A stretch of DNA of 64,000 bases from a virus (Duplodnaviria > Caudoviricetes), in IMG/VR virus record IMGVR_UViG_3300030104_006170; one strand, written 5' to 3'. Of the stretch, positions 1-64,000 are shown piece by piece. The stretch's first letter is position 1. Each line of letters starts with the position of its first letter. The notes beneath the pieces are model-generated. The model was not told the origin of the DNA, ran no database searches, and saw only the letters and a program-made list of their open reading frames with translations. The position numbers and the translations under genes are program-made.

Positions 1-492
1 TAAATGTTGTTCTACAATTTCTCGACCAATAACTCTATCTGTACCAACCCCACAATAATATTTTCCTTGTGGTTCTGGATATCCTTCTTTAGGAAATCCC
101 AATGGTTTACCATCTTTCATTAATACATACTCTTGTTCGAACCCAAACCACCAACCTTCATGATGTCTATGAAAATCCACATCTTCTAATTCTGCTCTTT
201 CGTTAGTCTTGTGAGACATTCCTTTTTCATTTAATACTTCACATAATGCAAGATAGGAACCTACTCTCTGTGGGTCTGGATAAACCCTTACTGGTCTTAG
301 GATACAATCGGAATTATTGCCAACGGCTTGTTTTGTTGAACTACCGTCAAATGACCATTCTGGTAAATCTTCTGGTTTAGGTGTTGTGATTGTACTATCT
401 AAATCTACAATCTTAGTTTTACTTCTTAGTGTTTGTTCTGGTTGAGTCCCATCTAACCAGATGTATTCAATTTTTGTCTTAATTTTTGTCAT
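1..492 (-). CDS. glnII: Glutamine synthetase type II (GSII), N-terminal part; runs off the window's left edge
   Basis: Not in the ORF track; translated by hand from ATG at 492: MTKIKTKIEYIWLDGTQPEQTLRSKTK...LPEWSFDGSST.QA....SDCILRPV...WFGFEQEY...GYPEPQGKYYCGVG. These are typical GSII beta-grasp and catalytic motifs. Confidence 0.93.
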   Translation of the reverse strand, partial: MTKIKTKIEYIWLDGTQPEQTLRSKTKIVDLDSTITTPKPEDLPEWSFDGSSTKQAVGNNSDCILRPVRVYPDPQRVGSYLALCEVLNEKGMSHKTNERAELEDVDFHRHHEGWWFGFEQEYVLMKDGKPLGFPKEGYPEPQGKYYCGVGTDRVIGREIVEQHL

Positions 493-641
493 TTTTCAAT
501 TTGATTAAATAATTTATCTAGTCTTTGTTGTAATTTTTGCACTTCTTCTTTACTCTTATAGTCGTGCAACTTTAGACTTGTGAGAATTTTTTGTATTTCT
601 CTTATTTCTTTTTGTATATCTTCTTTTGTTTGCTTAGTCAT
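489..641 (-). CDS. Small 50-aa coiled-coil hypothetical protein
   Basis: Below the track cutoff; hand translation MTKQTKEDIQKEIREIQKILTSLKLHDYKSKEEVQKLQQRLDKLFNQIEK*. Its TGA overlaps the glnII ATG (ATGA coupling). Confidence 0.7.
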   Translation of the reverse strand: MTKQTKEDIQKEIREIQKILTSLKLHDYKSKEEVQKLQQRLDKLFNQIEK

Positions 642-644
642 TTT

Positions 645-653
645 ATATTTATA
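645..653 (+). promoter_or_regulatory. ATATTTATA motif (class II, putative late promoter) upstream of the DUF192 gene
   Basis: ATATTTATA-ATAAT-ATG; same motif recurs before many genes in the window. Confidence 0.45.
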
Positions 654-658
654 ATAAT

Positions 659-994
659 ATGAATGTTATTTTAGATAATAAAGTCCTTCCACTAGAGATT
701 ATGTCTACTCCTAATGCTATTAGTACTGGTATGATGGGTAGGGAATTTCTTAATGGTGGAATGCTTTTTATTTTTCCGGAAGTTTCAGAACGTTCTTTCT
801 GGATGAAAGATTGTTTAATGTCTTTAGATATAATCTTTATCATTAATAATAAAGTTACTAAAGTACATAATAATTGTCCACCCTGTTATGAAAATAATTG
901 TGAATCCTATCAAGGCATTGCTGATAAGGTTTTGGAGATACCTTCTGGACAATTTAATGTAAGTGAGGGTGATTTATTAGAATTTACTGATTAG
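659..994 (+). CDS. DUF192 family protein
   Basis: GMMGR...GMLFIF...RSFWMKDCLMSLDIIFI...VLEIPSG pattern typical of DUF192. Confidence 0.85.
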   Translation: MNVILDNKVLPLEIMSTPNAISTGMMGREFLNGGMLFIFPEVSERSFWMKDCLMSLDIIFIINNKVTKVHNNCPPCYENNCESYQGIADKVLEIPSGQFNVSEGDLLEFTD

Positions 995-2429
995 CGTCTA
1001 TATTTTCTTTAATTTTCTTAACCATTTCTTTCTGTACCCATTTTACAAATTCTACATATCTTGTTGGTTTGGCGTCTGCTTTTTTATTGTAAGGTCCTTC
1101 TGGTTGTCTAGTTGCTCTACTAAAGAAATTTAACCCACTAATATTAGTTATACATTTGTGACCGCCACTATTAGCTTGTATAACATCCCAAGCTGGTACA
1201 GTTATCTTATCTAAAACTGCTTTTTGTTTTTCACTCAACTTGTCCCATGGTGTGTCAATTATACTAACCGCCATATCATAGTATTTAGAATCTGTTGATG
1301 GCATATTTTGTAGGTGGTCTTTATAGAGAGCGAATAAGTCTGAAGTTTTAAACCCAATACTTTCTCCTTCTGCTTTTGTCTCCCCTATTCTTTTAATCAC
1401 AGAGACTGGTACTTGGTGTTTTTTAAGTTGTGGTTCCACTTCTTTAAGTACTTCTTGTGCTATATCACCTAAGTTAACACCTTTAAGAGCTCTATCTTTT
1501 TTGAATGGATTACACGAAGCTTGTACAAGTCCCATTGGCCACGCCACCACAAAAAAGTCAGCGTCAGGATAAATTTTGAATGGTGTGTATCTATCATAGG
1601 AACCTGGTTTAAATAATCTACCACCTCCATATTGTACTATTATATTACCATCTAAATTTAGATTATCACTTTCTTGTTGGGATTTTATATATTCTGCTTG
1701 ATTTTGTGCCATTTCTTCTGGTGAAGCAAAACCTTTTTCTTTTGCGTATGAGGTTATGTTTTGGTAGATATTCATCAAGGATGGTGAAGAATTCATAACT
1801 AGATGTTCTAGGAATCCTGGTTTATTTTTATAAGCTAATAATAATTTATTAGTTAAAAGACCTAACATCCATCTTTTTTCGTAAGTCTGGTCACCAGATT
1901 CAAAATCTCTAATTAGATTCATTACTTGTTCTGGTTCAATATCGTGTTTTGCATAATCCGCAGAATCTACAGTATTAATCATCATTATATCTTCATCCGT
2001 AAAAATATCACTAGGACTTATAGTTTGTGAAATAGTTTCTACGTTTGACCTTGCTCCTCTAAATTGTGTTGCGGTATCATCTTCTACCCCTGCTTGTGAA
2101 TCGTGGTGGTCTGTATGGATTTTAAATATTGGTTTCCCGTGTGCAAAATCTACTAATACTGGCATTACATCTTCACTAGCTTGTGGTTTTTTTACTGAAA
2201 ATTCTTTGTCACCATATTGTATTACATGGGTGTCGATAACTTCTATACCATATTTTTCTAAGTAGTTCTTCATCCCTAAAGCGGATACCACCCCATCTAA
2301 ATCCTGGTGAAAATATATTTCTGCCTTTGGGTATCTTTGAGCTAACTTATTAATGTCTCTAATCCCACCTTCATTTATAAGTGACTCATTAATAAGTTCT
2401 AATTGTTTTGCTGTTATCTCGATTTTCAT
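984..2429 (-). CDS. DHH/DHHA1-like phosphoesterase with N-terminal MKIEIT leader
   Basis: Motifs HQDLDG, VDF, HTDHHDS and a C-terminal SGGHK. Start moved from 2495 to 2429 because 2495 overlaps the upstream gene and ATATTTATA lies 4 nt before 2429. Confidence 0.72.
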   Translation of the reverse strand: MKIEITAKQLELINESLINEGGIRDINKLAQRYPKAEIYFHQDLDGVVSALGMKNYLEKYGIEVIDTHVIQYGDKEFSVKKPQASEDVMPVLVDFAHGKPIFKIHTDHHDSQAGVEDDTATQFRGARSNVETISQTISPSDIFTDEDIMMINTVDSADYAKHDIEPEQVMNLIRDFESGDQTYEKRWMLGLLTNKLLLAYKNKPGFLEHLVMNSSPSLMNIYQNITSYAKEKGFASPEEMAQNQAEYIKSQQESDNLNLDGNIIVQYGGGRLFKPGSYDRYTPFKIYPDADFFVVAWPMGLVQASCNPFKKDRALKGVNLGDIAQEVLKEVEPQLKKHQVPVSVIKRIGETKAEGESIGFKTSDLFALYKDHLQNMPSTDSKYYDMAVSIIDTPWDKLSEKQKAVLDKITVPAWDVIQANSGGHKCITNISGLNFFSRATRQPEGPYNKKADAKPTRYVEFVKWVQKEMVKKIKENIDANQ

Positions 2430-2433
2430 ATTA

Positions 2434-2442
2434 TATAAATAT
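2434..2442 (-). promoter_or_regulatory. ATATTTATA motif (class II) upstream of the DHH gene
   Basis: ATATTTATA-TAAT-ATG on the minus strand. Confidence 0.5.
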
Positions 2443-2454
2443 CTACTTATTTGA

Positions 2455-3240
2455 TTAACACGGATGTCTTTTATCCCACCAAAATATATGGTCACCTATT
2501 TTCTTAGCTGACTTTTTATTGTTATTGTAAGATTTAGCGATAGTTCTAGTACTACCTGTACTTAAATCTACTATACTAGGGTTAACGTAGTGATTAACTT
2601 TAATAACATCCCCATCACCAAAGCCTTCAACTATTTTTAACATTTTATCAAAACCTTTTACTTTTTGGTTAGTTATCCTATTGTGTAACTCCTCAAACTT
2701 ACCTTCATTATCTAATCTATTAAAGTAGTTCCAAGTAGAGTATTGTTTTCCTTTTAATACAGAGTCTTTCATACTATATCCGCATTTATCTGCTCGGTTT
2801 TTTATTGTGGATAGTATCGCATTTAGTTCTTTTGTTCCAGCTCTCTGATTTTCACCAACTAAAGTAGAAGCTAAAATATAATCTTCATCATCTTTAGGAA
2901 TGTTTACATAAAGTCCTAATTTTTTTAAACCGTTAGGTCCTAATGGAATATTGTTATTTATTTGTTTACATAAATCTATGTTTAATTTAGTAGATAATGC
3001 TTTCAACATGTCTTTACCATAATAACCATCTCTACTTATACCTAATTTTTTTTGAATAACGTATATTGGGTGTGTTTTATCTAAATCATAATCACCATAA
3101 TTTAATATACTACCATTTCTTACCATGTCATAAAAAGAGACATCTACCTCGTTAAATTCTGTTTCTCCAGTAGGTACACAACTAACACCAACTTGTTCTA
3201 CAAGTTTAGTATATTGGTTTTCTGTGATTATTATACGCAT
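2455..3240 (-). CDS. Cell wall hydrolase (SleB/Hydrolase_2-like) with a peptidoglycan-binding segment and MRIIITENQY leader
   Basis: VIQKKLGISRDGYYG (PG-binding-like), then LASTLVGE...AILSTIKNR...SVLKGKQYSTWN...HYVNP...KIGDHIFW (SleB pattern). Start at 3240 rather than 3270. Confidence 0.8.
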   Translation of the reverse strand: MRIIITENQYTKLVEQVGVSCVPTGETEFNEVDVSFYDMVRNGSILNYGDYDLDKTHPIYVIQKKLGISRDGYYGKDMLKALSTKLNIDLCKQINNNIPLGPNGLKKLGLYVNIPKDDEDYILASTLVGENQRAGTKELNAILSTIKNRADKCGYSMKDSVLKGKQYSTWNYFNRLDNEGKFEELHNRITNQKVKGFDKMLKIVEGFGDGDVIKVNHYVNPSIVDLSTGSTRTIAKSYNNNKKSAKKIGDHIFWWDKRHPC

Positions 3241-3244
3241 AAAA

Positions 3245-3279
3245 AAGTCGTTTACAATAAATATAATCATAAACGACTT
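3245..3279 (-). terminator. Stem-loop followed by a T-run; intrinsic terminator or translational-repression hairpin with a class II motif in its loop
   Basis: Perfect 10-bp inverted repeat AAGTCGTTTA / TAAACGACTT around a 15-nt loop TGATTATATTTATTG; the 3' arm ends in a 6-T run that leads directly into the hydrolase ATG. Confidence 0.75.
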
Positions 3280-3303
3280 ACTCTATAAATAAACTCTAGT
3301 TAT

Positions 3304-4200
3304 TTACATACAACTAAAATACCTTTCTCCTCTATCACATAATATCGTTATAGCTTCTGTTTTGTCATTATCTCTTAACCACTGGAATGACGCAAATACA
3401 TTTGCTGCTGCACTTATCCCAACAAATAATCCATAATTTTTAGCTAAGTGTCTAGCACATGCTTTAGCACATTCTGTACTTACTATTCTTACTTCTGAAA
3501 CCACATCTAAATTTACTAAAAATTTACTTCCATCCCCAATACCTTGTATTCCATGTAACCCAGGTTCAAAACCCGACATTACCGCACTTTCTGCTGGTTC
3601 AATAGCTACTGATTTTATTTTAGGCCACATTTCTTTTAAAAATTTATCAGTACCCATTAAAGTACCACCTGTTCCGGTTCCAGCTACAAAAACTGCTGGT
3701 GATGATTTTTCACCTTTAATTTCTTTGTATTGATTGTAGAACTCGGGACCTGTAGTTTGGTAGTGTGCTTGGACATTTAGGGGGTTGGCGAACTGATTAC
3801 AGTTAAACCATTCGTTAACGTAACATAGTTCATCTCTCATCCTAATAGCTTCATCGAAGTCTCCTTCAGGTGCCTCAATTAATTCTGCCCCATAATACTC
3901 AAACATTTTTTTTCTTTCTTCAGACATGTTAGATGGCATTATTATCACCATCTTATACCCTCTTTCTGCTGCTAACATAGCAAATGCTATACCACTATTA
4001 CCACTAGTAGCTTCACACATAGTGTCTCCCGGAGTTAAAAGACCATTTTTTTCTGCATTGTTAATTATAAAAGTTGCCATCCTATCTTTTACTGAACCCG
4101 ATGGGTTCATAAACTCAGCTTTACCCCATACTGTGTATTTACCTATTTTTATAGGGATTAATGGTGTGTTGCCAGTGTAATTAGATAGTCTTTGTTTCAT
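3304..4200 (-). CDS. cysK: Cysteine synthase (O-acetylserine sulfhydrylase, PLP-dependent)
   Basis: GNTPL, KAEFMNPSGSVKDR (PLP lysine), EATSGNSGIA, GTGTGGT, HGIQGIG, LCDRGERYFS. Confidence 0.95.
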   Translation of the reverse strand: MKQRLSNYTGNTPLIPIKIGKYTVWGKAEFMNPSGSVKDRMATFIINNAEKNGLLTPGDTMCEATSGNSGIAFAMLAAERGYKMVIIMPSNMSEERKKMFEYYGAELIEAPEGDFDEAIRMRDELCYVNEWFNCNQFANPLNVQAHYQTTGPEFYNQYKEIKGEKSSPAVFVAGTGTGGTLMGTDKFLKEMWPKIKSVAIEPAESAVMSGFEPGLHGIQGIGDGSKFLVNLDVVSEVRIVSTECAKACARHLAKNYGLFVGISAAANVFASFQWLRDNDKTEAITILCDRGERYFSCM

Positions 4201-4628
4201 TAGTCTTCTATTTCTACGTTAAATTTGTCTCCTTGTTGTATTTTTTCAATTGTGTCTAACCCCTCAATAATTTTACCGAAACATGTGTGATTTCTATCTA
4301 AGTGTTGAGTTGCGTTTCTTGTATGTACAATAAAAAATTGTGACCCACCTGTATTTCTACCAGCGTGTGCCATAGATAGTACCCCTCTATCATGAAATTG
4401 GTTTTCTCCATCTAGTTCACAATCAATTTTATAACCTGGTCCACCATCTCCTCTTCCGTTAGGACAACCTCCTTGTGCTACGAATCCTGGAATAACTCGA
4501 TGAAAATTAAGGTCTTTATAAAAACCTTCTTTTGCTAGCTTAACAAAATTGTTTACTGTGTTTGGTGCGTCTTTTTCGTAAAACTCTACCACCATAGTTC
4601 CTTTATCTGTATTAATTTTACCTTTCAT
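4200..4628 (-). CDS. ppiB: Cyclophilin-type peptidyl-prolyl cis-trans isomerase
   Basis: APNTVNNF, FHRVIPGFVAQGG, GVLSMAHAGRNTGGSQFFI, HLDRNHTCFGK. Confidence 0.93.
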   Translation of the reverse strand: MKGKINTDKGTMVVEFYEKDAPNTVNNFVKLAKEGFYKDLNFHRVIPGFVAQGGCPNGRGDGGPGYKIDCELDGENQFHDRGVLSMAHAGRNTGGSQFFIVHTRNATQHLDRNHTCFGKIIEGLDTIEKIQQGDKFNVEIED

Positions 4629-4882
4629 TTTTTTAATTTATTAATTTCTCTGTTTATATACCAACTTGCTTTTTCCAAGTCTTCCAATGTATTAATTTTT
4701 TTACCTGCCCTAGAAATATACTTTACTGTATTACCTAAGTTAAATCCTAAGTCCCACGCTTCAATAACTTTAATAGCTTCATATGGGTTATCTTTACCAC
4801 CGTAGTGATTTGGGTGATTTACCTTTTCTGATTGTTTACGATTAAATTCTATTATTTCTTCGTTTGTAGGGTACTTAGTCAT
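4625..4882 (-). CDS. DUF3310 domain protein (SaV-like)
   Basis: VNHPNHY...EAIKVIE...FNLGNTVKYISRAGKK...LEDLEKASWYI. Confidence 0.88.
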   Translation of the reverse strand: MTKYPTNEEIIEFNRKQSEKVNHPNHYGGKDNPYEAIKVIEAWDLGFNLGNTVKYISRAGKKINTLEDLEKASWYINREINKLKK

Positions 4883-5213
4883 TTTTATCTTTTTTTATAT
4901 AATCTTTTACTTTTGTGTATTGAGAATTACTTAATAATGTAGTTTCATATCTTTTATAGATGTAATTTTTAAGTTCTTCAATATCTTTAAACTCGCTCTC
5001 ACAAACACTTACTATTTTAATATCGGTGTCTTCTTCGTCGGGAAAAAGTAATACCTCATAACCACTCTTATCACTTAAATCTAAAGCAAATTTTTCTAAA
5101 TCTCCTATTCTTAGTGTAGTTGGTTTGGATAGTTTTACCACCATTAGTGGTCTATATTTTTCTAATAGTAATTCGTTCGCTATTCTTTCAGTATTTGTAA
5201 TATCTTTAGACAT
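4875..5213 (-). CDS. Hypothetical protein
   Basis: 112-aa ORF tiling the operon, with a class I promoter directly upstream. Confidence 0.75.
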   Translation of the reverse strand: MSKDITNTERIANELLLEKYRPLMVVKLSKPTTLRIGDLEKFALDLSDKSGYEVLLFPDEEDTDIKIVSVCESEFKDIEELKNYIYKRYETTLLSNSQYTKVKDYIKKDKND

Positions 5214-5247
5214 AGTAAAATTTAAACAAAGTTAAAAATATAGTCAA
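5214..5247 (-). promoter_or_regulatory. Class I promoter TTGACT-N17-TAAATT-N5-ATG
   Basis: Read directly. A TAACTTTG (Bacteroidota -7-like) box also lies inside the spacer at 5227-5234. Confidence 0.55.
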
Positions 5248-5263
5248 TATGTACTGGGTGATT

Positions 5264-5587
5264 TTAATTAAGACAAAAAGGTGGGAAACCGTCTTTAATA
5301 TTTACGAATAATTTTTCTATTTCTTGTTGACGTTTTACAAATTCACCCACATTTATTTCTTGGGTTATATCTTGTATTGCTAAATCAGTAACTATTTCTA
5401 ACATTTCTGTAGAACTTAACATAGGGTCACCATTCTTTTTAAAGTTAATGGTCGCTTTTTTAGCGACCATTTTATAAAACTCATCAATATCTATCTTACC
5501 ATAACCAAACATATCTCTAAATGCTTCTTTATCAGTTTTAAAGAACTCTTTAAGTTTTTGTAAATAGATTTGTATATCAACTTCCAT
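5264..5587 (-). CDS. Hypothetical protein
   Basis: Tiling ORF. The second Met (MEVDIQ) is preferred because the first ATG overlaps a TATTTAT motif. Confidence 0.75.
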   Translation of the reverse strand: MEVDIQIYLQKLKEFFKTDKEAFRDMFGYGKIDIDEFYKMVAKKATINFKKNGDPMLSSTEMLEIVTDLAIQDITQEINVGEFVKRQQEIEKLFVNIKDGFPPFCLN

Positions 5588-5598
5588 ATACATAAATA

Positions 5599-5883
5599 CT
5601 AAACCAAGTTGTATTTTTTAACTATTCTTTTGTCTATGTTTGTTGTTTTACCCTCTTTTTTAAGTATATCATAGATTTTTTGTGCAGCGACCTTTATATC
5701 TTTCATCCCTCCCTCTACCTTACTTTTAGTCTTGTAAATCATAACTTCTACATTACCTGGAGTTTTTACTATTTTACCACCTATTCTCTTCGAGGTTTCT
5801 CTTGTAATTTTTTGTCTAACCTCATAGTTCACCATCTTGCAGATGTGGTGACCTCTTTTTTCCATTGTTGTACTTCCACCCAT
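5599..5883 (-). CDS. Hypothetical basic protein
   Basis: 94-aa tiling ORF; no recognised domain. Confidence 0.75.
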   Translation of the reverse strand: MGGSTTMEKRGHHICKMVNYEVRQKITRETSKRIGGKIVKTPGNVEVMIYKTKSKVEGGMKDIKVAAQKIYDILKKEGKTTNIDKRIVKKYNLV

Positions 5884-5896
5884 TTTATTTTATTTT

Positions 5897-6145
5897 TTAA
5901 AAATTAATACTCATCCATTGTAAATTACCACTATAAGTAATTGTCTTATCAAACATACTAGATTGGTACACACTTTTTAGATTTTCAGCTTCTTTTATTT
6001 TACCAAAAAGTTTTAGGTCATCATACCTAAAATTATTTTTCATAAATAATTCTAATTGTTTACCGGATAAAAGAAGGTGTATATTTCTTTCTACCCAGTC
6101 TTGGAAATCTATTGTATCCCAGTTTGATGCGTTTCTTTCTTTCAT
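5897..6145 (-). CDS. Hypothetical protein
   Basis: 82-aa tiling ORF preceded by TATATTTG-TAGT-ATG. Confidence 0.7.
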   Translation of the reverse strand: MKERNASNWDTIDFQDWVERNIHLLLSGKQLELFMKNNFRYDDLKLFGKIKEAENLKSVYQSSMFDKTITYSGNLQWMSINF

Positions 6146-6157
6146 ACTACAAATATA
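6146..6157 (-). promoter_or_regulatory. Bacteroidota-type -7 box TATATTTG, 4 nt before ATG
   Basis: Exact match to the TAnnTTTG consensus at 6150-6157; no good TTG upstream element. Confidence 0.5.
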
Positions 6158-6181
6158 CGACTTTTTTATTATTTTATTGTA

Positions 6182-6742
6182 TTATTTTGGAAAAACTTTT
6201 ATTTCTTTTGTTGTACTTACTAAATCACCCCACACACTATCTTTTTTATACCGAGTAGCTCTAACTTTATGGTTGTCTATGTAATGATACTCTGTAACGT
6301 CTTCGTGGATTCTTGGTTTACCAAAAATTATATAATGCCATCTTACTTCATTGTCTCTTAACCATTGTTCAGTAATTTCTCTATGTTCTTCTTTTCTCGA
6401 TGTAAAAAATGTAATTATATTACCTTCTTCATACCATTTATTAATTGTTTCTATCGAATTATGATACGGTTTTGCTGTAGACATTCTTTCAAATTGTTCG
6501 TTTGGAATGTCGTCACAAATAGTCCCGTCAATATCTATAATATAATTAACTTTATTAACTTGTTTTCTAATTTGTCTGTACCCAACCATTTTTTTCTCCA
6601 AGTATTCATCTATATCATATCTATATTCACCACATGAAGAATATAGACATTTTTTTTGGATTACTGTTTTTTTATCTTCTGTTAAATAAACTTCGGTTAT
6701 ACTATTTGCGTAATGTTGTGTGTAAATTAATATTTCTTCCAT
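6182..6742 (-). CDS. HAD-superfamily phosphatase (Bacteroidota 'phosphoheptose isomerase'-like family) with N-terminal extension
   Basis: NYIIDIDGTICDD (DxD motif I), FFTSR (motif II), FGKPR (motif III), IDNH. Confidence 0.8.
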   Translation of the reverse strand: MEEILIYTQHYANSITEVYLTEDKKTVIQKKCLYSSCGEYRYDIDEYLEKKMVGYRQIRKQVNKVNYIIDIDGTICDDIPNEQFERMSTAKPYHNSIETINKWYEEGNIITFFTSRKEEHREITEQWLRDNEVRWHYIIFGKPRIHEDVTEYHYIDNHKVRATRYKKDSVWGDLVSTTKEIKVFPK

Positions 6743-6743
6743 T

Positions 6744-6938
6744 TTATTTCTTTTTATCTATTTTTTTAATTATTGTTTTTTCCATTGCTATTATAACTCT
6801 TTCTAGTTTTAATATTTGATTCTCTAGTTGGATTATTTGTTCTCTTTTTTCTCTTCCTACCTTTGCCTCCCAAATTAACCATCCGAAGGCTACTACTTCT
6901 AAAATAAATAATGCTATTAATAATGTTGTGTCGTTCAT
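6744..6938 (-). CDS. Small membrane protein with coiled-coil tail
   Basis: N-terminal hydrophobic helix LLIALFILEVVAFGWLIW followed by heptad repeats. Confidence 0.7.
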   Translation of the reverse strand: MNDTTLLIALFILEVVAFGWLIWEAKVGREKREQIIQLENQILKLERVIIAMEKTIIKKIDKKK

Positions 6939-6939
6939 C

Positions 6940-8115
6940 TTATCTCCCTACTTCTTTTATATATTTTTCTTTTGTTTCTTCCCAGGATAAGTCAATCACA
7001 TCCCAGTAAAATAATTGTTCTTCTTTAATTCTATTTTGTTTCCAAATATTTTCATACCTACGAATAGCTTTAGGTTTCCACCATTTTTCAGTATAAGGAA
7101 TATCTTCTTTAAATTTCTTTTTTAAGATTAAGTCTTTTTCTTCTATTTCACCCCTTAAGAACTCACAACCATTATCATACATCATTGCAAGATAGACCCC
7201 CCTCTTAAACCCGTGGTCATAATCCGAACCCTTTATACCACAATGTTTAAAAACCTTGTTAAGGATGTTCTGTTTAGGTCCTGTAGCACTTATAGCTTTC
7301 TTATGTTCTTCTGGGTGGTTATCTTTCAACCATTTGTTCCAAGGTAGGTAAGCACTATCATCTGGTTTTAATCTAACCTTACCAGATGTTTCACCCATTG
7401 TTTTAAAATGTGGCATTCCATTATACATTGAATTTATTCCATACAGAGACGTTGTTCCCACAGCGATTAGTTTATCACCGTATTTTTCTTCCCAAGCATC
7501 TCTAATTGTTTTACAGGTTGTTAATGCGGCTACTAATTTACCCATTAACATATTATACCCACCTGGTTGGGTGGAACAGATAGTTGTTGCTATAGCTGTA
7601 TTGTTTAGTTTGTGTTGGTCAAACTTGTTGGTTTTATCCCAACCTATGTAGGCATCTCTAACTTTAATACTAGTAACATCAGACCCTAAACAAATCAAAC
7701 CAAGGACTTTGTTAGTTTTCCTATCTCTTACCCAGAATTTCATATTACGTCCAGGATTTGCAACCCATTCCATTGTATGGATAAGTTTACGGTAGTTTAC
7801 CCATTCGGTAACACCTTTTCCTGGTGTTGCCATTTCAACATAAGGTTCTAAGTTTTCAATTTCTGTTATTGTTTGTAATGTGTCTATTAAAAAAGTTGGT
7901 TTCCATAAATTTTCTTTATATGAATATAACTTCTTTTTTATTTTTGACATTTTACCACCCTTATTCATTTCTTGCCACTTTTTATAAAGTGTTTGTTCTT
8001 CTACAGACATTTCTTTAAGCATATCAAGATTGTCTATTAAGTTTTGTTTTTGACCTTCAAAGTCAAAAATCTCTTCATTTTCTATAATATCAAATATTGT
8101 TGTTTGTTCTCCCAT
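6940..8115 (-). CDS. DruA-like (DUF4338) protein
   Basis: PGRNMKFWVRD...LGLICLGSD...RDAYIGW...QPGGYNMLMGKLVA...WEEKYGD..IAVGTTSLYG..SMYNG pattern of DUF4338/DruA. Confidence 0.78.
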   Translation of the reverse strand: MGEQTTIFDIIENEEIFDFEGQKQNLIDNLDMLKEMSVEEQTLYKKWQEMNKGGKMSKIKKKLYSYKENLWKPTFLIDTLQTITEIENLEPYVEMATPGKGVTEWVNYRKLIHTMEWVANPGRNMKFWVRDRKTNKVLGLICLGSDVTSIKVRDAYIGWDKTNKFDQHKLNNTAIATTICSTQPGGYNMLMGKLVAALTTCKTIRDAWEEKYGDKLIAVGTTSLYGINSMYNGMPHFKTMGETSGKVRLKPDDSAYLPWNKWLKDNHPEEHKKAISATGPKQNILNKVFKHCGIKGSDYDHGFKRGVYLAMMYDNGCEFLRGEIEEKDLILKKKFKEDIPYTEKWWKPKAIRRYENIWKQNRIKEEQLFYWDVIDLSWEETKEKYIKEVGR

Positions 8116-8150
8116 GGTTTAATAATAAGATATTTTGTTGGTGTTTTCAA
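8116..8150 (-). promoter_or_regulatory. Class I promoter TTGAAA-N17-TATTAT-N6-ATG
   Basis: Read directly; the TTG starts exactly 35 nt before the ATG. Confidence 0.6.
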
Positions 8151-8198
8151 GTTTTATTTACTTGTTAAATCTTAATATTTATGTTTAAAGAAAAACAA

Positions 8199-8435
8199 AT
8201 GGCTTGTAAAAATTGTAAAGAAAAAACTTCTAAATATTTAAAACAGTTAAATAATATGGGTGCAAATGTTAATTTTGACACCGAAGCTAGAAAAAAACAA
8301 ATCTTAGAGAAGACTTGGGACTCGTCAATGGGTAAACTTAGGATGTGGGAACGTTTGGTGATAATTCTATTTGCTTGGATTCCTTTGATAATTGGTTACT
8401 TCACTATAATTAGATTTATAGTTTCATTATTCTAA
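8199..8435 (+). CDS. Small membrane protein with N-terminal CxxC (MACKNC)
   Basis: C-terminal hydrophobic helix. Start at 8199 preferred because the ATG at 8181 overlaps the ATATTTAT motif (8175-8182). Confidence 0.7.
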   Translation: MACKNCKEKTSKYLKQLNNMGANVNFDTEARKKQILEKTWDSSMGKLRMWERLVIILFAWIPLIIGYFTIIRFIVSLF

Positions 8436-9433
8436 CTAAAATTTTCTTTTGTTTTTAAATTCATTAGTAACTCTTCTTCCTCTTTTGTTAATGAATTAGG
8501 TATTTTAACTTGTGGTTTAATTATTAAGTCCCCCTTACCTCTTTGAGAATTCATTCCTTTACCCCTTACATTAAAACTTTCGGTAACTTTACTAAGTGGT
8601 GGTATTTTTGCTTTTAGAGGTCCACTAAAATGTGGTATTTCTAAATCTGTACCCAATAACATGTCTATTATTGGTATTTCCACATCATATACCAAGTCTC
8701 TATCTAAAACTTTAAAGTGGGGATGTCTTGCAATTACTACTTGTATATTTAAATCACCTGGGATACCACCATCAATTTCATCCCCGTGATTTCTAATAGT
8801 GAACACTTGACCTGTCATTAAGTCCACAGGGATTCTAAAGTCTACAGTTTGAGGTTGTTTAGTTTGGCCTATACCACCACAACCACCACAAGCTTCAACT
8901 ACTATTTTACCAGACCCATTACATTGGGGGCATTGTTCCCTTTGGATTTGTCTAAAAAAAGCATTACCTACGGCTTTTTCTACAAACCCCCTTCCCTTAC
9001 ACATATTACACGGGTGTGAGTTACCACCACTACCTCTACAAGTTGTACAATTTACCTGTCTATTATATCTTAATTTTTTAATTTCACCAAAAAATACATC
9101 TTCTAAGGTGACAGTTAACGGTATATTTAAACTTCTACCCTTTTTTTGTTGTCTTTGTTGTTGTCTCCCACCAAAAAATTGATTGAATATGTCGTCCATG
9201 TTTGGACCCCCTCCCTGTCTACCATGAAATGGATTATTTAATTTATTATCATACTCCGCACGTTTACCACCATCACCTAAAGTATCGTAAGCTTCGGATA
9301 GTTCTTTAAATGTATTTTCATCACCACCTTTATCTGGATGATGAGTTTTGGATAATTTCCTAAATGCCTTTTTTATCTCATCTTGAGTGGCATTTCTATT
9401 GATATTTAGAGTTTTGTAATAATCTTTATTCAT
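8432..9433 (-). CDS. dnaJ: DnaJ (Hsp40) chaperone, class I
   Basis: J-domain with HPD, G/F-rich linker, four CxxCxGxG repeats, DnaJ C-terminal domain (GDLNIQV, GKGM, GDLII). Confidence 0.95.
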   Translation of the reverse strand: MNKDYYKTLNINRNATQDEIKKAFRKLSKTHHPDKGGDENTFKELSEAYDTLGDGGKRAEYDNKLNNPFHGRQGGGPNMDDIFNQFFGGRQQQRQQKKGRSLNIPLTVTLEDVFFGEIKKLRYNRQVNCTTCRGSGGNSHPCNMCKGRGFVEKAVGNAFFRQIQREQCPQCNGSGKIVVEACGGCGGIGQTKQPQTVDFRIPVDLMTGQVFTIRNHGDEIDGGIPGDLNIQVVIARHPHFKVLDRDLVYDVEIPIIDMLLGTDLEIPHFSGPLKAKIPPLSKVTESFNVRGKGMNSQRGKGDLIIKPQVKIPNSLTKEEEELLMNLKTKENFS

Positions 9434-10069
9434 ATGGTTTACGATAGAAATAAATATAAAATTGTTTTATTTAAAAATGGTGAAAGAAATAAAGTTTTAT
9501 TTTCTTCCAACAGTAAAAAAAGTATCTTAAAGAAATATACTAAATTTATTGAAGAAAAAAAGCCTAAATTCGTAATGGAATATATTTCACGTAAAAAAGT
9601 TATGTTTGAGCTTGCCGTTGTAACCAAAGAGTCCACAACTGATAGTTTATATGTTAAAGATTCTGTTGGTAGAACAAGAGAGATTACTCTAGGTGATTCT
9701 GATTATAGATTTATAAAAATGTTACCTTACTGGAAAGAGGAAAAGATATATGACCATACCTCCCAAACTAAAATTAATTTTGTCACTTTAATGAAAAATT
9801 ATTTAGAGGATAAAGAATTTAAACAAGTTTTTACCCTAAATAATAAAGTTATAATTCAAAAAGACAGTAACTTCAATGTTTTTAGTTTAAAAACAGTTTC
9901 AGACGCTCTTAGATTATTAACTGTAATAGAGTTAGAGTTTTTAAATGATGGTCGTTATGATTGTTTATTTGTAACTGATAACAGTACTGTTCAAAGAAAA
10001 CAGTTATATAATTTACTAGAATCTGTTGGTTATAAGCGAGAATTTTTAAGAAAACAGTATACTTATTAA
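9434..10069 (+). CDS. Hypothetical protein
   Basis: 211-aa ORF filling the gap between minus-strand genes; divergent from dnaJ with no intergenic space. Confidence 0.8.
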   Translation: MVYDRNKYKIVLFKNGERNKVLFSSNSKKSILKKYTKFIEEKKPKFVMEYISRKKVMFELAVVTKESTTDSLYVKDSVGRTREITLGDSDYRFIKMLPYWKEEKIYDHTSQTKINFVTLMKNYLEDKEFKQVFTLNNKVIIQKDSNFNVFSLKTVSDALRLLTVIELEFLNDGRYDCLFVTDNSTVQRKQLYNLLESVGYKREFLRKQYTY

Positions 10070-10299
10070 TCTTTAATAAAAATAAATTCTACGTCATTAA
10101 TATCTATTGATAGTTTATTTTGGTTTCTATCTACTTTTATTCTAACGTAGTCTTCTATTTCTGATAATATTTCTAAAAATTGACTACCTTTTATGTGTAA
10201 TTTAATTTGTGTGGTATTGACGTAGGGATTTAACTTTAAATTTTCAGCAATTGTTGCACAGTCTTCTAGAATTTTAGACTGTTTTTGATTTTGTTCCAT
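10066..10299 (-). CDS. Hypothetical protein
   Basis: 77-aa tiling ORF. Confidence 0.65.
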   Translation of the reverse strand: MEQNQKQSKILEDCATIAENLKLNPYVNTTQIKLHIKGSQFLEILSEIEDYVRIKVDRNQNKLSIDINDVEFIFIKD

Positions 10300-10475
10300 A
10301 TCCCTTTATTTTCTTTATTTTCTAAGTTTTCTTCGGTTTTGGTGTATCTATTTACCACTTCCTGGACACTAGTTTTTTTTATTTCCTCTATTATTTTTTT
10401 CTTATGTTGTAGGATTTCCTTCTGGTCCTTCGAGACTTCCCGACGGAACCATTCCTCTATTTTGTTCTTCTCCAT
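10266..10475 (-). CDS. Hypothetical coiled-coil protein
   Basis: 69-aa ORF overlapping both neighbours in different frames. Confidence 0.6.
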   Translation of the reverse strand: MEKNKIEEWFRREVSKDQKEILQHKKKIIEEIKKTSVQEVVNRYTKTEENLENKENKGIWNKIKNSLKF

Positions 10476-10857
10476 TTAAATTAATTTTATTAAAATCAAA
10501 GTTTAATTTTCTTAAAGAATCTACTGGATTTTCTGCAAATACTTTTTTTAATTCTAACATTTTCAACTCTAAAAGATTATTTTTTTCCTCCACATCTGTA
10601 TTCCATTTAATAACAGCTTTTATTTCCTCTATTAAAACATTACAGTCTTCTTCCGTAAACACACTAAAAAAAGAAACTAGTTTATGTGTTTCATTACTAT
10701 TCCCCGGTTTAATTTGTATTTTACTACCTCTACTAGTTATAATCTTCTGGTCTTCCCAATCTATAGGTATTTTTAAATCTACAACAACAAAATTTTCATG
10801 CATTCTAATACTATTAAAAGTATCCCCAAAAATTGATATTTGTTTGTATAGTGTCAT
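10402..10857 (-). CDS. Hypothetical protein
   Basis: 151-aa tiling ORF. Confidence 0.75.
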   Translation of the reverse strand: MTLYKQISIFGDTFNSIRMHENFVVVDLKIPIDWEDQKIITSRGSKIQIKPGNSNETHKLVSFFSVFTEEDCNVLIEEIKAVIKWNTDVEEKNNLLELKMLELKKVFAENPVDSLRKLNFDFNKINLNGEEQNRGMVPSGSLEGPEGNPTT

Positions 10858-11037
10858 TTAATTTATTATATATGTTATAGTGTAAGCTACACTTACCCCC
10901 AGTAATAAAGCTTCCTGGTATGGTAAATTATAAGTTGTTGGTTCATCCGCATATAGTTTTCTTATTAACATAATAATATTCCTCACTATAACTAATAAGG
11001 AAAATATAAAAAGAAATGTGAATATCCAATGTTCCAT
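10858..11037 (-). CDS. Small two-helix membrane protein (59 aa)
   Basis: Below the track cutoff; hand translation MEHWIFTFLFIFSLLVIVRNIIMLIRKLYADEPTTYNLPYQEALLLGVSVAYTITYIIN*. It abuts both neighbours exactly. Confidence 0.75.
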   Translation of the reverse strand: MEHWIFTFLFIFSLLVIVRNIIMLIRKLYADEPTTYNLPYQEALLLGVSVAYTITYIIN

Positions 11038-11211
11038 TTATTTTTTACTTTCTTCTAGAATTTCTTTTCTTAGAGTTTGTAATACTGATTTTAATTCTTG
11101 TGCTGATTTTCTAGCTCTAATACCTGCACTTTTATTTTTTTTATCAAAAAATTTTTCAGCGTCTACTTTAATAGATGTTACTAGTGTTTCTAATTGTGTT
11201 AATGTTTCCAT
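11038..11211 (-). CDS. Histone H1-like nucleoid protein, Hc1 family (Bacteroidota type)
   Basis: METLTQLETLVTSIKVDAEKFFDKKNKSAGIRARKSAQELKSVLQTLRKEILE; the (G/K)NKxAGxRARK motif is typical of this family. Confidence 0.8.
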   Translation of the reverse strand: METLTQLETLVTSIKVDAEKFFDKKNKSAGIRARKSAQELKSVLQTLRKEILEESKK

Positions 11212-11212
11212 A

Positions 11213-11425
11213 TTATTCTTCTTTATTTTCTTTTTCATTTTGTTGGTATGATTCCCAAGTTACAAAACTTTGGTTTACCATTGTTAATTTATTTATGAGG
11301 TCTAATGATTTTTCTAGTTTATCTTCGATGCTCATATCTTGTACATTAAGAATCCTTTCTAATTCAGATTCTAACTTTTGTTTTTGTACTATTAATTCAT
11401 TATTTATGATATTAATTATTCTCAT
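11213..11425 (-). CDS. Hypothetical coiled-coil protein
   Basis: 70-aa ORF with a near-consensus promoter upstream. Confidence 0.7.
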   Translation of the reverse strand: MRIINIINNELIVQKQKLESELERILNVQDMSIEDKLEKSLDLINKLTMVNQSFVTWESYQQNEKENKEE

Positions 11426-11460
11426 GTTTTAATTTTAGTCAATTATTATTTAACTGTCAA
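11426..11460 (-). promoter_or_regulatory. Class I promoter TTGACA-N17-TAAAAT-N6-ATG
   Basis: Perfect sigma70 -35 box, 17-nt spacer, one-mismatch -10 box, ATG 6 nt downstream. Confidence 0.7.
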
Positions 11461-11925
11461 GCTTTCATTTAATAATACATATACCTCATATAACATATCC
11501 AGTTCAGACTTGGTTTTAGATGTATGTAATATAAAAAGTATAGTTAAAAAATATCTTAATTTTTCTAGGTGTTCATCATTTTTATTATTATAGAAAGATT
11601 CGTAAAAAAAATGGAAAAAATAGTCGTAGTGTGTACCTTCAGTGTTAAATATTATATTCTCTTTTTTAAAGTTATTTATAGTTTTTTCCCAACACCAGTT
11701 AAAGTGTCCTGTGATTTCCTCATCAGTTTTTATAACATCAACACCTAAGTAGGTATCTTCTACCAGATTGTATAATGAATTTAAATAATCACCAAATAAA
11801 CTTACTTTAGAAACATTAATATTATGTGCCTTAACCCATAAATTCATATCTTCGCGGCTTAATGGTTGAGTCACGTATTTAAAAAATTGTTCTGGCAATA
11901 ATCGTCTTCTTTCCATATCTTCCAT
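11446..11925 (-). CDS. Hypothetical protein
   Basis: Start at 11925 (MEDMERRR) preferred over 11994: it avoids overlap with the upstream gene and follows TTTCCT-N17-TATCTT-N7. Confidence 0.75.
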   Translation of the reverse strand: MEDMERRRLLPEQFFKYVTQPLSREDMNLWVKAHNINVSKVSLFGDYLNSLYNLVEDTYLGVDVIKTDEEITGHFNWCWEKTINNFKKENIIFNTEGTHYDYFFHFFYESFYNNKNDEHLEKLRYFLTILFILHTSKTKSELDMLYEVYVLLNESLTVK

Positions 11926-11966
11926 AGTTTTAAAGATAGGTACTGAGATTACTAGAGGAAATAGTG

Positions 11967-12917
11967 TTATTGTGTTTTTTTGTTGTAAGACCACAATTTT
12001 TTCATTGTATCCATATCTTTGTTAACACCTTCTTTCACTTGTTTTACTTTTTGCACATCTGGTGTATAACCTCGTAAATTAGTCATAGAAGCTTTTTCAT
12101 CTGCTATTTTTTCCGCTCTTCTTTTTTTAGATTTTAACATTTTTTCACCTAAGTCACTTGGTACTACATTACCTAGAGCTACACCCTCATCATCAGTTTG
12201 TGCGTTTCCTGTTTCACTCGAACCCTCTAAATATTTAGTCAGTCTTTCCATGTTTTGATTATTTACATCAAAATCTATTAATCCTGGATACGCAAAATCA
12301 TCAATAAATTCTTGGTCTTCATCATTATTTCTATAATATTGGTATTGTCCGTCAGCGTTAGTTTTTGACATTTCTTGGTGTGGGAAAGCTGGACTTTCAT
12401 TACCTTCAAAAGTTTCGTACTCTTTGAATTTTTTGTCGGTTTCTTTCATCGCTGCGTCATTTTCTTTTTTAGATTTTTTAACAGCCTTTTCATAAGTGTC
12501 GTAACCTGGATGTCTTTTTACATTCTTAGCTTCTTCTAATTTATTTTTTAATTTTTTACTTACTAGTTTTTTAATTGTGTCTGTAGTTGTTTCATTTACT
12601 TCTTTTTTAGTGTCTATCACTTCTTCTGTTGGTTTTATAACGTCTTTAATCATACCATCAATAGTATTTTCCAAAACCATTTTTTCTGCCATCTCATCAG
12701 CAACTGCTTTTAAAGATTCCTCAATAACAGATTCCATTGTTTCATTCCCTACTTCATTAGTTCTTCCTTTTCTGAAGTTTTTTCTATCTTCTTCTATTTC
12801 CATAGCTTTCATTTCTACCCCTTTATTATCTCTAGCTAATGTATGGTTTTCACCAATTCTTTTAACTGCTTTACTGATTATTTTATCTAAATCCGGATTT
12901 TGTGCTAATATTGACAT
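11967..12917 (-). CDS. Highly charged protein; probable head/internal or scaffold-type virion protein
   Basis: E/K-rich and low complexity, preceded by ATATTTATA. Function inferred only. Confidence 0.55.
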   Translation of the reverse strand: MSILAQNPDLDKIISKAVKRIGENHTLARDNKGVEMKAMEIEEDRKNFRKGRTNEVGNETMESVIEESLKAVADEMAEKMVLENTIDGMIKDVIKPTEEVIDTKKEVNETTTDTIKKLVSKKLKNKLEEAKNVKRHPGYDTYEKAVKKSKKENDAAMKETDKKFKEYETFEGNESPAFPHQEMSKTNADGQYQYYRNNDEDQEFIDDFAYPGLIDFDVNNQNMERLTKYLEGSSETGNAQTDDEGVALGNVVPSDLGEKMLKSKKRRAEKIADEKASMTNLRGYTPDVQKVKQVKEGVNKDMDTMKKLWSYNKKTQ

Positions 12918-12930
12918 AATTTCTTTTTAT

Positions 12931-12939
12931 TATAAATAT
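12931..12939 (-). promoter_or_regulatory. ATATTTATA motif (class II)
   Basis: 13 nt upstream of the ATG at 12917. Confidence 0.45.
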
Positions 12940-12943
12940 CTAT

Positions 12944-13612
12944 TTATTCGTATTTTCCACCAACATTTGACCCCATAGTATATATTTGTCCTATTGGTGT
13001 GTTCATTTTACCTGTCCCAACTAAACTAGTTATGGGAGATTTATAGATACTTCTTCTTATAATCTCTTCTATTTCTTTCTTAACTAGTTCTTTTATGTAA
13101 GTTTTATCTTTACCTGTTTTTTTTGCTACTTCAGTTATCGCAGCTTTAACCATTTTATTATCCGTTAATTCTAAAGCGTTAATATCACCCTGGTTACAAT
13201 AAGGAAAAGTACTACATTTTTTCTTTACTTTTACAAATTTTCCTCCTGGCCATTGTGTTTTTGCTTTTCCTCTCCAGTTTTTTTCATCTTTTGCCCACAT
13301 TTGTGGTGTGACATATGCACCAGAACTTGCAGCTGTAGTTGCTTCATCAAATTCTTCTTGTTTCTTCTTTTTTTTCTTTTTCTCCCCGGCAAATCTAGGG
13401 TCAAACCCCATAGGTGCCACAAAAGCTCCAGCACTTGCTGCGGTAGTCGCTTCATCCATTTCTTCTTCTTTGGTTTTACTCCATTCCTCATGAGTCATTT
13501 CTGGATGAATTTTTTCACAATCATGGTCTTCATCTAAAATAGCTTTATATCCCATAGGGTCTTTACTTATTGCTTTTTTTAATGCTTTTTCAAAGTTATT
13601 TTTTATCCCCAT
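12944..13612 (-). CDS. Charged protein with duplicated DEATTAASxGA motif; probable processed virion protein
   Basis: EEMDEATTAASAGAFVAP and EEFDEATTAASSGAYVTP, separated by a poly-Lys run. Confidence 0.6.
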   Translation of the reverse strand: MGIKNNFEKALKKAISKDPMGYKAILDEDHDCEKIHPEMTHEEWSKTKEEEMDEATTAASAGAFVAPMGFDPRFAGEKKKKKKKQEEFDEATTAASSGAYVTPQMWAKDEKNWRGKAKTQWPGGKFVKVKKKCSTFPYCNQGDINALELTDNKMVKAAITEVAKKTGKDKTYIKELVKKEIEEIIRRSIYKSPITSLVGTGKMNTPIGQIYTMGSNVGGKYE

Positions 13613-13854
13613 TATTTTACTCTTTTAATTTCTGATTGCCACATACTACGTCTAAACCAGAATGTTTTATATAATTCTAACATTACCTTACTAACTATAT
13701 CTACGATTTCTGCCCTAGTATTTCTTCCTTTTTTAATTTCATCCGCTACAACTTTTTGTACCTCGTTTTTAAACTGGGGTTTATTCATGAAATCTTTTAT
13801 CTCTTTACGAGCGATTCTTTCGATTTCTCTTTTATCTGTGTTAGTTAATGCCAT
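13612..13854 (-). CDS. Hypothetical protein
   Basis: 80-aa ORF preceded by TATTTATA (13859-13866). Confidence 0.75.
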   Translation of the reverse strand: MALTNTDKREIERIARKEIKDFMNKPQFKNEVQKVVADEIKKGRNTRAEIVDIVSKVMLELYKTFWFRRSMWQSEIKRVK

Positions 13855-13866
13855 ATACTATAAATA

Positions 13867-14241
13867 CTACTTAACGTTGGATACGACCCAAGAAGCAGTA
13901 ACAATTGTTGCAGCACCTAAAAAGAAGTGAACTACAGGTTTATTATACCATTTAGGTTGTAATTCTTTTGTCAAATCTATATATAAATCTATTCTTTGAT
14001 TTAAGAGGTTTGTTTTCTCACCCATAAAAGCTATATGTAAACTATCTTGGGTGTGTAATGTTTTGTAATTTACTAGTTGTGTTTTAAGTAACTTAATTTC
14101 TAATTTCTGTAAACTATCGGTTTGTTCATAAACCTGGAATAAGGAGTCCATTTCAATTACTTCTTTTTCTGTAAAAGTGTGGGTTTGTGATAGTGCCCAT
14201 ACTGGAGTAAACAATAGTAGTATTATTATTAGTTTTTTCAT
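13867..14241 (-). CDS. Secreted/periplasmic coiled-coil protein with C-terminal membrane anchor (spanin-like candidate)
   Basis: Signal peptide MKKLIIILLLFTPVWALS-Q, heptad repeats, C-terminal hydrophobic VVHFFLGAATIVTASWVV. Confidence 0.6.
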   Translation of the reverse strand: MKKLIIILLLFTPVWALSQTHTFTEKEVIEMDSLFQVYEQTDSLQKLEIKLLKTQLVNYKTLHTQDSLHIAFMGEKTNLLNQRIDLYIDLTKELQPKWYNKPVVHFFLGAATIVTASWVVSNVK

Positions 14242-14549
14242 TTTTTAAGTCTATTTTTTAAGGAATTAGTTGCCTGTTTTCCTGTTTTCTTTTTAACTAC
14301 CGGTTTTTTAGTTTTAAGTTCTTTGAGTTCTTTATCTGTATCCGCAATCTTTTTCTTTGTCTTCTTCTTTTTCTTTTTTACATTCTCTATTTTTTTATCA
14401 ACTTCTTTGGTTTTCTTCTCGTTAGATTTAATATTTCTTTTAATCTTTTTAACTTTTTTACTACTGTTAGCGTTCATGAACCAAACAAACCCTATAAAGA
14501 ATCCAATGATACCAACTATAAATTTCCATGATTTTTTTAAAAATTCCAT
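14238..14549 (-). CDS. N-terminally anchored, Lys-rich coiled-coil membrane protein (i-spanin-like candidate)
   Basis: TM segment FIVGIIGFFIGFVWFM followed by a basic coiled coil; 4-bp overlap with the next gene. Confidence 0.6.
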   Translation of the reverse strand: MEFLKKSWKFIVGIIGFFIGFVWFMNANSSKKVKKIKRNIKSNEKKTKEVDKKIENVKKKKKKTKKKIADTDKELKELKTKKPVVKKKTGKQATNSLKNRLKK

Positions 14550-14550
14550 A

Positions 14551-15090
14551 TTACTCGTTTTCTTCCTCCATCTTTTTAGTTGATTTTCTATCAGCTAATA
14601 CAGCTGCCCATTTTGCAGAAAAAATCTGATAATAATCTTTTAACTTATTAAGCATTTCTAATGCTTCACTATCTATTTTAACCATACTTCCAGTTATATA
14701 AACACCATTTTCTTCACCTACACTGTAAAAAAATTCAGTATCAAACTTAACTAAAACACCAGACCACTCTACGTTATTATCATATATATTTAAAGCGTTA
14801 TAGTCTACTAAATCAGAAACTTGTTCTATGAAGTCATCCATAGTTTCTTGGTAGGTATTTTTTTCTTCGTCCGTTAAAGTTATGTCTGAAGTGGTGTATC
14901 CATGAACAATAATTTTTCCACTAGATACGTCATATTCTTTGGTTTTTTCTTCTTCCCTATCTAAAGTAATATCTTCAATATCTGTGACTTGTTCAGTTAA
15001 CCTTCTAGATTTGTTTAATAAAGATTTCATTTCGTCGTATCTATTATTAGTATACTCGGTATAATCTTTTATGTTATTTATTTTTTTCAT
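14551..15090 (-). CDS. Hypothetical acidic protein
   Basis: 179-aa tiling ORF. Confidence 0.75.
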   Translation of the reverse strand: MKKINNIKDYTEYTNNRYDEMKSLLNKSRRLTEQVTDIEDITLDREEEKTKEYDVSSGKIIVHGYTTSDITLTDEEKNTYQETMDDFIEQVSDLVDYNALNIYDNNVEWSGVLVKFDTEFFYSVGEENGVYITGSMVKIDSEALEMLNKLKDYYQIFSAKWAAVLADRKSTKKMEEENE

Positions 15091-15641
15091 AATATTTCAA
15101 AATTAAATGATGGGTTTATGTCTGTCCAATATTCATTATAATTACTTCTAGATACTATACCTTTAAAATTTTCTATACCATCAACTAAAACGTTGTGACC
15201 TATAAATTCATTAGGTATATTTTTATTTTTACATATTTTATCTATTAGTTTTTTAGTTGTTTCTATTTGTTTATCAGTATATTTATCCCAAAATAGTTTA
15301 TTTCTCCATTTTTTAGAGAATGTTTTACTACTATAAATATCCCCCAACCAATCAACATACTTACCGTCAGTACTTCTTCTTTTTAACCAACCCCTATTTT
15401 CTAAACACACTACAATAACACCCTGGTTTCTATAACCAAATAGATAGTGTTTAGAGACATCTTTGTCCGTTGGTGTATGAATTTCACCTTTTTTATCTAT
15501 TATATAATTTGGTATTTTTTCGTATTTGCCGTTATTTCTAAATTTTAGTCCCTTTAAGTAATTTTTAATGTCTCTATTAGTATTACATAACAGTATTTGA
15601 TTTATTTTATCTTCCCTTATATCTAAGTGTTTTGTTGTCAT
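15087..15641 (-). CDS. N-acetylmuramoyl-L-alanine amidase-like (Amidase_2) protein with a divergent active site
   Basis: PNYIIDKKGEI, IVVCLENRG, YTDKQIETTKKLI...IP, IGHN, TDINP. The usual HHT motif reads CNT. Confidence 0.65.
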   Translation of the reverse strand: MTTKHLDIREDKINQILLCNTNRDIKNYLKGLKFRNNGKYEKIPNYIIDKKGEIHTPTDKDVSKHYLFGYRNQGVIVVCLENRGWLKRRSTDGKYVDWLGDIYSSKTFSKKWRNKLFWDKYTDKQIETTKKLIDKICKNKNIPNEFIGHNVLVDGIENFKGIVSRSNYNEYWTDINPSFNFEIL

Positions 15642-16986
15642 CTTCCTGTTCTTTTTTACTAATATTAAGTGCTTCTGCTAATTTTTCAAGTTCTTTTTCA
15701 GTAGGATTTATTGGTTTTACTTCTTCAATTATTTCATTTTTACCTACTTCTTTACTTAAAGCTATTAGTTCTTCTTCTTCTAAATCATCATTACTTTTAA
15801 TAACCCTCACATCTTTTTTACTGTCTACTATTAAAGTTTGTGTGGTGTCTGTTAATCTATCTAATGAGATATCTGTCTCGTCGTAATGTAAACCATCATT
15901 ACCATTTTGACCTATGATATTCATTCTTTGTTCATCTATATCCATCTGTTTTTCTTCTGATGTATAATTTAGATAATTTTCTAAGTCTTCAAAGTATTGG
16001 TCATCTATAACTTCCTGTTCAAATAGTTCTTCCTCTTTAGTTTCATCTTTTTTATCTTGTCTTGCAAAAGCTTCTGACACTTCTTCCATGGTATATGGTG
16101 TGTCAAATTCTAAACCGTCTGGTTTTGACATTTTTACATCTTTAGGGTCAATCCCACTGGTTTGGACTATGAATTCTTCTTTTTTTGGTTTTATTTGTGC
16201 AAATGCGAAATTCGCTGCTACAACTAATGCGATTGCTAGTGGGTCAAATACAAATATAATTAATAATAAAAACCAATTAACTACCTCATTCATTGGTTTA
16301 CCGGTAGTTTCCGCTAAGTATTTTAAAGGCCCTAATTCTCTTTCAGCTTCGTTACTAACTTCTTTATCTAACAATAATACATCAGTTGAATTTATAGAAT
16401 CAAGAACAGCTTCTAATTTTATGTTAATCCCATCTCTATCTTTTATTGTGTTTTCTAATTCTTTTTGTAAAGCTCGTCTTGTAGAACTAGAAGTTGTTGT
16501 AATTACCTGTTCAGCCTCTTTATCATAATACGATACTGAACTTGGGTTTGATAAGGATATTCTTAGTTCTGAGATTGATTGGTTTAATTGTGTTTTTTCG
16601 AGTGTTAAATCCGTTTTTTGTTCTTCAAACCTAATTTGTTTTTGGTTTATTATTGCTAATGATTTATCTAACAGCTCAGATTTAGTAGCTGTCTCTTGAT
16701 ATGCTCCGGATAGAAATCCATATATACCACCACTCGTAATTAAGATAAGTATAAAACAGGCTAATGAAAGATATATTTTTAAAGCTCTGTTAATTGTGTC
16801 CCAGTATTGATATAGGAGTGAAGCTACTACAAGTTTTGCGAATTCTAGTGAACCTGCCATTATTATTACTTGGGTGGAAGCTCCGGCGAATAGTTTACTT
16901 AATCCAAACACTGAATAGAAGGCTGCTGAACCAGATACTGCCAATGCAGATAACGCAATTAATAACGGAAAAAGTCTTTTTTTCAT
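15607..16986 (-). CDS. Multi-pass membrane protein with a long coiled coil (large-myovirus conserved type)
   Basis: Three N-terminal TM segments (AAFYSVFGLSKLF...SLEFAKLV), coiled coil, ELGPLKYLA, a further TM (WFLLLIIFVFDPLAIALVVAA), acidic tail. Confidence 0.7.
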   Translation of the reverse strand: MKKRLFPLLIALSALAVSGSAAFYSVFGLSKLFAGASTQVIIMAGSLEFAKLVVASLLYQYWDTINRALKIYLSLACFILILITSGGIYGFLSGAYQETATKSELLDKSLAIINQKQIRFEEQKTDLTLEKTQLNQSISELRISLSNPSSVSYYDKEAEQVITTTSSSTRRALQKELENTIKDRDGINIKLEAVLDSINSTDVLLLDKEVSNEAERELGPLKYLAETTGKPMNEVVNWFLLLIIFVFDPLAIALVVAANFAFAQIKPKKEEFIVQTSGIDPKDVKMSKPDGLEFDTPYTMEEVSEAFARQDKKDETKEEELFEQEVIDDQYFEDLENYLNYTSEEKQMDIDEQRMNIIGQNGNDGLHYDETDISLDRLTDTTQTLIVDSKKDVRVIKSNDDLEEEELIALSKEVGKNEIIEEVKPINPTEKELEKLAEALNISKKEQEDDNKTLRYKGR

Positions 16987-17000
16987 TTTTATCTTTATTG

Positions 17001-17008
17001 ATAAATAT
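17001..17008 (-). promoter_or_regulatory. ATATTTAT motif (class II)
   Basis: Overlaps the sigma-factor stop codon, 14 nt upstream of the ATG at 16986. Confidence 0.45.
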
Positions 17009-17805
17009 TAATCACCCAGGTATTCTAACAGTTGGTAGCTGTCATTTCTTAATTTTCTTAATACTTTTTCTTTTATTTGTCTTACTCTTTCTTTAGTTAG
17101 ACTTAGTCCGTCCCCAATTTCTTGTAGAGTCATTGGTGTACCACATAGACCATAATAGTCTATAATAATGTTTCTTTCTCTTTCATCTAGGCTAGACATC
17201 AATTTATAAAGTTCATCTTTTAAATTAACTTCATCTGCAAAAATATCTTCAGGATTTTCAGCATCTGGATTAACTAATATATCTATGAGAGTATCACCTT
17301 CTTCATTTATTGGTCGGTCATAGTTAATTGTTACTGGTAACATAGCAAGTTTACTATTCCACTTTTCTATTTCCTGACTAATTTTTTTCTTTTCTCTTTG
17401 TAGTTCTTGAATTATGTTCACCGGTAGTCTTATAGTCCTAGCGTTTTCGTTTAGACATTGTAGTATAGATTGTTTAACCCACCAGACAGCGTAAGAAATA
17501 AACCTAAAACCTTTATCCCAATCAAAGTTTTTTATCGCTTTAAGTAAACCATAATTACCTTCTGCAATTAAATCAGAAAGTTCAACCCCTTGTCCTTGGT
17601 AGTCTTTCGCTACACTAATAACAAATCTAAGGTTTCCCTCTAGTAATTCTAAATGTACTTCTTCTCTTTTTTCTATCGGGGTGTTCTTATCTAACATTAT
17701 TTTAGCTAATTCTTTTTCTCTAGCTGGTGTTAGTACTTTTCTTTTTCTCACATCTTTTAAGTAGTGTGATATTTCTGCCTGATTTATAAATGTATTTTTT
17801 GCCAT
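17008..17805 (-). CDS. rpoD: RNA polymerase sigma-70 factor (RpoD/SigA-like, Bacteroidota-type, no region 1.1)
   Basis: Region 1.2 YLKDV; region 2 NLRFVISVAKDY..DLIAEGNYGL.KAI..FD...RFISYAVWW; region 4 HTH MTLQEIG..LSLTKERVRQI. Confidence 0.92.
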   Translation of the reverse strand: MAKNTFINQAEISHYLKDVRKRKVLTPAREKELAKIMLDKNTPIEKREEVHLELLEGNLRFVISVAKDYQGQGVELSDLIAEGNYGLLKAIKNFDWDKGFRFISYAVWWVKQSILQCLNENARTIRLPVNIIQELQREKKKISQEIEKWNSKLAMLPVTINYDRPINEEGDTLIDILVNPDAENPEDIFADEVNLKDELYKLMSSLDERERNIIIDYYGLCGTPMTLQEIGDGLSLTKERVRQIKEKVLRKLRNDSYQLLEYLGD

Positions 17806-17895
17806 TATATTAATTTTTATTAGTTACTATACTATAGTACAATAAGCGTACCATTTAATATTAACTGACTTTTTGTCAGATATATTATATGTGTA

Positions 17896-17926
17896 CAAAT
17901 ATAAAAAATTAATTTGTGGCCAACAA
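17896..17926 (-). promoter_or_regulatory. Bacteroidota-type promoter TTG-N20-TATATTTG upstream of the sigma gene
   Basis: TTGTTG-N17-TATATTTG on the minus strand, about 90 nt upstream of the start codon. Confidence 0.6.
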
Positions 17927-17937
17927 GGATTTGTTGG
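17920..17937. repeat. Inverted repeat CCAACAA-GGAT-TTGTTGG overlapping the upstream promoter element
   Basis: 7-bp perfect stem with a 4-nt loop; a second stem CTGAC-TTTTT-GTCAG lies at 17865-17879. Confidence 0.7.
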
Positions 17938-17943
17938 TTTATT

Positions 17944-18282
17944 TTATATGCAGTAATTTTTTTGTATTAATTCTAAAGCCTCTTCTGCTGTCTCATAACC
18001 TGCACCAGCACTAAATATTTCTTGATTCCCATCAACATCTTCTATTATCATTACTGGAGTATTACTAACTTTATCTGGATGTTTGTCAGCTAAATCATGA
18101 AATTCCCATCTATTAGCAGCATTTTCTTTATTAACCGTATAGTCAGGTGGTGTTTGTGCTGTAATACATTTATTTTGGTATTTTATAAGATTGTTGTCGA
18201 ATAATTGTTGTATTTCTTGACATGAAGGGCAAACAGCTTCTGTCATTAGAGTTATTTTATATTTACTAGTATCTAATTTCAT
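17944..18282 (-). CDS. Thioredoxin/glutaredoxin-fold protein (CPSC)
   Basis: CPSC active-site-like motif near the N-terminus and a cis-Pro-like SNTPVMII segment. Confidence 0.7.
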   Translation of the reverse strand: MKLDTSKYKITLMTEAVCPSCQEIQQLFDNNLIKYQNKCITAQTPPDYTVNKENAANRWEFHDLADKHPDKVSNTPVMIIEDVDGNQEIFSAGAGYETAEEALELIQKNYCI

Positions 18283-18288
18283 TTTTTT

Positions 18289-18846
18289 TTACTTGTTAAA
18301 TTTATTTAAAAATTCTTTTTCTTCTATAGTTAAACTATCGATTCCCTCTTCTATTATTTTATCCAAAAGTCCGTCAATGGTCATTGGAGTTAACTTTGTT
18401 TTTTTAAAATTACTAATATTTTTACTTTTGTCAATGTCTTTCTTCAACTTTTTTACTCTGTCGTTAACTATTGATTGTAACTGTTGAGTTAGTATCTCAG
18501 CAATTTTAGGGTCTATGTTTTTATATTTGGGTTTTGCCTTTCCAAACAAATGATTTTTTAAATTTTCGTCCATTCTATAAGCTAGTTTTCTAGGTTTAGG
18601 CATTAGAAATAGAGTATTTATAAATGGTGAAAGAAATTCTTTTAGTATTTCATCGATTTCTTCAAAGGACAGTCGAGATTTTACACACATTATTATTACA
18701 TGGTCTCCGGTAATGAAAGTAAATTCTTCTTCAGTAACTATAGTCTCCATAACATCTCTAATATTATTAACTACTTCAGAATTTTTTTCAATCATACTCC
18801 AATTACCGAACATAAATAAAAGGTATTGTCTAACTCTTGGTCCCAT
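18289..18846 (-). CDS. Hypothetical protein with C-terminal DUF6576-like motif
   Basis: C-terminus IDGLLDKIIEEGIDSLTIEEKEFLNKF; ATATTTATA lies 3 nt upstream (18850-18858). Confidence 0.7.
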   Translation of the reverse strand: MGPRVRQYLLFMFGNWSMIEKNSEVVNNIRDVMETIVTEEEFTFITGDHVIIMCVKSRLSFEEIDEILKEFLSPFINTLFLMPKPRKLAYRMDENLKNHLFGKAKPKYKNIDPKIAEILTQQLQSIVNDRVKKLKKDIDKSKNISNFKKTKLTPMTIDGLLDKIIEEGIDSLTIEEKEFLNKFNK

Positions 18847-18858
18847 ACTTATAAATAT

Positions 18859-21186
18859 TTATTTTAATTTAGAAATATTACTTTCTTTAGTGATTGTTAT
18901 TATATTATCGGACCATTCTCTTACTAAAGGATTATGTGTGATTAAAAATATATTTTCAAAATAATCTTTAACTCTACTAAAAAATGTACCTACCTGGTCA
19001 AGATTTTCATTACTTACCTTACCCAATACTTCATCAAATACAGTTATGTTTGGTCGTGGTAGACAAGATACCTTAGTCAATACCGTTCTAATAGCAAGAG
19101 ATGCTAGTGTTTTTTCAAAACCACTCCCAGTAACTAATAATTTTTCTACGCCAGTATTATTATCTACCATCCAAAACTCTACTTCATTTTTATCACTAAC
19201 TCTTATTTCAACCATAAAATTAGTTACGTCGGATAATAACCTCATTAATTCACTATTAAGTTTTGGTACGACACTTTTAACTATTGTTTTTATTATCCCA
19301 TTCTTACCAAATACAGTTAAATAAGCTCTAAAAATTTCTTCAACTTCATTTTCTTTTTTAATTTTACTTATCTTAGTATTATGTTCTACTATAGTGTCTT
19401 CTGCTACTTTTATCCCACTAATATTACTTTCTATATCTCTTATTAAAGAATCCTTATTTGTTTTTAATACGTCTATGGTAGAGTTAGTGGTTAATATTTT
19501 TTTATCTATTTCCGCATTTTCTTCAAGTTTATTTTTATTACTTTCCCATTCTTCTAATTTATTTCTTAACTCCCTTATATCTAATTCTTTTTTATTTATC
19601 TCTAATACTAATCTTTCTTTTTTTAACATTTCTTTCTCGTACTCATCAAAAATTGTTTTTTTAGTGGTGAGTTTATCTACTTCTTCATTTAGGTTAGTTA
19701 GTTTTATTTCTTCCTTATTTATTGTGGTGGTTAGTTGGTTTACTTCATTTTTTAAGGATTCAATCTCATCTGTATGGTCGACATCTTTTAAAGGTTGTTT
19801 ACAAGTAGGGCATATTTCTGCCTCTATTAAATTTTTTAATGTTTTATTTAAATTTTTTAAATTAGTTGTATTTTGTATCTTTTTATGTAAGGTATTATCC
19901 CTTTCTTTTGTCTTATGACTTAAAATTTCTAAGTCTATCTCTTCTGGAATTTCTTTATCCCCATAAGCTTTTAATTTTAAATCTAAACTTAATAAATTTG
20001 AATTATTTTCATCTAGATTTTCTTTTAATAACCTAGGATTTACCTTCTCTATTTCACTATCTATATCAATAAATTTTTTACTTATTAATTCATCCCTATT
20101 TTTATTGTTCTTTAACAGTTCAACCTCTACTTTTTTTAGATTTTTTTCATTCTCTATGTTATTTTGTGTTAAGGTATTTTTTGTTTCCTCTTCTTTTTTA
20201 ATACCTTGTTTTAAATCTTCAATATTATAAACATTAGATATTAATTTTTTTGACCAAGCGGAATACATTTCTTTACACGTTTTTTCTTTGTCTTTTAAAA
20301 CTTCTAGACCTATAAATCTACTTAAAACATTACCTCTTTCTGTAGGTTTTGACTCTATAAGTGATTCTAGGTTACCAGCAGTAGATAAAACTGTTAGTAA
20401 AAAATCATTCATAGTACCAATAGATTCCTTTATAAACTTTTCCGTTTCTCTTCTTTGTTCACCTGTAAAATTTTGTAATGAACCGTCTTTTTTTCTTTCT
20501 AAAAACTCTAAACTAGTACTAACAGACCAATCCCCTTTTTTTGTCTTTCTTCTTTTAATTTTTCTAACTATAATATAATCTTTCCCATCTATTTCAACTT
20601 CTCCTTGAACGAAAACTTCATTACTTTTTCTAAATCTATTAAAAATATCGATTGCTTTAGTAGTTTTAGTTGTGGTGTTAAAGAATAAGAATAGTATTAG
20701 GTCTACAGCTAAAACGGATTTACCCCCAAAATTGGGTGGGTTAGAGTCTATGACGGTAATACCCCCTAGTTTTTCTACATTTAGTGTGTTATTATCCCCA
20801 AATGATAAGAAATTAGAAAATTTTATATTTTTAATATACACTCTTTTGTATTTGGTGTCCATTTCGACTTCATCCGCAATTTTTGCGTTTACCTTATCAT
20901 CTAATCTTTTCAACAAATCTATATCCACTCTCATATCATTTGCCATAACAAATTGTGACATGAGATTCCTTTGATATGTGGTGTCCATTACATTTTGTTC
21001 TAGGTCTATATCTAGTTCGTTTCCTGACTTTCTATCAATAGCTCTAGTAAGGACTGTTACATTCTTAGAATTGTATTTGTTTTGAAAGTAACTTCTAACC
21101 CTTTTAATTCTTTCTTGTGTAAAATTTTCTGGTATGTCGTCCCATGTAACCTTAATGAAAGGATTTTCTAACTTATCTATTTCCAT
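18859..21186 (-). CDS. sbcC: SbcC/Rad50-like SMC ATPase (T4 gp46-like recombination nuclease subunit)
   Basis: KFSNFLSFG, Walker A GGKS, coiled coils with a CPTC zinc hook, signature GSGFEK, Walker B VFDEVLG, H-loop LITH. Confidence 0.9.
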   Translation of the reverse strand: MEIDKLENPFIKVTWDDIPENFTQERIKRVRSYFQNKYNSKNVTVLTRAIDRKSGNELDIDLEQNVMDTTYQRNLMSQFVMANDMRVDIDLLKRLDDKVNAKIADEVEMDTKYKRVYIKNIKFSNFLSFGDNNTLNVEKLGGITVIDSNPPNFGGKSVLAVDLILFLFFNTTTKTTKAIDIFNRFRKSNEVFVQGEVEIDGKDYIIVRKIKRRKTKKGDWSVSTSLEFLERKKDGSLQNFTGEQRRETEKFIKESIGTMNDFLLTVLSTAGNLESLIESKPTERGNVLSRFIGLEVLKDKEKTCKEMYSAWSKKLISNVYNIEDLKQGIKKEEETKNTLTQNNIENEKNLKKVEVELLKNNKNRDELISKKFIDIDSEIEKVNPRLLKENLDENNSNLLSLDLKLKAYGDKEIPEEIDLEILSHKTKERDNTLHKKIQNTTNLKNLNKTLKNLIEAEICPTCKQPLKDVDHTDEIESLKNEVNQLTTTINKEEIKLTNLNEEVDKLTTKKTIFDEYEKEMLKKERLVLEINKKELDIRELRNKLEEWESNKNKLEENAEIDKKILTTNSTIDVLKTNKDSLIRDIESNISGIKVAEDTIVEHNTKISKIKKENEVEEIFRAYLTVFGKNGIIKTIVKSVVPKLNSELMRLLSDVTNFMVEIRVSDKNEVEFWMVDNNTGVEKLLVTGSGFEKTLASLAIRTVLTKVSCLPRPNITVFDEVLGKVSNENLDQVGTFFSRVKDYFENIFLITHNPLVREWSDNIITITKESNISKLK

Positions 21187-21221
21187 GTCTTAAATATCGT
21201 ATATTTATTAGTATAAATCAA
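21187..21221 (-). promoter_or_regulatory. Class I promoter TTGATT-N17-GATATT-N6-ATG; shares the gap with a plus-strand ATATTTAT (21201-21208)
   Basis: The TTG starts exactly 35 nt before the sbcC ATG; the divergent gap is 41 bp. Confidence 0.5.
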
Positions 21222-21227
21222 TATGAA

Positions 21228-21950
21228 GTGAAAATTAGAATAACCGAAAATCAGTACACTAAATTAGTTAAGGAACAGAGGATTAGTATAGACAAAATTA
21301 AGAAAAATCTTCCTGACCCAATTAAAAAAATAGCGGAAGCTATCATTAATAGATTAACTAAACCTAGTCCTACTGATTATAAAACATTACGTACATTATC
21401 TAGAGATAAATTAAAAAAAGTTTTAAGTTACATTCCTTCTAAATATAAAAATAATGGTGATGCTCCAACATTGTACCCAATACCCACTTTACCAAAAAAA
21501 ATTAATAGTTGTTATGGGTATAGAACTGCTACTGGTACTAATAGATTACACAGTGGTGTGGATTTGGATACTACTGGTTTAAGAAATGACCAACCTCTTA
21601 TATCTGCATGTGCGGGTATTGTTAGTAAAGCTAGTGATGATGGTGGTGATTGTGGTGGTTTTATAAAAGTTGATTGTAATAATGGGGATGCTGTTGGTTA
21701 TTGCCATATGAAAGTTGTTAATGAAAACTTGTATGGTTTAAAAATACCTAAAGGTTTTCCTGTTGGGGTTTCTGGTGGTGGTGAAGGTGACCCAGGTGCT
21801 GGTAATTCTATGGGTCCTCACTTACATTACATGATTTGGAAGGGTGGTAAAAAAGTTAACCCTATAAATGTGATGGCTGGTGGACATACTATTCCTGCTG
21901 GTGGTAGTGAAAATAGAAAGGGTAAGTATTGTGACCCTAACGCTAGATAG
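21228..21950 (+). CDS. M23 family peptidoglycan endopeptidase with MKIRITENQY leader (GTG start)
   Basis: HSGVDL (HxxxD), ISACAGIV, GGFIKV, YCHM, GNSMGPHLHY (HxH). Confidence 0.9.
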   Translation: MKIRITENQYTKLVKEQRISIDKIKKNLPDPIKKIAEAIINRLTKPSPTDYKTLRTLSRDKLKKVLSYIPSKYKNNGDAPTLYPIPTLPKKINSCYGYRTATGTNRLHSGVDLDTTGLRNDQPLISACAGIVSKASDDGGDCGGFIKVDCNNGDAVGYCHMKVVNENLYGLKIPKGFPVGVSGGGEGDPGAGNSMGPHLHYMIWKGGKKVNPINVMAGGHTIPAGGSENRKGKYCDPNAR

Positions 21951-22977
21951 TTTTAAAATAATCTTTAAAAATTTTTCCTTTATATTTTTCTAGTTTACTA
22001 TAAAGTTCCCCATCTTTTTGTTGTTTAATGTCTTCCATTAATACATCTATATCATTTTGTGTTTTAGGCATTAGGCCAACTAAAATTTCTGTAGGTACTT
22101 TGGTCGGTACTGTTTTCCAATACCTACAAAGTTGTATATATCCTAGGTTAACGCCTATATTTTTTGTTATTTTTAAATTAGTTGAAAATTTTAGAATAGT
22201 AAGTATGGTTATTAGTAGTGGATTTTTAATTACTTCTTTTATTTTTACCTTAATGTGTCCCATTGTTTTTCTTTTAAACTCATTAAATTCTTTTCTGGTT
22301 AGCATTTTAACAAAAATATCTTGAGTATTTTTAAACTCGGTTGGTGATGATAAGTATTTTTTTTGTAGAAGAATAGTAGACATTCCGTTGAAGTGGTTGT
22401 ATTGTACTGGTACTTTTTTTATTTGCTTTCCTAGATTTAGTATCTTTGTAGAAAACATTACATCCTCAAATCCCCAATAATAACTTTCATCGTACCCATC
22501 TATTTCTAAAAATTTTTCTCTTTCTAAAACTACTGGTACTTCTTTTAGATATTTTTTTTGTTTTATAATTTTTAGTGGTTCAATATCTGTATGCAACTCC
22601 GGACCCACCATATATACTTTTTCAGTTAATTGATTTGTTAGTTTTTTAACCCAATTATTATCTAGTATTTCACAATCATCATGAAAAAGTGCAACGTACT
22701 TACTTTGTGAATTTATTACACCCGTATTAAAAGCTTTGGGTAAATGATTGGGTAGAGATTTTATTACATTTATTCTTTTATTTACCACATTTATATAACC
22801 TTCATCTAATAAAATATCTTTAACGTTTTGGTCTGGACTATTATCCACAACTATTAACTCAATCTGCCAACCTATATGGTCAGTTGTACTCATAATACTG
22901 GATAAAGTTCTTTCAGTTAAAAACTTATTATTTAATCCATTTGTAATTACTACACAAGAAATACTATTATTTACCAT
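21943..22977 (-). CDS. Glycosyltransferase family 2
   Basis: LIVVDNSPD, AFNTGV...KYVALFHDDCE (DxD-like), FLEIDGYDESYYWGFEDV. Confidence 0.85.
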   Translation of the reverse strand: MVNNSISCVVITNGLNNKFLTERTLSSIMSTTDHIGWQIELIVVDNSPDQNVKDILLDEGYINVVNKRINVIKSLPNHLPKAFNTGVINSQSKYVALFHDDCEILDNNWVKKLTNQLTEKVYMVGPELHTDIEPLKIIKQKKYLKEVPVVLEREKFLEIDGYDESYYWGFEDVMFSTKILNLGKQIKKVPVQYNHFNGMSTILLQKKYLSSPTEFKNTQDIFVKMLTRKEFNEFKRKTMGHIKVKIKEVIKNPLLITILTILKFSTNLKITKNIGVNLGYIQLCRYWKTVPTKVPTEILVGLMPKTQNDIDVLMEDIKQQKDGELYSKLEKYKGKIFKDYFKTI

Positions 22978-24158
22978 CCACCTTTTATTGCTTTAACAAT
23001 ATATTCTTTATCCTCTTTACTTAACCACCATCCAACTGGTATACAAATCATTTCATTAACTAACTTATCTAAGTTGGGTAAATTTCTTTTATATTTTTCT
23101 ACACACGAGTGTTTGTCATTACGTTCATGTATTCTACTAACCATTATACCTTTTGATTCCATCATGTCCATAAATTTTTTTTGATTTTTAACCCTGATTG
23201 TATAAATCCAATAAGAACATTCGTTTTCACTTTTTATTAATTTAAGATTTTTTAAACCCCTTAATTCTTTATTATAGTAAAGAGCATTTTGTTTGTGTTT
23301 TTCTAAAATACTTTCTATGTGTTTAAAATTACACAATCCTATGGTCGCAGAAATATCATTCATATGAAATTTAAATCCCCATTCAGGTATATCATTTTCA
23401 CATCTAAAATCTTTCCTATTATCCTCCCTATCAATACCATACCACCTTAAAAGTTTTGCTCTTTTATAGTATCTATTATTTGGTAGAATTAAACACCCAC
23501 CGTCAACTGTTGTAAGGTGTTTAATAGCTTGAAAACTATAGATAGTGAATGTATCGTGTTTGGTGTTTCCTAATTTTTTACCTTTATACTCGGAACCAAA
23601 TCCATGAGCCCCGTCTTGGATTATTACGGGTCTAAATCCGTATTTATTTTTACATTTTTGTTGTATTTTTTCTACCCTATCTAAGTCTATAGAGTTACCA
23701 CCCCAATGTACTAACATGATGATTTTGGTTTTTTCTGATATCTGTTTTTCTAAATCATCTAAACACATGTTACAAGTTTCTGGGTTAACATCAACCCATT
23801 TTATATTTAAATTATTGGCTAGTATAGGCCAGTTAGTGGCTGTACATGTAAGGGGACAACTGAGTACTTCGTCACCATCTTCTAAACCAGGCCACTCACC
23901 TAGTTGAGGTGCATAATCAGATGAAGATTCTATGGTGTTTGTTGGGTTTTTTAATAAATGTAAAGTTAGGTGTAAAGCTGAAGTAGCTGAATTTAATGTA
24001 ACAAGATTATTACTATCAAAATAGTTTTTTAATTTATCTTCAAACTTTTTTACCTGTGGTCCTTCACCCACAAAACCGGACATTAGTATTTTACCTACTT
24101 CAGTAGGTGCCTCCTCTGACATAAAAACTTTAAATAGGGGTATTTGGGTTTTATCCAT
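22971..24158 (-). CDS. DegT/DnrJ/EryC1/StrS family PLP-dependent sugar aminotransferase
   Basis: NSATSALHL, PLTCTAT, WVDVNPET, IIQDGAHGFG, YSFQAIKHLTTVDGG (PLP lysine), GFKFHMND, LPVGW-like end. Confidence 0.92.
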   Translation of the reverse strand: MDKTQIPLFKVFMSEEAPTEVGKILMSGFVGEGPQVKKFEDKLKNYFDSNNLVTLNSATSALHLTLHLLKNPTNTIESSSDYAPQLGEWPGLEDGDEVLSCPLTCTATNWPILANNLNIKWVDVNPETCNMCLDDLEKQISEKTKIIMLVHWGGNSIDLDRVEKIQQKCKNKYGFRPVIIQDGAHGFGSEYKGKKLGNTKHDTFTIYSFQAIKHLTTVDGGCLILPNNRYYKRAKLLRWYGIDREDNRKDFRCENDIPEWGFKFHMNDISATIGLCNFKHIESILEKHKQNALYYNKELRGLKNLKLIKSENECSYWIYTIRVKNQKKFMDMMESKGIMVSRIHERNDKHSCVEKYKRNLPNLDKLVNEMICIPVGWWLSKEDKEYIVKAIKGGW

Positions 24159-24193
24159 AATTTAAATATAAAATATTATGGATAATAAATCAA
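24159..24193 (-). promoter_or_regulatory. Class I promoter TTGATT-N17-TATATT-N6-ATG
   Basis: The TTG starts exactly 35 nt before the ATG. Confidence 0.65.
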
Positions 24194-24194
24194 A

Positions 24195-24527
24195 TTAAAC
24201 TACTCCTGGTCCGTTGTCTTCGTCTTTGGGTCTATTTTCTTCAAACCACTCTACCATCGCATTAATTGCCCATACTGAACCACTAGCTAACATACCATCA
24301 AAAAATATACTAGTGTAAGGGATAAACGTCATACTTTCTGTTGGGGAGTAGAACGTTAATGAGAAAAAGAATCCTACCCATGTAGATGTACACATCATAC
24401 ATCCAATTAAGTCACCAAAAAAAGTTGATTTTTTTGTTATCCATTCTCTTGTGGTGTCAAATATACTACCAAATACTAATATTTGGGACATTCCGTAAGC
24501 TGCTAAAATCCATATAAGTGTTTCCAT
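24195..24527 (-). CDS. DUF1360-like membrane protein with CxxC (CMMC)
   Basis: Hydrophobic helices; GSIFDTTREW...FGDLIGCMMCTSTWVG pattern. Confidence 0.7.
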   Translation of the reverse strand: METLIWILAAYGMSQILVFGSIFDTTREWITKKSTFFGDLIGCMMCTSTWVGFFFSLTFYSPTESMTFIPYTSIFFDGMLASGSVWAINAMVEWFEENRPKDEDNGPGVV

Positions 24528-24530
24528 AAT

Positions 24531-24977
24531 TTAATCTAAGTATGTGTCGTTTAAGTTAGATGTTCTCATGTATTTTGTCCTTCTATTTACTGTAACGTTT
24601 TTAAAGTGTTCCAATACATCATCTTGTTCTTTTATTTTATTTTTTTGTTCGTTGATAGTGGTTTTTGACTCCACTAGTTCTAATTTTATTTTTTCTAACT
24701 CTTCTATCAAATGAGTGTCTTTAACCTCTTTTGTTATTATCTTTTCTACTATCACCTCTTTCTCTACCGGTATCTCTTTTATAACCTCTTTTATAATTTC
24801 TTTTTCTACAGGTACTTCTTGTATCTGAGATTTTGGTAAAAAAGGTGCAACACCGTATTTATCTAAAGTTAGTCCATCCTTTGCACATTTAACAATAAAA
24901 TCTGATATATTGTCTATCTCATTTAATTTACAATATTCATCAAATTCTTTTTTTAATGTTTTATTTATTTCAATCAT
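24531..24977 (-). CDS. Hypothetical coiled-coil protein with (V/I)EKE(I/V)(I/V) repeats
   Basis: VPVEKEIIKEVIKEIPVEKEVIVEKIITKEV. Confidence 0.7.
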   Translation of the reverse strand: MIEINKTLKKEFDEYCKLNEIDNISDFIVKCAKDGLTLDKYGVAPFLPKSQIQEVPVEKEIIKEVIKEIPVEKEVIVEKIITKEVKDTHLIEELEKIKLELVESKTTINEQKNKIKEQDDVLEHFKNVTVNRRTKYMRTSNLNDTYLD

Positions 24978-25752
24978 TAGTTAAAATTTCTTTTTCTTTT
25001 TCTATGTCCCCAATGTCTCTTATCTTAAAATTAAGATATGGTTGGTTATTATCAAGTGTAAAAAATTTATATTTTTCTGTGTTAACGTTGTAAACCCCAT
25101 ATCCATGATTTTTTATACTTTCACCGAAATTTTGTATTATAGTGGAACCAACCATATATGCTTTTTTACCCCTAGGAATTTTAAATGTTTGTCTTTTGTG
25201 TATATCACCAGCAAAAACAACATCACACCCATCAAATCTATCAACACTAAATCCATCGTCAAATACAAATCCGAAGTCATTTGAAGCTCCTTCTATCGGT
25301 CCATGAAATAAACCTATTTTATATTTATCCGTATCTTCAGGTATGTCCGGACTTACATTATGACTAGTAAGTGAGTAAACACACCATAAAATGTTATCAT
25401 CTACGTAGCAACCTTTATCTTTATAGTAAACAATGTTAGGGTTATCTAAACTTTCTACCACTGGTGATATAGCGTCCATCCTATCCATATTATTTTCTAA
25501 AAAGTCATGGTTTCCTATAATGTAAACACACTTGCAAATTTTTGCTGTTTCTGTCATCACCCAAGACATTAAATTTATTAACTCTGGTGTCATTTGATTT
25601 TTCGAGTGTACGAAATCTCCGGTAAACACAATTCTGTCTGGTTTTAGTTCTGTCCATTCCTCAATAGCCTTTTCTAAAACTTTTTTATCTCTTTTGTGTT
25701 GTTTGTAGAGTTTTAAGTGTAAATCAGAATAATGTATTATTTTATTTATCAT
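24970..25752 (-). CDS. sbcD: SbcD/Mre11-like metallophosphoesterase nuclease (T4 gp47-like)
   Basis: SDLH, TGDFVH, IGNHD, LFHG, AGDIHKRQ, GS..QNFGE. Confidence 0.85.
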   Translation of the reverse strand: MINKIIHYSDLHLKLYKQHKRDKKVLEKAIEEWTELKPDRIVFTGDFVHSKNQMTPELINLMSWVMTETAKICKCVYIIGNHDFLENNMDRMDAISPVVESLDNPNIVYYKDKGCYVDDNILWCVYSLTSHNVSPDIPEDTDKYKIGLFHGPIEGASNDFGFVFDDGFSVDRFDGCDVVFAGDIHKRQTFKIPRGKKAYMVGSTIIQNFGESIKNHGYGVYNVNTEKYKFFTLDNNQPYLNFKIRDIGDIEKEKEILTND

Positions 25753-26561
25753 TATCTACTTTTTATTTTATCTATTAATTCTGGAAAACTAATATTTACG
25801 TCATTATATAGTTTTTCAAAAATTAATCTTAGTAAAATTGTTATACCACCTATAATTAACAACCCAAGTAAGTGAGTAGTAACAACATGATAAGTATAAA
25901 TAATAATAATGAGTAATAATATTATCCTTCTATAGTTGTAATAAATTGTCATTATACCTTGATACAGTAGTTTTGCGTTATCATGTAACCACCCTAATCT
26001 TTTTTTAGGGTGTGTGTCTGTTAGTGCTCTAGAACTTATATCTGTAGTGAACATCATAAAAATGTAACAGGTAACAGAAACTAGGATTACATCTAAAAAC
26101 ATATACCAAAGAAAAAATATTATAGAAGGTATCAATATTATTGGTAGTTTACTGGTTCCATCCCGTAGTTCACCCCAAGTAGTTTCTATTTCTCTTTTTG
26201 CATCAGGTGCATTAACACTTAACATTACCGGAATTTCATATTCATTACCATATAGTTCTTTTAGAATTTTTAAACGATGATTACCATCCCTAGCTCTATA
26301 TTGGTGGTTTGTATCTCCTTTTTCTTCGAAAATTAAGATATACCCGTATTTTTCGGGATTATATCCTTCCTCGAGTATACTATTTTTTATTTTTCTAAAT
26401 CTTCTTTTTTGGAAAAAGTCTAATAATAAAATTACACTTAATATTTTTAAAATACCTTTAACGTAGTTTGGTCTTAGGTCGTGACTCCACGAGTCTTTAA
26501 TTTGTCCAATTTTTATTTTTTTAAGTTCATCATATTGTATGAGTTTACCTATTTCTGCCAT
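25752..26561 (-). CDS. ParB/Srx-like domain fused to C-terminal transmembrane helices
   Basis: FRKIKNSILEEGY...YRARDGNHRLKIL (ParB-like DGxHR motif), followed by about four hydrophobic helices. Confidence 0.6.
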   Translation of the reverse strand: MAEIGKLIQYDELKKIKIGQIKDSWSHDLRPNYVKGILKILSVILLLDFFQKRRFRKIKNSILEEGYNPEKYGYILIFEEKGDTNHQYRARDGNHRLKILKELYGNEYEIPVMLSVNAPDAKREIETTWGELRDGTSKLPIILIPSIIFFLWYMFLDVILVSVTCYIFMMFTTDISSRALTDTHPKKRLGWLHDNAKLLYQGIMTIYYNYRRIILLLIIIIYTYHVVTTHLLGLLIIGGITILLRLIFEKLYNDVNISFPELIDKIKSR

Positions 26562-27325
26562 TAGTTCATTATTTTTAATATTTCATCTCTAAAATCATAA
26601 CATTTAATAATTTTATAAGTATCATTATTTTCATTAAACCAAACTATATAACTGTCACCTAAATCTAGTTTTGTATTTCTTTCAACTATTAATTTATAAA
26701 AAGATAATTGTAGTGAATATGTATTTAATTCACAAACATCTAAATGACTTAAAGGTTCCTTAAATTGTTGCCATTTATTATTCTCTTTTATAGCTTTATT
26801 GGTTTTCCAATCCCAAATTTCTAATTTTTGTGATTTTTCGTTATAGAATAATTGGTCAATCATTCCTGTAACACCCCAATCTTTGTCTCCAACCACAACC
26901 TCTGCTCGTACTGGTATTAATTTACCAAAAGATTTATTGTAAAAATCATCAAACATTTTTTTTAATTTATTTACAGCTTCTTTACATTCTAACATATTTT
27001 CTTTACTACCTAAAGCTTCTGTTATTCTGTATTCTGGAAATGGAAATAATTTATTCGTTAAAAAATTTTCAGCGTATTCGTGAAAAGCCGAACCTTTTTC
27101 ACATGAAAAATCCGCTTTATATTTCCATTCTTTTAAGATTTCTTCTTTTGTTATACCTCTTTCATCTGCCTTTTTTTGTGACCAGTAATCTTTATCAAAT
27201 GGGTGTTTATATTTTCCTATTATTGACGTTACAGATTTTGTTCTTACTCCATCTAAATAATAGATGTGTTCCTTATCATGAAACTTTATATTATTAAATT
27301 TTGCTAATTCTCTTGTTATTTTCAT
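26561..27325 (-). CDS. PD-(D/E)XK exonuclease (RecB/Cas4-like)
   Basis: SVTSII, KGSAFHEYAE, AEVVV, GMIDQLF, IWDWKT, YSLQLSFYK. Confidence 0.85.
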   Translation of the reverse strand: MKITRELAKFNNIKFHDKEHIYYLDGVRTKSVTSIIGKYKHPFDKDYWSQKKADERGITKEEILKEWKYKADFSCEKGSAFHEYAENFLTNKLFPFPEYRITEALGSKENMLECKEAVNKLKKMFDDFYNKSFGKLIPVRAEVVVGDKDWGVTGMIDQLFYNEKSQKLEIWDWKTNKAIKENNKWQQFKEPLSHLDVCELNTYSLQLSFYKLIVERNTKLDLGDSYIVWFNENNDTYKIIKCYDFRDEILKIMN

Positions 27326-27326
27326 A

Positions 27327-28241
27327 TTATAATAATTTTATTTCTTTGAGTCCTTTTAACCCACCTAATTCACCAACATCTTTATCTAAAGGTAATCTAA
27401 TTAACCTAATTCTACCATTTAGTTTACCACCATCTAGTTTTCTATATAAATTTTGTGCGTCTTTCCAAGCATCACCATCTAAACAAATTATAATATTCTT
27501 TTTTGCGTTATCATATAATTTATTCCATAGTTTGTCACTAACACTTTTCCCTAAAACGGGAATAGCGTTTGGTACAAAAAACATATCAAAGACACCTTCT
27601 ACTAAATATATATTTTCTTCCCAATTAATTAAGTGTTCGTTAAATATTATTTTATCTTTTTCGGCTTCAGGGTTTTTGTATTTATTTTTATGTCCAACAT
27701 AGGAACGTGAAACAAAGTAGTTGATTTCTTCATTTTCATCAAAAGATGGTACTATTATCCTACCACTATAGGGACCTTCTGTAGTATAACCTATAGAATA
27801 TTTAGAAATTACCTCATCATTTATATTTCTTTTTCTTAAATAATTATACGCTTCTTTATATGGTATTGTGAGTTTATTACCTTTACTAAATGAAATATAG
27901 TGTTTTGGTAATTTTACATCTTCGTACTTTCTTTTTTTTGTTTTTATGAAGTCACCACCTATTAACTCCCAAGTTGACTTATGTCTCCTATCACCCCACT
28001 TTAAAAATAATTTGTTTAGAGAACCGTGAGTACCGTATGTTTCAGAACAAGCCCAACATTTATAGACTCCTTGTTGGTAGTTTACTTCAAAGTTTCCTTT
28101 ACCGTCACCTTTATCCAATCCTTTAATATCGTAAGAACATACTGGACAATCAAAAGATATTTGTCCCTTATTAGGATAATGTGAATTTATTTCCCCTAAA
28201 ACATCCTGTAATAATTCTAATAATAGTGGTGAATCTTCCAT
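27327..28241 (-). CDS. DNA primase (zinc finger plus TOPRIM)
   Basis: CPVC...CWAC zinc finger, YLRKRNI, RIIVP, KYKNP, LVEGVFD, CLDGDA, DKDVGE. Confidence 0.88.
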   Translation of the reverse strand: MEDSPLLLELLQDVLGEINSHYPNKGQISFDCPVCSYDIKGLDKGDGKGNFEVNYQQGVYKCWACSETYGTHGSLNKLFLKWGDRRHKSTWELIGGDFIKTKKRKYEDVKLPKHYISFSKGNKLTIPYKEAYNYLRKRNINDEVISKYSIGYTTEGPYSGRIIVPSFDENEEINYFVSRSYVGHKNKYKNPEAEKDKIIFNEHLINWEENIYLVEGVFDMFFVPNAIPVLGKSVSDKLWNKLYDNAKKNIIICLDGDAWKDAQNLYRKLDGGKLNGRIRLIRLPLDKDVGELGGLKGLKEIKLL

Positions 28242-28276
28242 ATGATAAATGTATGGAATTTTTTATAAGGAATCAA
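28242..28276 (-). promoter_or_regulatory. Class I promoter TTGATT-N17-TACATT-N6-ATG
   Basis: The TTG starts exactly 35 nt before the primase ATG. Confidence 0.65.
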
Positions 28277-28873
28277 TTACCATAGATTATTTTGATTCAT
28301 ATGACCTAATACACAAGTATATGCGTCACACATATCAAAATTTTCTTTTTTAAGTGTATTATTTCTAGTATAAGCCCATGTTAAATGTGGTTCTTTGTTA
28401 GATACCTTTTGCCAAATAATATGTTTTTTATCACACCCTACTTCATATTTACCAAATAATACTTTTCTACCTTTTATATTTTCAGCGACTAATTCTGGGA
28501 AAGCAAATTTTCTAGAGTTGTAGGTTGATATGAATGAAGGGATAATACCTAATACATTATATATAGTTCTAGTTATAAAAGAATTGTACCTCATTAATGT
28601 AGCTACCGTTCTAATATTATTAGAGTTTATAAGTGGTTCTTCTATAATAACTTTAGTTATACCAATATTTTTATAGTCTATTAATTTGTCATGAAATTGG
28701 TCGGCTTTTACTAACATTTCTTCTATTTTATCTTCTCTTTTAGGTTTGACTTTAGGTGAGAAGTGTGTTAGTTCTAGTAGTTCTTGTTTTTGTATATCAA
28801 AAAGTGCCCATCCTATAGTTTTGGTTGATATGTCTAAACCTAATACTTTAGGGGTATTTCCTATATTATTCAT
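28277..28873 (-). CDS. RuvC-like Holliday junction resolvase
   Basis: VLGLDISTKTIGW, VIIEEP, terminal DMCDAY acidic pair. Confidence 0.8.
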   Translation of the reverse strand: MNNIGNTPKVLGLDISTKTIGWALFDIQKQELLELTHFSPKVKPKREDKIEEMLVKADQFHDKLIDYKNIGITKVIIEEPLINSNNIRTVATLMRYNSFITRTIYNVLGIIPSFISTYNSRKFAFPELVAENIKGRKVLFGKYEVGCDKKHIIWQKVSNKEPHLTWAYTRNNTLKKENFDMCDAYTCVLGHMNQNNLW

Positions 28874-28913
28874 CCGTAATCTTTTTTATTTTATATAATA
28901 CTATAAAATAATA

Positions 28914-30131
28914 TTAGAAAGTAAGTACTAGTTGTAGGTTTACGGGTGTGTTTTTTGCTTTTTCTATAGGTCTATCTGGAATAGCAACAGCTATTAGTCG
29001 GTTTGATGAGTCGTATAATCCTATTTCTGTTATATAAGAAGAACTTACATCTGATAAGTCCCATATGTTATGTACGTCACCAAATGGAGTTTGGAATTGT
29101 ATTCCTGTGTCGTCACCTCCCGCACCATAATAAGGTGTTTCTGCTGGTGAAGCTGTTTGATTTTCTGTAACATAAAATTCACCTGCCGCAGCAACAATAT
29201 CCACCACTATTCTATATTCTTTTTCAAAAGAATAAAAAGTACAATTTGCAGAACTAGAACCAGTAAAATATATCTGAGTAGCTGCAGATGCAAATGACAT
29301 TGTATTCGCATTAGGGTTTCCTTTATGGAATGGATACGCTAAGGTACCTCCAGTAGAAGCTCCACTATAATTAAAATTAGCAACAATACCTGGGTCCGTT
29401 ATAACAGCAAATCCTTTATCTAGATAAGCTATACCTACTGGACGGTCTTGTACTTGTGCATAAGCTTTAGGTGTTTTAGATGATGAGACTGTTTCTGTAA
29501 ATCTAAAATTATCTACACCAGCGTTAGGATATCCCGTTGGTGTGGTTCCTGAAACCCATCCACTTGACCAGCTTGTTATATTAGTGTTAGATGCTGATAA
29601 GGAAGGTCCCAGTATTTCATCACAAAACAAAAAGGCTACATTAGTTGATGGTAGTCCTGGATTACCAACTATATTACCAGATATTTTTGGGTTACCAAAA
29701 AATTCACCCTCATCAGAATTATCGGATGAGGTTGGCATTGGATTGTAGTAAGAACTATACAACTCATAATTACCTTCTGCCCCAGGATTTCCTTTAGGTA
29801 CTAATAGTTTTAATGTTCTACCATCTATTAATACCCCATATTCACTTTTTGGAATTTCAGCTACTATTGCTTGTGCTTGTGAAAGTCCACTAAAACCTGT
29901 ATTTGCCCAAGTTGATAGGAATGAATTTGTTGCCCCACTATTTGCTGGCATATTAAAGGAAGAGTATAGATTAGAAAAAGCTCTACCATTTGAAGGGTTT
30001 CTTTGTATTATTGTGAATGGTAAGCTTGACCCACTTATGTAGTTCCATCCAGTACTTGCAGAAGCATTGTAAGGTACTAGAACCGCTTCTATTCTTTTTT
30101 CATTTGTTTTTATTTTTTTAAATTTTCCCAT
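28914..30131 (-). CDS. Tail/baseplate structural protein carrying the C-terminal half of a tail-collar-fibre (DUF3751/P2 gpH-like) domain
   Basis: C-terminus YITEIGLYDSSNRLIAVAIPDRPIEK; S/T/G-rich body. Confidence 0.65.
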   Translation of the reverse strand: MGKFKKIKTNEKRIEAVLVPYNASASTGWNYISGSSLPFTIIQRNPSNGRAFSNLYSSFNMPANSGATNSFLSTWANTGFSGLSQAQAIVAEIPKSEYGVLIDGRTLKLLVPKGNPGAEGNYELYSSYYNPMPTSSDNSDEGEFFGNPKISGNIVGNPGLPSTNVAFLFCDEILGPSLSASNTNITSWSSGWVSGTTPTGYPNAGVDNFRFTETVSSSKTPKAYAQVQDRPVGIAYLDKGFAVITDPGIVANFNYSGASTGGTLAYPFHKGNPNANTMSFASAATQIYFTGSSSANCTFYSFEKEYRIVVDIVAAAGEFYVTENQTASPAETPYYGAGGDDTGIQFQTPFGDVHNIWDLSDVSSSYITEIGLYDSSNRLIAVAIPDRPIEKAKNTPVNLQLVLTF

Positions 30132-30132
30132 T

Positions 30133-30564
30133 TTAAACCCAACTTTTATAATTATTCGAATTTATAGCTCTATCTAAAACTAAAGATGCTCTACCCGCAA
30201 AGTAAAGGGGTACTACATGAAAAGGACTACCTTCAGTTCTACCATTTGCATTGTTTTGAATTCCTGGAAATACTTTATTTGTTGTTAATGACGGACTACT
30301 TGTGTAACTAACAAACATGTACTTACCTTTATCTGGTGGACTAACCACTGAGATGTATTTGGATGGTGCAAAAACTGCGTTATATTCACCAGGTGTACCA
30401 TAATATCTACTGGCCTCACTACTTCTAGATTGGTCGACAAATCTATTTCTAGCACCTCTTATTCTTTGGTTATCTACATATAAAATAGGTTCTTTTCCAA
30501 CCAAAACACTATTTTCAGTACATTTACTTTCACCCCTATAAAATTCTAAAGCTTTTGTATCCAT
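30133..30564 (-). CDS. Hypothetical protein in the structural module
   Basis: 143-aa tiling ORF. Confidence 0.7.
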   Translation of the reverse strand: MDTKALEFYRGESKCTENSVLVGKEPILYVDNQRIRGARNRFVDQSRSSEASRYYGTPGEYNAVFAPSKYISVVSPPDKGKYMFVSYTSSPSLTTNKVFPGIQNNANGRTEGSPFHVVPLYFAGRASLVLDRAINSNNYKSWV

Positions 30565-30569
30565 TTTAT

Positions 30570-32441
30570 TTAATTTATTACTTGTCCGCTTGTAACTTTA
30601 AAGAATAGAGCTTTACCCCCACTTGTTTGCCACGGATTTGAACTGTTATGCCCTCTAGGGTCTTCTGAGTACGAACTTCTGTCTGCACCCGCTTCACCAT
30701 AAAAACGGAATGTTGCGTTATCGTACATTCTATAATAATTTTGTGATGAAACATTTTTGTAAGCAAAAGATGGTGATAGTGCTGCTTTATTAAATTTAAA
30801 CCTAACAGTTAATTTACATGGTACTACACCATTTTGTTCAGAAGATTGTACTTCCCAACTTACTGGTACTGAAATATTATATGAAGTTAATCCACTACCA
30901 CTTAACCCAGCTATATAACCACCACTATAAGTATCAGTTTTCCAATAACTATTATTCTGTCTAGCAATAGTAGTAAATATATTATCCGCCATTTTTGCTT
31001 GTCTAGTAAATAATGTGTAATATGGGTCTGTTTCCGCAACAACGTTACCAGCTACTATACTTAATCCATTATCTTTAGATGGGTATAATGAGAAGTCTGC
31101 CCCACCACTTTTAAGTCCTTGTTCGTTATTATTCCAATTAGCAGTATATTCCATACTACCCATTAATAACCCAAACGTATCTGATGGGTGTGTAGTATAG
31201 GTTATACGAATACCTTTATTATTATCTTTATTAATATCTACATATTCACCTTGATTTTGTGTTAATCTTTTTAGTTTTATTGGGTAGTAAGTTGGTGAAT
31301 AATTAGAATTCGTTACGTTAATCACTAACCTTGTAGTTGGTATGGTTATGTTTATATTTTTATAAGCTGGACTGCTAAACCCACTTTCAGTTATACTTAC
31401 TTCTCTTTCCATATCTATAGTACTTACAAATCCTATTAATGGTTCTACTTCATTTGCTAAATCACTTACCCAACCGTTTTGTGTTGAATTCATATTAAAT
31501 GTTGGGTAAGATTGTCCGTTTTGGTTCCATGTTGACATTCCTCCACAATTTAAATACCCAACATCAAATGCTGCGAATCCAATTCCATATCTCCCCGCAC
31601 CCCTTAAATATCTTGTACCATTTTCGTCTAATCCAGGAGAAAATACTAAAGAGAATGGTGATGGTAGTTGTAAACCTTTTAAGTTTGTACCTGTAAAATC
31701 AATACCAGTATGTTGTCCTCTATTCATAAATGCACCCCCAGCCATTGCAAGTGCATTATAATAACTACTATCCTTTAATGGTACTAATTTTATACCACTT
31801 GTTGTAAAATTAGTTCCGTCATATATTTTAACTGAATCTACATAGTCAATATATTGACCTACACCATGTTGTGATAACTCATTTAAGAAATTAGTATAAT
31901 CACTATTGTTACGAATATTTAATGTATTTTCAAAATAATTAGTTGTAGCTGTTGAAACTGTTGTTGCTGCAGAAGATAGGATGTCTTTGTGGTCGTCTAT
32001 GTATTTAGCTGCTAATAATTTACATAAAACATAGTAGTCTGACAAATACACATCTATTTCAACTTCATTTCTATAGTATTTTACTAGGTTATCTGTTCCT
32101 CTAACTCCCACTGAAACATATTTTTTATCTCTTGTGAATACTTTATTTGATGACGGTGTTTGCCATACTGCATTATTTATAGTATACCCATTACTTATAG
32201 AGTTCTTATAATTGTTATCTTGTCCTGTTGCATCAGGTATATAACCTAATTGTGCGGAATTGTTAGCGGTGCTACTACTATCACCATGTGCTTGTGTATT
32301 TCTATAATCAATGTTACCATCTGAAATAACAAATTTATCAAATAAACTTATAAAACTACCTGTTGATAGCATTAATTGACGACCTTGTTCAGTTAACTGA
32401 ACTGTCAATGTTGTTGCTGTTTGTGCACTTATATAACCCAT
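30570..32441 (-). CDS. Putative tail structural protein with the N-terminal half of the DUF3751-like motif
   Basis: MGYI...LTVQLTEQGRQLM...FVISDGNIDY; N/S/G/T-rich beta-type composition. Confidence 0.65.
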   Translation of the reverse strand: MGYISAQTATTLTVQLTEQGRQLMLSTGSFISLFDKFVISDGNIDYRNTQAHGDSSSTANNSAQLGYIPDATGQDNNYKNSISNGYTINNAVWQTPSSNKVFTRDKKYVSVGVRGTDNLVKYYRNEVEIDVYLSDYYVLCKLLAAKYIDDHKDILSSAATTVSTATTNYFENTLNIRNNSDYTNFLNELSQHGVGQYIDYVDSVKIYDGTNFTTSGIKLVPLKDSSYYNALAMAGGAFMNRGQHTGIDFTGTNLKGLQLPSPFSLVFSPGLDENGTRYLRGAGRYGIGFAAFDVGYLNCGGMSTWNQNGQSYPTFNMNSTQNGWVSDLANEVEPLIGFVSTIDMEREVSITESGFSSPAYKNINITIPTTRLVINVTNSNYSPTYYPIKLKRLTQNQGEYVDINKDNNKGIRITYTTHPSDTFGLLMGSMEYTANWNNNEQGLKSGGADFSLYPSKDNGLSIVAGNVVAETDPYYTLFTRQAKMADNIFTTIARQNNSYWKTDTYSGGYIAGLSGSGLTSYNISVPVSWEVQSSEQNGVVPCKLTVRFKFNKAALSPSFAYKNVSSQNYYRMYDNATFRFYGEAGADRSSYSEDPRGHNSSNPWQTSGGKALFFKVTSGQVIN

Positions 32442-32493
32442 ATTATTATTCTCTTACTATATAATTATCTCGTTAAACGATTTCTTACCATTA

Positions 32494-33276
32494 TTACACA
32501 CATTTTAAACAATCACCATTACATGGTGATTCACCACCTAAATGTTTACATAATAAACAATAAACTTCTTTATTTTTACAATAACTTTCTATACTTCTAT
32601 TATTATACCTTAAACATTCCATAAAAATCATCAAGTCTTTTTTATCTACAATACCGTCACCGTTAAAATCCCCAACTAATTCATTACCTACTTTAGCTTC
32701 AGTACCTATTAAATTTAAAAAAACTATTAAATCTTTTATATCAACCATACCATCTCCGTTAAAGTCAGCACAACTCACACAATATGAGGGGTAGAATTCT
32801 GTCACGTTGTGACCTACTTCCCAACATGTGTCAAAATTTCCACTGGTTGGGTTTTCTATTTCTTCCGGTTTTTCTGGTTGTTTGTATTTTGCCCAAAGTG
32901 TACTAGTATTCGTGGGTCCAACACCTAGGGTTGTATCTAATAAAGATACTACACCTGATTTAATATTAGTTCTTGCTCCCCTAAAAATCGAGGGTAGTGT
33001 ACCAAAACTTTGTTTAGTACTTGTTGGTTCTCCACCTCTTGCATCTGGTAAATCATAAAAACATGAACCTGTAAAAGCACTTAACCCTGTTTGACCGCTA
33101 CAACTACCACTACCAACAAATCTACGATAATCAATATCAGAATCACCCAAGCCAAATTGTGCTATTGCGTCCATTAAACCATTTCCTGTACCAATAACGC
33201 TTCTACCATAATCGGAAAGATATAACCTAAATGTGTTACCAGATAATGTATTATTGTAAATCCCTAAATACCCCAT
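32494..33276 (-). CDS. Putative tail protein with dockerin-like double EF-hand and Cys-rich C-terminus
   Basis: N-terminus paralogous to 30570..32441 (LSDYGR...FGLGDSDIDY); repeats ADFNGDGMVDIKDL and GDFNGDGIVDKKDL. Confidence 0.7.
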   Translation of the reverse strand: MGYLGIYNNTLSGNTFRLYLSDYGRSVIGTGNGLMDAIAQFGLGDSDIDYRRFVGSGSCSGQTGLSAFTGSCFYDLPDARGGEPTSTKQSFGTLPSIFRGARTNIKSGVVSLLDTTLGVGPTNTSTLWAKYKQPEKPEEIENPTSGNFDTCWEVGHNVTEFYPSYCVSCADFNGDGMVDIKDLIVFLNLIGTEAKVGNELVGDFNGDGIVDKKDLMIFMECLRYNNRSIESYCKNKEVYCLLCKHLGGESPCNGDCLKCV

Positions 33277-35684
33277 TAAAAATCAATAGATATAGTAAAT
33301 TGCTGAGTACTTGTTCTTTCAACAGGTGACTGCAATTTTGCTATAGCCATTAAGTCTGGGAACCCGTTCTCATTATCATATAAACCAATTTCGGTTAACC
33401 TTGGATTGGTGTAACCATTAACGGCTGTATAATCTAACCATGTTGGGTTGGTGGAGGTAACGTATTGATTAGCACCTAACTGTACCACGTGTTTCATTTC
33501 GTATATGGTTGCCATAATATCAGTTTCTATACTACCATAAAAGAAATATTCGTCACCAAAATTCAATCCCGCTAAATCACCATTTTGTGGTATAGTGATA
33601 TAATCATTTAAACTATAATTTGTAGGTGTTGGATTACACGTTGGGTCTGTGTCATTTCCAGTTAGAAAAAATGTTTGATTTATGATGTTAGTTGCAGCTA
33701 TTTTAGTTCCTAATGTGTGTCCTGGGATGTCACCTGTAATATCTTTCATGTTCCAACCATGTGGAGAAACTTTTTGTCCGTTTGGTACTATTTGCCATAA
33801 TATATGTAATGTGTCCGCTTCCCACCCAGTACCAGTTAAAGCAAAATTATCTCTTAAATAAGGGAATTCTGCACCTAAGGTAATCCCAACATCAAATGCA
33901 GTTTCACCTGGTTCTAAAGTTTCATTAACATAATAATTACAATGTAAACCAGTACCCACTCCAGCATTACCAACTGTATTATTTTCAAATAAGTAAGTCA
34001 TATATAGTGTATCCCCCGGATTTTGTACCGCTCCAAATGTAGCACACGCACCAGTAGGACATCCTGTACCAGCTGGAACTTTTTGGGTTCTAGGTGCTGG
34101 TAAAGTCCAACTTCTATTAGATTTATAAGACATAGCTGCTAATAATTCTTCATCATCTATAACAATCATTTTATAGTCTGGGAATACTTTACCTACTCTA
34201 TTAGGTGTTGCCCCACTACCTATATTGTCATCCCACAAATGATAATATCTTAAACCATCATCATTCATGTTTATGTTTTTACTAGATAACATTAAGTGAG
34301 GGTTGACTGGAAATACATCTGGGTAAGATTGTGGGTCCACATAAAAAGTTTGACCTAATATGGTTTCATTACCAGCACCAGTTCCTACCCCTGAACCCTG
34401 CGAACTCTTTTTATGCCACATTAACCAAGGTAAATGTAATTTAAAGTTTTTAGCTTCTCCAATAGTAGTCATGGTAGTATCTTTCATGGCAAATTTTTCA
34501 CCATAAAAATCTGTAGTAGAATTATTTGTGTAGTGTATGAAACCAGCACATTTCTGGTCTTCTGGTAAAACCACTCTTGTATTATAAAAAGAATCAAAGT
34601 AAAAAGTACCACCAATAACTGAAGGGTGATAAGTATCAGTAACTTGATTCGTAAAAGATTGTCCATCGTTACTTTCTAAACCAAAGTATTCTTTGGACCC
34701 ACAATAACCACTAGAGCCATAATTGTCCACCCCTACAAAAACACCATTTGTTGGTGATGCTACTCCCGCTACTTGATGTGTCCAATTTATATTCATATTC
34801 CATATTTTAACATCTGAATTAGATGTATCACAACAATTGTTAAAAGATAATGTATCGTCACACCAACAATTAATAGTACTAGCGGTATTATATATACTAG
34901 ATAGGGTAGTAGAATTAGCAGATGATGCTGGATATACTCGTACTCTCATACAAACATCGTCCATTTGAGTGGTCACCCCACTAAAATTAGGAAGTGCCCT
35001 ATCTACGGTCAAATATAAAGCGGCGTCTGTAGATGCTGAATTATTATTACCTGCCACTACTTGATAGAATAAGGTTGTTGATGCTGCACTATAATTAAGT
35101 TGTGAACAGTTTGCTCCTGAAAATTCGTAGGTTACCGAAAGTAAATCACCTATTACTGGTGAATATTGTTGTAAAGAACACATGGTGTAAGCTGTATGTA
35201 ACAACATCTGACTTCCACCTGTCATTGCAGAGGCACAAAATAACCAATCTGATGATAATGTATAAGAACCACCAGTATTAGCAGAAAAATAAGTATAAGA
35301 ACCTTGTCCTGCAGCAGTATTATCAGTTGTTCCAGTAAAAAATCCTCTTAGAGTTGCAGTATTATAAACATCGTTTTGTTGGTGTTGGGGTATGGTTGGG
35401 CCAAAGGTATCACCACTACTTAATCCACCCACTAATGGGTATTTCACATGACCTTTATTTTTTTCAGGCATAGGGTTTAAGTTCTGTGCATTGTGTTCTG
35501 CCTGTAATATAAATAAACCTGGACTTGCTGCTGGTTGTTGTGCGTAACAATCATAGTTAACTTCACTGTCACCTATTTGGAAAAGTCCGATGTTTAATTT
35601 TCCTTCTGATAGTTTTCTTCTACCGGCATCGGTAAGACGAGCGACTATCGCTCCTTGTGTACTGTTTTTAATTATATAACTCAT
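33276..35684 (-). CDS. Tail/baseplate protein with both halves of the DUF3751-like domain around a large insert
   Basis: N-terminus RLTDAGRRKLSEG...FQIGDSE; C-terminus LTEIGLYD...LMAIAKLQSPVER; TATTTAT at 35702-35708 upstream. Confidence 0.7.
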   Translation of the reverse strand: MSYIIKNSTQGAIVARLTDAGRRKLSEGKLNIGLFQIGDSEVNYDCYAQQPAASPGLFILQAEHNAQNLNPMPEKNKGHVKYPLVGGLSSGDTFGPTIPQHQQNDVYNTATLRGFFTGTTDNTAAGQGSYTYFSANTGGSYTLSSDWLFCASAMTGGSQMLLHTAYTMCSLQQYSPVIGDLLSVTYEFSGANCSQLNYSAASTTLFYQVVAGNNNSASTDAALYLTVDRALPNFSGVTTQMDDVCMRVRVYPASSANSTTLSSIYNTASTINCWCDDTLSFNNCCDTSNSDVKIWNMNINWTHQVAGVASPTNGVFVGVDNYGSSGYCGSKEYFGLESNDGQSFTNQVTDTYHPSVIGGTFYFDSFYNTRVVLPEDQKCAGFIHYTNNSTTDFYGEKFAMKDTTMTTIGEAKNFKLHLPWLMWHKKSSQGSGVGTGAGNETILGQTFYVDPQSYPDVFPVNPHLMLSSKNINMNDDGLRYYHLWDDNIGSGATPNRVGKVFPDYKMIVIDDEELLAAMSYKSNRSWTLPAPRTQKVPAGTGCPTGACATFGAVQNPGDTLYMTYLFENNTVGNAGVGTGLHCNYYVNETLEPGETAFDVGITLGAEFPYLRDNFALTGTGWEADTLHILWQIVPNGQKVSPHGWNMKDITGDIPGHTLGTKIAATNIINQTFFLTGNDTDPTCNPTPTNYSLNDYITIPQNGDLAGLNFGDEYFFYGSIETDIMATIYEMKHVVQLGANQYVTSTNPTWLDYTAVNGYTNPRLTEIGLYDNENGFPDLMAIAKLQSPVERTSTQQFTISIDF

Positions 35685-35726
35685 AGTTTTTTACTTTATA
35701 CATAAATACATTTTATTTCAAAATGT

Positions 35727-38700
35727 TTAATATCCACCCCTAAATCCCTCAGCTCCACCTGGACCCGTATCATTACGTGGATTTATACCTGAAGGGGAAT
35801 AAAATACATTTCTTGTTATTTCAAATGGAACTACATCCGTTTGACTTGTAGAATATACACTTTCACCATTTAATAAAGGATATTGTCTGGTGATACTTAC
35901 TCTATATTTGTAATTACCTGGTTCTGGTGGTAATAATGTGAAAGAACAATAAACAGCACCTACTTTTTCGGCTGGTATTGTCTTACTTAATTGTTGTACT
36001 ACATTACCGTCATCATTAAATAATCTAACTCTAACAACATCAATTAATGCTTTATCTTTTAAATAATTTATAGGTATTTGTGGTTCTTTATTCATACTAA
36101 GACCCGCTAACATGTAAATAGTTTTGTAAAATAACGCAAAAGTATCACCTGATTGATATGTGTCTGTAGAAGACAATAATTGTATTCTTGTGTCACTTAC
36201 TTTAGTATAACCACTTAAACCTTCTCCTTGGGTAACACCGTTTATAGCTAATGCCACACCCCCAAATGATTGTTTTTCTAAATTAATATAGTAATAACCA
36301 TTTTCCTCAAATATCATTTCAGTATCTGTTGTACTAACAGTTGCTGGCATTGTAAAAAATTGTGCCCATGAACCTCCCGCAGAATCATAAATAAATTGTA
36401 GTTGGTCTCCGTTCTGAACTGTCTCTGGAAAGAATGTGACTGCTCTATGACCTAAAGATAATTTATAATCACCAGTAGGTAGTATGGTGTGGTAATTAGA
36501 AACATCGGTACCTCCAGCGTCAGTTAAAGAATCTATCCCTGTAACACCTGACATTCCTTCTGATACTACAATACCATTAACTGTAACTAGTGGAACACTA
36601 GGTCTAGCACTTCTAATTTCGTGTGTATATGTAGCACTACTAAATTGAGGTGTGGTTGGTGATGGCATATTAGTTACCACGGTAGTATCTATCATCATCT
36701 GTGGTACAGAAAATGGTAGTCTGAAATCGTCTAGTGATAGACTTGGTACTGGTGGGTCTTTTAGTAGAGCCATGTAAAAATCCTGACTAGTAGAAACCAA
36801 TTCTTGTGGTGGGTAAAATGCTGTGTCAATCCACACATCGTTAGGTGATGTTTTATCTTTAAATAAGTAACTTGGTCTTACGATGTATTCCCAACTACTT
36901 CCAGTACAGAAGCCTGACCATGGAATAAAAGTACTTGCACTTATTATAGTACTTTGACTGGTTTCATCATAATAACTAGGTAAAGTATCAAAAATAGCTT
37001 CATAGACTGGTGAAGTTGCGATTCTATCTTCTTCTGTTATATAAGGATATATTCTAAACTTTGGGTACATATTACCGAATAACATATCGGTATTATTACC
37101 CCCGTAATATACTTTTATTTCACCACCACCACCTTGACTTGCATTATAAACTGACAATGCTGGTTTATTACCTATTTGTGTACTTAGTTTGACATTTGGT
37201 TTACTTAAACCAACAATACTAACACTAGGTGATGGCATTGTTTGTAAAGACACATTGACTCTTGGATTAACTTTCGGGACATTGGGTTCCGTAGAAGAGT
37301 AACTACTAGTATCATTAGTTTGTATTATATTAGTGGTTGTCCCAGTAGTAGCTGTAATAGTTACTGTATTTGCGGGACCTAAACTATTTCCACAGTCTGG
37401 TGGTAGAATTTCTTGTTGTGATGGGTTACCTGTAAAAGTAATATGATAGAAACTCAAATTAGGTTGTGAAGCTTGTCCATAACCAATTCTTTTAGAACCT
37501 AAAAATTTACATAAATCATATCTTTGTAACCAATCATATTCATCATAAGCAGAAAAAGAGTTTCCAGACCATGTGGTTCTATCTAAAAGATTAAAATTAA
37601 TGTCGTACCTTGGATTATATCCGTTTGTTTGTCCTATCGCTCTAGTTGCACTCGCACCTGTACCCATTGTTTCAGTAAATTGTATATGAAAGTGTTCTCC
37701 TGTAGTACCTGAGCGATTTATTTTAACTCTTACTGCTCCCATAGCTTGCCAAGCTCCGGTTCCTGCACTAAAAGGTGTAAGATAATCATCAAAATTAGCT
37801 ATGGTTACTTTACCCGCGTTAGGATTTACACTAGTACATGCGCCTTGGAAACAATCTCTAAACTGATAACCTTCTCTTTTAAAACCGAAACCACTACTAC
37901 CCGCATTGTGACCTATACTAATTTTTCCTGATGTACCATTAGCTTGTAAATACAAACTATATGTAAACCCAGATGGTCCATATTTTGCGTCATCATCTCT
38001 AAATGCAGCCAAAAATATATAGAGACTATCATTGTCTGAAGTAGCATTAAATGTAGTTTCCCACGAATAATTATTATATGAACATAAACTTAACATACCA
38101 CCAACACTAGCATTATTAGCTGTAGAACTAGCATAAAATTTACCATTAGTTCCAGCGTCAGGATATATACCACCAAATTGTTCTACTGTACCTCCTCCTG
38201 GGTCAATTGTAACATCAATAGGTGAGACGTTAGTTATTGAAAATCCTGATGTTGCTCCTGTTAAATTAGAACTTCTAGGATTACCTGGTATCCCATAATT
38301 TTCACGTGGGTCATAAGTTATCCAACTTATGACAGCACCATATGATGGCCATAGATATTCAAATTTGTTAATTACACTATTGTAATAAAAATACCCTATG
38401 TTAGCTGCGGTCCTAGCTATAACAGGGCCTACATTATTATCACCCTCTTCTTTAGTCAATGCACTAACACCTAAATACCAATTTTTTCCTAAATCGGTTT
38501 TTCTAGTTAAAGTATCACCAGTATAAAACCAAACATAAGGGTTGTCACTATCTATAGTACCATCTGGTAATATTCCTGTTTCATAATATATTTGGGTACC
38601 TCCTGTAGCAGGACCCCAACCAGACTTAAATGATAAATGAAAAGGTGCGTTAGGAAGAAAATTTTCCCATGTATTACCAATAATGTTAGGTAGTAACCAA

Positions 38701-39275
38701 CCATACGAGGCTCCATTGTCATTAAAATTATATGCTGTACAACCACTTTGTGATGGTCTGGTATCAAAATCTATTATTTTTTCTTCCATTACTGTAACAG
38801 TATATAAGCCATTTTCTATACCACTGAAAGCATGACGTGTATTTCCTGTATTACCATAATAGATGTCTACTAATTTATTATTTTTTCTTAACTCATATGT
38901 GTACGTGGGTGTTGTGGTAGTAGAGTCGGATATTGTTATTTCCCCTTTTTTATTTGGGTCTAGTACACAATCATCGTTAGTTAAACTAGCTTCTATACTG
39001 GGTACTGTAAAAGCACTCAGTGTTATTGTGGTAGTTGCAGTAGCTCCAGTATAATCTGTTATAGTAGCTACATAATCATCAGCACATAAATTACTAATAT
39101 CAAAAGTATCTGCTGTATATAAAGTATTAGTACCTGACCAAGTTACTAAGTAAGGTGCACTATTAGTACTAGCAGATATATTGGCTCCTATAATACTTCC
39201 ATTACAAGAACCACTTAAAGTGTTGGTTATTTTATAACCATTTAATTTCATATTACCTACATACGATATTGACAT
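35727..39275 (-). CDS. Large S/T/G-rich tail fibre/adhesin-like protein with N-terminal SprB-like repeats
   Basis: SCNGSI...APYLVTWSG...ISNLCADDYVATITDYTG and DDCV..KGEITI...TYTYEL...FSGIENGLYTVTV. Confidence 0.65.
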   Translation of the reverse strand: MSISYVGNMKLNGYKITNTLSGSCNGSIIGANISASTNSAPYLVTWSGTNTLYTADTFDISNLCADDYVATITDYTGATATTTITLSAFTVPSIEASLTNDDCVLDPNKKGEITISDSTTTTPTYTYELRKNNKLVDIYYGNTGNTRHAFSGIENGLYTVTVMEEKIIDFDTRPSQSGCTAYNFNDNGASYGWLLPNIIGNTWENFLPNAPFHLSFKSGWGPATGGTQIYYETGILPDGTIDSDNPYVWFYTGDTLTRKTDLGKNWYLGVSALTKEEGDNNVGPVIARTAANIGYFYYNSVINKFEYLWPSYGAVISWITYDPRENYGIPGNPRSSNLTGATSGFSITNVSPIDVTIDPGGGTVEQFGGIYPDAGTNGKFYASSTANNASVGGMLSLCSYNNYSWETTFNATSDNDSLYIFLAAFRDDDAKYGPSGFTYSLYLQANGTSGKISIGHNAGSSGFGFKREGYQFRDCFQGACTSVNPNAGKVTIANFDDYLTPFSAGTGAWQAMGAVRVKINRSGTTGEHFHIQFTETMGTGASATRAIGQTNGYNPRYDINFNLLDRTTWSGNSFSAYDEYDWLQRYDLCKFLGSKRIGYGQASQPNLSFYHITFTGNPSQQEILPPDCGNSLGPANTVTITATTGTTTNIIQTNDTSSYSSTEPNVPKVNPRVNVSLQTMPSPSVSIVGLSKPNVKLSTQIGNKPALSVYNASQGGGGEIKVYYGGNNTDMLFGNMYPKFRIYPYITEEDRIATSPVYEAIFDTLPSYYDETSQSTIISASTFIPWSGFCTGSSWEYIVRPSYLFKDKTSPNDVWIDTAFYPPQELVSTSQDFYMALLKDPPVPSLSLDDFRLPFSVPQMMIDTTVVTNMPSPTTPQFSSATYTHEIRSARPSVPLVTVNGIVVSEGMSGVTGIDSLTDAGGTDVSNYHTILPTGDYKLSLGHRAVTFFPETVQNGDQLQFIYDSAGGSWAQFFTMPATVSTTDTEMIFEENGYYYINLEKQSFGGVALAINGVTQGEGLSGYTKVSDTRIQLLSSTDTYQSGDTFALFYKTIYMLAGLSMNKEPQIPINYLKDKALIDVVRVRLFNDDGNVVQQLSKTIPAEKVGAVYCSFTLLPPEPGNYKYRVSITRQYPLLNGESVYSTSQTDVVPFEITRNVFYSPSGINPRNDTGPGGAEGFRGGY

Positions 39276-39288
39276 TATTTATCTTTTT

Positions 39289-42200
39289 TTAACATTCTTC
39301 TTTTAATGGTATACACCCTCTTTTTTCACACCAATAATGACCTTTTTTACAAACTCCAGCTTCTTCTTTTTCCTGTATAGATTCTTTTAAAATCCTTGTT
39401 ATTTCATCTTTTGAAGTTGGTTTACCTTTTACACCTTCTTCTACTACTGCTTTACTATCTATAACCGCTTCAGTTGCTGCTTCTTCTGTTGGACTTACAG
39501 GTTCTTTTGGTTTAGATGGGTCGTTATTATTGTCTACTCTTTCACACCTAGCGATACATTCATCCAAACTACTGTAGACACCTCTTGAATCTTGTATACA
39601 TAATCCACCCTTACAAGTATAGAATATTTCCATGTCACTAATATCTCCTGGACCTTTTACGGCTGCTTTTCCTTCTATTTCTACATCATCATCTTTGTCA
39701 TCTGGTTTAGGTTTTCCACGACCAGTTGTAGTTGCGGGGTTAACAATAATAGTTCCTTTTAACTTAATTGGTATCCCTGTTTCTGTTGTAGATTGTGCAT
39801 AGTCTTTAAGTTCTGAACAGTCTTCTATTATAACTGGTTTACATTTTGCATGTATTTGACTACAATGTTTTCTAGAATTTTCTACACAATCAGTACAATT
39901 TTGTCCTTCCAAATCAGTAAATAAATCTGTTATACCATATATAGGGTCTATTTCCAAATGTTCCGCAACATCTTGTCCACAATCACAAAAGTACTTGCAT
40001 ATAGTCTGGTTGGAAAGGGTTTTGGGTTTAGGATTAGAGTGTGATTCACTACTTAATATGGTTATTTCTTTACCGTCTATTGTTATTTTTTTATCTACGT
40101 TTTGTACTTTCCACCTATCTGGTCTTGTCTTGTGTAAAATATCATAATCACTTAATAATTTAGTTCCCGAACATGGTTTATAAAAATTACATGTTGGTGT
40201 AACAACTAGATAGTGGGTTAAATCATTACCAAAAAAGTTTTTAAATTCATTAATAATAACATAGGATTGTGTTATTTGTGGGAAATTAAAATCACATTTT
40301 GCTCCGAATTCACTATTATAGGTTGGTAAGTAGAAACAGAATATTCCTTCTTTTTTCATAGCCGTTAATTTATTTTGTGGGCTATTTGTTAACTGGTAGT
40401 CTTTTATAATATTGTCTTCTAGTAAATTTTTCCAATTATTTACTGGTGTTGGTGATGTTATGTCCCAAACTAATTTATGGTTAGGTGCAGAACTATCTAA
40501 AAAGGTTTGGTTTAAAAATGATTGTGGTGTTATAGTTGGTCTTTTTATATTACCACATTTACGGTCGGATAAATATAAAGTACCATCTAACCTAACTTCT
40601 TTATCCATACCATCTGTTTTCATTAAAAATGGTTTAGACTGTTTACTTGCGTCAAAAAATAAATTTTTATATATTATAGAACTAGATAATTTAACACCTC
40701 TATACCATGGTGATGCTATTTTATTACCTAAATTATCTATTTCATGTCCTAGATTAATATCTAAATTTGTAGTACCACCACCACCAAAGTAATTACCTTT
40801 AGATATTGATTCCCAATTTAAATCATAAGCTAACTCTATTATGTCTCCCGCAGCTAAACTTATTAGTCCGGTATCTAGAACAATTGGTATTTGTTTAGAA
40901 AAAATAGTTGTTGCTGATGCACCTGTGGTTATGCAAACATTGTATGTGTTGGAGAATTTATCATTTTCACTAACGTCTAATGTTAGGTAATTATCCGCAT
41001 ACCCATCAATATTCGCTCTTTTAACACTACTACTCACTATCGTAGAAGGTGTACCAGAGGTACCTCCTGTAACAGTACCTTCTGTTGTAGAACCACTACT
41101 ATATTTTAATATAGAAGCCTCAAAATTAAATTTCATAATACCACTATTGATTGGTGTTTGGTCCCACCAACCATCACCTGGTCTCTTAAATCTATAACCT
41201 GGATGAGCTTTACCTCCAGTATCTTGTAAGGTTGTTCTAGTTTCATCTTCTCCTCCTTGAATGATGGATGTGTTTATTAGTCTTTTAGTCTGATAATCAT
41301 TTTGTGGAAAAATTCCGGTAGTTGCTGTAACCGCACTAGGACATATACGACTTACATAATCACACCATTTAGTGTCTGTGTATTTAACATTTAAAAATGC
41401 TTTATAGGTAAACCTATATACCCCACTACTCTTAACAGTATAAGTCATATAGTGTTTAGGGTTATTCTCATCTAAAGCTAAAGACCCACCAGTATTACCA
41501 CTATAAACCCCACTAAAACTATAGGGTTTATATTGTTTATTAACATCATTTATCATTGGACAGATATATTCTCTATCCATATTACTTATTGGTATGCTTG
41601 TGGTTCCTGTAGTAGCTGAATGTGCTGAGAATGAATCACCACTTATATGTAAATCATAGGTATAATTTGGTTCGTAACTAGAACTTGTAGTGGAGGTAAA
41701 TGATGAATATATGTCCACTTTTTTCATACTATAAGTAGTCAAATAAAAATCAGTCGTACTATTTGCACTAATTGGTGCATAACAATATAATTCTGTTAGT
41801 AGTTGTTGATTTGTACTATTACTATCTTTACCTGTAACAGGCCCTAACTTTGGGTTGTAGTGATAATCACCAATATATGGTTCTCCATTAAGTTGTCTTA
41901 GTAATGTACCATCGCTATACATTTCTTTTGTGACTCCAGCATTATTATTTACCTTTGTTTTTTTCCTTGGGCAAATCATTATACTCTCTATGTAAGCGTC
42001 ACTGTCATAAGTAAATCTAACATCATTGTATTCATCTAATAAAGACCTTTCAATCCACTGGGATATTTTACTGTAAGTTTTTTTAGGTCGGACTATCGTA
42101 TCCCTACTATCAGATTGTTTGTTAACTACGGGATAAGTTTCTATATTACCTATTTGTTGTTTTTTTAGTTTTTCTGAAAACGCTATAAGTTGTTCTCTAC

Positions 42201-43254
42201 TATTAAATGATAAAGAAAAACATTTATCACTTCTGGAAACAATTTTATTATCTCTAAGTTCATTAATCCAACCTAGGGGATACATTTCTTTACCGTTTTT
42301 TATTACCTTTCTACTTGTTTTTATTTTACCATATTCTACTTCTCTAGATATATTATAAGGTATTTCAATAATATTACTATCAGTTAACCCCACATTTTCT
42401 AAATTTGTATTTAAATTTTGTGGGTTTTTTATAGTGTATACTTCACTACTCATTAATGTTAGTGAAGATGCGTCAACATTTTGTTTAACTAATTCTTTAT
42501 TGTAGTCAAAAATAATTTCTCTAGAAGCTAAATCATTACTACTTAAAGGTATGTATGTCGTATCTAATTTTATGTTAGGTGTTACATTTATTATAGGTTC
42601 CGGTGAAACAATAGGTAATTCTGTACCTTGTACTATAGTTATCTCTTCTTTTTGTGTTTTAAACCCTAGAGATTTTATGAATTGACCTTCGGACTGTATG
42701 TGTATATCCAAATCAAAAGAATACATATCAGCCACACTTTTTGGCATGTACGCTCCGGGTAATAACATTTGTAGTGAGTGAAATTTACCCATAACCATAT
42801 TTTGAAATGGTAGCATTGCTCCTACACCCCTAACAGCATTTTTTGATATTTCTGTAGAAAAGTAGTTTGGGTGTGATAAAAAGGCTCCAAAACCGTTACC
42901 TTTAACACTTTCAAAACTATGTACTCCTTTATTGGTTTTGAATACCTCTAGGAACATATCTGTTTTTCTTAAGTTTATAACATTAGAGTTTTGAGTACCT
43001 CTAGGAGCATAAGAATGTTTTTTAATTTTTAAATGGTTGGCAGAAAATCTCAGGAACAACCTTTCTTCTTCACCCTGATACATACAAATAGCTTCTACTA
43101 AATTTTCAGTATTGTAAGTTATGGTCATACATTTTTTCTTATTGCAAGCCCTACTTGTAGTATTGTCTGGTGTGTTAGAGAGTAAAAGTAAAAATTTTAT
43201 CTCATCACCCAATACTCTCAAGTCTATATATGATTTATATGTTTTATTTGCCAT
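39289..43254 (-). CDS. Large putative virion structural protein (1321 aa) with Cys-rich C-terminal modules
   Basis: Located in the structural operon; EPYIGDYHY motif; CKYFCDC, YTCKGGLCIQ..GVYSSLDECIARC, CKKGHYWC. Confidence 0.65.
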   Translation of the reverse strand: MANKTYKSYIDLRVLGDEIKFLLLLSNTPDNTTSRACNKKKCMTITYNTENLVEAICMYQGEEERLFLRFSANHLKIKKHSYAPRGTQNSNVINLRKTDMFLEVFKTNKGVHSFESVKGNGFGAFLSHPNYFSTEISKNAVRGVGAMLPFQNMVMGKFHSLQMLLPGAYMPKSVADMYSFDLDIHIQSEGQFIKSLGFKTQKEEITIVQGTELPIVSPEPIINVTPNIKLDTTYIPLSSNDLASREIIFDYNKELVKQNVDASSLTLMSSEVYTIKNPQNLNTNLENVGLTDSNIIEIPYNISREVEYGKIKTSRKVIKNGKEMYPLGWINELRDNKIVSRSDKCFSLSFNSREQLIAFSEKLKKQQIGNIETYPVVNKQSDSRDTIVRPKKTYSKISQWIERSLLDEYNDVRFTYDSDAYIESIMICPRKKTKVNNNAGVTKEMYSDGTLLRQLNGEPYIGDYHYNPKLGPVTGKDSNSTNQQLLTELYCYAPISANSTTDFYLTTYSMKKVDIYSSFTSTTSSSYEPNYTYDLHISGDSFSAHSATTGTTSIPISNMDREYICPMINDVNKQYKPYSFSGVYSGNTGGSLALDENNPKHYMTYTVKSSGVYRFTYKAFLNVKYTDTKWCDYVSRICPSAVTATTGIFPQNDYQTKRLINTSIIQGGEDETRTTLQDTGGKAHPGYRFKRPGDGWWDQTPINSGIMKFNFEASILKYSSGSTTEGTVTGGTSGTPSTIVSSSVKRANIDGYADNYLTLDVSENDKFSNTYNVCITTGASATTIFSKQIPIVLDTGLISLAAGDIIELAYDLNWESISKGNYFGGGGTTNLDINLGHEIDNLGNKIASPWYRGVKLSSSIIYKNLFFDASKQSKPFLMKTDGMDKEVRLDGTLYLSDRKCGNIKRPTITPQSFLNQTFLDSSAPNHKLVWDITSPTPVNNWKNLLEDNIIKDYQLTNSPQNKLTAMKKEGIFCFYLPTYNSEFGAKCDFNFPQITQSYVIINEFKNFFGNDLTHYLVVTPTCNFYKPCSGTKLLSDYDILHKTRPDRWKVQNVDKKITIDGKEITILSSESHSNPKPKTLSNQTICKYFCDCGQDVAEHLEIDPIYGITDLFTDLEGQNCTDCVENSRKHCSQIHAKCKPVIIEDCSELKDYAQSTTETGIPIKLKGTIIVNPATTTGRGKPKPDDKDDDVEIEGKAAVKGPGDISDMEIFYTCKGGLCIQDSRGVYSSLDECIARCERVDNNNDPSKPKEPVSPTEEAATEAVIDSKAVVEEGVKGKPTSKDEITRILKESIQEKEEAGVCKKGHYWCEKRGCIPLKEEC

Positions 43255-43259
43255 AACTT

Positions 43260-46200
43260 TTAATATCCACCACCACCACTAGACATACCTCCTCCTGTTG
43301 ACATTCCTCCAGAAGGACTAGATGGTCTATTTGTGTTTATACTACTACCTACACCACTTCTAATAGTTTGTGTGTTTTCTGTAGGGGTTAAAGTGTAGTT
43401 TTCTAACCAACTTAGGTCATCAAAACCTAATTCTTTCAAACCTTTTATACATAATAAATTATCGGTACTTCCTTTTTTTGTAAAGACAGCCTTAGATGTA
43501 AATTTTGTTCTGTTGGTTTGAAAACTATTTGATAGTTTATTTGTTTCTTTACTAAGAAGTGGACTACCCGTAAATCTACCTTGATTGTTTATATTGTAAG
43601 AATTTGCATAACTAGAAAGTGGTATGGTTCCTGAACCAGAAAATAAATTATTATAGTAAGTTGTACCAGATTGTGGGGGTGTAGGCATAGACATCATTCT
43701 AGCTGAGTTACTAAATAACGGCCATGGATAACCAGTATAACCACTTGCGGAAGTAGTAAACGTCATTGAGTACACACTTTGTAGTGGGTCACCACTTACA
43801 CTAAAACATTTATAAACAAATTTATCTCTATGAAATGCAGAATTTTCTACCTTAACCCCACTAGTCCATAATGTTGTGGTAGGTACCATCTGTTCTACAA
43901 TTTTTATCCAATAGTCACCTAATGCCTGAGCGTAATCAATCATCTTTTGGTATGTGTACTGATTATTTTCACCACAATTTTTATGCAAATAATCTAAATA
44001 AATTTGTTGTAGTGTTGGGTACCCTCCTGTCTTACCGTCGTTTATAGTCATTCTATTTTTGGCGTCTATAAAAACTTTCCAAAAATTATTTTTAAATGTT
44101 TTAAAGTCTAAGGTTTTTGCGTTTATTTTTGGATTCGTAGAATCCCAAACCCCTCCTGGTCTAGGATATGGTGAAGGTAATGTACCACCACTAAAGAAAC
44201 AATCCGATTTGACCGACTGTTGCCATACATCATAAGTTAAACCTTGTCCTATATTTAATGATAAGTCAACATTTTTTACATTTAATACTAGTTTTTCATT
44301 TAATGTTTGGTAGTAAGCGTCTCTATTGTTAAAAGAATAATCTCTATCTTGTTTTCCTTCTTTATAGACCCAAGATTTTTTATCATCGTTAATTCTGGTA
44401 AGACCAAAACCAAATGACATATGTGGAAATCTTCTAAATCTATCAAGATAAGGTGCTTTAACTAAATTAGAGTATTGACCCATAGTCCAAAAACCTCCCC
44501 ATGTGAACTCAGCATACTTAGTTACCGCGTTAGGTGTACAACCAGTCAAAGTGGAAGCGCTTAGATTTAAAACTAAATCTGATTTATGTTCTTCTGTCAT
44601 TTCAAACCAACCGGCACCTCGTTGGAAAAAGTAACTTTCTGTGAGTCTTGGTTTTGTTGGGTATCCCTGTTCATCTATAGGATAGTCATCTAAGATGAAA
44701 GGATTAAAAGTAGTACCTGTAGAAATATAATATTGATTAAATGGTATACTATAATTTAGTGTTTCAGTAGTGTAGGAACCTCCTGATATTTTTTCCCACT
44801 GGTAATCAAATCTATTTTGTATTTTTTTGTAACTAGGAACTTCACCGGCTGCTGTTTGAATCCACTCAAATCTCATACCTGGATTCATGTTTATTGGAGC
44901 TCCCGCTATAACCACATATTCATTAAATTCAACTAAAGCTTCTGGTGCACCTAGTAGGGTGAGTAAAAATTCTATAGATTTTCTAGTTCCTTTTGACTTA
45001 AATAAGTAAGCTGTGTTTAACAGTATTCTTCTATACAATTCAATGTCCAGTTCTGCTGGTGTTTGAGACATACTAGTACCTGAGTATTCTGGTACACTTA
45101 CACCCAACACACTATCTAAAAATGTTGTGTTATTTAATGTACTAGGTGTTGACCATCCTAGTGTTTTTGCGAAATTTTTTATTAATTCATTAGGTATACT
45201 ATTTTTACCATCATAGGTTACATTTGTCATATAAGCTATCCCATCAACAAAAGTTTTTATATCATCAAAACTTCTACCGTAAATTTGTAAAGTTTTTTCT
45301 ACGTGTTGGTTGGTTCCGTCAAATTCTTTTAACTGAGGTGATGTTAAAAATCTAGAAACTAAATTTGTTTTTTCTTTATCAATTTCATCACCTAAATCCG
45401 CTAATTTTACTAGATAGTTAGTATACTCATCACTAATTATATCTATATTTACATTGTCTTCTAAAGGCCAAGTTTGTTTTACTTTATCATAATATTTTAC
45501 ACCGTTAGTTGTTTCTTTTACGACTTGAAATATTGATGTATATATAGGTGTGATGTCTCTATTAACTAAAAACCTTTCTACATTGTCTAAATTTTTAAAC
45601 TCTTCTTCTGTTTGGTTTTGAGTTGGTTTTATGTAGAATGTTTCTGTTGTTGAGGTTACTGCTGTACCACCTGTTAATGGTAAGTTAAATGGGTTACCTT
45701 CTACAGTAAATTCTATGTAGTCTGTGGTTGTTGTTTGTGGTTTAAATTCTTTAACAATATACTCTTTTTCACCTATTTGACCACTAAAACTCAAAGCGTA
45801 TTTTTTAAAATGTTGTGTAATATTTCTAATTGGTGCTACAGTTCCGTCAGCAATATTTAGTAGGGTATCAGCAGAAACACCAAAAGTATTAAAATTATTT
45901 AATATTTGTTCCTTACTTATTACACCATTTAATAAATCTCCATTTGTGGTAAATTCTAAACTAAATGGGTTGGATAGTGTGTTTACGTTGGTTTTAAATG
46001 TAGTTTCTTCTGTACTATAGTCATATAAAATATCGTAAGCTGTAGTGTTACCTGAAACTAGATTAATGTTGACTCCATCTATAAATAAAGCTGCGGGAAA
46101 AAAATTAACCACATTTTGTGTTGCTACAGCTAAACGTTTTTTTAGTGACCCGTATAAAACAAAACTAGATATCTCACTCATATCATTATTAACAAAAACC

Positions 46201-46451
46201 TCTAAACTATTACTTGTTAATTTTTGAGCTAAAGCTAAGCTTTCATTACTTAGGGATTCTAGGGTTATTGGATTTGAGAATGTTCCTAGATTATATTCTG
46301 GTGTATTTGGTTGATTATATGAAGGTTGGGTATAAAAATTACCTAGTGTCATTTGTTGGGACCCCATGAATTGGTTCCCCACTAAAAAATCACTGAAGGT
46401 ATCCCCTCCGTTATTAGGGGCCGGTGGATATCTAAATCGATTACTAGCCAT
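43260..46451 (-). CDS. Baseplate wedge-like protein (P2 gpI / T4 gp7-type domain)
   Basis: LIKNFAKTLGW...ELYRRILLNTAYLFKSKGTRKSIEFLLTLLG...EFNEY. Confidence 0.72.
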   Translation of the reverse strand: MASNRFRYPPAPNNGGDTFSDFLVGNQFMGSQQMTLGNFYTQPSYNQPNTPEYNLGTFSNPITLESLSNESLALAQKLTSNSLEVFVNNDMSEISSFVLYGSLKKRLAVATQNVVNFFPAALFIDGVNINLVSGNTTAYDILYDYSTEETTFKTNVNTLSNPFSLEFTTNGDLLNGVISKEQILNNFNTFGVSADTLLNIADGTVAPIRNITQHFKKYALSFSGQIGEKEYIVKEFKPQTTTTDYIEFTVEGNPFNLPLTGGTAVTSTTETFYIKPTQNQTEEEFKNLDNVERFLVNRDITPIYTSIFQVVKETTNGVKYYDKVKQTWPLEDNVNIDIISDEYTNYLVKLADLGDEIDKEKTNLVSRFLTSPQLKEFDGTNQHVEKTLQIYGRSFDDIKTFVDGIAYMTNVTYDGKNSIPNELIKNFAKTLGWSTPSTLNNTTFLDSVLGVSVPEYSGTSMSQTPAELDIELYRRILLNTAYLFKSKGTRKSIEFLLTLLGAPEALVEFNEYVVIAGAPINMNPGMRFEWIQTAAGEVPSYKKIQNRFDYQWEKISGGSYTTETLNYSIPFNQYYISTGTTFNPFILDDYPIDEQGYPTKPRLTESYFFQRGAGWFEMTEEHKSDLVLNLSASTLTGCTPNAVTKYAEFTWGGFWTMGQYSNLVKAPYLDRFRRFPHMSFGFGLTRINDDKKSWVYKEGKQDRDYSFNNRDAYYQTLNEKLVLNVKNVDLSLNIGQGLTYDVWQQSVKSDCFFSGGTLPSPYPRPGGVWDSTNPKINAKTLDFKTFKNNFWKVFIDAKNRMTINDGKTGGYPTLQQIYLDYLHKNCGENNQYTYQKMIDYAQALGDYWIKIVEQMVPTTTLWTSGVKVENSAFHRDKFVYKCFSVSGDPLQSVYSMTFTTSASGYTGYPWPLFSNSARMMSMPTPPQSGTTYYNNLFSGSGTIPLSSYANSYNINNQGRFTGSPLLSKETNKLSNSFQTNRTKFTSKAVFTKKGSTDNLLCIKGLKELGFDDLSWLENYTLTPTENTQTIRSGVGSSINTNRPSSPSGGMSTGGGMSSGGGGY

Positions 46452-46456
46452 AATTA

Positions 46457-47377
46457 CTAAAAGTTAGTTATTGTACTAAACGCTTGACTAAAATCAATAT
46501 TGTTTCCTCTATTTTGTTTTACTTCATATAATTGTCCATTAAACTGGTCTCTTACTTCATATAAGTCATATTGCATGTATATGTTGTCAGCACCAGATAA
46601 ATCATAGAGAGTGTAAATTCCATTATCGATAGATTTGGCTTGATTTCCATACAGTGCGATAGCTAGTGTATCGAAATCGTGGTCTACCATTTCTATGTCG
46701 AGTACGGTTGGGTTAAAGTAAGTGTTAGTGATTATGACTGATTGTCCTGGTTGTCCTATAAAAGGAATAGCATTTGGGTTATTAGATGGTGCACTTGTAG
46801 GTGTTAGGGTACAATAAACCAAATTAGTCTTTGCATTTGTATATACGTATCTAGGTGATGTTTGACTAGGGTTGGTGTTATTTTGTTCTACTGTTGTACA
46901 ATAAAAATTAGAAGTAACTATTCTGTAAAAATTATTTATTTTTGCTCCACTATCTGCATCTAAGTATTCTATTCTATAACCTACTAAATCCATAGGTGAA
47001 AATCTATTTCTAAATTGTATAGGTATACTATTTAAATCAAATACCAGACCTTTCACATTAGGTAGTGATGATAATATACCACAATCTAATATAGTAGTTC
47101 TTATTTCTATTGGTCTTATATAAACAGTATATACACCTTTATTAGAAAATACAGCTGAAGGTAATTTTAAATCGTATAAACCACCCAATATTTCTCCTGC
47201 TGGTCCACCTGTTTGTAGTCCATTATGTACTATAGGTGTTAATACACTTGCTGCGTTTATTTCAAAAACAGAAACAGGGGAACTTGCATCTCGGTTTGCC
47301 TGTTGATGTACTAATATTTGTACGTCTTCAACTTTTACGTCCGCTGGTCTTTTAATTCCGTATGCTCCTAATGCCAT
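46457..47377 (-). CDS. Putative virion structural protein
   Basis: 306-aa ORF in the structural operon; beta-rich composition. Confidence 0.65.
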   Translation of the reverse strand: MALGAYGIKRPADVKVEDVQILVHQQANRDASSPVSVFEINAASVLTPIVHNGLQTGGPAGEILGGLYDLKLPSAVFSNKGVYTVYIRPIEIRTTILDCGILSSLPNVKGLVFDLNSIPIQFRNRFSPMDLVGYRIEYLDADSGAKINNFYRIVTSNFYCTTVEQNNTNPSQTSPRYVYTNAKTNLVYCTLTPTSAPSNNPNAIPFIGQPGQSVIITNTYFNPTVLDIEMVDHDFDTLAIALYGNQAKSIDNGIYTLYDLSGADNIYMQYDLYEVRDQFNGQLYEVKQNRGNNIDFSQAFSTITNF

Positions 47378-47380
47378 AGT

Positions 47381-47602
47381 TTATGGTTGTTTTTCTATTT
47401 TATAATATCCGTACCCGTGTAGTTCTAAATCTCCAGTACTATTTATTTGTCCTAATCTTTGTGGTTTTTCAAATACGGTTATTTTACCTCTTTCAATAAA
47501 TATATTTGACCTTACTTCCGGTCTTTGACAAACATTCATTAATACCTCTAATTTTGTTAGGGGTAAAATACATCCTACTGTTTTTACTTCTGTTAATGCC
47601 AT
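47381..47602 (-). CDS. Small structural-module protein (73 aa)
   Basis: TKLEVLMNV...PEVRSNIFIERGK...QRLGQI...GDLELHGYGYY; has its own ATATTTAT upstream (47616-47623). Confidence 0.7.
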   Translation of the reverse strand: MALTEVKTVGCILPLTKLEVLMNVCQRPEVRSNIFIERGKITVFEKPQRLGQINSTGDLELHGYGYYKIEKQP

Positions 47603-47631
47603 TACTTATTTTATAATAAATATCATAACAC

Positions 47632-48264
47632 TTATTTCTCTACTAGTTCTGATGTAGGAAAATATTTTTTATATTCTCTTAGATAAATTTCATCGTCGTA
47701 TTTAAAACCATTATTAATTCTGGTTATTTGTTTTTGTGATGGAAATTGTAGTTTAGTAACCCACAGTCCATTAATAACTTCTTCTTCTATATTCCAATTA
47801 GAAACTATCAATCCGTTTCTTTTAACGTGTTCTGCATAGGCAAGACCTACTTTTTCAAAACTATATGGTTTACAATTTTCTATACCTCCTCTGTAACAAA
47901 TTTTATTTAGTTCTACATTTTCTCTATTTTGGTAATAAATGTCTATGTAAAAATCACAATCCTCTAATGCTATTCTAGATAAATCTATCAAAGTATCCCT
48001 AATTAGTTCTAAAGTATTCTCACCATCGTCCACTAAAATAATATCTATATCCCAACTTTGCCAAGGCAGATTCCCTTTTATATAGTTTGGGAATGAACCA
48101 GTTAGTAATAAGTCAAAATTATTAAAATATGGTTTTTCTTCTATAATACTTAACCATTTTTCAAATCTTCTTAACGTTGGTCTATATATTTTCTTATTTA
48201 CTGATATAGGCCCTACTTCAAATCTAAAAAATCTTCCAAATTCTATTTCTCTCCTTATACTCAT
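47632..48264 (-). CDS. Pol-beta superfamily nucleotidyltransferase-like protein
   Basis: LLLTGSF...SWDIDIILVD (GS plus DxD) and a third acidic position in YIDIY. Confidence 0.6.
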   Translation of the reverse strand: MSIRREIEFGRFFRFEVGPISVNKKIYRPTLRRFEKWLSIIEEKPYFNNFDLLLTGSFPNYIKGNLPWQSWDIDIILVDDGENTLELIRDTLIDLSRIALEDCDFYIDIYYQNRENVELNKICYRGGIENCKPYSFEKVGLAYAEHVKRNGLIVSNWNIEEEVINGLWVTKLQFPSQKQITRINNGFKYDDEIYLREYKKYFPTSELVEK

Positions 48265-48265
48265 A

Positions 48266-51200
48266 TTAACTTAACTCTGTAGGGCCATCACTCACAGAAG
48301 GCATACATTTACATTTATTCCAATCCCAGTAATATCCCTTAGCACAACTTTCAGTTTGTATACAAGGTTCTTCTGTTGGTTCTAAATCATCATCGTGTGG
48401 ACCAATTATTATTGGGACACAACTACAATCTGCTTGTGACCAAACTTGTCCCAGAGGACATGCCCACGATGGTGGTACACAGCACTTGGATGGTGATTGT
48501 GAAGTCCAACCAATACCCAACCAAAACTCACAATCACAAGGAACAGATGAGGTATTTAAGGTTTGGTAACTCCAAGTACCATCTTTTTTAAGTTTTCCAC
48601 AACACTCTTCACATGGTTGGTCTGGTGGTGGACAAGGTGCATTTTGACATGCTTGTAAACTACTATATGCACCACCTTGTGTTGGTATACAGTCATAATT
48701 ACTTGGGTTACCTAAAAGTGGTCTATGTACACAATCGTATTTTAGAGTACCACCGTTATTACATGGGAATACCCCTGTAGATGAACAACTAACCCAACCA
48801 GTCCATTTTCCGGTAAATGTAGAATACATTCCATAATATTCTAATATTCCATCACCATTCATATCGTATATACTACAAGCTTGAGATTGGGAATGAGGGT
48901 CAGATGCCCACGCCTCACCAAAATCATCTACGTCTGATGATTCCATACAACAATAACAACAACCGTCAGTTGGGTCTACGACACACTGGTTATGTGTAAA
49001 ATGTTGATGTCCTACGGTTTTCCACTGTAAAGGTAAAGTTGCTCCCCAGTTAGTAGCCATGTAAGTGTCACAATTATCACAATCTACTGTTGTCCCGGTA
49101 GTTGAGTTGCAAGGACCTCCGTCAGTTGTGATTTTACAACCCATCCACATTCCCCCACCTATATTTACACCTACATGTAATGATGGTTGATGTTGGGATT
49201 TACAGATTGGTTTTGATGGTGTAGGTCCTGAATTTCCTGGACCTGAACCTCCTGGACCTGAACCTCCTGGACCTGAGTGAGATATAGTACCATCATTCCT
49301 TGTAATTGCATGGTCGTCATCATGTGGGTCTGGTCCGGTAAAAGCTCTAACACAACAATAACAACAACCGTCAGTTGGGTCTGTCACACAATCATTCTCT
49401 ACATAGTGTGGGTTGAATGTGGAGTACCATATACCTTCATAATCTATAGGTCCTGATAAATAACCAGATAAGGTTTGTGCACAATCTTCACAACCTGATT
49501 TACAATCTGCTACACATAGTGATAAAGCGTTTGGTCCTTGGTATTGAGCTGTACCTGTATTATTTTGAACACAATTACACGTACCAGGACAATTAACACA
49601 ATCGTAACCTATATCTGGTGGTGTTGTTGGACATAGTGGGTCACAAGGCCACCATATTGGTCCTCTATTTTGAGCATTTTGTTCTTGGGTTGTTGCTGGT
49701 GTTGTTGTACCATTATAAAATAATCCTAATAAGTGGTTTTGGTAGATTTGACTAGGTGAATAATTCATAATATCACTACCAGTAAAATGACAACTATCAC
49801 AAACTAAGACATAACAACAATCATCATATGGGTCTTGGACTATATCAAATGCATTATATATGGTTGCTGTAAACCAAAGACCCACAATATTTGTTGAGGC
49901 TAGTGGAAGAGTTTGTGTAAAACCTATACTATATGTACCATTATGTTTGATGTAAGTAGGTGTTATAAAAGAAGACGGTGGACACTCTTTAGCACAGTCA
50001 TCTGATTGTATTTCACAACAATTTGATATTGGTATTCCGTTTTGACAATCAGATAGGGAAGAATATGTACCAAACAGAGGATTGGCTACACATTTACATA
50101 AACCATTATTACCCACAACACAGTCCCATCTTGTTTTTCCTGTATAACAACACTCATTAACTTGAGCTTCACAATCTGCTTGACTTGCGTATCCACCACC
50201 AGGAGAAGCTGTTTGTACACATTTACACCCTGTTGGTGTACCGAAGTCTATACATTCCCATTCTTTAGTTACTCCAGTATAACAACAATTATGGTTTACA
50301 GCTGTCTGACAATCGTGTAAAGTTGCATATTGGTCAAAAGGCCCACCTAGAACACAATTACAATCAGGTGTGCATTTCCATCTATCTGGCATTGTGTTAC
50401 CTGAACAACATGTAGTTGGGTCATTTTCACAATCAAATAAAGCGTTTGGTCCGGTATAACTACCCATCCCTGCTGGTACAACAACACATTCACATTTAAA
50501 ATTATGTGCACCTACAGGACCTATAACTGGAATTTGTCTACACTCATACTCATCATACCTTACCGTACAACAATTTTGAGAATTATAACACTCTGTTTGA
50601 GAACTAAATCCTGTTATATCATTTGGAATGAATACACAGTCACAAATTTTTGGGTCGCATTTCCAACTACCACAACAAGGGTCATTATTTAAAGTAGCTT
50701 GACAATCGGGTAGATTATTAAAAGCTCCTGTAGGACCAGTAATCATAACACAAGTACATGGACTTTGTCTACACTCACATGGGTCTAGTGTTATAGTCAT
50801 ACATTTGTCTCTAGTTTTAGAACCCCATACAAGATTTATCCCTAAACACACATCATCAAAACTACTTGATAAACTCAATAGTGTACCGGTTGGTGATGTT
50901 ACACCAGCACCTGCTAAACTAGTAATCATGGAACTCCATGTGTTATAAGTTTGAGGTATCCCTAAGCTCATTCCAGCACTGATATGTATACCTATTGGTC
51001 CACCTGGAGTAACTAATGGTAATCCATTGTCTAAACATGGATTAGTTGGACTAAATGGGAATCCCCCATAAGGAAATTTAATATTGTATATATTAGTAGT
51101 TTGTAAGTAGGGTACCCCACTAGGATTTCCTATCATTTGTAGTACGTCATGTTGGTCTAAGAGTGTGGTTGTTGGTGTAATTTTTGTTAGGTTAGAACAA

Positions 51201-54200
51201 CTATCAGTACTAACACCTGGTATACAATCATAAGTGTTTTGTATAACACCTGGCACACATTTAGGGTCACACGGTACCCACTGTAAACTTCCTGTTCCAC
51301 CTCCTGGCCAAACAGGTGTATTTGTACTTAAATCATTAATGTATGCTTGATAATAGAAATAAGGTGGTATTGTCCAGTCTTGAGAGTTTTCAGAAACATT
51401 CACATAACAACATCTAGTATTATCAAAATTAAATGTCACAACATCACCTGGATTATACGCTTGTCCTGAAACCCACGCTGGAGCTCCAGTAATCATATTA
51501 ACTGGTGTAGAACCAAGTACCCAACTAGCAGTACCTACGTCCCACATTTGATAAGTTATTGGACTATTTGTAGTACATTCATAACATTCACAACAAGTAC
51601 CATCATCACCTAATAAAGTTAATCCTTGAACGTAGATATCACAATCAGCCATATTAGAAAATGGGTAAGGTGCACATGAAGGTGAAATTGGTGCAAGTAC
51701 AAAAGTACATTGACATTGTGGTACTGGTTGTACACAGTCCCCACAAACAAAATTACATTCGTTAGTACATGCTGCAGCATTAGTACCATAGAAAGACACA
51801 CATGGATTACCATCACTTCCTGTTGGTGCTGCACCTATATAAGATATACATCCGTCAATTGCGTGACAACAATATTCTGTTTGTGGTTCAAAACAAGTTT
51901 TACTACCAGTTATTGTAAATTGTTGTTGTCCACAATCACCTGGTGATAATGAACTTGGTAATCCTGTCCCACAAGATGCAGTTCCACCACTACAGAATTG
52001 GTCACCCCATGAACATGCTACAACCGCTGGGTCACCACATAAATCACAGAAACCAGTACCTGGAGGTGCACAATCACAACAAAATCTACAAAATTCTTGA
52101 CATTGTGCTTGTGATGGGAATCCCTGACCTACAGGTAAATTACCTAAAGCTACTGCCCAATTATAGTTATTGTTTGGGTCTGAAGGTCCACCAGCTCCTT
52201 GACCATAAGCTTGTGATTGATATGATGATGATTGTGATGCGAAATATGAACTAGGTTGACATGGTTGAGACCCTGGGGTATTGTAAAGTCCGGCATCCGC
52301 ACCCGCATGGTCACACCACCATTCTTCAACTTGGTTTTGACATAAACAATCGGTATTTGCCAATTCACAAGCCGCAGCTGAAGGATAAGTAACTGCCGCT
52401 AAAGACATCGGTATGAATTGACAAGTTTGTGCACCTTGGGTATTACACTCCCAGGTACACCATTCTTGACACCCACTTAAACTAGAGAATGTACCTCCGG
52501 TACCATAGACTGGATAACAACCTACACCCCCCACACAAGGATTACCATTTACAGTTGGACAGTTACAACTATGGTCACATTCCCAAGTGGTTATACCAGT
52601 TGTAGAACCAGTACAACAATCAAATAATCCTGTGGACAATTGTGTTTGACATGTATCTAAAGAATCGTAAGGCCAAAAATATGAACTTGTAACCTGGAAA
52701 ACTATACCTGGTTGTACAGGTGGATAAGTAAATGGAAATGGTGAATACCCATTAAAATAAATCCCTAAATCACCTGTTCCTGGTGAATATATATCATTTA
52801 AATAATCTTGTAAAACTGTGCAGTTTGAAATTTCTGCTGGTCCTCCTGTTGGTGGTCCAGGGTCTGCACAATAACAATCAGCTCTACATTGGTCATTGGA
52901 AACACCAATTAATGGTGTACCACAAGTAGACGCGGTATAACAATTATTTTGTGTTTGCCATATAGAGATGTTCATGGCAGCTGGTGGGTTAAACACACAA
53001 TTAGAAGTTACACAACCAGAAGTTGTACATTGATATGTTTGTGCTGAAGTAGGTCCTTCACAAGGACCGCAAGGGTCTCCAATAACCGGTGTTGGTGTAG
53101 ATGGGTCATAGGATGGTAACCTTTCACATGTTTGCCAACAATTTGGTGTTCCGTCAGGGTAATCTCCATCATCTGGTGGACTAGAGTCACAATCATAACC
53201 TGTTCCCGTTGTATCAGGAGGACACATACATATCCAACAACATTCAGCTGTATTTGCGTCACCATAACTTACCGTTTCAAACATACTATAAGTGTTGGCG
53301 TTAGACCATGGTCCTGACCAAGTAAAAGCTGTGGTTATTGGTATTCCATTAATTGTTAACCAATCTTGACATGCACAATTACAAGTTTCTTCTAGTGGTG
53401 CACAACAAGTCATACCTGTTGTACTTAGTGGGTCTGGACATAATGAGTTAACACAATCTACCATATCACAATAAGGTAAACCTGGATGGTCCGCAAAACA
53501 CTGTACAATACCAGTTAGTCCATTCATTGTATTTACGTAAGCTGGAGAACAACAGTTAACGAAACCAGGACCAGTTGTATCATCTAAATCAGTTTGTGAT
53601 ATCCAATAACATGGGGTTTGTCCACCTCCACCACCTTGTAGTGCAGGTCCAGTAGTTGTAAAAGATGTGTAACCCAGGTATCCAGCTTGTAGTGGGTCAT
53701 CCTCACATACCGCCCTACAACATTCTGTTGCATTACAACATTCTTCAAAAGAAGTATAACCTGTAGGATTACCAGCTGGGTCTGTTGGTGAACCTGGAGA
53801 CCAAGTAACACCAACTTGTGTCATTAAGTATAGACTAGCATAATACATACACCCACCAACTTGTTGTCCTATTTGTGCGGGTGGATTGGTGTCATCATAA
53901 ACAAAACAATCATATCCACCAGGACATGTACAAGCACTTTGACATTGTTGTGCGGAGAGGAAGGTTGGTACGTTTGTCCACGCTGCTGGAACCCAAGGGT
54001 CAGTACCTGTATTAGATACTGGCCAGTAAGGACAATCTAGAGCATTTGTAACTGGGTCTTGATATGGGTAACATGGTACGTTTGAACCGTTTATAACATT
54101 TAAACAGTCACAAACATAACATTCTGTCGCACAAGAACATACCATTTCACAGTCTTGTAATCCTTGTGGTGTATATGGGTAACCACAATTTAATGTATAA

Positions 54201-56950
54201 CAAGGTTGACAGGGGTCACAAATTGGGTCACACTTGTATCCACAAGGGGTGTTACCTACACCTAACCATTGTGGGTTAGCAGCGTAACAGTCAGCTTCAG
54301 TTGTATAACCTGTACCAACAAATACCGGTACACATCCTTCTTCACAATTATAAACCCACATAGTATAATCACAACAACCTGTATAGGTTCCTGCTGAGTT
54401 TGTAAATCCAGCGTTACAATCATTTATATTATAAGGGTCAAAAAATAATTCAAAGGTAAATGCCGCATAGTCTATAAAGTTTAAAAAAGGTGCTGGTGTA
54501 GGTGGTAAAGTTTGCATTACAGTAAACACATTATCTACATAAAATGTTGTACCATTTATAAGGTCATCAGTACATGAAAGTAAACCACAACAATTATTAG
54601 AACTTGCTGGGGTACTAGTAACACAAGAATACGCTGGTGGTTCACACCACGCTAAACAATCAAGTTCATTATCAAAAACCGGACCTTGTGTTGGGTCTAA
54701 TGCACTAGGGTCATTGTATAGTGGGTGTGCTGATGTCATAGCTGAACATCCTTGACAGGAATATTGGTCGATACAAATATATCTATCTTCACAACAATTA
54801 CCTAAGTAAAAAGTATCCATACAATCTTCAAATGCGGCAAAACCTACACTTGTACAAGGTCCCGTACTAGTTGACCCCGTACCAGGTACTAGTTGACATG
54901 AAAGACTAGATGCTGTTAAAGCTGATACTGGTGGACACACCCAACTAGAACATCCAATATAGTCCCAGTATTGATTGTTGGTTAACCCAGATGGTGGTGG
55001 TAAAGTACCACCCGACAAAGCTCTATAACAATTACCCCATTGACCTAAGGTAAATTGTCCTGTAGTATATACATTACCATTACTATATACTCCAGCTGGA
55101 CCTACTGGTGAGATAGTTGGATAAGCGTTCCAAGTGTTGGTTGGGTCATAACAAGGTATGGATGTAAACTCTGGACATGCTTCACATTCTGGGGTACAAG
55201 CCTCCCAAATATGTTCCGTAGGTTGTCCATTATTCCACCAAACTCCTTGTACTAAGTCTGTTGGTTTTATACCAGCCCAAGGGTCTATAGTACCACCTGT
55301 CTGATTTATATCTTGTACTGCCATATAACAACAACATTCACCCCACGTTGAGTCAAATACTATATCTCCTTTAACATAATTTGTTGTTGCAGACCATTCA
55401 CCCCAATTAGTATTAATCATTGGGTTAAAACTTATTGGTTGTGGTAGGTTTGTTACCCTATCTATATATTCATCTTTTGTTTCACAGTAAGTACAATCAC
55501 CTATTTCACATTTTACACAATCAAAAGCACCAAAAGCAAAAGCATCTAAACCACAACTTGTAGCTTCGTATAAAGTAACACCATTACTAAAATCATAAAA
55601 TGTTATTGGTGTGTTAGTACCTATACTAATTGTGTAAGCGGTATATTGTGTATTTTCCACAGTAATCCTACCCATAACTCCCTGTTCTATTTGATTAGTT
55701 ATTGGATTTATTACTTCACCCATTAATGGTACATCTACATTTATCTGGTAACCAGGTGGTAAATTACCGGTTTGTAATGATGTATATGACTGAAATGCCC
55801 CTAGCAAACTTTGTGTATTACCTGTAACCTCAAAACAGTTACTATTATTTCCACCACCAAATATAGGGGACATACCACTATATTGTAAGATGTCAGTACC
55901 AGAATCTAGAGGTGAAAAAGGATAAGCTCCAAAATATGTATTAGTACCTATTGGTCCACTAGGACCTACTACAGGTACATTACTAGGTGGTATACCACCA
56001 GAAGCTTGTAATGTATTATAAGGCATAAAGGGTACTGTTATAGCCTGAGATACTGATGTTGGTCCCCACTCATTTTCATGTGTTATGGTAATTCTTCGTG
56101 TACCTACACCCGCATAAGTGTGTGGTACAGGATTTGTTAGATTAGGGAATTGTAAAGTTTCACAACAAGGGTCACCAAATGCGTTGGTACATGGTGGAAC
56201 TGGACAATCACAAGGACAGTCTCCCCAATTTATAGTATAAGGAGAATTCTGATAACTCTTATAGTAACCAAAATCTGTGGTATTATAAATTTGTATCTGG
56301 TTACCCATAGCTGTAGTAGCGGTAACTACAAAATTAGAAAAAATATCTTTTTGTCCCAAATTTCCGTCCCAAATATCGTAATGCCCTATATCATTAAAAT
56401 CTTGGTCTAAAAAAACTGGAACTTGATGTAAATCATTAAAAACAGGTGGTGGGCAAAAACAAGATATTGTATTTGGTGTTAGGTGTGCATTAGTTTGGGA
56501 ATTTAATGGTTGTGAGAGTGTAGAATTTGTTAAAGAAAACACACTTATTAAATCGTCGTAACTTTCACCGGTAAATGTCATTACCCCAGATTGGTATAAA
56601 TTTAACCCAGCAAATATAACATAAGGATGAGACTCCACATCTAAACAAAATGGTTGATTTAATGTTGGTACATTACCATATGGTGGTGGTGCACCCATTA
56701 CTGGCATAGTAGTAGTATCATTTAATAGGATACATGGATTTGTTGACGAACATCCAGTTAGTTCTGTTGGGAAGTTATTCATGTCACCTTGTAAAGCGTC
56801 CTGTACTTGACTAAATGTAGAGTTGTACATTGTTAATCCTGAACAGTTAGGACTTGTATTAATAGGGTAGAAATTGGTTCCACCAGTACAAGGTACTGTG
56901 TAGTAAACACTAGGATTACTTCTTTTTATTCTATATTTGTATACTTCCAT
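48266..56950 (-). CDS. Giant (2894 aa) Cys/Pro/Thr/Gly-rich mosaic repeat protein; putative tail fibre/adhesin
   Basis: Uninterrupted 8.7-kb ORF. N-terminal PKD-like segment (YTINWGD...HTYAGVGTRRITIT), seven W/Y..Y..GD.V CBM5/12-like modules, many x-C-x-C...YSSLxxCxxxCC modules. Confidence 0.85.
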   Translation of the reverse strand: MEVYKYRIKRSNPSVYYTVPCTGGTNFYPINTSPNCSGLTMYNSTFSQVQDALQGDMNNFPTELTGCSSTNPCILLNDTTTMPVMGAPPPYGNVPTLNQPFCLDVESHPYVIFAGLNLYQSGVMTFTGESYDDLISVFSLTNSTLSQPLNSQTNAHLTPNTISCFCPPPVFNDLHQVPVFLDQDFNDIGHYDIWDGNLGQKDIFSNFVVTATTAMGNQIQIYNTTDFGYYKSYQNSPYTINWGDCPCDCPVPPCTNAFGDPCCETLQFPNLTNPVPHTYAGVGTRRITITHENEWGPTSVSQAITVPFMPYNTLQASGGIPPSNVPVVGPSGPIGTNTYFGAYPFSPLDSGTDILQYSGMSPIFGGGNNSNCFEVTGNTQSLLGAFQSYTSLQTGNLPPGYQINVDVPLMGEVINPITNQIEQGVMGRITVENTQYTAYTISIGTNTPITFYDFSNGVTLYEATSCGLDAFAFGAFDCVKCEIGDCTYCETKDEYIDRVTNLPQPISFNPMINTNWGEWSATTNYVKGDIVFDSTWGECCCYMAVQDINQTGGTIDPWAGIKPTDLVQGVWWNNGQPTEHIWEACTPECEACPEFTSIPCYDPTNTWNAYPTISPVGPAGVYSNGNVYTTGQFTLGQWGNCYRALSGGTLPPPSGLTNNQYWDYIGCSSWVCPPVSALTASSLSCQLVPGTGSTSTGPCTSVGFAAFEDCMDTFYLGNCCEDRYICIDQYSCQGCSAMTSAHPLYNDPSALDPTQGPVFDNELDCLAWCEPPAYSCVTSTPASSNNCCGLLSCTDDLINGTTFYVDNVFTVMQTLPPTPAPFLNFIDYAAFTFELFFDPYNINDCNAGFTNSAGTYTGCCDYTMWVYNCEEGCVPVFVGTGYTTEADCYAANPQWLGVGNTPCGYKCDPICDPCQPCYTLNCGYPYTPQGLQDCEMVCSCATECYVCDCLNVINGSNVPCYPYQDPVTNALDCPYWPVSNTGTDPWVPAAWTNVPTFLSAQQCQSACTCPGGYDCFVYDDTNPPAQIGQQVGGCMYYASLYLMTQVGVTWSPGSPTDPAGNPTGYTSFEECCNATECCRAVCEDDPLQAGYLGYTSFTTTGPALQGGGGGQTPCYWISQTDLDDTTGPGFVNCCSPAYVNTMNGLTGIVQCFADHPGLPYCDMVDCVNSLCPDPLSTTGMTCCAPLEETCNCACQDWLTINGIPITTAFTWSGPWSNANTYSMFETVSYGDANTAECCWICMCPPDTTGTGYDCDSSPPDDGDYPDGTPNCWQTCERLPSYDPSTPTPVIGDPCGPCEGPTSAQTYQCTTSGCVTSNCVFNPPAAMNISIWQTQNNCYTASTCGTPLIGVSNDQCRADCYCADPGPPTGGPAEISNCTVLQDYLNDIYSPGTGDLGIYFNGYSPFPFTYPPVQPGIVFQVTSSYFWPYDSLDTCQTQLSTGLFDCCTGSTTGITTWECDHSCNCPTVNGNPCVGGVGCYPVYGTGGTFSSLSGCQEWCTWECNTQGAQTCQFIPMSLAAVTYPSAAACELANTDCLCQNQVEEWWCDHAGADAGLYNTPGSQPCQPSSYFASQSSSYQSQAYGQGAGGPSDPNNNYNWAVALGNLPVGQGFPSQAQCQEFCRFCCDCAPPGTGFCDLCGDPAVVACSWGDQFCSGGTASCGTGLPSSLSPGDCGQQQFTITGSKTCFEPQTEYCCHAIDGCISYIGAAPTGSDGNPCVSFYGTNAAACTNECNFVCGDCVQPVPQCQCTFVLAPISPSCAPYPFSNMADCDIYVQGLTLLGDDGTCCECYECTTNSPITYQMWDVGTASWVLGSTPVNMITGAPAWVSGQAYNPGDVVTFNFDNTRCCYVNVSENSQDWTIPPYFYYQAYINDLSTNTPVWPGGGTGSLQWVPCDPKCVPGVIQNTYDCIPGVSTDSCSNLTKITPTTTLLDQHDVLQMIGNPSGVPYLQTTNIYNIKFPYGGFPFSPTNPCLDNGLPLVTPGGPIGIHISAGMSLGIPQTYNTWSSMITSLAGAGVTSPTGTLLSLSSSFDDVCLGINLVWGSKTRDKCMTITLDPCECRQSPCTCVMITGPTGAFNNLPDCQATLNNDPCCGSWKCDPKICDCVFIPNDITGFSSQTECYNSQNCCTVRYDEYECRQIPVIGPVGAHNFKCECVVVPAGMGSYTGPNALFDCENDPTTCCSGNTMPDRWKCTPDCNCVLGGPFDQYATLHDCQTAVNHNCCYTGVTKEWECIDFGTPTGCKCVQTASPGGGYASQADCEAQVNECCYTGKTRWDCVVGNNGLCKCVANPLFGTYSSLSDCQNGIPISNCCEIQSDDCAKECPPSSFITPTYIKHNGTYSIGFTQTLPLASTNIVGLWFTATIYNAFDIVQDPYDDCCYVLVCDSCHFTGSDIMNYSPSQIYQNHLLGLFYNGTTTPATTQEQNAQNRGPIWWPCDPLCPTTPPDIGYDCVNCPGTCNCVQNNTGTAQYQGPNALSLCVADCKSGCEDCAQTLSGYLSGPIDYEGIWYSTFNPHYVENDCVTDPTDGCCYCCVRAFTGPDPHDDDHAITRNDGTISHSGPGGSGPGGSGPGNSGPTPSKPICKSQHQPSLHVGVNIGGGMWMGCKITTDGGPCNSTTGTTVDCDNCDTYMATNWGATLPLQWKTVGHQHFTHNQCVVDPTDGCCYCCMESSDVDDFGEAWASDPHSQSQACSIYDMNGDGILEYYGMYSTFTGKWTGWVSCSSTGVFPCNNGGTLKYDCVHRPLLGNPSNYDCIPTQGGAYSSLQACQNAPCPPPDQPCEECCGKLKKDGTWSYQTLNTSSVPCDCEFWLGIGWTSQSPSKCCVPPSWACPLGQVWSQADCSCVPIIIGPHDDDLEPTEEPCIQTESCAKGYYWDWNKCKCMPSVSDGPTELS
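48947..49382. repeat. 31-bp perfect direct repeat (48947-48977 and 49352-49382)
   Basis: ACAACAATAACAACAACCGTCAGTTGGGTCT occurs twice and encodes DPTDGCCYCC on the minus strand. Confidence 0.9.
49227..49276. repeat. 15-bp tandem repeat (CCTGGACCTGAACCT), about 3 copies, encoding a GPGGS linker
   Basis: Read directly; protein sequence SGPGGSGPGGSGPGNSGP. Confidence 0.9.
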
Positions 56951-56953
56951 ATA

Positions 56954-57898
56954 TTAAGGATTTACATATTCAAAAAATTTTATTGGTGTTCCATTGGGTA
57001 CTTGTAGCGTACCTGGTACTGCTCCACTTGGAGTTTGACCTGGTAAACCAGTCCCTTTTACTCCACCACCACCCCCCATAGCCATAATTGCTTCATTAAA
57101 TTCAGTCACCACATAACGATATTTTGGGTCGGTTGTAGATGCATTACTGGGATTTATATATAATTTAACTTTATAATAGAACCATTCTGGGTAACTTAAT
57201 ATTTCACCGTTTACAATTTCACTTAGAGTTGGTTGTTGGTTTATCATATTGGTTACTTTACCAGTTTTTGCGTTAAAAAATTTACAACTCATATAAAACT
57301 CATTAATTTCTGTTAGTTCCCTATCTTTTAACCATTGTATATAATAATTTTCACTTCTACCATGTAGGGGACCCAATAAAGCAATAGGAACATACACCCC
57401 ATACATTGGTATTGGAATGTTGTCTGCTATTTGTGAGTAATATTCTGTGGGGTCTTGTAATGGGTCTACTGCTGTTTCTACCTTTATACAATTATTTAAA
57501 GACATTATATTGGTGAACATTATTTTTTGTTCTTTTCTTAATGGTGAATCATAAAAATCAAACTTAAAAAAACTTCTAGTAAATGCTTTTTTAGGTTTTG
57601 CTAATTCTTTATCTGCAAAACCTAAAACGTTAAAGTTTGGTGTGGGTATTGGGTATTCTTGATTTGCATAATCCCAAAAATTAAATTCATAAGATATGGT
57701 ATTACCACTAATATTATTTTTATAAGCATATCTAGTTGTTTCATAATCTTGTATAACATTTATATTATCTTGTAACTCGACTTCTTCCCAAGTTCTAACT
57801 AATTGTTCGTTACCTATTTCATCAAAAGTTTGACCTATAGGTATAGTTATAGACTTATCTTTAGTAGAAGCTTTTATGTTTAATCTATTGACAGCCAT
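56954..57898 (-). CDS. Putative virion structural protein
   Basis: 314-aa ORF in the structural operon; FFKFDFYDSP...YMSCKFFNAKTG. Confidence 0.65.
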   Translation of the reverse strand: MAVNRLNIKASTKDKSITIPIGQTFDEIGNEQLVRTWEEVELQDNINVIQDYETTRYAYKNNISGNTISYEFNFWDYANQEYPIPTPNFNVLGFADKELAKPKKAFTRSFFKFDFYDSPLRKEQKIMFTNIMSLNNCIKVETAVDPLQDPTEYYSQIADNIPIPMYGVYVPIALLGPLHGRSENYYIQWLKDRELTEINEFYMSCKFFNAKTGKVTNMINQQPTLSEIVNGEILSYPEWFYYKVKLYINPSNASTTDPKYRYVVTEFNEAIMAMGGGGGVKGTGLPGQTPSGAVPGTLQVPNGTPIKFFEYVNP

Positions 57899-59669
57899 CT
57901 GTGTATTCAGTTAATATACTTATTGTTCCTGAGGTTAGTGGGATTAATGCTGGTCCTACAGCCTCTATTTTAAATTCTAAATTATGGTATGGGTAGTGTG
58001 CATCATTTAAATAAGGATAACTCACACCATTATCCCCATCCTCATAAGCTTCTACCGGTAAAATTTCTCTCCACCTAAATGTTTCCTCTGATAAAGAATA
58101 AACAGCATACTGGGGTGATGTAAACAGACTATCATTATAACTTATATAATTTGAGAATTTTCTTATAGGAATTTTGTGGTGTGGGTTGTATTTAAATATA
58201 GATTCTACAAAATCATACCCTGGTGTACCTCCTACTTCATACATAGTATCCCTATTAAATTTTAGTGAATGCCCTATTTCAGAAATTACCCTTTCTTTTA
58301 ATTCAAATGGGTTATACTCAGCAAAAGCACCCCTAAATGTAGAACCACTAAGTGGTAGTGGATTAACTCCTTGATTTCCAGTTTGTGTTAAATTAACTGG
58401 TGATGTCCCATTATCCACAAATGGGTCCACAACACCATTCTTTTTAAAATTCCAACCCCAACCATAACCTGCTGGAGAATTGACTCCCGGATTCCAATCC
58501 CATATGAGATTTCTATTTGTAGTTAAAATTGTTAAATAAAATTCAGTTAATGGTCTATTAAATTGGTCATAGTAGTCATCACTATTAATATTATAATTAC
58601 AATTCCATAAAAATGAATCGTAGGCTTGGGTTAGTACAGATTTTTGTATGTAATCTGGTGTTCTTTTTCTAGGAAATACCCTACCTTTTTTATTATATAT
58701 TCCTCTTTCAAACCCTGTTTTATCTACTGTAAGGTCATTTGGGTTTGTTATTAGCTTATGTATTTGGCAATAATATTCAGATTTTGTTTCCAACATATTT
58801 TCTGGATTAATTACTCTTTTAAGTGTACCCACTGGATTTGCTGGTATTGATGTTACGTCTAGACCAACTGTTGTAATATTCATCACGTAGTCCTCTGAAT
58901 TTTCCAAACCGTTACCCAAATAATCTACTTTAAATATAGTTTGTGGACCTGCTGGGCTTGGGAAGGTTACTGGAATAGTAACATTAGTCATTAGATTTGC
59001 ACTACCCATTGTAGTAGCTCCTGACTGTATTTCTATATATTCTCCTGGTAATACCCCGTGTCTTACTGGTGTGATTATTTGTAAAACTTCCTTACCATCT
59101 GTATTGGTTGTTATAGGTATAAAAGGTATACCATCTCCCGATACAAACTGCATACCAGAATTCGTAGAATAGTCGGTATAGTACATCATTCTTTGATTGG
59201 AGTCTGCATCGTTAACATAAGATATATATTGTACCCAATTATCTTGATGTGCTAAAAGTGGTTCCCAACCTGCTTGACTTGCAAAAATACCATATCTTTT
59301 AGGTGGTATTATTGTAAATGTACTATCCGGTGGTAAACCAGAACAAGTGGTTGGTGGTACACCTGCTATTTGTGGACAACCCAAAAAATCTGGAATAAAG
59401 TACATTGACCTCATAAATGTAGTATCCTGAGTACTCCCACTAATTATATTATTGTAAAGTATATCTATTTTTCCATATAACCTATATTGTGTTGAATAGG
59501 CCCTTTCAAAATCAAATTGGTCTCTAAGGTTCAAAACTAAATTTCTATCCCCCTCATGTATTTGTTTTTGTGTAGATTCTAAAAATGGTTGTAACTGCAC
59601 GTCGTTATTTGGTGAACCAGCAAATCTAGCTTCACCTCTTACAATTCTTATGTTTTTTTCGTTACTCAT
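57885..59669 (-). CDS. Putative virion structural protein
   Basis: 594-aa ORF in the structural operon; FDFER...YRLYGKI, YPYLNDAHY. Confidence 0.65.
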   Translation of the reverse strand: MSNEKNIRIVRGEARFAGSPNNDVQLQPFLESTQKQIHEGDRNLVLNLRDQFDFERAYSTQYRLYGKIDILYNNIISGSTQDTTFMRSMYFIPDFLGCPQIAGVPPTTCSGLPPDSTFTIIPPKRYGIFASQAGWEPLLAHQDNWVQYISYVNDADSNQRMMYYTDYSTNSGMQFVSGDGIPFIPITTNTDGKEVLQIITPVRHGVLPGEYIEIQSGATTMGSANLMTNVTIPVTFPSPAGPQTIFKVDYLGNGLENSEDYVMNITTVGLDVTSIPANPVGTLKRVINPENMLETKSEYYCQIHKLITNPNDLTVDKTGFERGIYNKKGRVFPRKRTPDYIQKSVLTQAYDSFLWNCNYNINSDDYYDQFNRPLTEFYLTILTTNRNLIWDWNPGVNSPAGYGWGWNFKKNGVVDPFVDNGTSPVNLTQTGNQGVNPLPLSGSTFRGAFAEYNPFELKERVISEIGHSLKFNRDTMYEVGGTPGYDFVESIFKYNPHHKIPIRKFSNYISYNDSLFTSPQYAVYSLSEETFRWREILPVEAYEDGDNGVSYPYLNDAHYPYHNLEFKIEAVGPALIPLTSGTISILTEYTDGCQ

Positions 59670-62600
59670 TATATTACTGTATCAGCTAATTCTTCATCAA
59701 CATATTTTCTCACAAAGGTGTTAAATGATGTAGCACCTGGTCTTAATCCAAAATAATAAAATAGTGGTTGGGAGAACACATAGGACCTACTGTCTGGAAT
59801 AGTACCATTCATGACAGGATAATTATTGCCGGCAAATGTAAATGGTGGGTTACCCATATAGTGTTGGAAGTTTCCGTCACTCACATATGGTGCAGATGCC
59901 GGTGCTGGATGTAGTACCGAACCGTCTTCTTCATCAAATGATATTGCTGGTAGTATAGACATTGCTGGTCCTGGTATACCAAATGCATATCTATATTCTC
60001 CAGTAGTACCTAACCAGTCATTCCAAACTGTACCCCAACCTCCGTATGGTTGACCACCTACGGTAGCAGTTGAACTGACATTATCCAAATGCCATGGATA
60101 AAATGGAACATTCTGACTGGATGCGGATAATTCCATTGTTAAACAATCTATCAAATCTTGACCATTCATAATCACTTGAGTGGAAGCCGTAAATAATAGT
60201 GGCTCCCATAAAAGAGTGTGTGTAAAGTTTCCTGGGTCATTTATGTCATTTACATTAAGTGCATTTGGCACATATGTACCCCCAACAAAATTTGGTGATG
60301 GGTATGTTAATCCACTATTTGGTGCTACATTTGATGGTGTTGTAGATATATTAAGTTGGTAATCACATTCACAAGCTGTCGTACCTACATTAGCTTCATA
60401 TCCTACCACACCCAACATACAGTTTTGCATAAGTGCTTGTGCGACATCACCACCAATTTCGTATTCTGGACGTGGGAAGAAAGTAGACATTGAAGCTAGT
60501 GGTTGTTGCATTTTAAGGTTATAGGTGTCAGAAACAAGTTCTGTAATGTCTTGGAATGTTGTACTGCCTATCTGGTCAGTAACTGAACATTCATTAACGT
60601 AATTAGGGTCCATACAGATTTGTTGTATACATTGATTTCTGGAACCCATATCTACCATTGTCGTTGGGAATAGTATGTGTCTATCCATATCACCTTTACC
60701 GTGCATATCACTTGTGTTGTTACCACCCCAGAACTGATACCATGGTTTATAAACTCCGTCAGTATCACCAATATAATTACCTTGATTTACACCGATACCA
60801 CTAACTTGGAAAGGGGTTGACCTATAATAGAAAGCATGTTCTGTTGGGTGTAGATAGGTTAATTTTTTACACCACGATGAATTGGTGGCATAGGTATCAT
60901 TTGCTGGGTCATACTCTACTTTAGCTCTAAACTGGAATTGGTATAAGAATCCACTTACCCAACTATTTTCCCAAAAATAATTCATAACACCATTACACAA
61001 TGCTTGTGCTATTTTTTCCCTTCTAGTCCATTCTATTAAAACTTTAAGATTGTAGTTTGGTCCGATACAAGCTGGGCTAAAACATATTAATTTTACATAA
61101 CACCCACCACCAGCAACCCCATCATTTTGTGTGCCTGATGTTTGGGGGTCATTGACATCATCCGACCTAAAACCATAATGGTCTGGACAACAAACTCTTG
61201 TTTCGTCACTTTCGGAACAACAATCGTGTTCCCATTTACCACCAAAGTCATCACCAGTAGCACCATTACCTGGTGGACATTGTGGAGCTGCTGGACAATC
61301 TGGAGGACCAGATGCTGTGGTATTACCGGATGCTCCCCATGGTAATGAACCAGGGCAAGGCCATTGTGAGGCTAGGTATATAAGAGAATCTGTTACTGCC
61401 ATATCACCCATAGTCCTACATAAACATTTTTCACATTCAGGATATTTTGTTTGTCTTAAAGTAAACAATACAAATCCCATTCTTAAACCAAAATATCTAC
61501 AATCAGTACCACAACCAAAACAATTACCACCACTAATACAAATTTGTCCACATTCTTCTGGTGGTGCACCATTAGGTCCAATTAGGGAAGCCATATCTAA
61601 TATTGTAAAACCCCAAAGAGTGATATGAATACAATATATTGCACACCAAAGCCAACATAATAACCACATAATAAATAATATAACCCCCAGTATTAAGCTT
61701 AAGAATACAGCTAGCGTTGATATTAGTATTGTTAAGAACATGTAAATCATCCCTAGAAAATCTATAAGGAACATCCAAAGGAATACCATTAAACTAGGAG
61801 CTCTTACCGCACTATTTATTGGGAAAAACATTGCTGTGGTAGCACATTGTTGGTCCGCTTCAGGTAATATATTTTTTATACCCACAAATTCTCTTCTACC
61901 TCCATGTTTAATATGGTCATGAAATTGTGAAAAAGTATATACCCTGTTAAATGTCATGTCATAAAAAACATCTTTTGCTGCAGGCATTAAATTTCTTTGT
62001 GCCCAAGGATTGTAGTCACTATAATTTACAGAAAAAGCGTAAGAAGAAGGGTCTATACCTGGCCAATCCCCATTATCGTCACCTGCCCATGGGTCATAAA
62101 ATTCCCTGATGTTAGGTACTAGGTAACTAGCTATTCTTCTTTGTCTTGCTCCTCCCGTTGCTTGTTCAGGTCTTATTCTAAATCTACATCTCGCTCTAGT
62201 AGGTACCCCTATACTTGGGTCATCTGAAAGTACCATTTCCCCAAATTCATTAGTTGTCATATAATCTAAATTCATTGGTATGTGGACTAAGAAAGAACCT
62301 GTATCGTCAATTACCCTACCCCCATTAGGTAAGTAAAATCTTTCAAGTATTGGGACTTCTCCACCTAGAGGTGCACCCCACCCTCCTGCTGTATAAGCGG
62401 GGTAAGCGTTTGGGTCATCTTGGAAAAATGGGGTATACCTTATACAATCTATTATCCCTGGTTTGGATATTAAACTACATAGTTCACCCATTGCTGCTTT
62501 TGGTCTACAGTTTTTATTTACAGAATCTTTGTCAGTATCAGATGCGGTACTACCCATAAACACAGCATTAGGTTCTAATTTAAACCCTGTTTGTCCTAAA

Positions 62601-63331
62601 TCAAAATCAACCCTAGTTATTGCCGCTCTACAAAATTCTTCGTCACCCCAAAAAGGTCTAACATCTATAGATTTTTGTTGACTTAGTACTTGAGGTAGAC
62701 TGTCTATAACCACATCATCTCTAAATTTTGCTCCATCAAAATCAGAGTCTGGAAATCCTTTTATCTTAAAATCTTCTGGTAATAAAGAAAAACAACCTAT
62801 GTCACTTACATCAACATCCATTATGATAGTTTGGTCCCCTACTGGAACACCATATATCATAAAGTCACCTGACTCATTAGTTTTAACCGTATACTTATAG
62901 TACTTATCGTACACGTGTTTTACCTCTTGTTTGTTTAAAACATCATTTAATGTAGGAAAACTACCAACTGTAACATGACAGTCAAAGTTTGGTTCACTAC
63001 TTAATAGATTATATCTTTTACCATCTTCAGTTACGTCAAAGGGTTCTTTGAAGGGATAAAGTTCTTTTATTACGAGGTTTTGTTCATCTTCTTCGGTTAG
63101 TGGGATAAATATAGATACTTTGGCGTTTGGTATTCCAAATCCTCCGTTAGTTATAACCCTACCGACAACTACACCAAAATCTGCACACATACGTGTATAA
63201 ACATCTTGTTGTGTTAATGAAAGACTAAGAATTTCAAGTAAGTCAAAGTTTTGGCTGAGTTCAAAAGTTACATTCTTGTCTTTTGCTCCACCAACTCTAA
63301 CATCTGTCCTTACTCTAAATGATTTACCCAT
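59669..63331 (-). CDS. Large baseplate-associated protein with an N-terminal Ig/CarboxypepD_reg-like segment and a long hydrophobic Cys-flanked region
   Basis: GVVVGRVITNGGFGIPNAKVSIF...TNESGDFMIYGVPVG; hydrophobic run of about 65 residues near 61600-61790. Confidence 0.7.
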   Translation of the reverse strand: MGKSFRVRTDVRVGGAKDKNVTFELSQNFDLLEILSLSLTQQDVYTRMCADFGVVVGRVITNGGFGIPNAKVSIFIPLTEEDEQNLVIKELYPFKEPFDVTEDGKRYNLLSSEPNFDCHVTVGSFPTLNDVLNKQEVKHVYDKYYKYTVKTNESGDFMIYGVPVGDQTIIMDVDVSDIGCFSLLPEDFKIKGFPDSDFDGAKFRDDVVIDSLPQVLSQQKSIDVRPFWGDEEFCRAAITRVDFDLGQTGFKLEPNAVFMGSTASDTDKDSVNKNCRPKAAMGELCSLISKPGIIDCIRYTPFFQDDPNAYPAYTAGGWGAPLGGEVPILERFYLPNGGRVIDDTGSFLVHIPMNLDYMTTNEFGEMVLSDDPSIGVPTRARCRFRIRPEQATGGARQRRIASYLVPNIREFYDPWAGDDNGDWPGIDPSSYAFSVNYSDYNPWAQRNLMPAAKDVFYDMTFNRVYTFSQFHDHIKHGGRREFVGIKNILPEADQQCATTAMFFPINSAVRAPSLMVFLWMFLIDFLGMIYMFLTILISTLAVFLSLILGVILFIMWLLCWLWCAIYCIHITLWGFTILDMASLIGPNGAPPEECGQICISGGNCFGCGTDCRYFGLRMGFVLFTLRQTKYPECEKCLCRTMGDMAVTDSLIYLASQWPCPGSLPWGASGNTTASGPPDCPAAPQCPPGNGATGDDFGGKWEHDCCSESDETRVCCPDHYGFRSDDVNDPQTSGTQNDGVAGGGCYVKLICFSPACIGPNYNLKVLIEWTRREKIAQALCNGVMNYFWENSWVSGFLYQFQFRAKVEYDPANDTYATNSSWCKKLTYLHPTEHAFYYRSTPFQVSGIGVNQGNYIGDTDGVYKPWYQFWGGNNTSDMHGKGDMDRHILFPTTMVDMGSRNQCIQQICMDPNYVNECSVTDQIGSTTFQDITELVSDTYNLKMQQPLASMSTFFPRPEYEIGGDVAQALMQNCMLGVVGYEANVGTTACECDYQLNISTTPSNVAPNSGLTYPSPNFVGGTYVPNALNVNDINDPGNFTHTLLWEPLLFTASTQVIMNGQDLIDCLTMELSASSQNVPFYPWHLDNVSSTATVGGQPYGGWGTVWNDWLGTTGEYRYAFGIPGPAMSILPAISFDEEDGSVLHPAPASAPYVSDGNFQHYMGNPPFTFAGNNYPVMNGTIPDSRSYVFSQPLFYYFGLRPGATSFNTFVRKYVDEELADTVI

Positions 63332-63444
63332 AGTTTATATTATTACACCCCCTAAAATAATTTATTGCATTTATGGTGCTTATAACATAAATAGTTCCAC
63401 CATTAAAACTAAAAGTACTTAACATGGGGTTATAGTAAAGATTA

Positions 63445-64000
63445 TTAAAGTACTGGTTTAGATGGTTTCTTGTATCTAATTGCGATGTCTTGGTTTGGAA
63501 AACGTATTTGAAGTACTTCGTTTGGTTGAGCGTAGATAGTATCGTCAATTAACCCTATTTGTTTTGTAGTCGCGTTAACATAAGGTTGTGTTGTTACTGA
63601 TTGTGAATAATTACCCCCTACTTTATTAAAAACTAAAATATCAGTTAGATTTAAGACTCCCGGTTGGTTCATGATAAAAGCTCTTAGGTTACCTAAAGCT
63701 AAGTCTTCACCTAATTCCATTTTGTCAACAGCAAAATAATCACTTATTTTGGTTATAACATTAGTCACTATTTCACCTTCATTTGCATCTTTTTCTAAAA
63801 TTAAGTCAATAGAAAAAGCTAAATCTATCACTCTAGCGGCACCAACAACAACATAGTCGTTTAACATCCTATAATTAGATAAATAATTTGCTATATTATT
63901 TTTAAGAGTCTCACTAACTAATGAAGTTAGTTTACCATCTGGGGTGTATGAAAGTACATTAACGTTAACTTTATTTTCTATTTCTGTCACACCAACTTTT
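63445..64000 (-). CDS. Baseplate wedge subunit (T4 gp6-like), C-terminal part; open to the right edge
   Basis: The frame stays open past 63990 to the window end (KVGVTEIENK...). LKNNIANYLSNYRMLNDYV..GAARVIDL...ITKISDYF...I.QPGV pattern. Confidence 0.7.
   Translation of the reverse strand, partial: KVGVTEIENKVNVNVLSYTPDGKLTSLVSETLKNNIANYLSNYRMLNDYVVVGAARVIDLAFSIDLILEKDANEGEIVTNVITKISDYFAVDKMELGEDLALGNLRAFIMNQPGVLNLTDILVFNKVGGNYSQSVTTQPYVNATTKQIGLIDDTIYAQPNEVLQIRFPNQDIAIRYKKPSKPVL

What the first reader, a model, noticed from the sequence alone, without database searches (positions are those of the whole stretch)
48266..56950. 2894-aa cysteine-rich mosaic protein resembling a eukaryotic extracellular-matrix protein in a bacteriophage
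Seen: an intact 8.7-kb ORF, visibly more GC-rich than the left half of the window, in which Cys is roughly one residue in ten over long stretches (estimate by eye), with frequent CC, CxC and CxxC. A short conserved-looking N-terminal anchor and a PKD-like domain (itself interrupted by CPCDCPVPPC...CC) precede dozens of small repeats. Established: phage fibres are usually Cys-poor because they fold in the cytoplasm. Inference: a very long, flexible, disulfide- or metal-stapled capture fibre for polysaccharide or particle surfaces.
Basis: partly seen in the sequence, partly recalled or inferred. Interest (0 to 1): 0.85.

Follow-up and report, generated by a model that had tools for sequence, protein, structure and literature searches.

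The report
Giant cysteine-rich phage baseplate protein
An uncultured marine giant phage carries, at a fixed place among its tail-baseplate genes, an intact 2894-residue protein with 246 conserved cysteines. It is built from chitin-binding-type and small disulfide-type modules and is most likely a cross-linked adhesion fibre, a design not described for phages at this scale.

Summary
Window 48266-56950 (- strand) is one intact 2894-aa ORF with 246 Cys (8.5%), against 0-4.6% in the other ORFs, and only 2.1% Lys+Arg.

It is not a misassembly: sequencing runs of 14 studies hold it near-identically. It is not foreign either: its GC3 matches its neighbours, and the extra GC sits at codon position 2.

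It belongs to a large undescribed family, with at least 45 full-length relatives and at least 557 matching stretches in IMG/VR. The gene always sits at the same place, 8-11 kb downstream of gp25 and gp6/Baseplate_J.

Homologues of its PKD core form a series at that place:
- 360-396 aa with 0-1% Cys
- about 540 aa with 3%
- 1000-1250 aa with 4.5-6.4%
- 2400-3000 aa with 7.4-8.8%

So the giant is an ordinary baseplate-block protein extended with Cys-rich modules. Folding shows a PKD domain, tandem CBM5/12-type modules and hairpin-helix mini-modules that weakly resemble Kunitz domains. The Cys are 89% conserved and are gained and lost in pairs, which favours disulfides.

Best reading: a baseplate-anchored, disulfide-stapled glycan- or host-adhesion fibre. 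Virion location, oxidation state and ligand are untested. No eukaryotic matrix domain was found. First-stage notes of this scan flag this same stretch; the scan holds nothing like it on other DNA.

The parts
48266..56950 (-). Intact 2894-aa ORF (P0001): the giant Cys-rich protein
   Evidence: A 99% identical copy lies in IMG/VR record G001. Runs of 14 studies hold it.
56441..56878 (-). D1, residues about 25-170: family-specific N-terminal domain, the presumed baseplate attachment. Fold not identified.
   Evidence: AF2 pLDDT about 90. Found only in the giant family. The N-terminal motif is conserved in all members.
56006..56338 (-). D2, residues about 205-315: PKD/Ig-like beta-sandwich carrying the CPCDCPVPPC...CC insert
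   Evidence: Foldseek 4l9d TM by target 0.71. VIA Z 7.9-8.1.
55547..55843 (-). D3, residues about 370-468: beta domain. Together with D2 it forms the core shared with 360-1250-aa proteins of other phages.
   Evidence: The best BFVD hit is a 364-aa 'PKD domain-containing protein' of an uncultured phage (E 2e-16).
54251..55483 (-). Residues 490-900: conserved Cys-rich block. It holds 28 conserved Cys columns, two tandem CBM5/12 modules and hairpin-helix modules.
   Evidence: Present in all members. 24 of 37 invariant columns are Cys. AF2 pLDDT 82, pTM 0.60. Fold matches.
55232..55414 (-). CBM5/12-like module 1 (residues 513-573)
   Evidence: Own HMM. Covered by the tandem chitin-binding type-3 matches in AFDB, model residues 18-177.
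54956..55108 (-). CBM5/12-like module 2 (residues 615-665)
   Evidence: VIA Z 5.9, rmsd 1.4 over 46 residues to the CBM of chitinase 4tx8. ChiB CBM5 rmsd 1.8-2.0 over 46 residues.
53156..53326 (-). CBM5/12-like module 3 (residues 1209-1265)
   Evidence: Own HMM, E 3e-11. By sequence only.
51338..51493 (-). CBM5/12-like module 4 (residues 1820-1871)
   Evidence: Own HMM, E 2e-16. Pfam CBM_5_12 at E 0.052, below the cut-off.
50012..50779 (-). Tandem array of six six-Cys modules (residues 2058-2313) with framework C-(3-15)-CxC-(13-18)-C-(5-8)-CC
   Evidence: The array is kept at six copies in the close clade, has fewer copies further out, and is absent in distant members.
49730..49894 (-). CBM5/12-like module 5 (residues 2353-2407)
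   Evidence: Own HMM, E 1e-13
49301..49450 (-). CBM5/12-like module 6 (residues 2501-2550)
   Evidence: Own HMM, E 2e-13
49202..49330 (-). Gly/Pro/Ser-rich, Cys-free linker (residues about 2541-2583)
   Evidence: Read from the translation. Inference only.
48878..49039 (-). CBM5/12-like module 7 (residues 2638-2691)
   Evidence: Own HMM, E 1e-10
56954..63331 (-). Three upstream genes of the same block (1220, 594 and 314 aa), abutting or overlapping the giant. They are conserved in size and order in all 80 related loci.
   Evidence: No known family found.
63445..64000 (-). 3' part of the gp6/Baseplate_J-like gene, cut by the window end. gp25 lies further upstream, outside the window.
   Evidence: In the 99% identical record L006: PF04865 Baseplate_J E 3e-10 and PF04965 GPW_gp25 E 1e-11.
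46457..48264 (-). Downstream genes: 210 aa (present in only some relatives), a conserved 73-aa ORF at about 47379-47600, and a conserved 306-aa protein

Best explanation
The gene encodes a structural protein of the tail baseplate of an uncultured marine T4-like jumbo phage.

Its N-terminal third (D1, a PKD domain, D3 and the conserved block to about residue 900) is the conserved, baseplate-proximal part. The remaining 2000 or so residues are a faster-evolving, outward-pointing chain of small modules: seven CBM5/12-type modules, twelve or more six-Cys hairpin-helix modules and other Cys-rich units.

The roughly 246 Cys mostly form intramodule disulfides. These can only become stable once the particle meets oxygenated seawater. 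They would turn the chain into a stiff, protease- and shear-resistant fibre.

The CBM-type modules give it many weak binding sites for polysaccharide, either on the host surface or on chitin-rich particles where hosts live. This would be the first, reversible capture step of infection.

Shown: the gene is real and native; its place in the baseplate block is conserved; the folds of the PKD and CBM5/12 modules; the conservation and paired turnover of the Cys; and the graded extension from a small Cys-free homologue.

Inferred: presence in the virion, disulfide rather than metal chemistry, the ligand, and the copy number and length of the fibre.
For: (1) Location.
- In the 99% identical record, gp25 and Baseplate_J lie directly upstream. 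The 1218-, 594- and 314-aa genes and the giant follow, abutting or overlapping.
- The same order holds in four distant relatives and in all 80 IMG/VR loci.
- In five phages that have only the short homologue, it sits 8-11 kb downstream of gp25 on the same strand.

(2) Series. Homologues of residues 175-478 run from 360-396 aa (0-1% Cys) through about 540 aa (3%) and 1000-1250 aa (4.5-6.4%) to 2400-3000 aa (7.4-8.8%).

(3) Polarity typical of receptor-binding proteins. Identity to relatives falls from 0.94 to 0.64, or from 0.7 to 0.23-0.33, going from the N to the C terminus. Distant members share only the first 23% or so.

(4) Folds.
- PKD domain.
- Tandem CBM5/12: Z 5.9, rmsd 1.4 over 46 residues. 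AFDB rows are named chitin-binding type-3, chitinase and chitodextrinase.
- The best PDB Foldseek hits are phage fibre and baseplate proteins: the 7-7-1 tail fibre 9rkv_M (E 1.5e-4) and the Milano receptor-binding complex 8fqc.

(5) Cys behaviour.
- 89% identity at Cys, against 28-61% for 12 other residue types.
- 226 of 247 conserved Cys columns are invariant across 14 proteins of 53-99% identity.
- 28 conserved Cys columns in residues 490-900 are intact in 45 of 47 members. The one substituted member lost exactly two, C787 and C860.
- 71% of variable Cys columns have a partner with the same presence pattern within 60 columns, against 16-43% for other residues.
- 68 of 89 distinct tandem repeats have exactly six Cys.

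(6) Precedent. Phage virions cross-linked by disulfides exist, namely Milano and 7-7-1 (PMC10811340, PMC12796354).

(7) Real and native. Runs of 14 studies hold the gene. GC3 equals that of the neighbours, and 239 of 246 Cys codons are TGT.
Against: - No virion proteome, micrograph or expression data exist. One 151-nt contig in a metatranscriptome is too little to count.
- Beyond gp25 and gp6, none of the flanking genes could be matched to a known baseplate protein. 'Baseplate' therefore rests on gene order.
- The domain D1 that should dock the protein has no identified fold.
- The CBM5/12 fold is also a common building block of phage fibres, for example in Pa193, 7-7-1 and Pam1. It does not by itself show sugar binding.
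- Phage assembly is cytoplasmic, where disulfides are disfavoured. No sulfhydryl oxidase or DsbA was found in five partial relatives.
- Whole-protein Cys counts are not preferentially even: 36 of 60.
- The similarity to Kunitz domains is weak (Z 3-3.9).
Confidence: 0.55

Rival explanations
1. Same place and role, different chemistry. The Cys bind metal ions (Zn, Cu, Cd or Fe) in thiolate sites or clusters. This would let the modules fold in the reducing cytoplasm and might make the fibre a metal carrier.
For: - Cytoplasmic assembly. Cytoplasmic Cys-rich domains are normally metal sites (established knowledge).
- CC, CxC and CxxC motifs are frequent, as in metallothioneins.
- No oxidase was found in the relatives.
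Against: - Cys turn over in pairs, not in threes or fours.
- The module framework has six Cys with a variable first loop and no paired CxxC knuckles.
- The modules are rich in aromatic residues and are predicted as folded hairpin-helix or CBM units.
- His is only 1.1%.
- The particles live in oxygenated seawater, where free or Zn-bound thiolates at this density would oxidise (inference).
Confidence: 0.2
2. It is not part of the particle. It could be an assembly scaffold or length-determining factor for the baseplate or fibres, or a protein released at lysis that acts outside the cell, for instance as a decoy or by sticking debris or particles together.
For: - Virion association is untested.
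- The published description of a probably related lineage (moraphages) found no tape-measure gene (PMC12619734).
- The protein has no signal peptide but would be released at lysis (by reading the N terminus).
Against: - Its fixed place inside the gp25-gp6 block, abutting or overlapping its neighbours.
- Tape-measure proteins and scaffolds are helical and Cys-poor (established knowledge). This protein is made of beta-rich binding-type modules.
- A conserved N terminus with a variable C terminus is the pattern of an attached receptor-binding protein.
Confidence: 0.12
3. Artefact: a misassembly, a chimera with eukaryotic DNA, or a spurious open frame.
For: None, beyond the unusual composition.
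Against: - An 8.7-kb open frame in 31-39% GC DNA.
- At least 45 full-length relatives of 30-99% identity with conserved Cys.
- Independent assemblies from 14 studies.
- The phage's own codon usage.
- Conserved gene order around it.
Confidence: 0.01

Closest known systems
Disulfide-cross-linked virions of Agrobacterium phages Milano and 7-7-1 (PMC10811340, PMC12796354)
   Same: - Contractile-tailed phages assembled in the cytoplasm whose baseplate, fibre, tail or capsid proteins are held by many disulfides.
- Their fibre and receptor-binding proteins are the best PDB fold matches to residues 490-900 here: 9rkv_M (E 1.5e-4) and 8fqc P1/Q1.
   Different: - There the Cys are 1.4-2.6% of the proteins, and many of the reported bonds link chains to each other.
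- Here one chain has 8.5% Cys, arranged in small repeated modules that look self-contained.
- No sequence similarity was found. tblastn of residues 1-500 against cultured phages found nothing.
CBM5/12 (chitin-binding type 3) modules of bacterial chitinases and chitin deacetylases
   Same: - Fold match: 4tx8 Z 5.9, rmsd 1.4 over 46 residues; ChiB CBM5 rmsd 1.8-2.0; the tandem pair resembles that of Vibrio chitin deacetylase.
- The signature W...Y..GD.V is kept in most of the seven modules.
   Different: - Pfam scores below its cut-off (14 bits against 26.2).
- Each module carries an added CC or CCC before the central Tyr.
- No catalytic domain is attached, and sugar binding is untested.
Phage Ig-like/PKD decoration and fibre domains, such as T4 Hoc in the 'adherence to mucus' model (recalled from memory, not tested here)
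   Same: A PKD/Ig-like domain on a virion-surface protein, thought to give weak glycan adhesion. That is the same kind of role as proposed here.
   Different: - Hoc is a small, Cys-poor capsid protein.
- Here the PKD domain lies in the conserved, baseplate-proximal part of a 2894-aa protein, and it carries a Cys-rich insert.
T4 baseplate periphery: gp7, gp8, gp9, gp10, gp11, gp12
   Same: The gene position, downstream of gp25 and gp6, is the position of these genes in T4. The function proposed here corresponds to that of the gp10-gp12 fibre network.
   Different: hhalign found no similarity between the giant's N terminus, or its neighbours, and T4 gp7-gp12 (probabilities below 1%).
Kunitz/BPTI and other small disulfide-rich extracellular modules of eukaryotes
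   Same: About 40 residues, six Cys, and a predicted beta-hairpin followed by a helix. VIA gives Z 3.0-3.9 to several Kunitz domains for residues 720-771 and 860-898.
   Different: - The Z-scores are in the noise range for small domains.
- The Cys framework (C...CxC...C...CC) is not that of Kunitz domains.
- There is no sequence match, and the origin is a phage.
- This is a resemblance in kind only.

Membership tests
CBM5/12 (Pfam PF02839, chitin-binding type 3) | Sequence match above the Pfam gathering score | tested here: not met
   Best match is residues 1825-1860, E 0.052, 14 bits against a cut-off of 26.2.
CBM5/12 (Pfam PF02839, chitin-binding type 3) | Small three-stranded beta fold of about 45 residues | tested here: met
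   Met for modules 1 and 2 only. VIA Z 5.9, rmsd 1.4 over 46 residues (4tx8). Foldseek 1ed7 TM by target 0.70. AFDB rows are named chitin-binding type-3. Modules 3-7 are assigned by sequence HMM only.
CBM5/12 (Pfam PF02839, chitin-binding type 3) | Binding of chitin or cellulose through exposed aromatic residues | not testable with these tools
The same fold also serves as a structural unit in phage fibres.
PKD domain (PF00801/PF18911) | Ig-like beta-sandwich of the PKD type | tested here: met
   Residues 205-315: 4l9d TM by target 0.71; VIA Z 7.9, rmsd 2.8 over 81 residues. By sequence, only relatives give weak sub-threshold PKD hits.
Phage baseplate or tail-fibre protein (virion component) | Gene inside the baseplate gene block, with conserved order | tested here: met
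   gp25 and Baseplate_J lie upstream. The order is conserved in 80 loci.
Phage baseplate or tail-fibre protein (virion component) | Homology to a baseplate or fibre protein of known structure | tested here: inconclusive
   Only module-level fold matches to fibres of 7-7-1, Milano and Pa193. No sequence or profile match to PDB, PHROGs or T4 gp7-gp12.
Phage baseplate or tail-fibre protein (virion component) | Physical presence in the particle | not testable with these tools
   Needs virion mass spectrometry or cryo-EM.
Disulfide-rich extracellular mini-domains (Kunitz-like, knottin-like) | An even, fixed Cys framework whose members change in pairs | tested here: met
   Six Cys in 68 of 89 distinct repeats. 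Paired gain and loss: 71% against 16-43% for other residues. C787 and C860 were lost together.
Disulfide-rich extracellular mini-domains (Kunitz-like, knottin-like) | Cys actually oxidised to cystines | not testable with these tools
This needs chemistry on the protein.
Eukaryotic extracellular-matrix protein families (EGF, TSP1, VWF and similar) | Match to any such Pfam family | tested here: not met
   The Pfam scan of the whole protein at E up to 1 gave only CBM_5_12.
Metallothionein-type or zinc-finger metal sites | Ligand sets of three or four Cys/His with CxxC knuckles, changing as sets | tested here: inconclusive
   There are 24 CxxC motifs, but the repeat framework lacks paired knuckles, His is 1.1%, and turnover is pairwise. 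Metal content was not measurable.

The most novel reading that the evidence does not exclude
A widespread lineage of marine jumbo phages has invented its own repertoire of disulfide-rich mini-domains, an analogue of animal extracellular-matrix and toxin modules. With them it has extended an ordinary 360-aa, Cys-free baseplate protein eightfold into a fibre with about 120 disulfides. Because the particle is built in a reducing cytoplasm, the fibre would mature by oxidation only after lysis. Adhesion or infectivity would then be gated by redox state: armed in oxygenated water, and disarmed or triggered by reductants at the host surface or in anoxic micro-zones of particles.
Probability: 0.25. 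Interest if true: 0.85.

Novelty: new variant of a known kind. Interest (0 to 1): 0.68.

Why it matters
Phage receptor-binding proteins are usually intertwined, Cys-poor trimers. A chain of about 246 conserved, paired Cys in small self-contained modules, fixed at a baseplate locus, would be a different way to build a phage adhesion organ. It recurs in at least 557 matching stretches of marine viral contigs.

It raises a concrete, testable question: how and when does a cytoplasmically assembled particle form some 120 correct disulfides? The graded series of homologues, from 360 aa with no Cys to 3000 aa with 8.8% Cys, is a natural experiment for how such modules are added.

If the CBM-type modules bind chitin or algal or bacterial polysaccharide, the protein would tie giant phages to marine particles, where their probable Bacteroidota hosts live. 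The compact six-Cys module may also be useful as a stable binding scaffold.

Tried and rejected
- PHROGs and Pfam on the giant and ten neighbours: nothing except Dockerin_1 in the 260-aa protein and a sub-threshold CBM_5_12.
- PHROGs on six short homologues: nothing.
- megablast and tblastn against 50,697 cultured-phage records with the giant's N terminus and with the 594- and 1220-aa neighbours: no match.
- PDB sequence and profile searches with the giant, the 1220- and 210-aa proteins and alignments A2-A4: no match.
- hhalign of A1, A2 and A4 against T4 gp7, gp8, gp9, gp10, gp11 and gp12: probabilities below 1%.
- ESM Atlas feature search with the repeat array and with the 1220- and 594-aa proteins: all scores below 0.85, leads only.
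- Complex prediction on three copies of residues 1-175: no verdict (score 0.00, controls not run). It says nothing either way about oligomerisation.
- Search for Erv1/ALR and DsbA in five partial related contigs (30-66% complete): none found, and the Erv1 control also rang nowhere. One ordinary thioredoxin was found. The contigs are incomplete, so absence is not shown.
- Whole-protein Cys parity: 36 of 60 even, p = 0.16, uninformative.
- T4 late-promoter motif TATAAATA: not enriched (13 found, 18 expected). The sigma-70 and terminator scans were below the shuffled controls.
- RNA evidence: no RNA holder was listed for the whole gene. One metatranscriptome gave a single 151-nt contig at 55788-55938 and the other gave none. 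This is not usable as evidence of expression.
- The six-Cys array as a query among proteins of 127-405 aa: only fragments of the same family.
- Folds of D1 (residues 25-170) and D3 (370-468): not resolved, because the PKD domain filled the hit lists.
- Literature searches for a Cys-rich giant phage baseplate or fibre protein: none found.
Full report
**1. The observation**

Window 48266-56950 on the - strand is one uninterrupted ORF of 2894 codons with an ATG start.
- It has 246 Cys (8.5%), reaching 10-14 per 100 residues over most of residues 700-2900. There are 29 CC, 29 CxC and 24 CxxC.
- It has only 62 Lys+Arg (2.1%). Thr, Gly, Pro, Ser and Asn are abundant.
- The other ORFs of 150 aa or more in the window have 0-4.6% Cys.
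- GC is indeed higher here, 0.38-0.42 against 0.26-0.33 on the left. GC3 is 0.181, the same as the neighbours at 0.16-0.23. The excess is at codon position 2 (0.524), and 239 of 246 Cys codons are TGT.

The composition of the protein, not a foreign origin, explains the GC.

**2. Is it real?**

- A 99% identical copy lies in an IMG/VR record of 61 kb. CheckV rates that record 19% complete, which implies a genome of about 320 kb.
- Logan contigs of runs from 14 studies (marine, seawater, sponge and riverine metagenomes) hold 30-100% of the gene's sampled 31-mers.
- The 5.8-billion-protein collection holds 45 full-length relatives of 1650-3000 aa at 30-99% identity. All have 6.2-8.8% Cys and 1.0-2.8% Lys+Arg.
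- IMG/VR holds at least 557 stretches encoding a relative of the N-terminal part.

Misassembly and eukaryotic origin are excluded as far as sequence can show.

**3. Where it sits**

All genes around it are on one strand and abut or overlap.
- In the 99% identical record the order is DUF5522, gp25 (PF04965, E 1e-11), gp6/Baseplate_J (PF04865, E 3e-10), 1218 aa, 594 aa, 314 aa, then the giant.
- Four relatives at 30-44% identity have the same order, followed by an optional 211-aa gene, then 73 aa, 306 aa and three proteins of about 1150-1350 aa.
- The 73-aa ORF is also present in the window.
- Every complete locus among the 80 fetched shows the same upstream genes.

This is the position of the peripheral baseplate and short-fibre genes in T4. 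No sequence relation to T4 gp7-gp12 could be shown. PHROGs, Pfam and PDB searches give nothing for the neighbours. 'Baseplate protein' is therefore an inference from strongly conserved gene order next to two recognisable wedge genes.

**4. Anatomy**

*Residues 1-480.* An AlphaFold2 model with 48 aligned sequences (mean pLDDT 71.5) shows three domains.
- D1 (residues 25-170) has pLDDT about 90. It occurs only in the giant family.
- D2 (205-315) is a PKD/Ig-like sandwich. Foldseek gives 4l9d TM by target 0.71; VIA gives Z 7.9-8.1.
- D3 (370-468) is a beta domain.
- D2 and D3 together are shared with many proteins of 300-1250 aa.

*Residues 490-900.* This block is present in every family member.
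- In the 47-sequence alignment, 24 of the 37 invariant columns are Cys.
- The model is good for such a sequence: pLDDT 82.3, pTM 0.60.
- Residues 507-666 are two tandem CBM5/12 modules. VIA gives Z 5.9, rmsd 1.4 over 46 residues to a chitinase CBM. ChiB CBM5 aligns at rmsd 1.8-2.0. AFDB rows are named chitin-binding type-3, chitinase and chitodextrinase.
- The best PDB Foldseek hits overall are phage fibre proteins: the 7-7-1 tail fibre (E 1.5e-4) and the Milano receptor-binding complex.
- Residues 720-771 and 860-898 are predicted as a beta-hairpin followed by a helix. They resemble Kunitz domains only weakly (Z 3.0-3.9).

*Module families found with my own HMMs.*
- One HMM finds seven CBM5/12-like modules, at 513-573, 615-665, 1209-1265, 1820-1871, 2353-2407, 2501-2550 and 2638-2691. 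Most carry CC or CCC just before the central aromatic residue.
- Residues 2058-2313 are six tandem modules of about 40 residues, with the framework C-(3-15)-CxC-(13-18)-C-(5-8)-CC.
- A broader HMM ties these tandem modules to dispersed copies at 723-770, 1305-1344, 1463-1498 and 2737-2784.

*What was not found.* Pfam finds nothing else. In particular it finds no EGF, TSP or VWF-type family.

**5. Evolution**

Homologues of the D2-D3 core, at the same genomic place 8-11 kb downstream of gp25, form a series:

| Length | Cys |
|---|---|
| 360-396 aa | 0-1% |
| about 540 aa | 3% |
| 1000-1250 aa | 4.5-6.4% |
| 2400-3000 aa | 7.4-8.8% |

- tblastn of the giant against five loci with the short homologues shows that similarity ends at about residue 470-550.
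- So the giant is an ordinary baseplate-block protein extended at its C terminus with Cys-rich modules.
- Within the giant family, identity falls from the N to the C terminus: 0.94 to 0.64 in a 78% relative, and about 0.7 to 0.23-0.33 in a 54% relative.
- The six-module array is kept at six copies in the close clade, has fewer copies further out, and is absent in distant members.
- A conserved proximal part with a fast-evolving distal part is the usual pattern of receptor-binding proteins (established knowledge).
- The Cys content of the 1150-1220-aa neighbour rises in step, from 1.0-1.7% to 2.8-3.5%.

**6. What the cysteines do**

- Cys identity across 18 family members is 89%, against 28-61% for the 12 other residue types tabulated.
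- Across 14 proteins of 53-99% identity, 226 of 247 conserved Cys columns are invariant.
- Changes come in pairs. Examples are columns 917/922, 2384/2387, 1829/1860, 2192/2237, 249/254 and 1318/1337.
- In residues 490-900, the one member with substitutions lost exactly C787 and C860.
- Of 51 variable Cys columns, 71% have a partner with an identical presence pattern within 60 columns. The figure is 16-30% for Trp, His, Lys and Arg, and at most 43% for any residue.
- Pairwise turnover, a six-Cys framework with one loop of free length, many aromatic residues and little His all fit small disulfide-bonded modules better than metal sites.

This remains indirect. Whole-protein parity is uninformative. 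No thiol oxidase was found in the incomplete related contigs.

Disulfide-cross-linked phage particles are documented for Milano and 7-7-1, whose 1.4-2.6% Cys is called unusual there (PMC10811340, PMC12796354). This protein has three to six times that density.

**7. Most likely mechanism**

A baseplate-anchored fibre or skirt.
- The conserved N-terminal third docks to the wedge.
- The distal 2000 residues form a chain of self-contained modules, stapled by disulfides once the particle is in oxygenated seawater.
- Seven CBM-type modules offer multivalent weak binding to polysaccharide on the host or on particles.

The good single-chain models suggest independent beads rather than an intertwined trimer. 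Oligomeric state is open, because the one complex job gave no verdict.

Rivals are metal-thiolate stabilisation (0.2), a non-virion role (0.12) and artefact (0.01).

**8. Lineage and host**

Earlier notes of this scan call the genome a marine T4-like jumbo phage with signs of a Bacteroidota host.

The window also carries DnaJ, a sigma factor, a primase and glycosyltransferases. This gene set, and a genome of about 320 kb, resemble the recently described 'moraphages'. Those reach 307 kb, have Bacteroidota hosts, and have gp25 and gp6 among their core genes (PMC12619734). I did not test membership. That paper does not mention this protein.

**9. Novelty and score**

Several elements are known: PKD and CBM5/12-type modules on phage fibres, and disulfides in phage particles. 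New elements are:
- the scale, 246 conserved Cys in one chain;
- the phage-specific six-Cys module;
- the graded extension series;
- the width of the family.

None of these turned up in the literature searched. I rate it a new variant of a known kind, with interest 0.68. The main gap is the lack of any direct evidence for virion location, oxidation state or ligand.

Noticed in passing
window 6940-8115 (-): A 391-aa protein matches Pfam DruA, a Druantia defence-system protein, at E 1e-25. It is a defence-family gene inside a phage genome.
   Followed up: no
window 3304-4628 (-), 8432-9433 (-), 17944-18282 (-): A CysK-like PALP enzyme lies next to a cyclophilin. There is also a complete DnaJ and a weak thioredoxin-like 112-aa protein with CPSC. 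These could supply cysteine and folding help for the Cys/Pro-rich structural proteins, but no link was tested.
   Followed up: partly
window 59669-63331 (-) and loci L006-L085: The 1220-aa protein two genes upstream has 3.2% Cys, with a Cys cluster in its middle. Across 80 loci its Cys content rises with the size of the giant's homologue: 1.0-1.7%, then 2.1-2.9%, then 2.8-3.5%.
   Followed up: partly
loci L044-L059, downstream of the 1000-1250-aa homologues: In phages with the mid-sized homologue, the large proteins downstream are themselves Cys-rich (2-4% over about 2500-3000 aa). Cys-rich modules may therefore be spread over several fibre genes there.
   Followed up: no
window 47632-48264 (-): The 210-aa ORF right after the giant is present in only some relatives (L002 and L003, but not L004 or L005). 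It has no known family.
   Followed up: partly
window about 47379-47600 (-): A 73-aa ORF lies in what looks like an intergenic gap. It is conserved in position and length in all four distant relatives examined.
   Followed up: partly
window 32494-33276 (-): A 260-aa protein with 4.6% Cys matches Dockerin_1 at E 7e-7, within the run of large fibre-like genes.
   Followed up: no
window 55788-55938: A single 151-nt contig from a seawater metatranscriptome is 100% identical to the gene. It is too little to call expression, and DNA carry-over is possible.
   Followed up: yes
window 1-492 (-): The first, cut ORF begins with a motif that looks by eye like the N terminus of a glutamine synthetase. This would fit the moraphage gene set (PMC12619734). 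It was not scanned.
   Followed up: no
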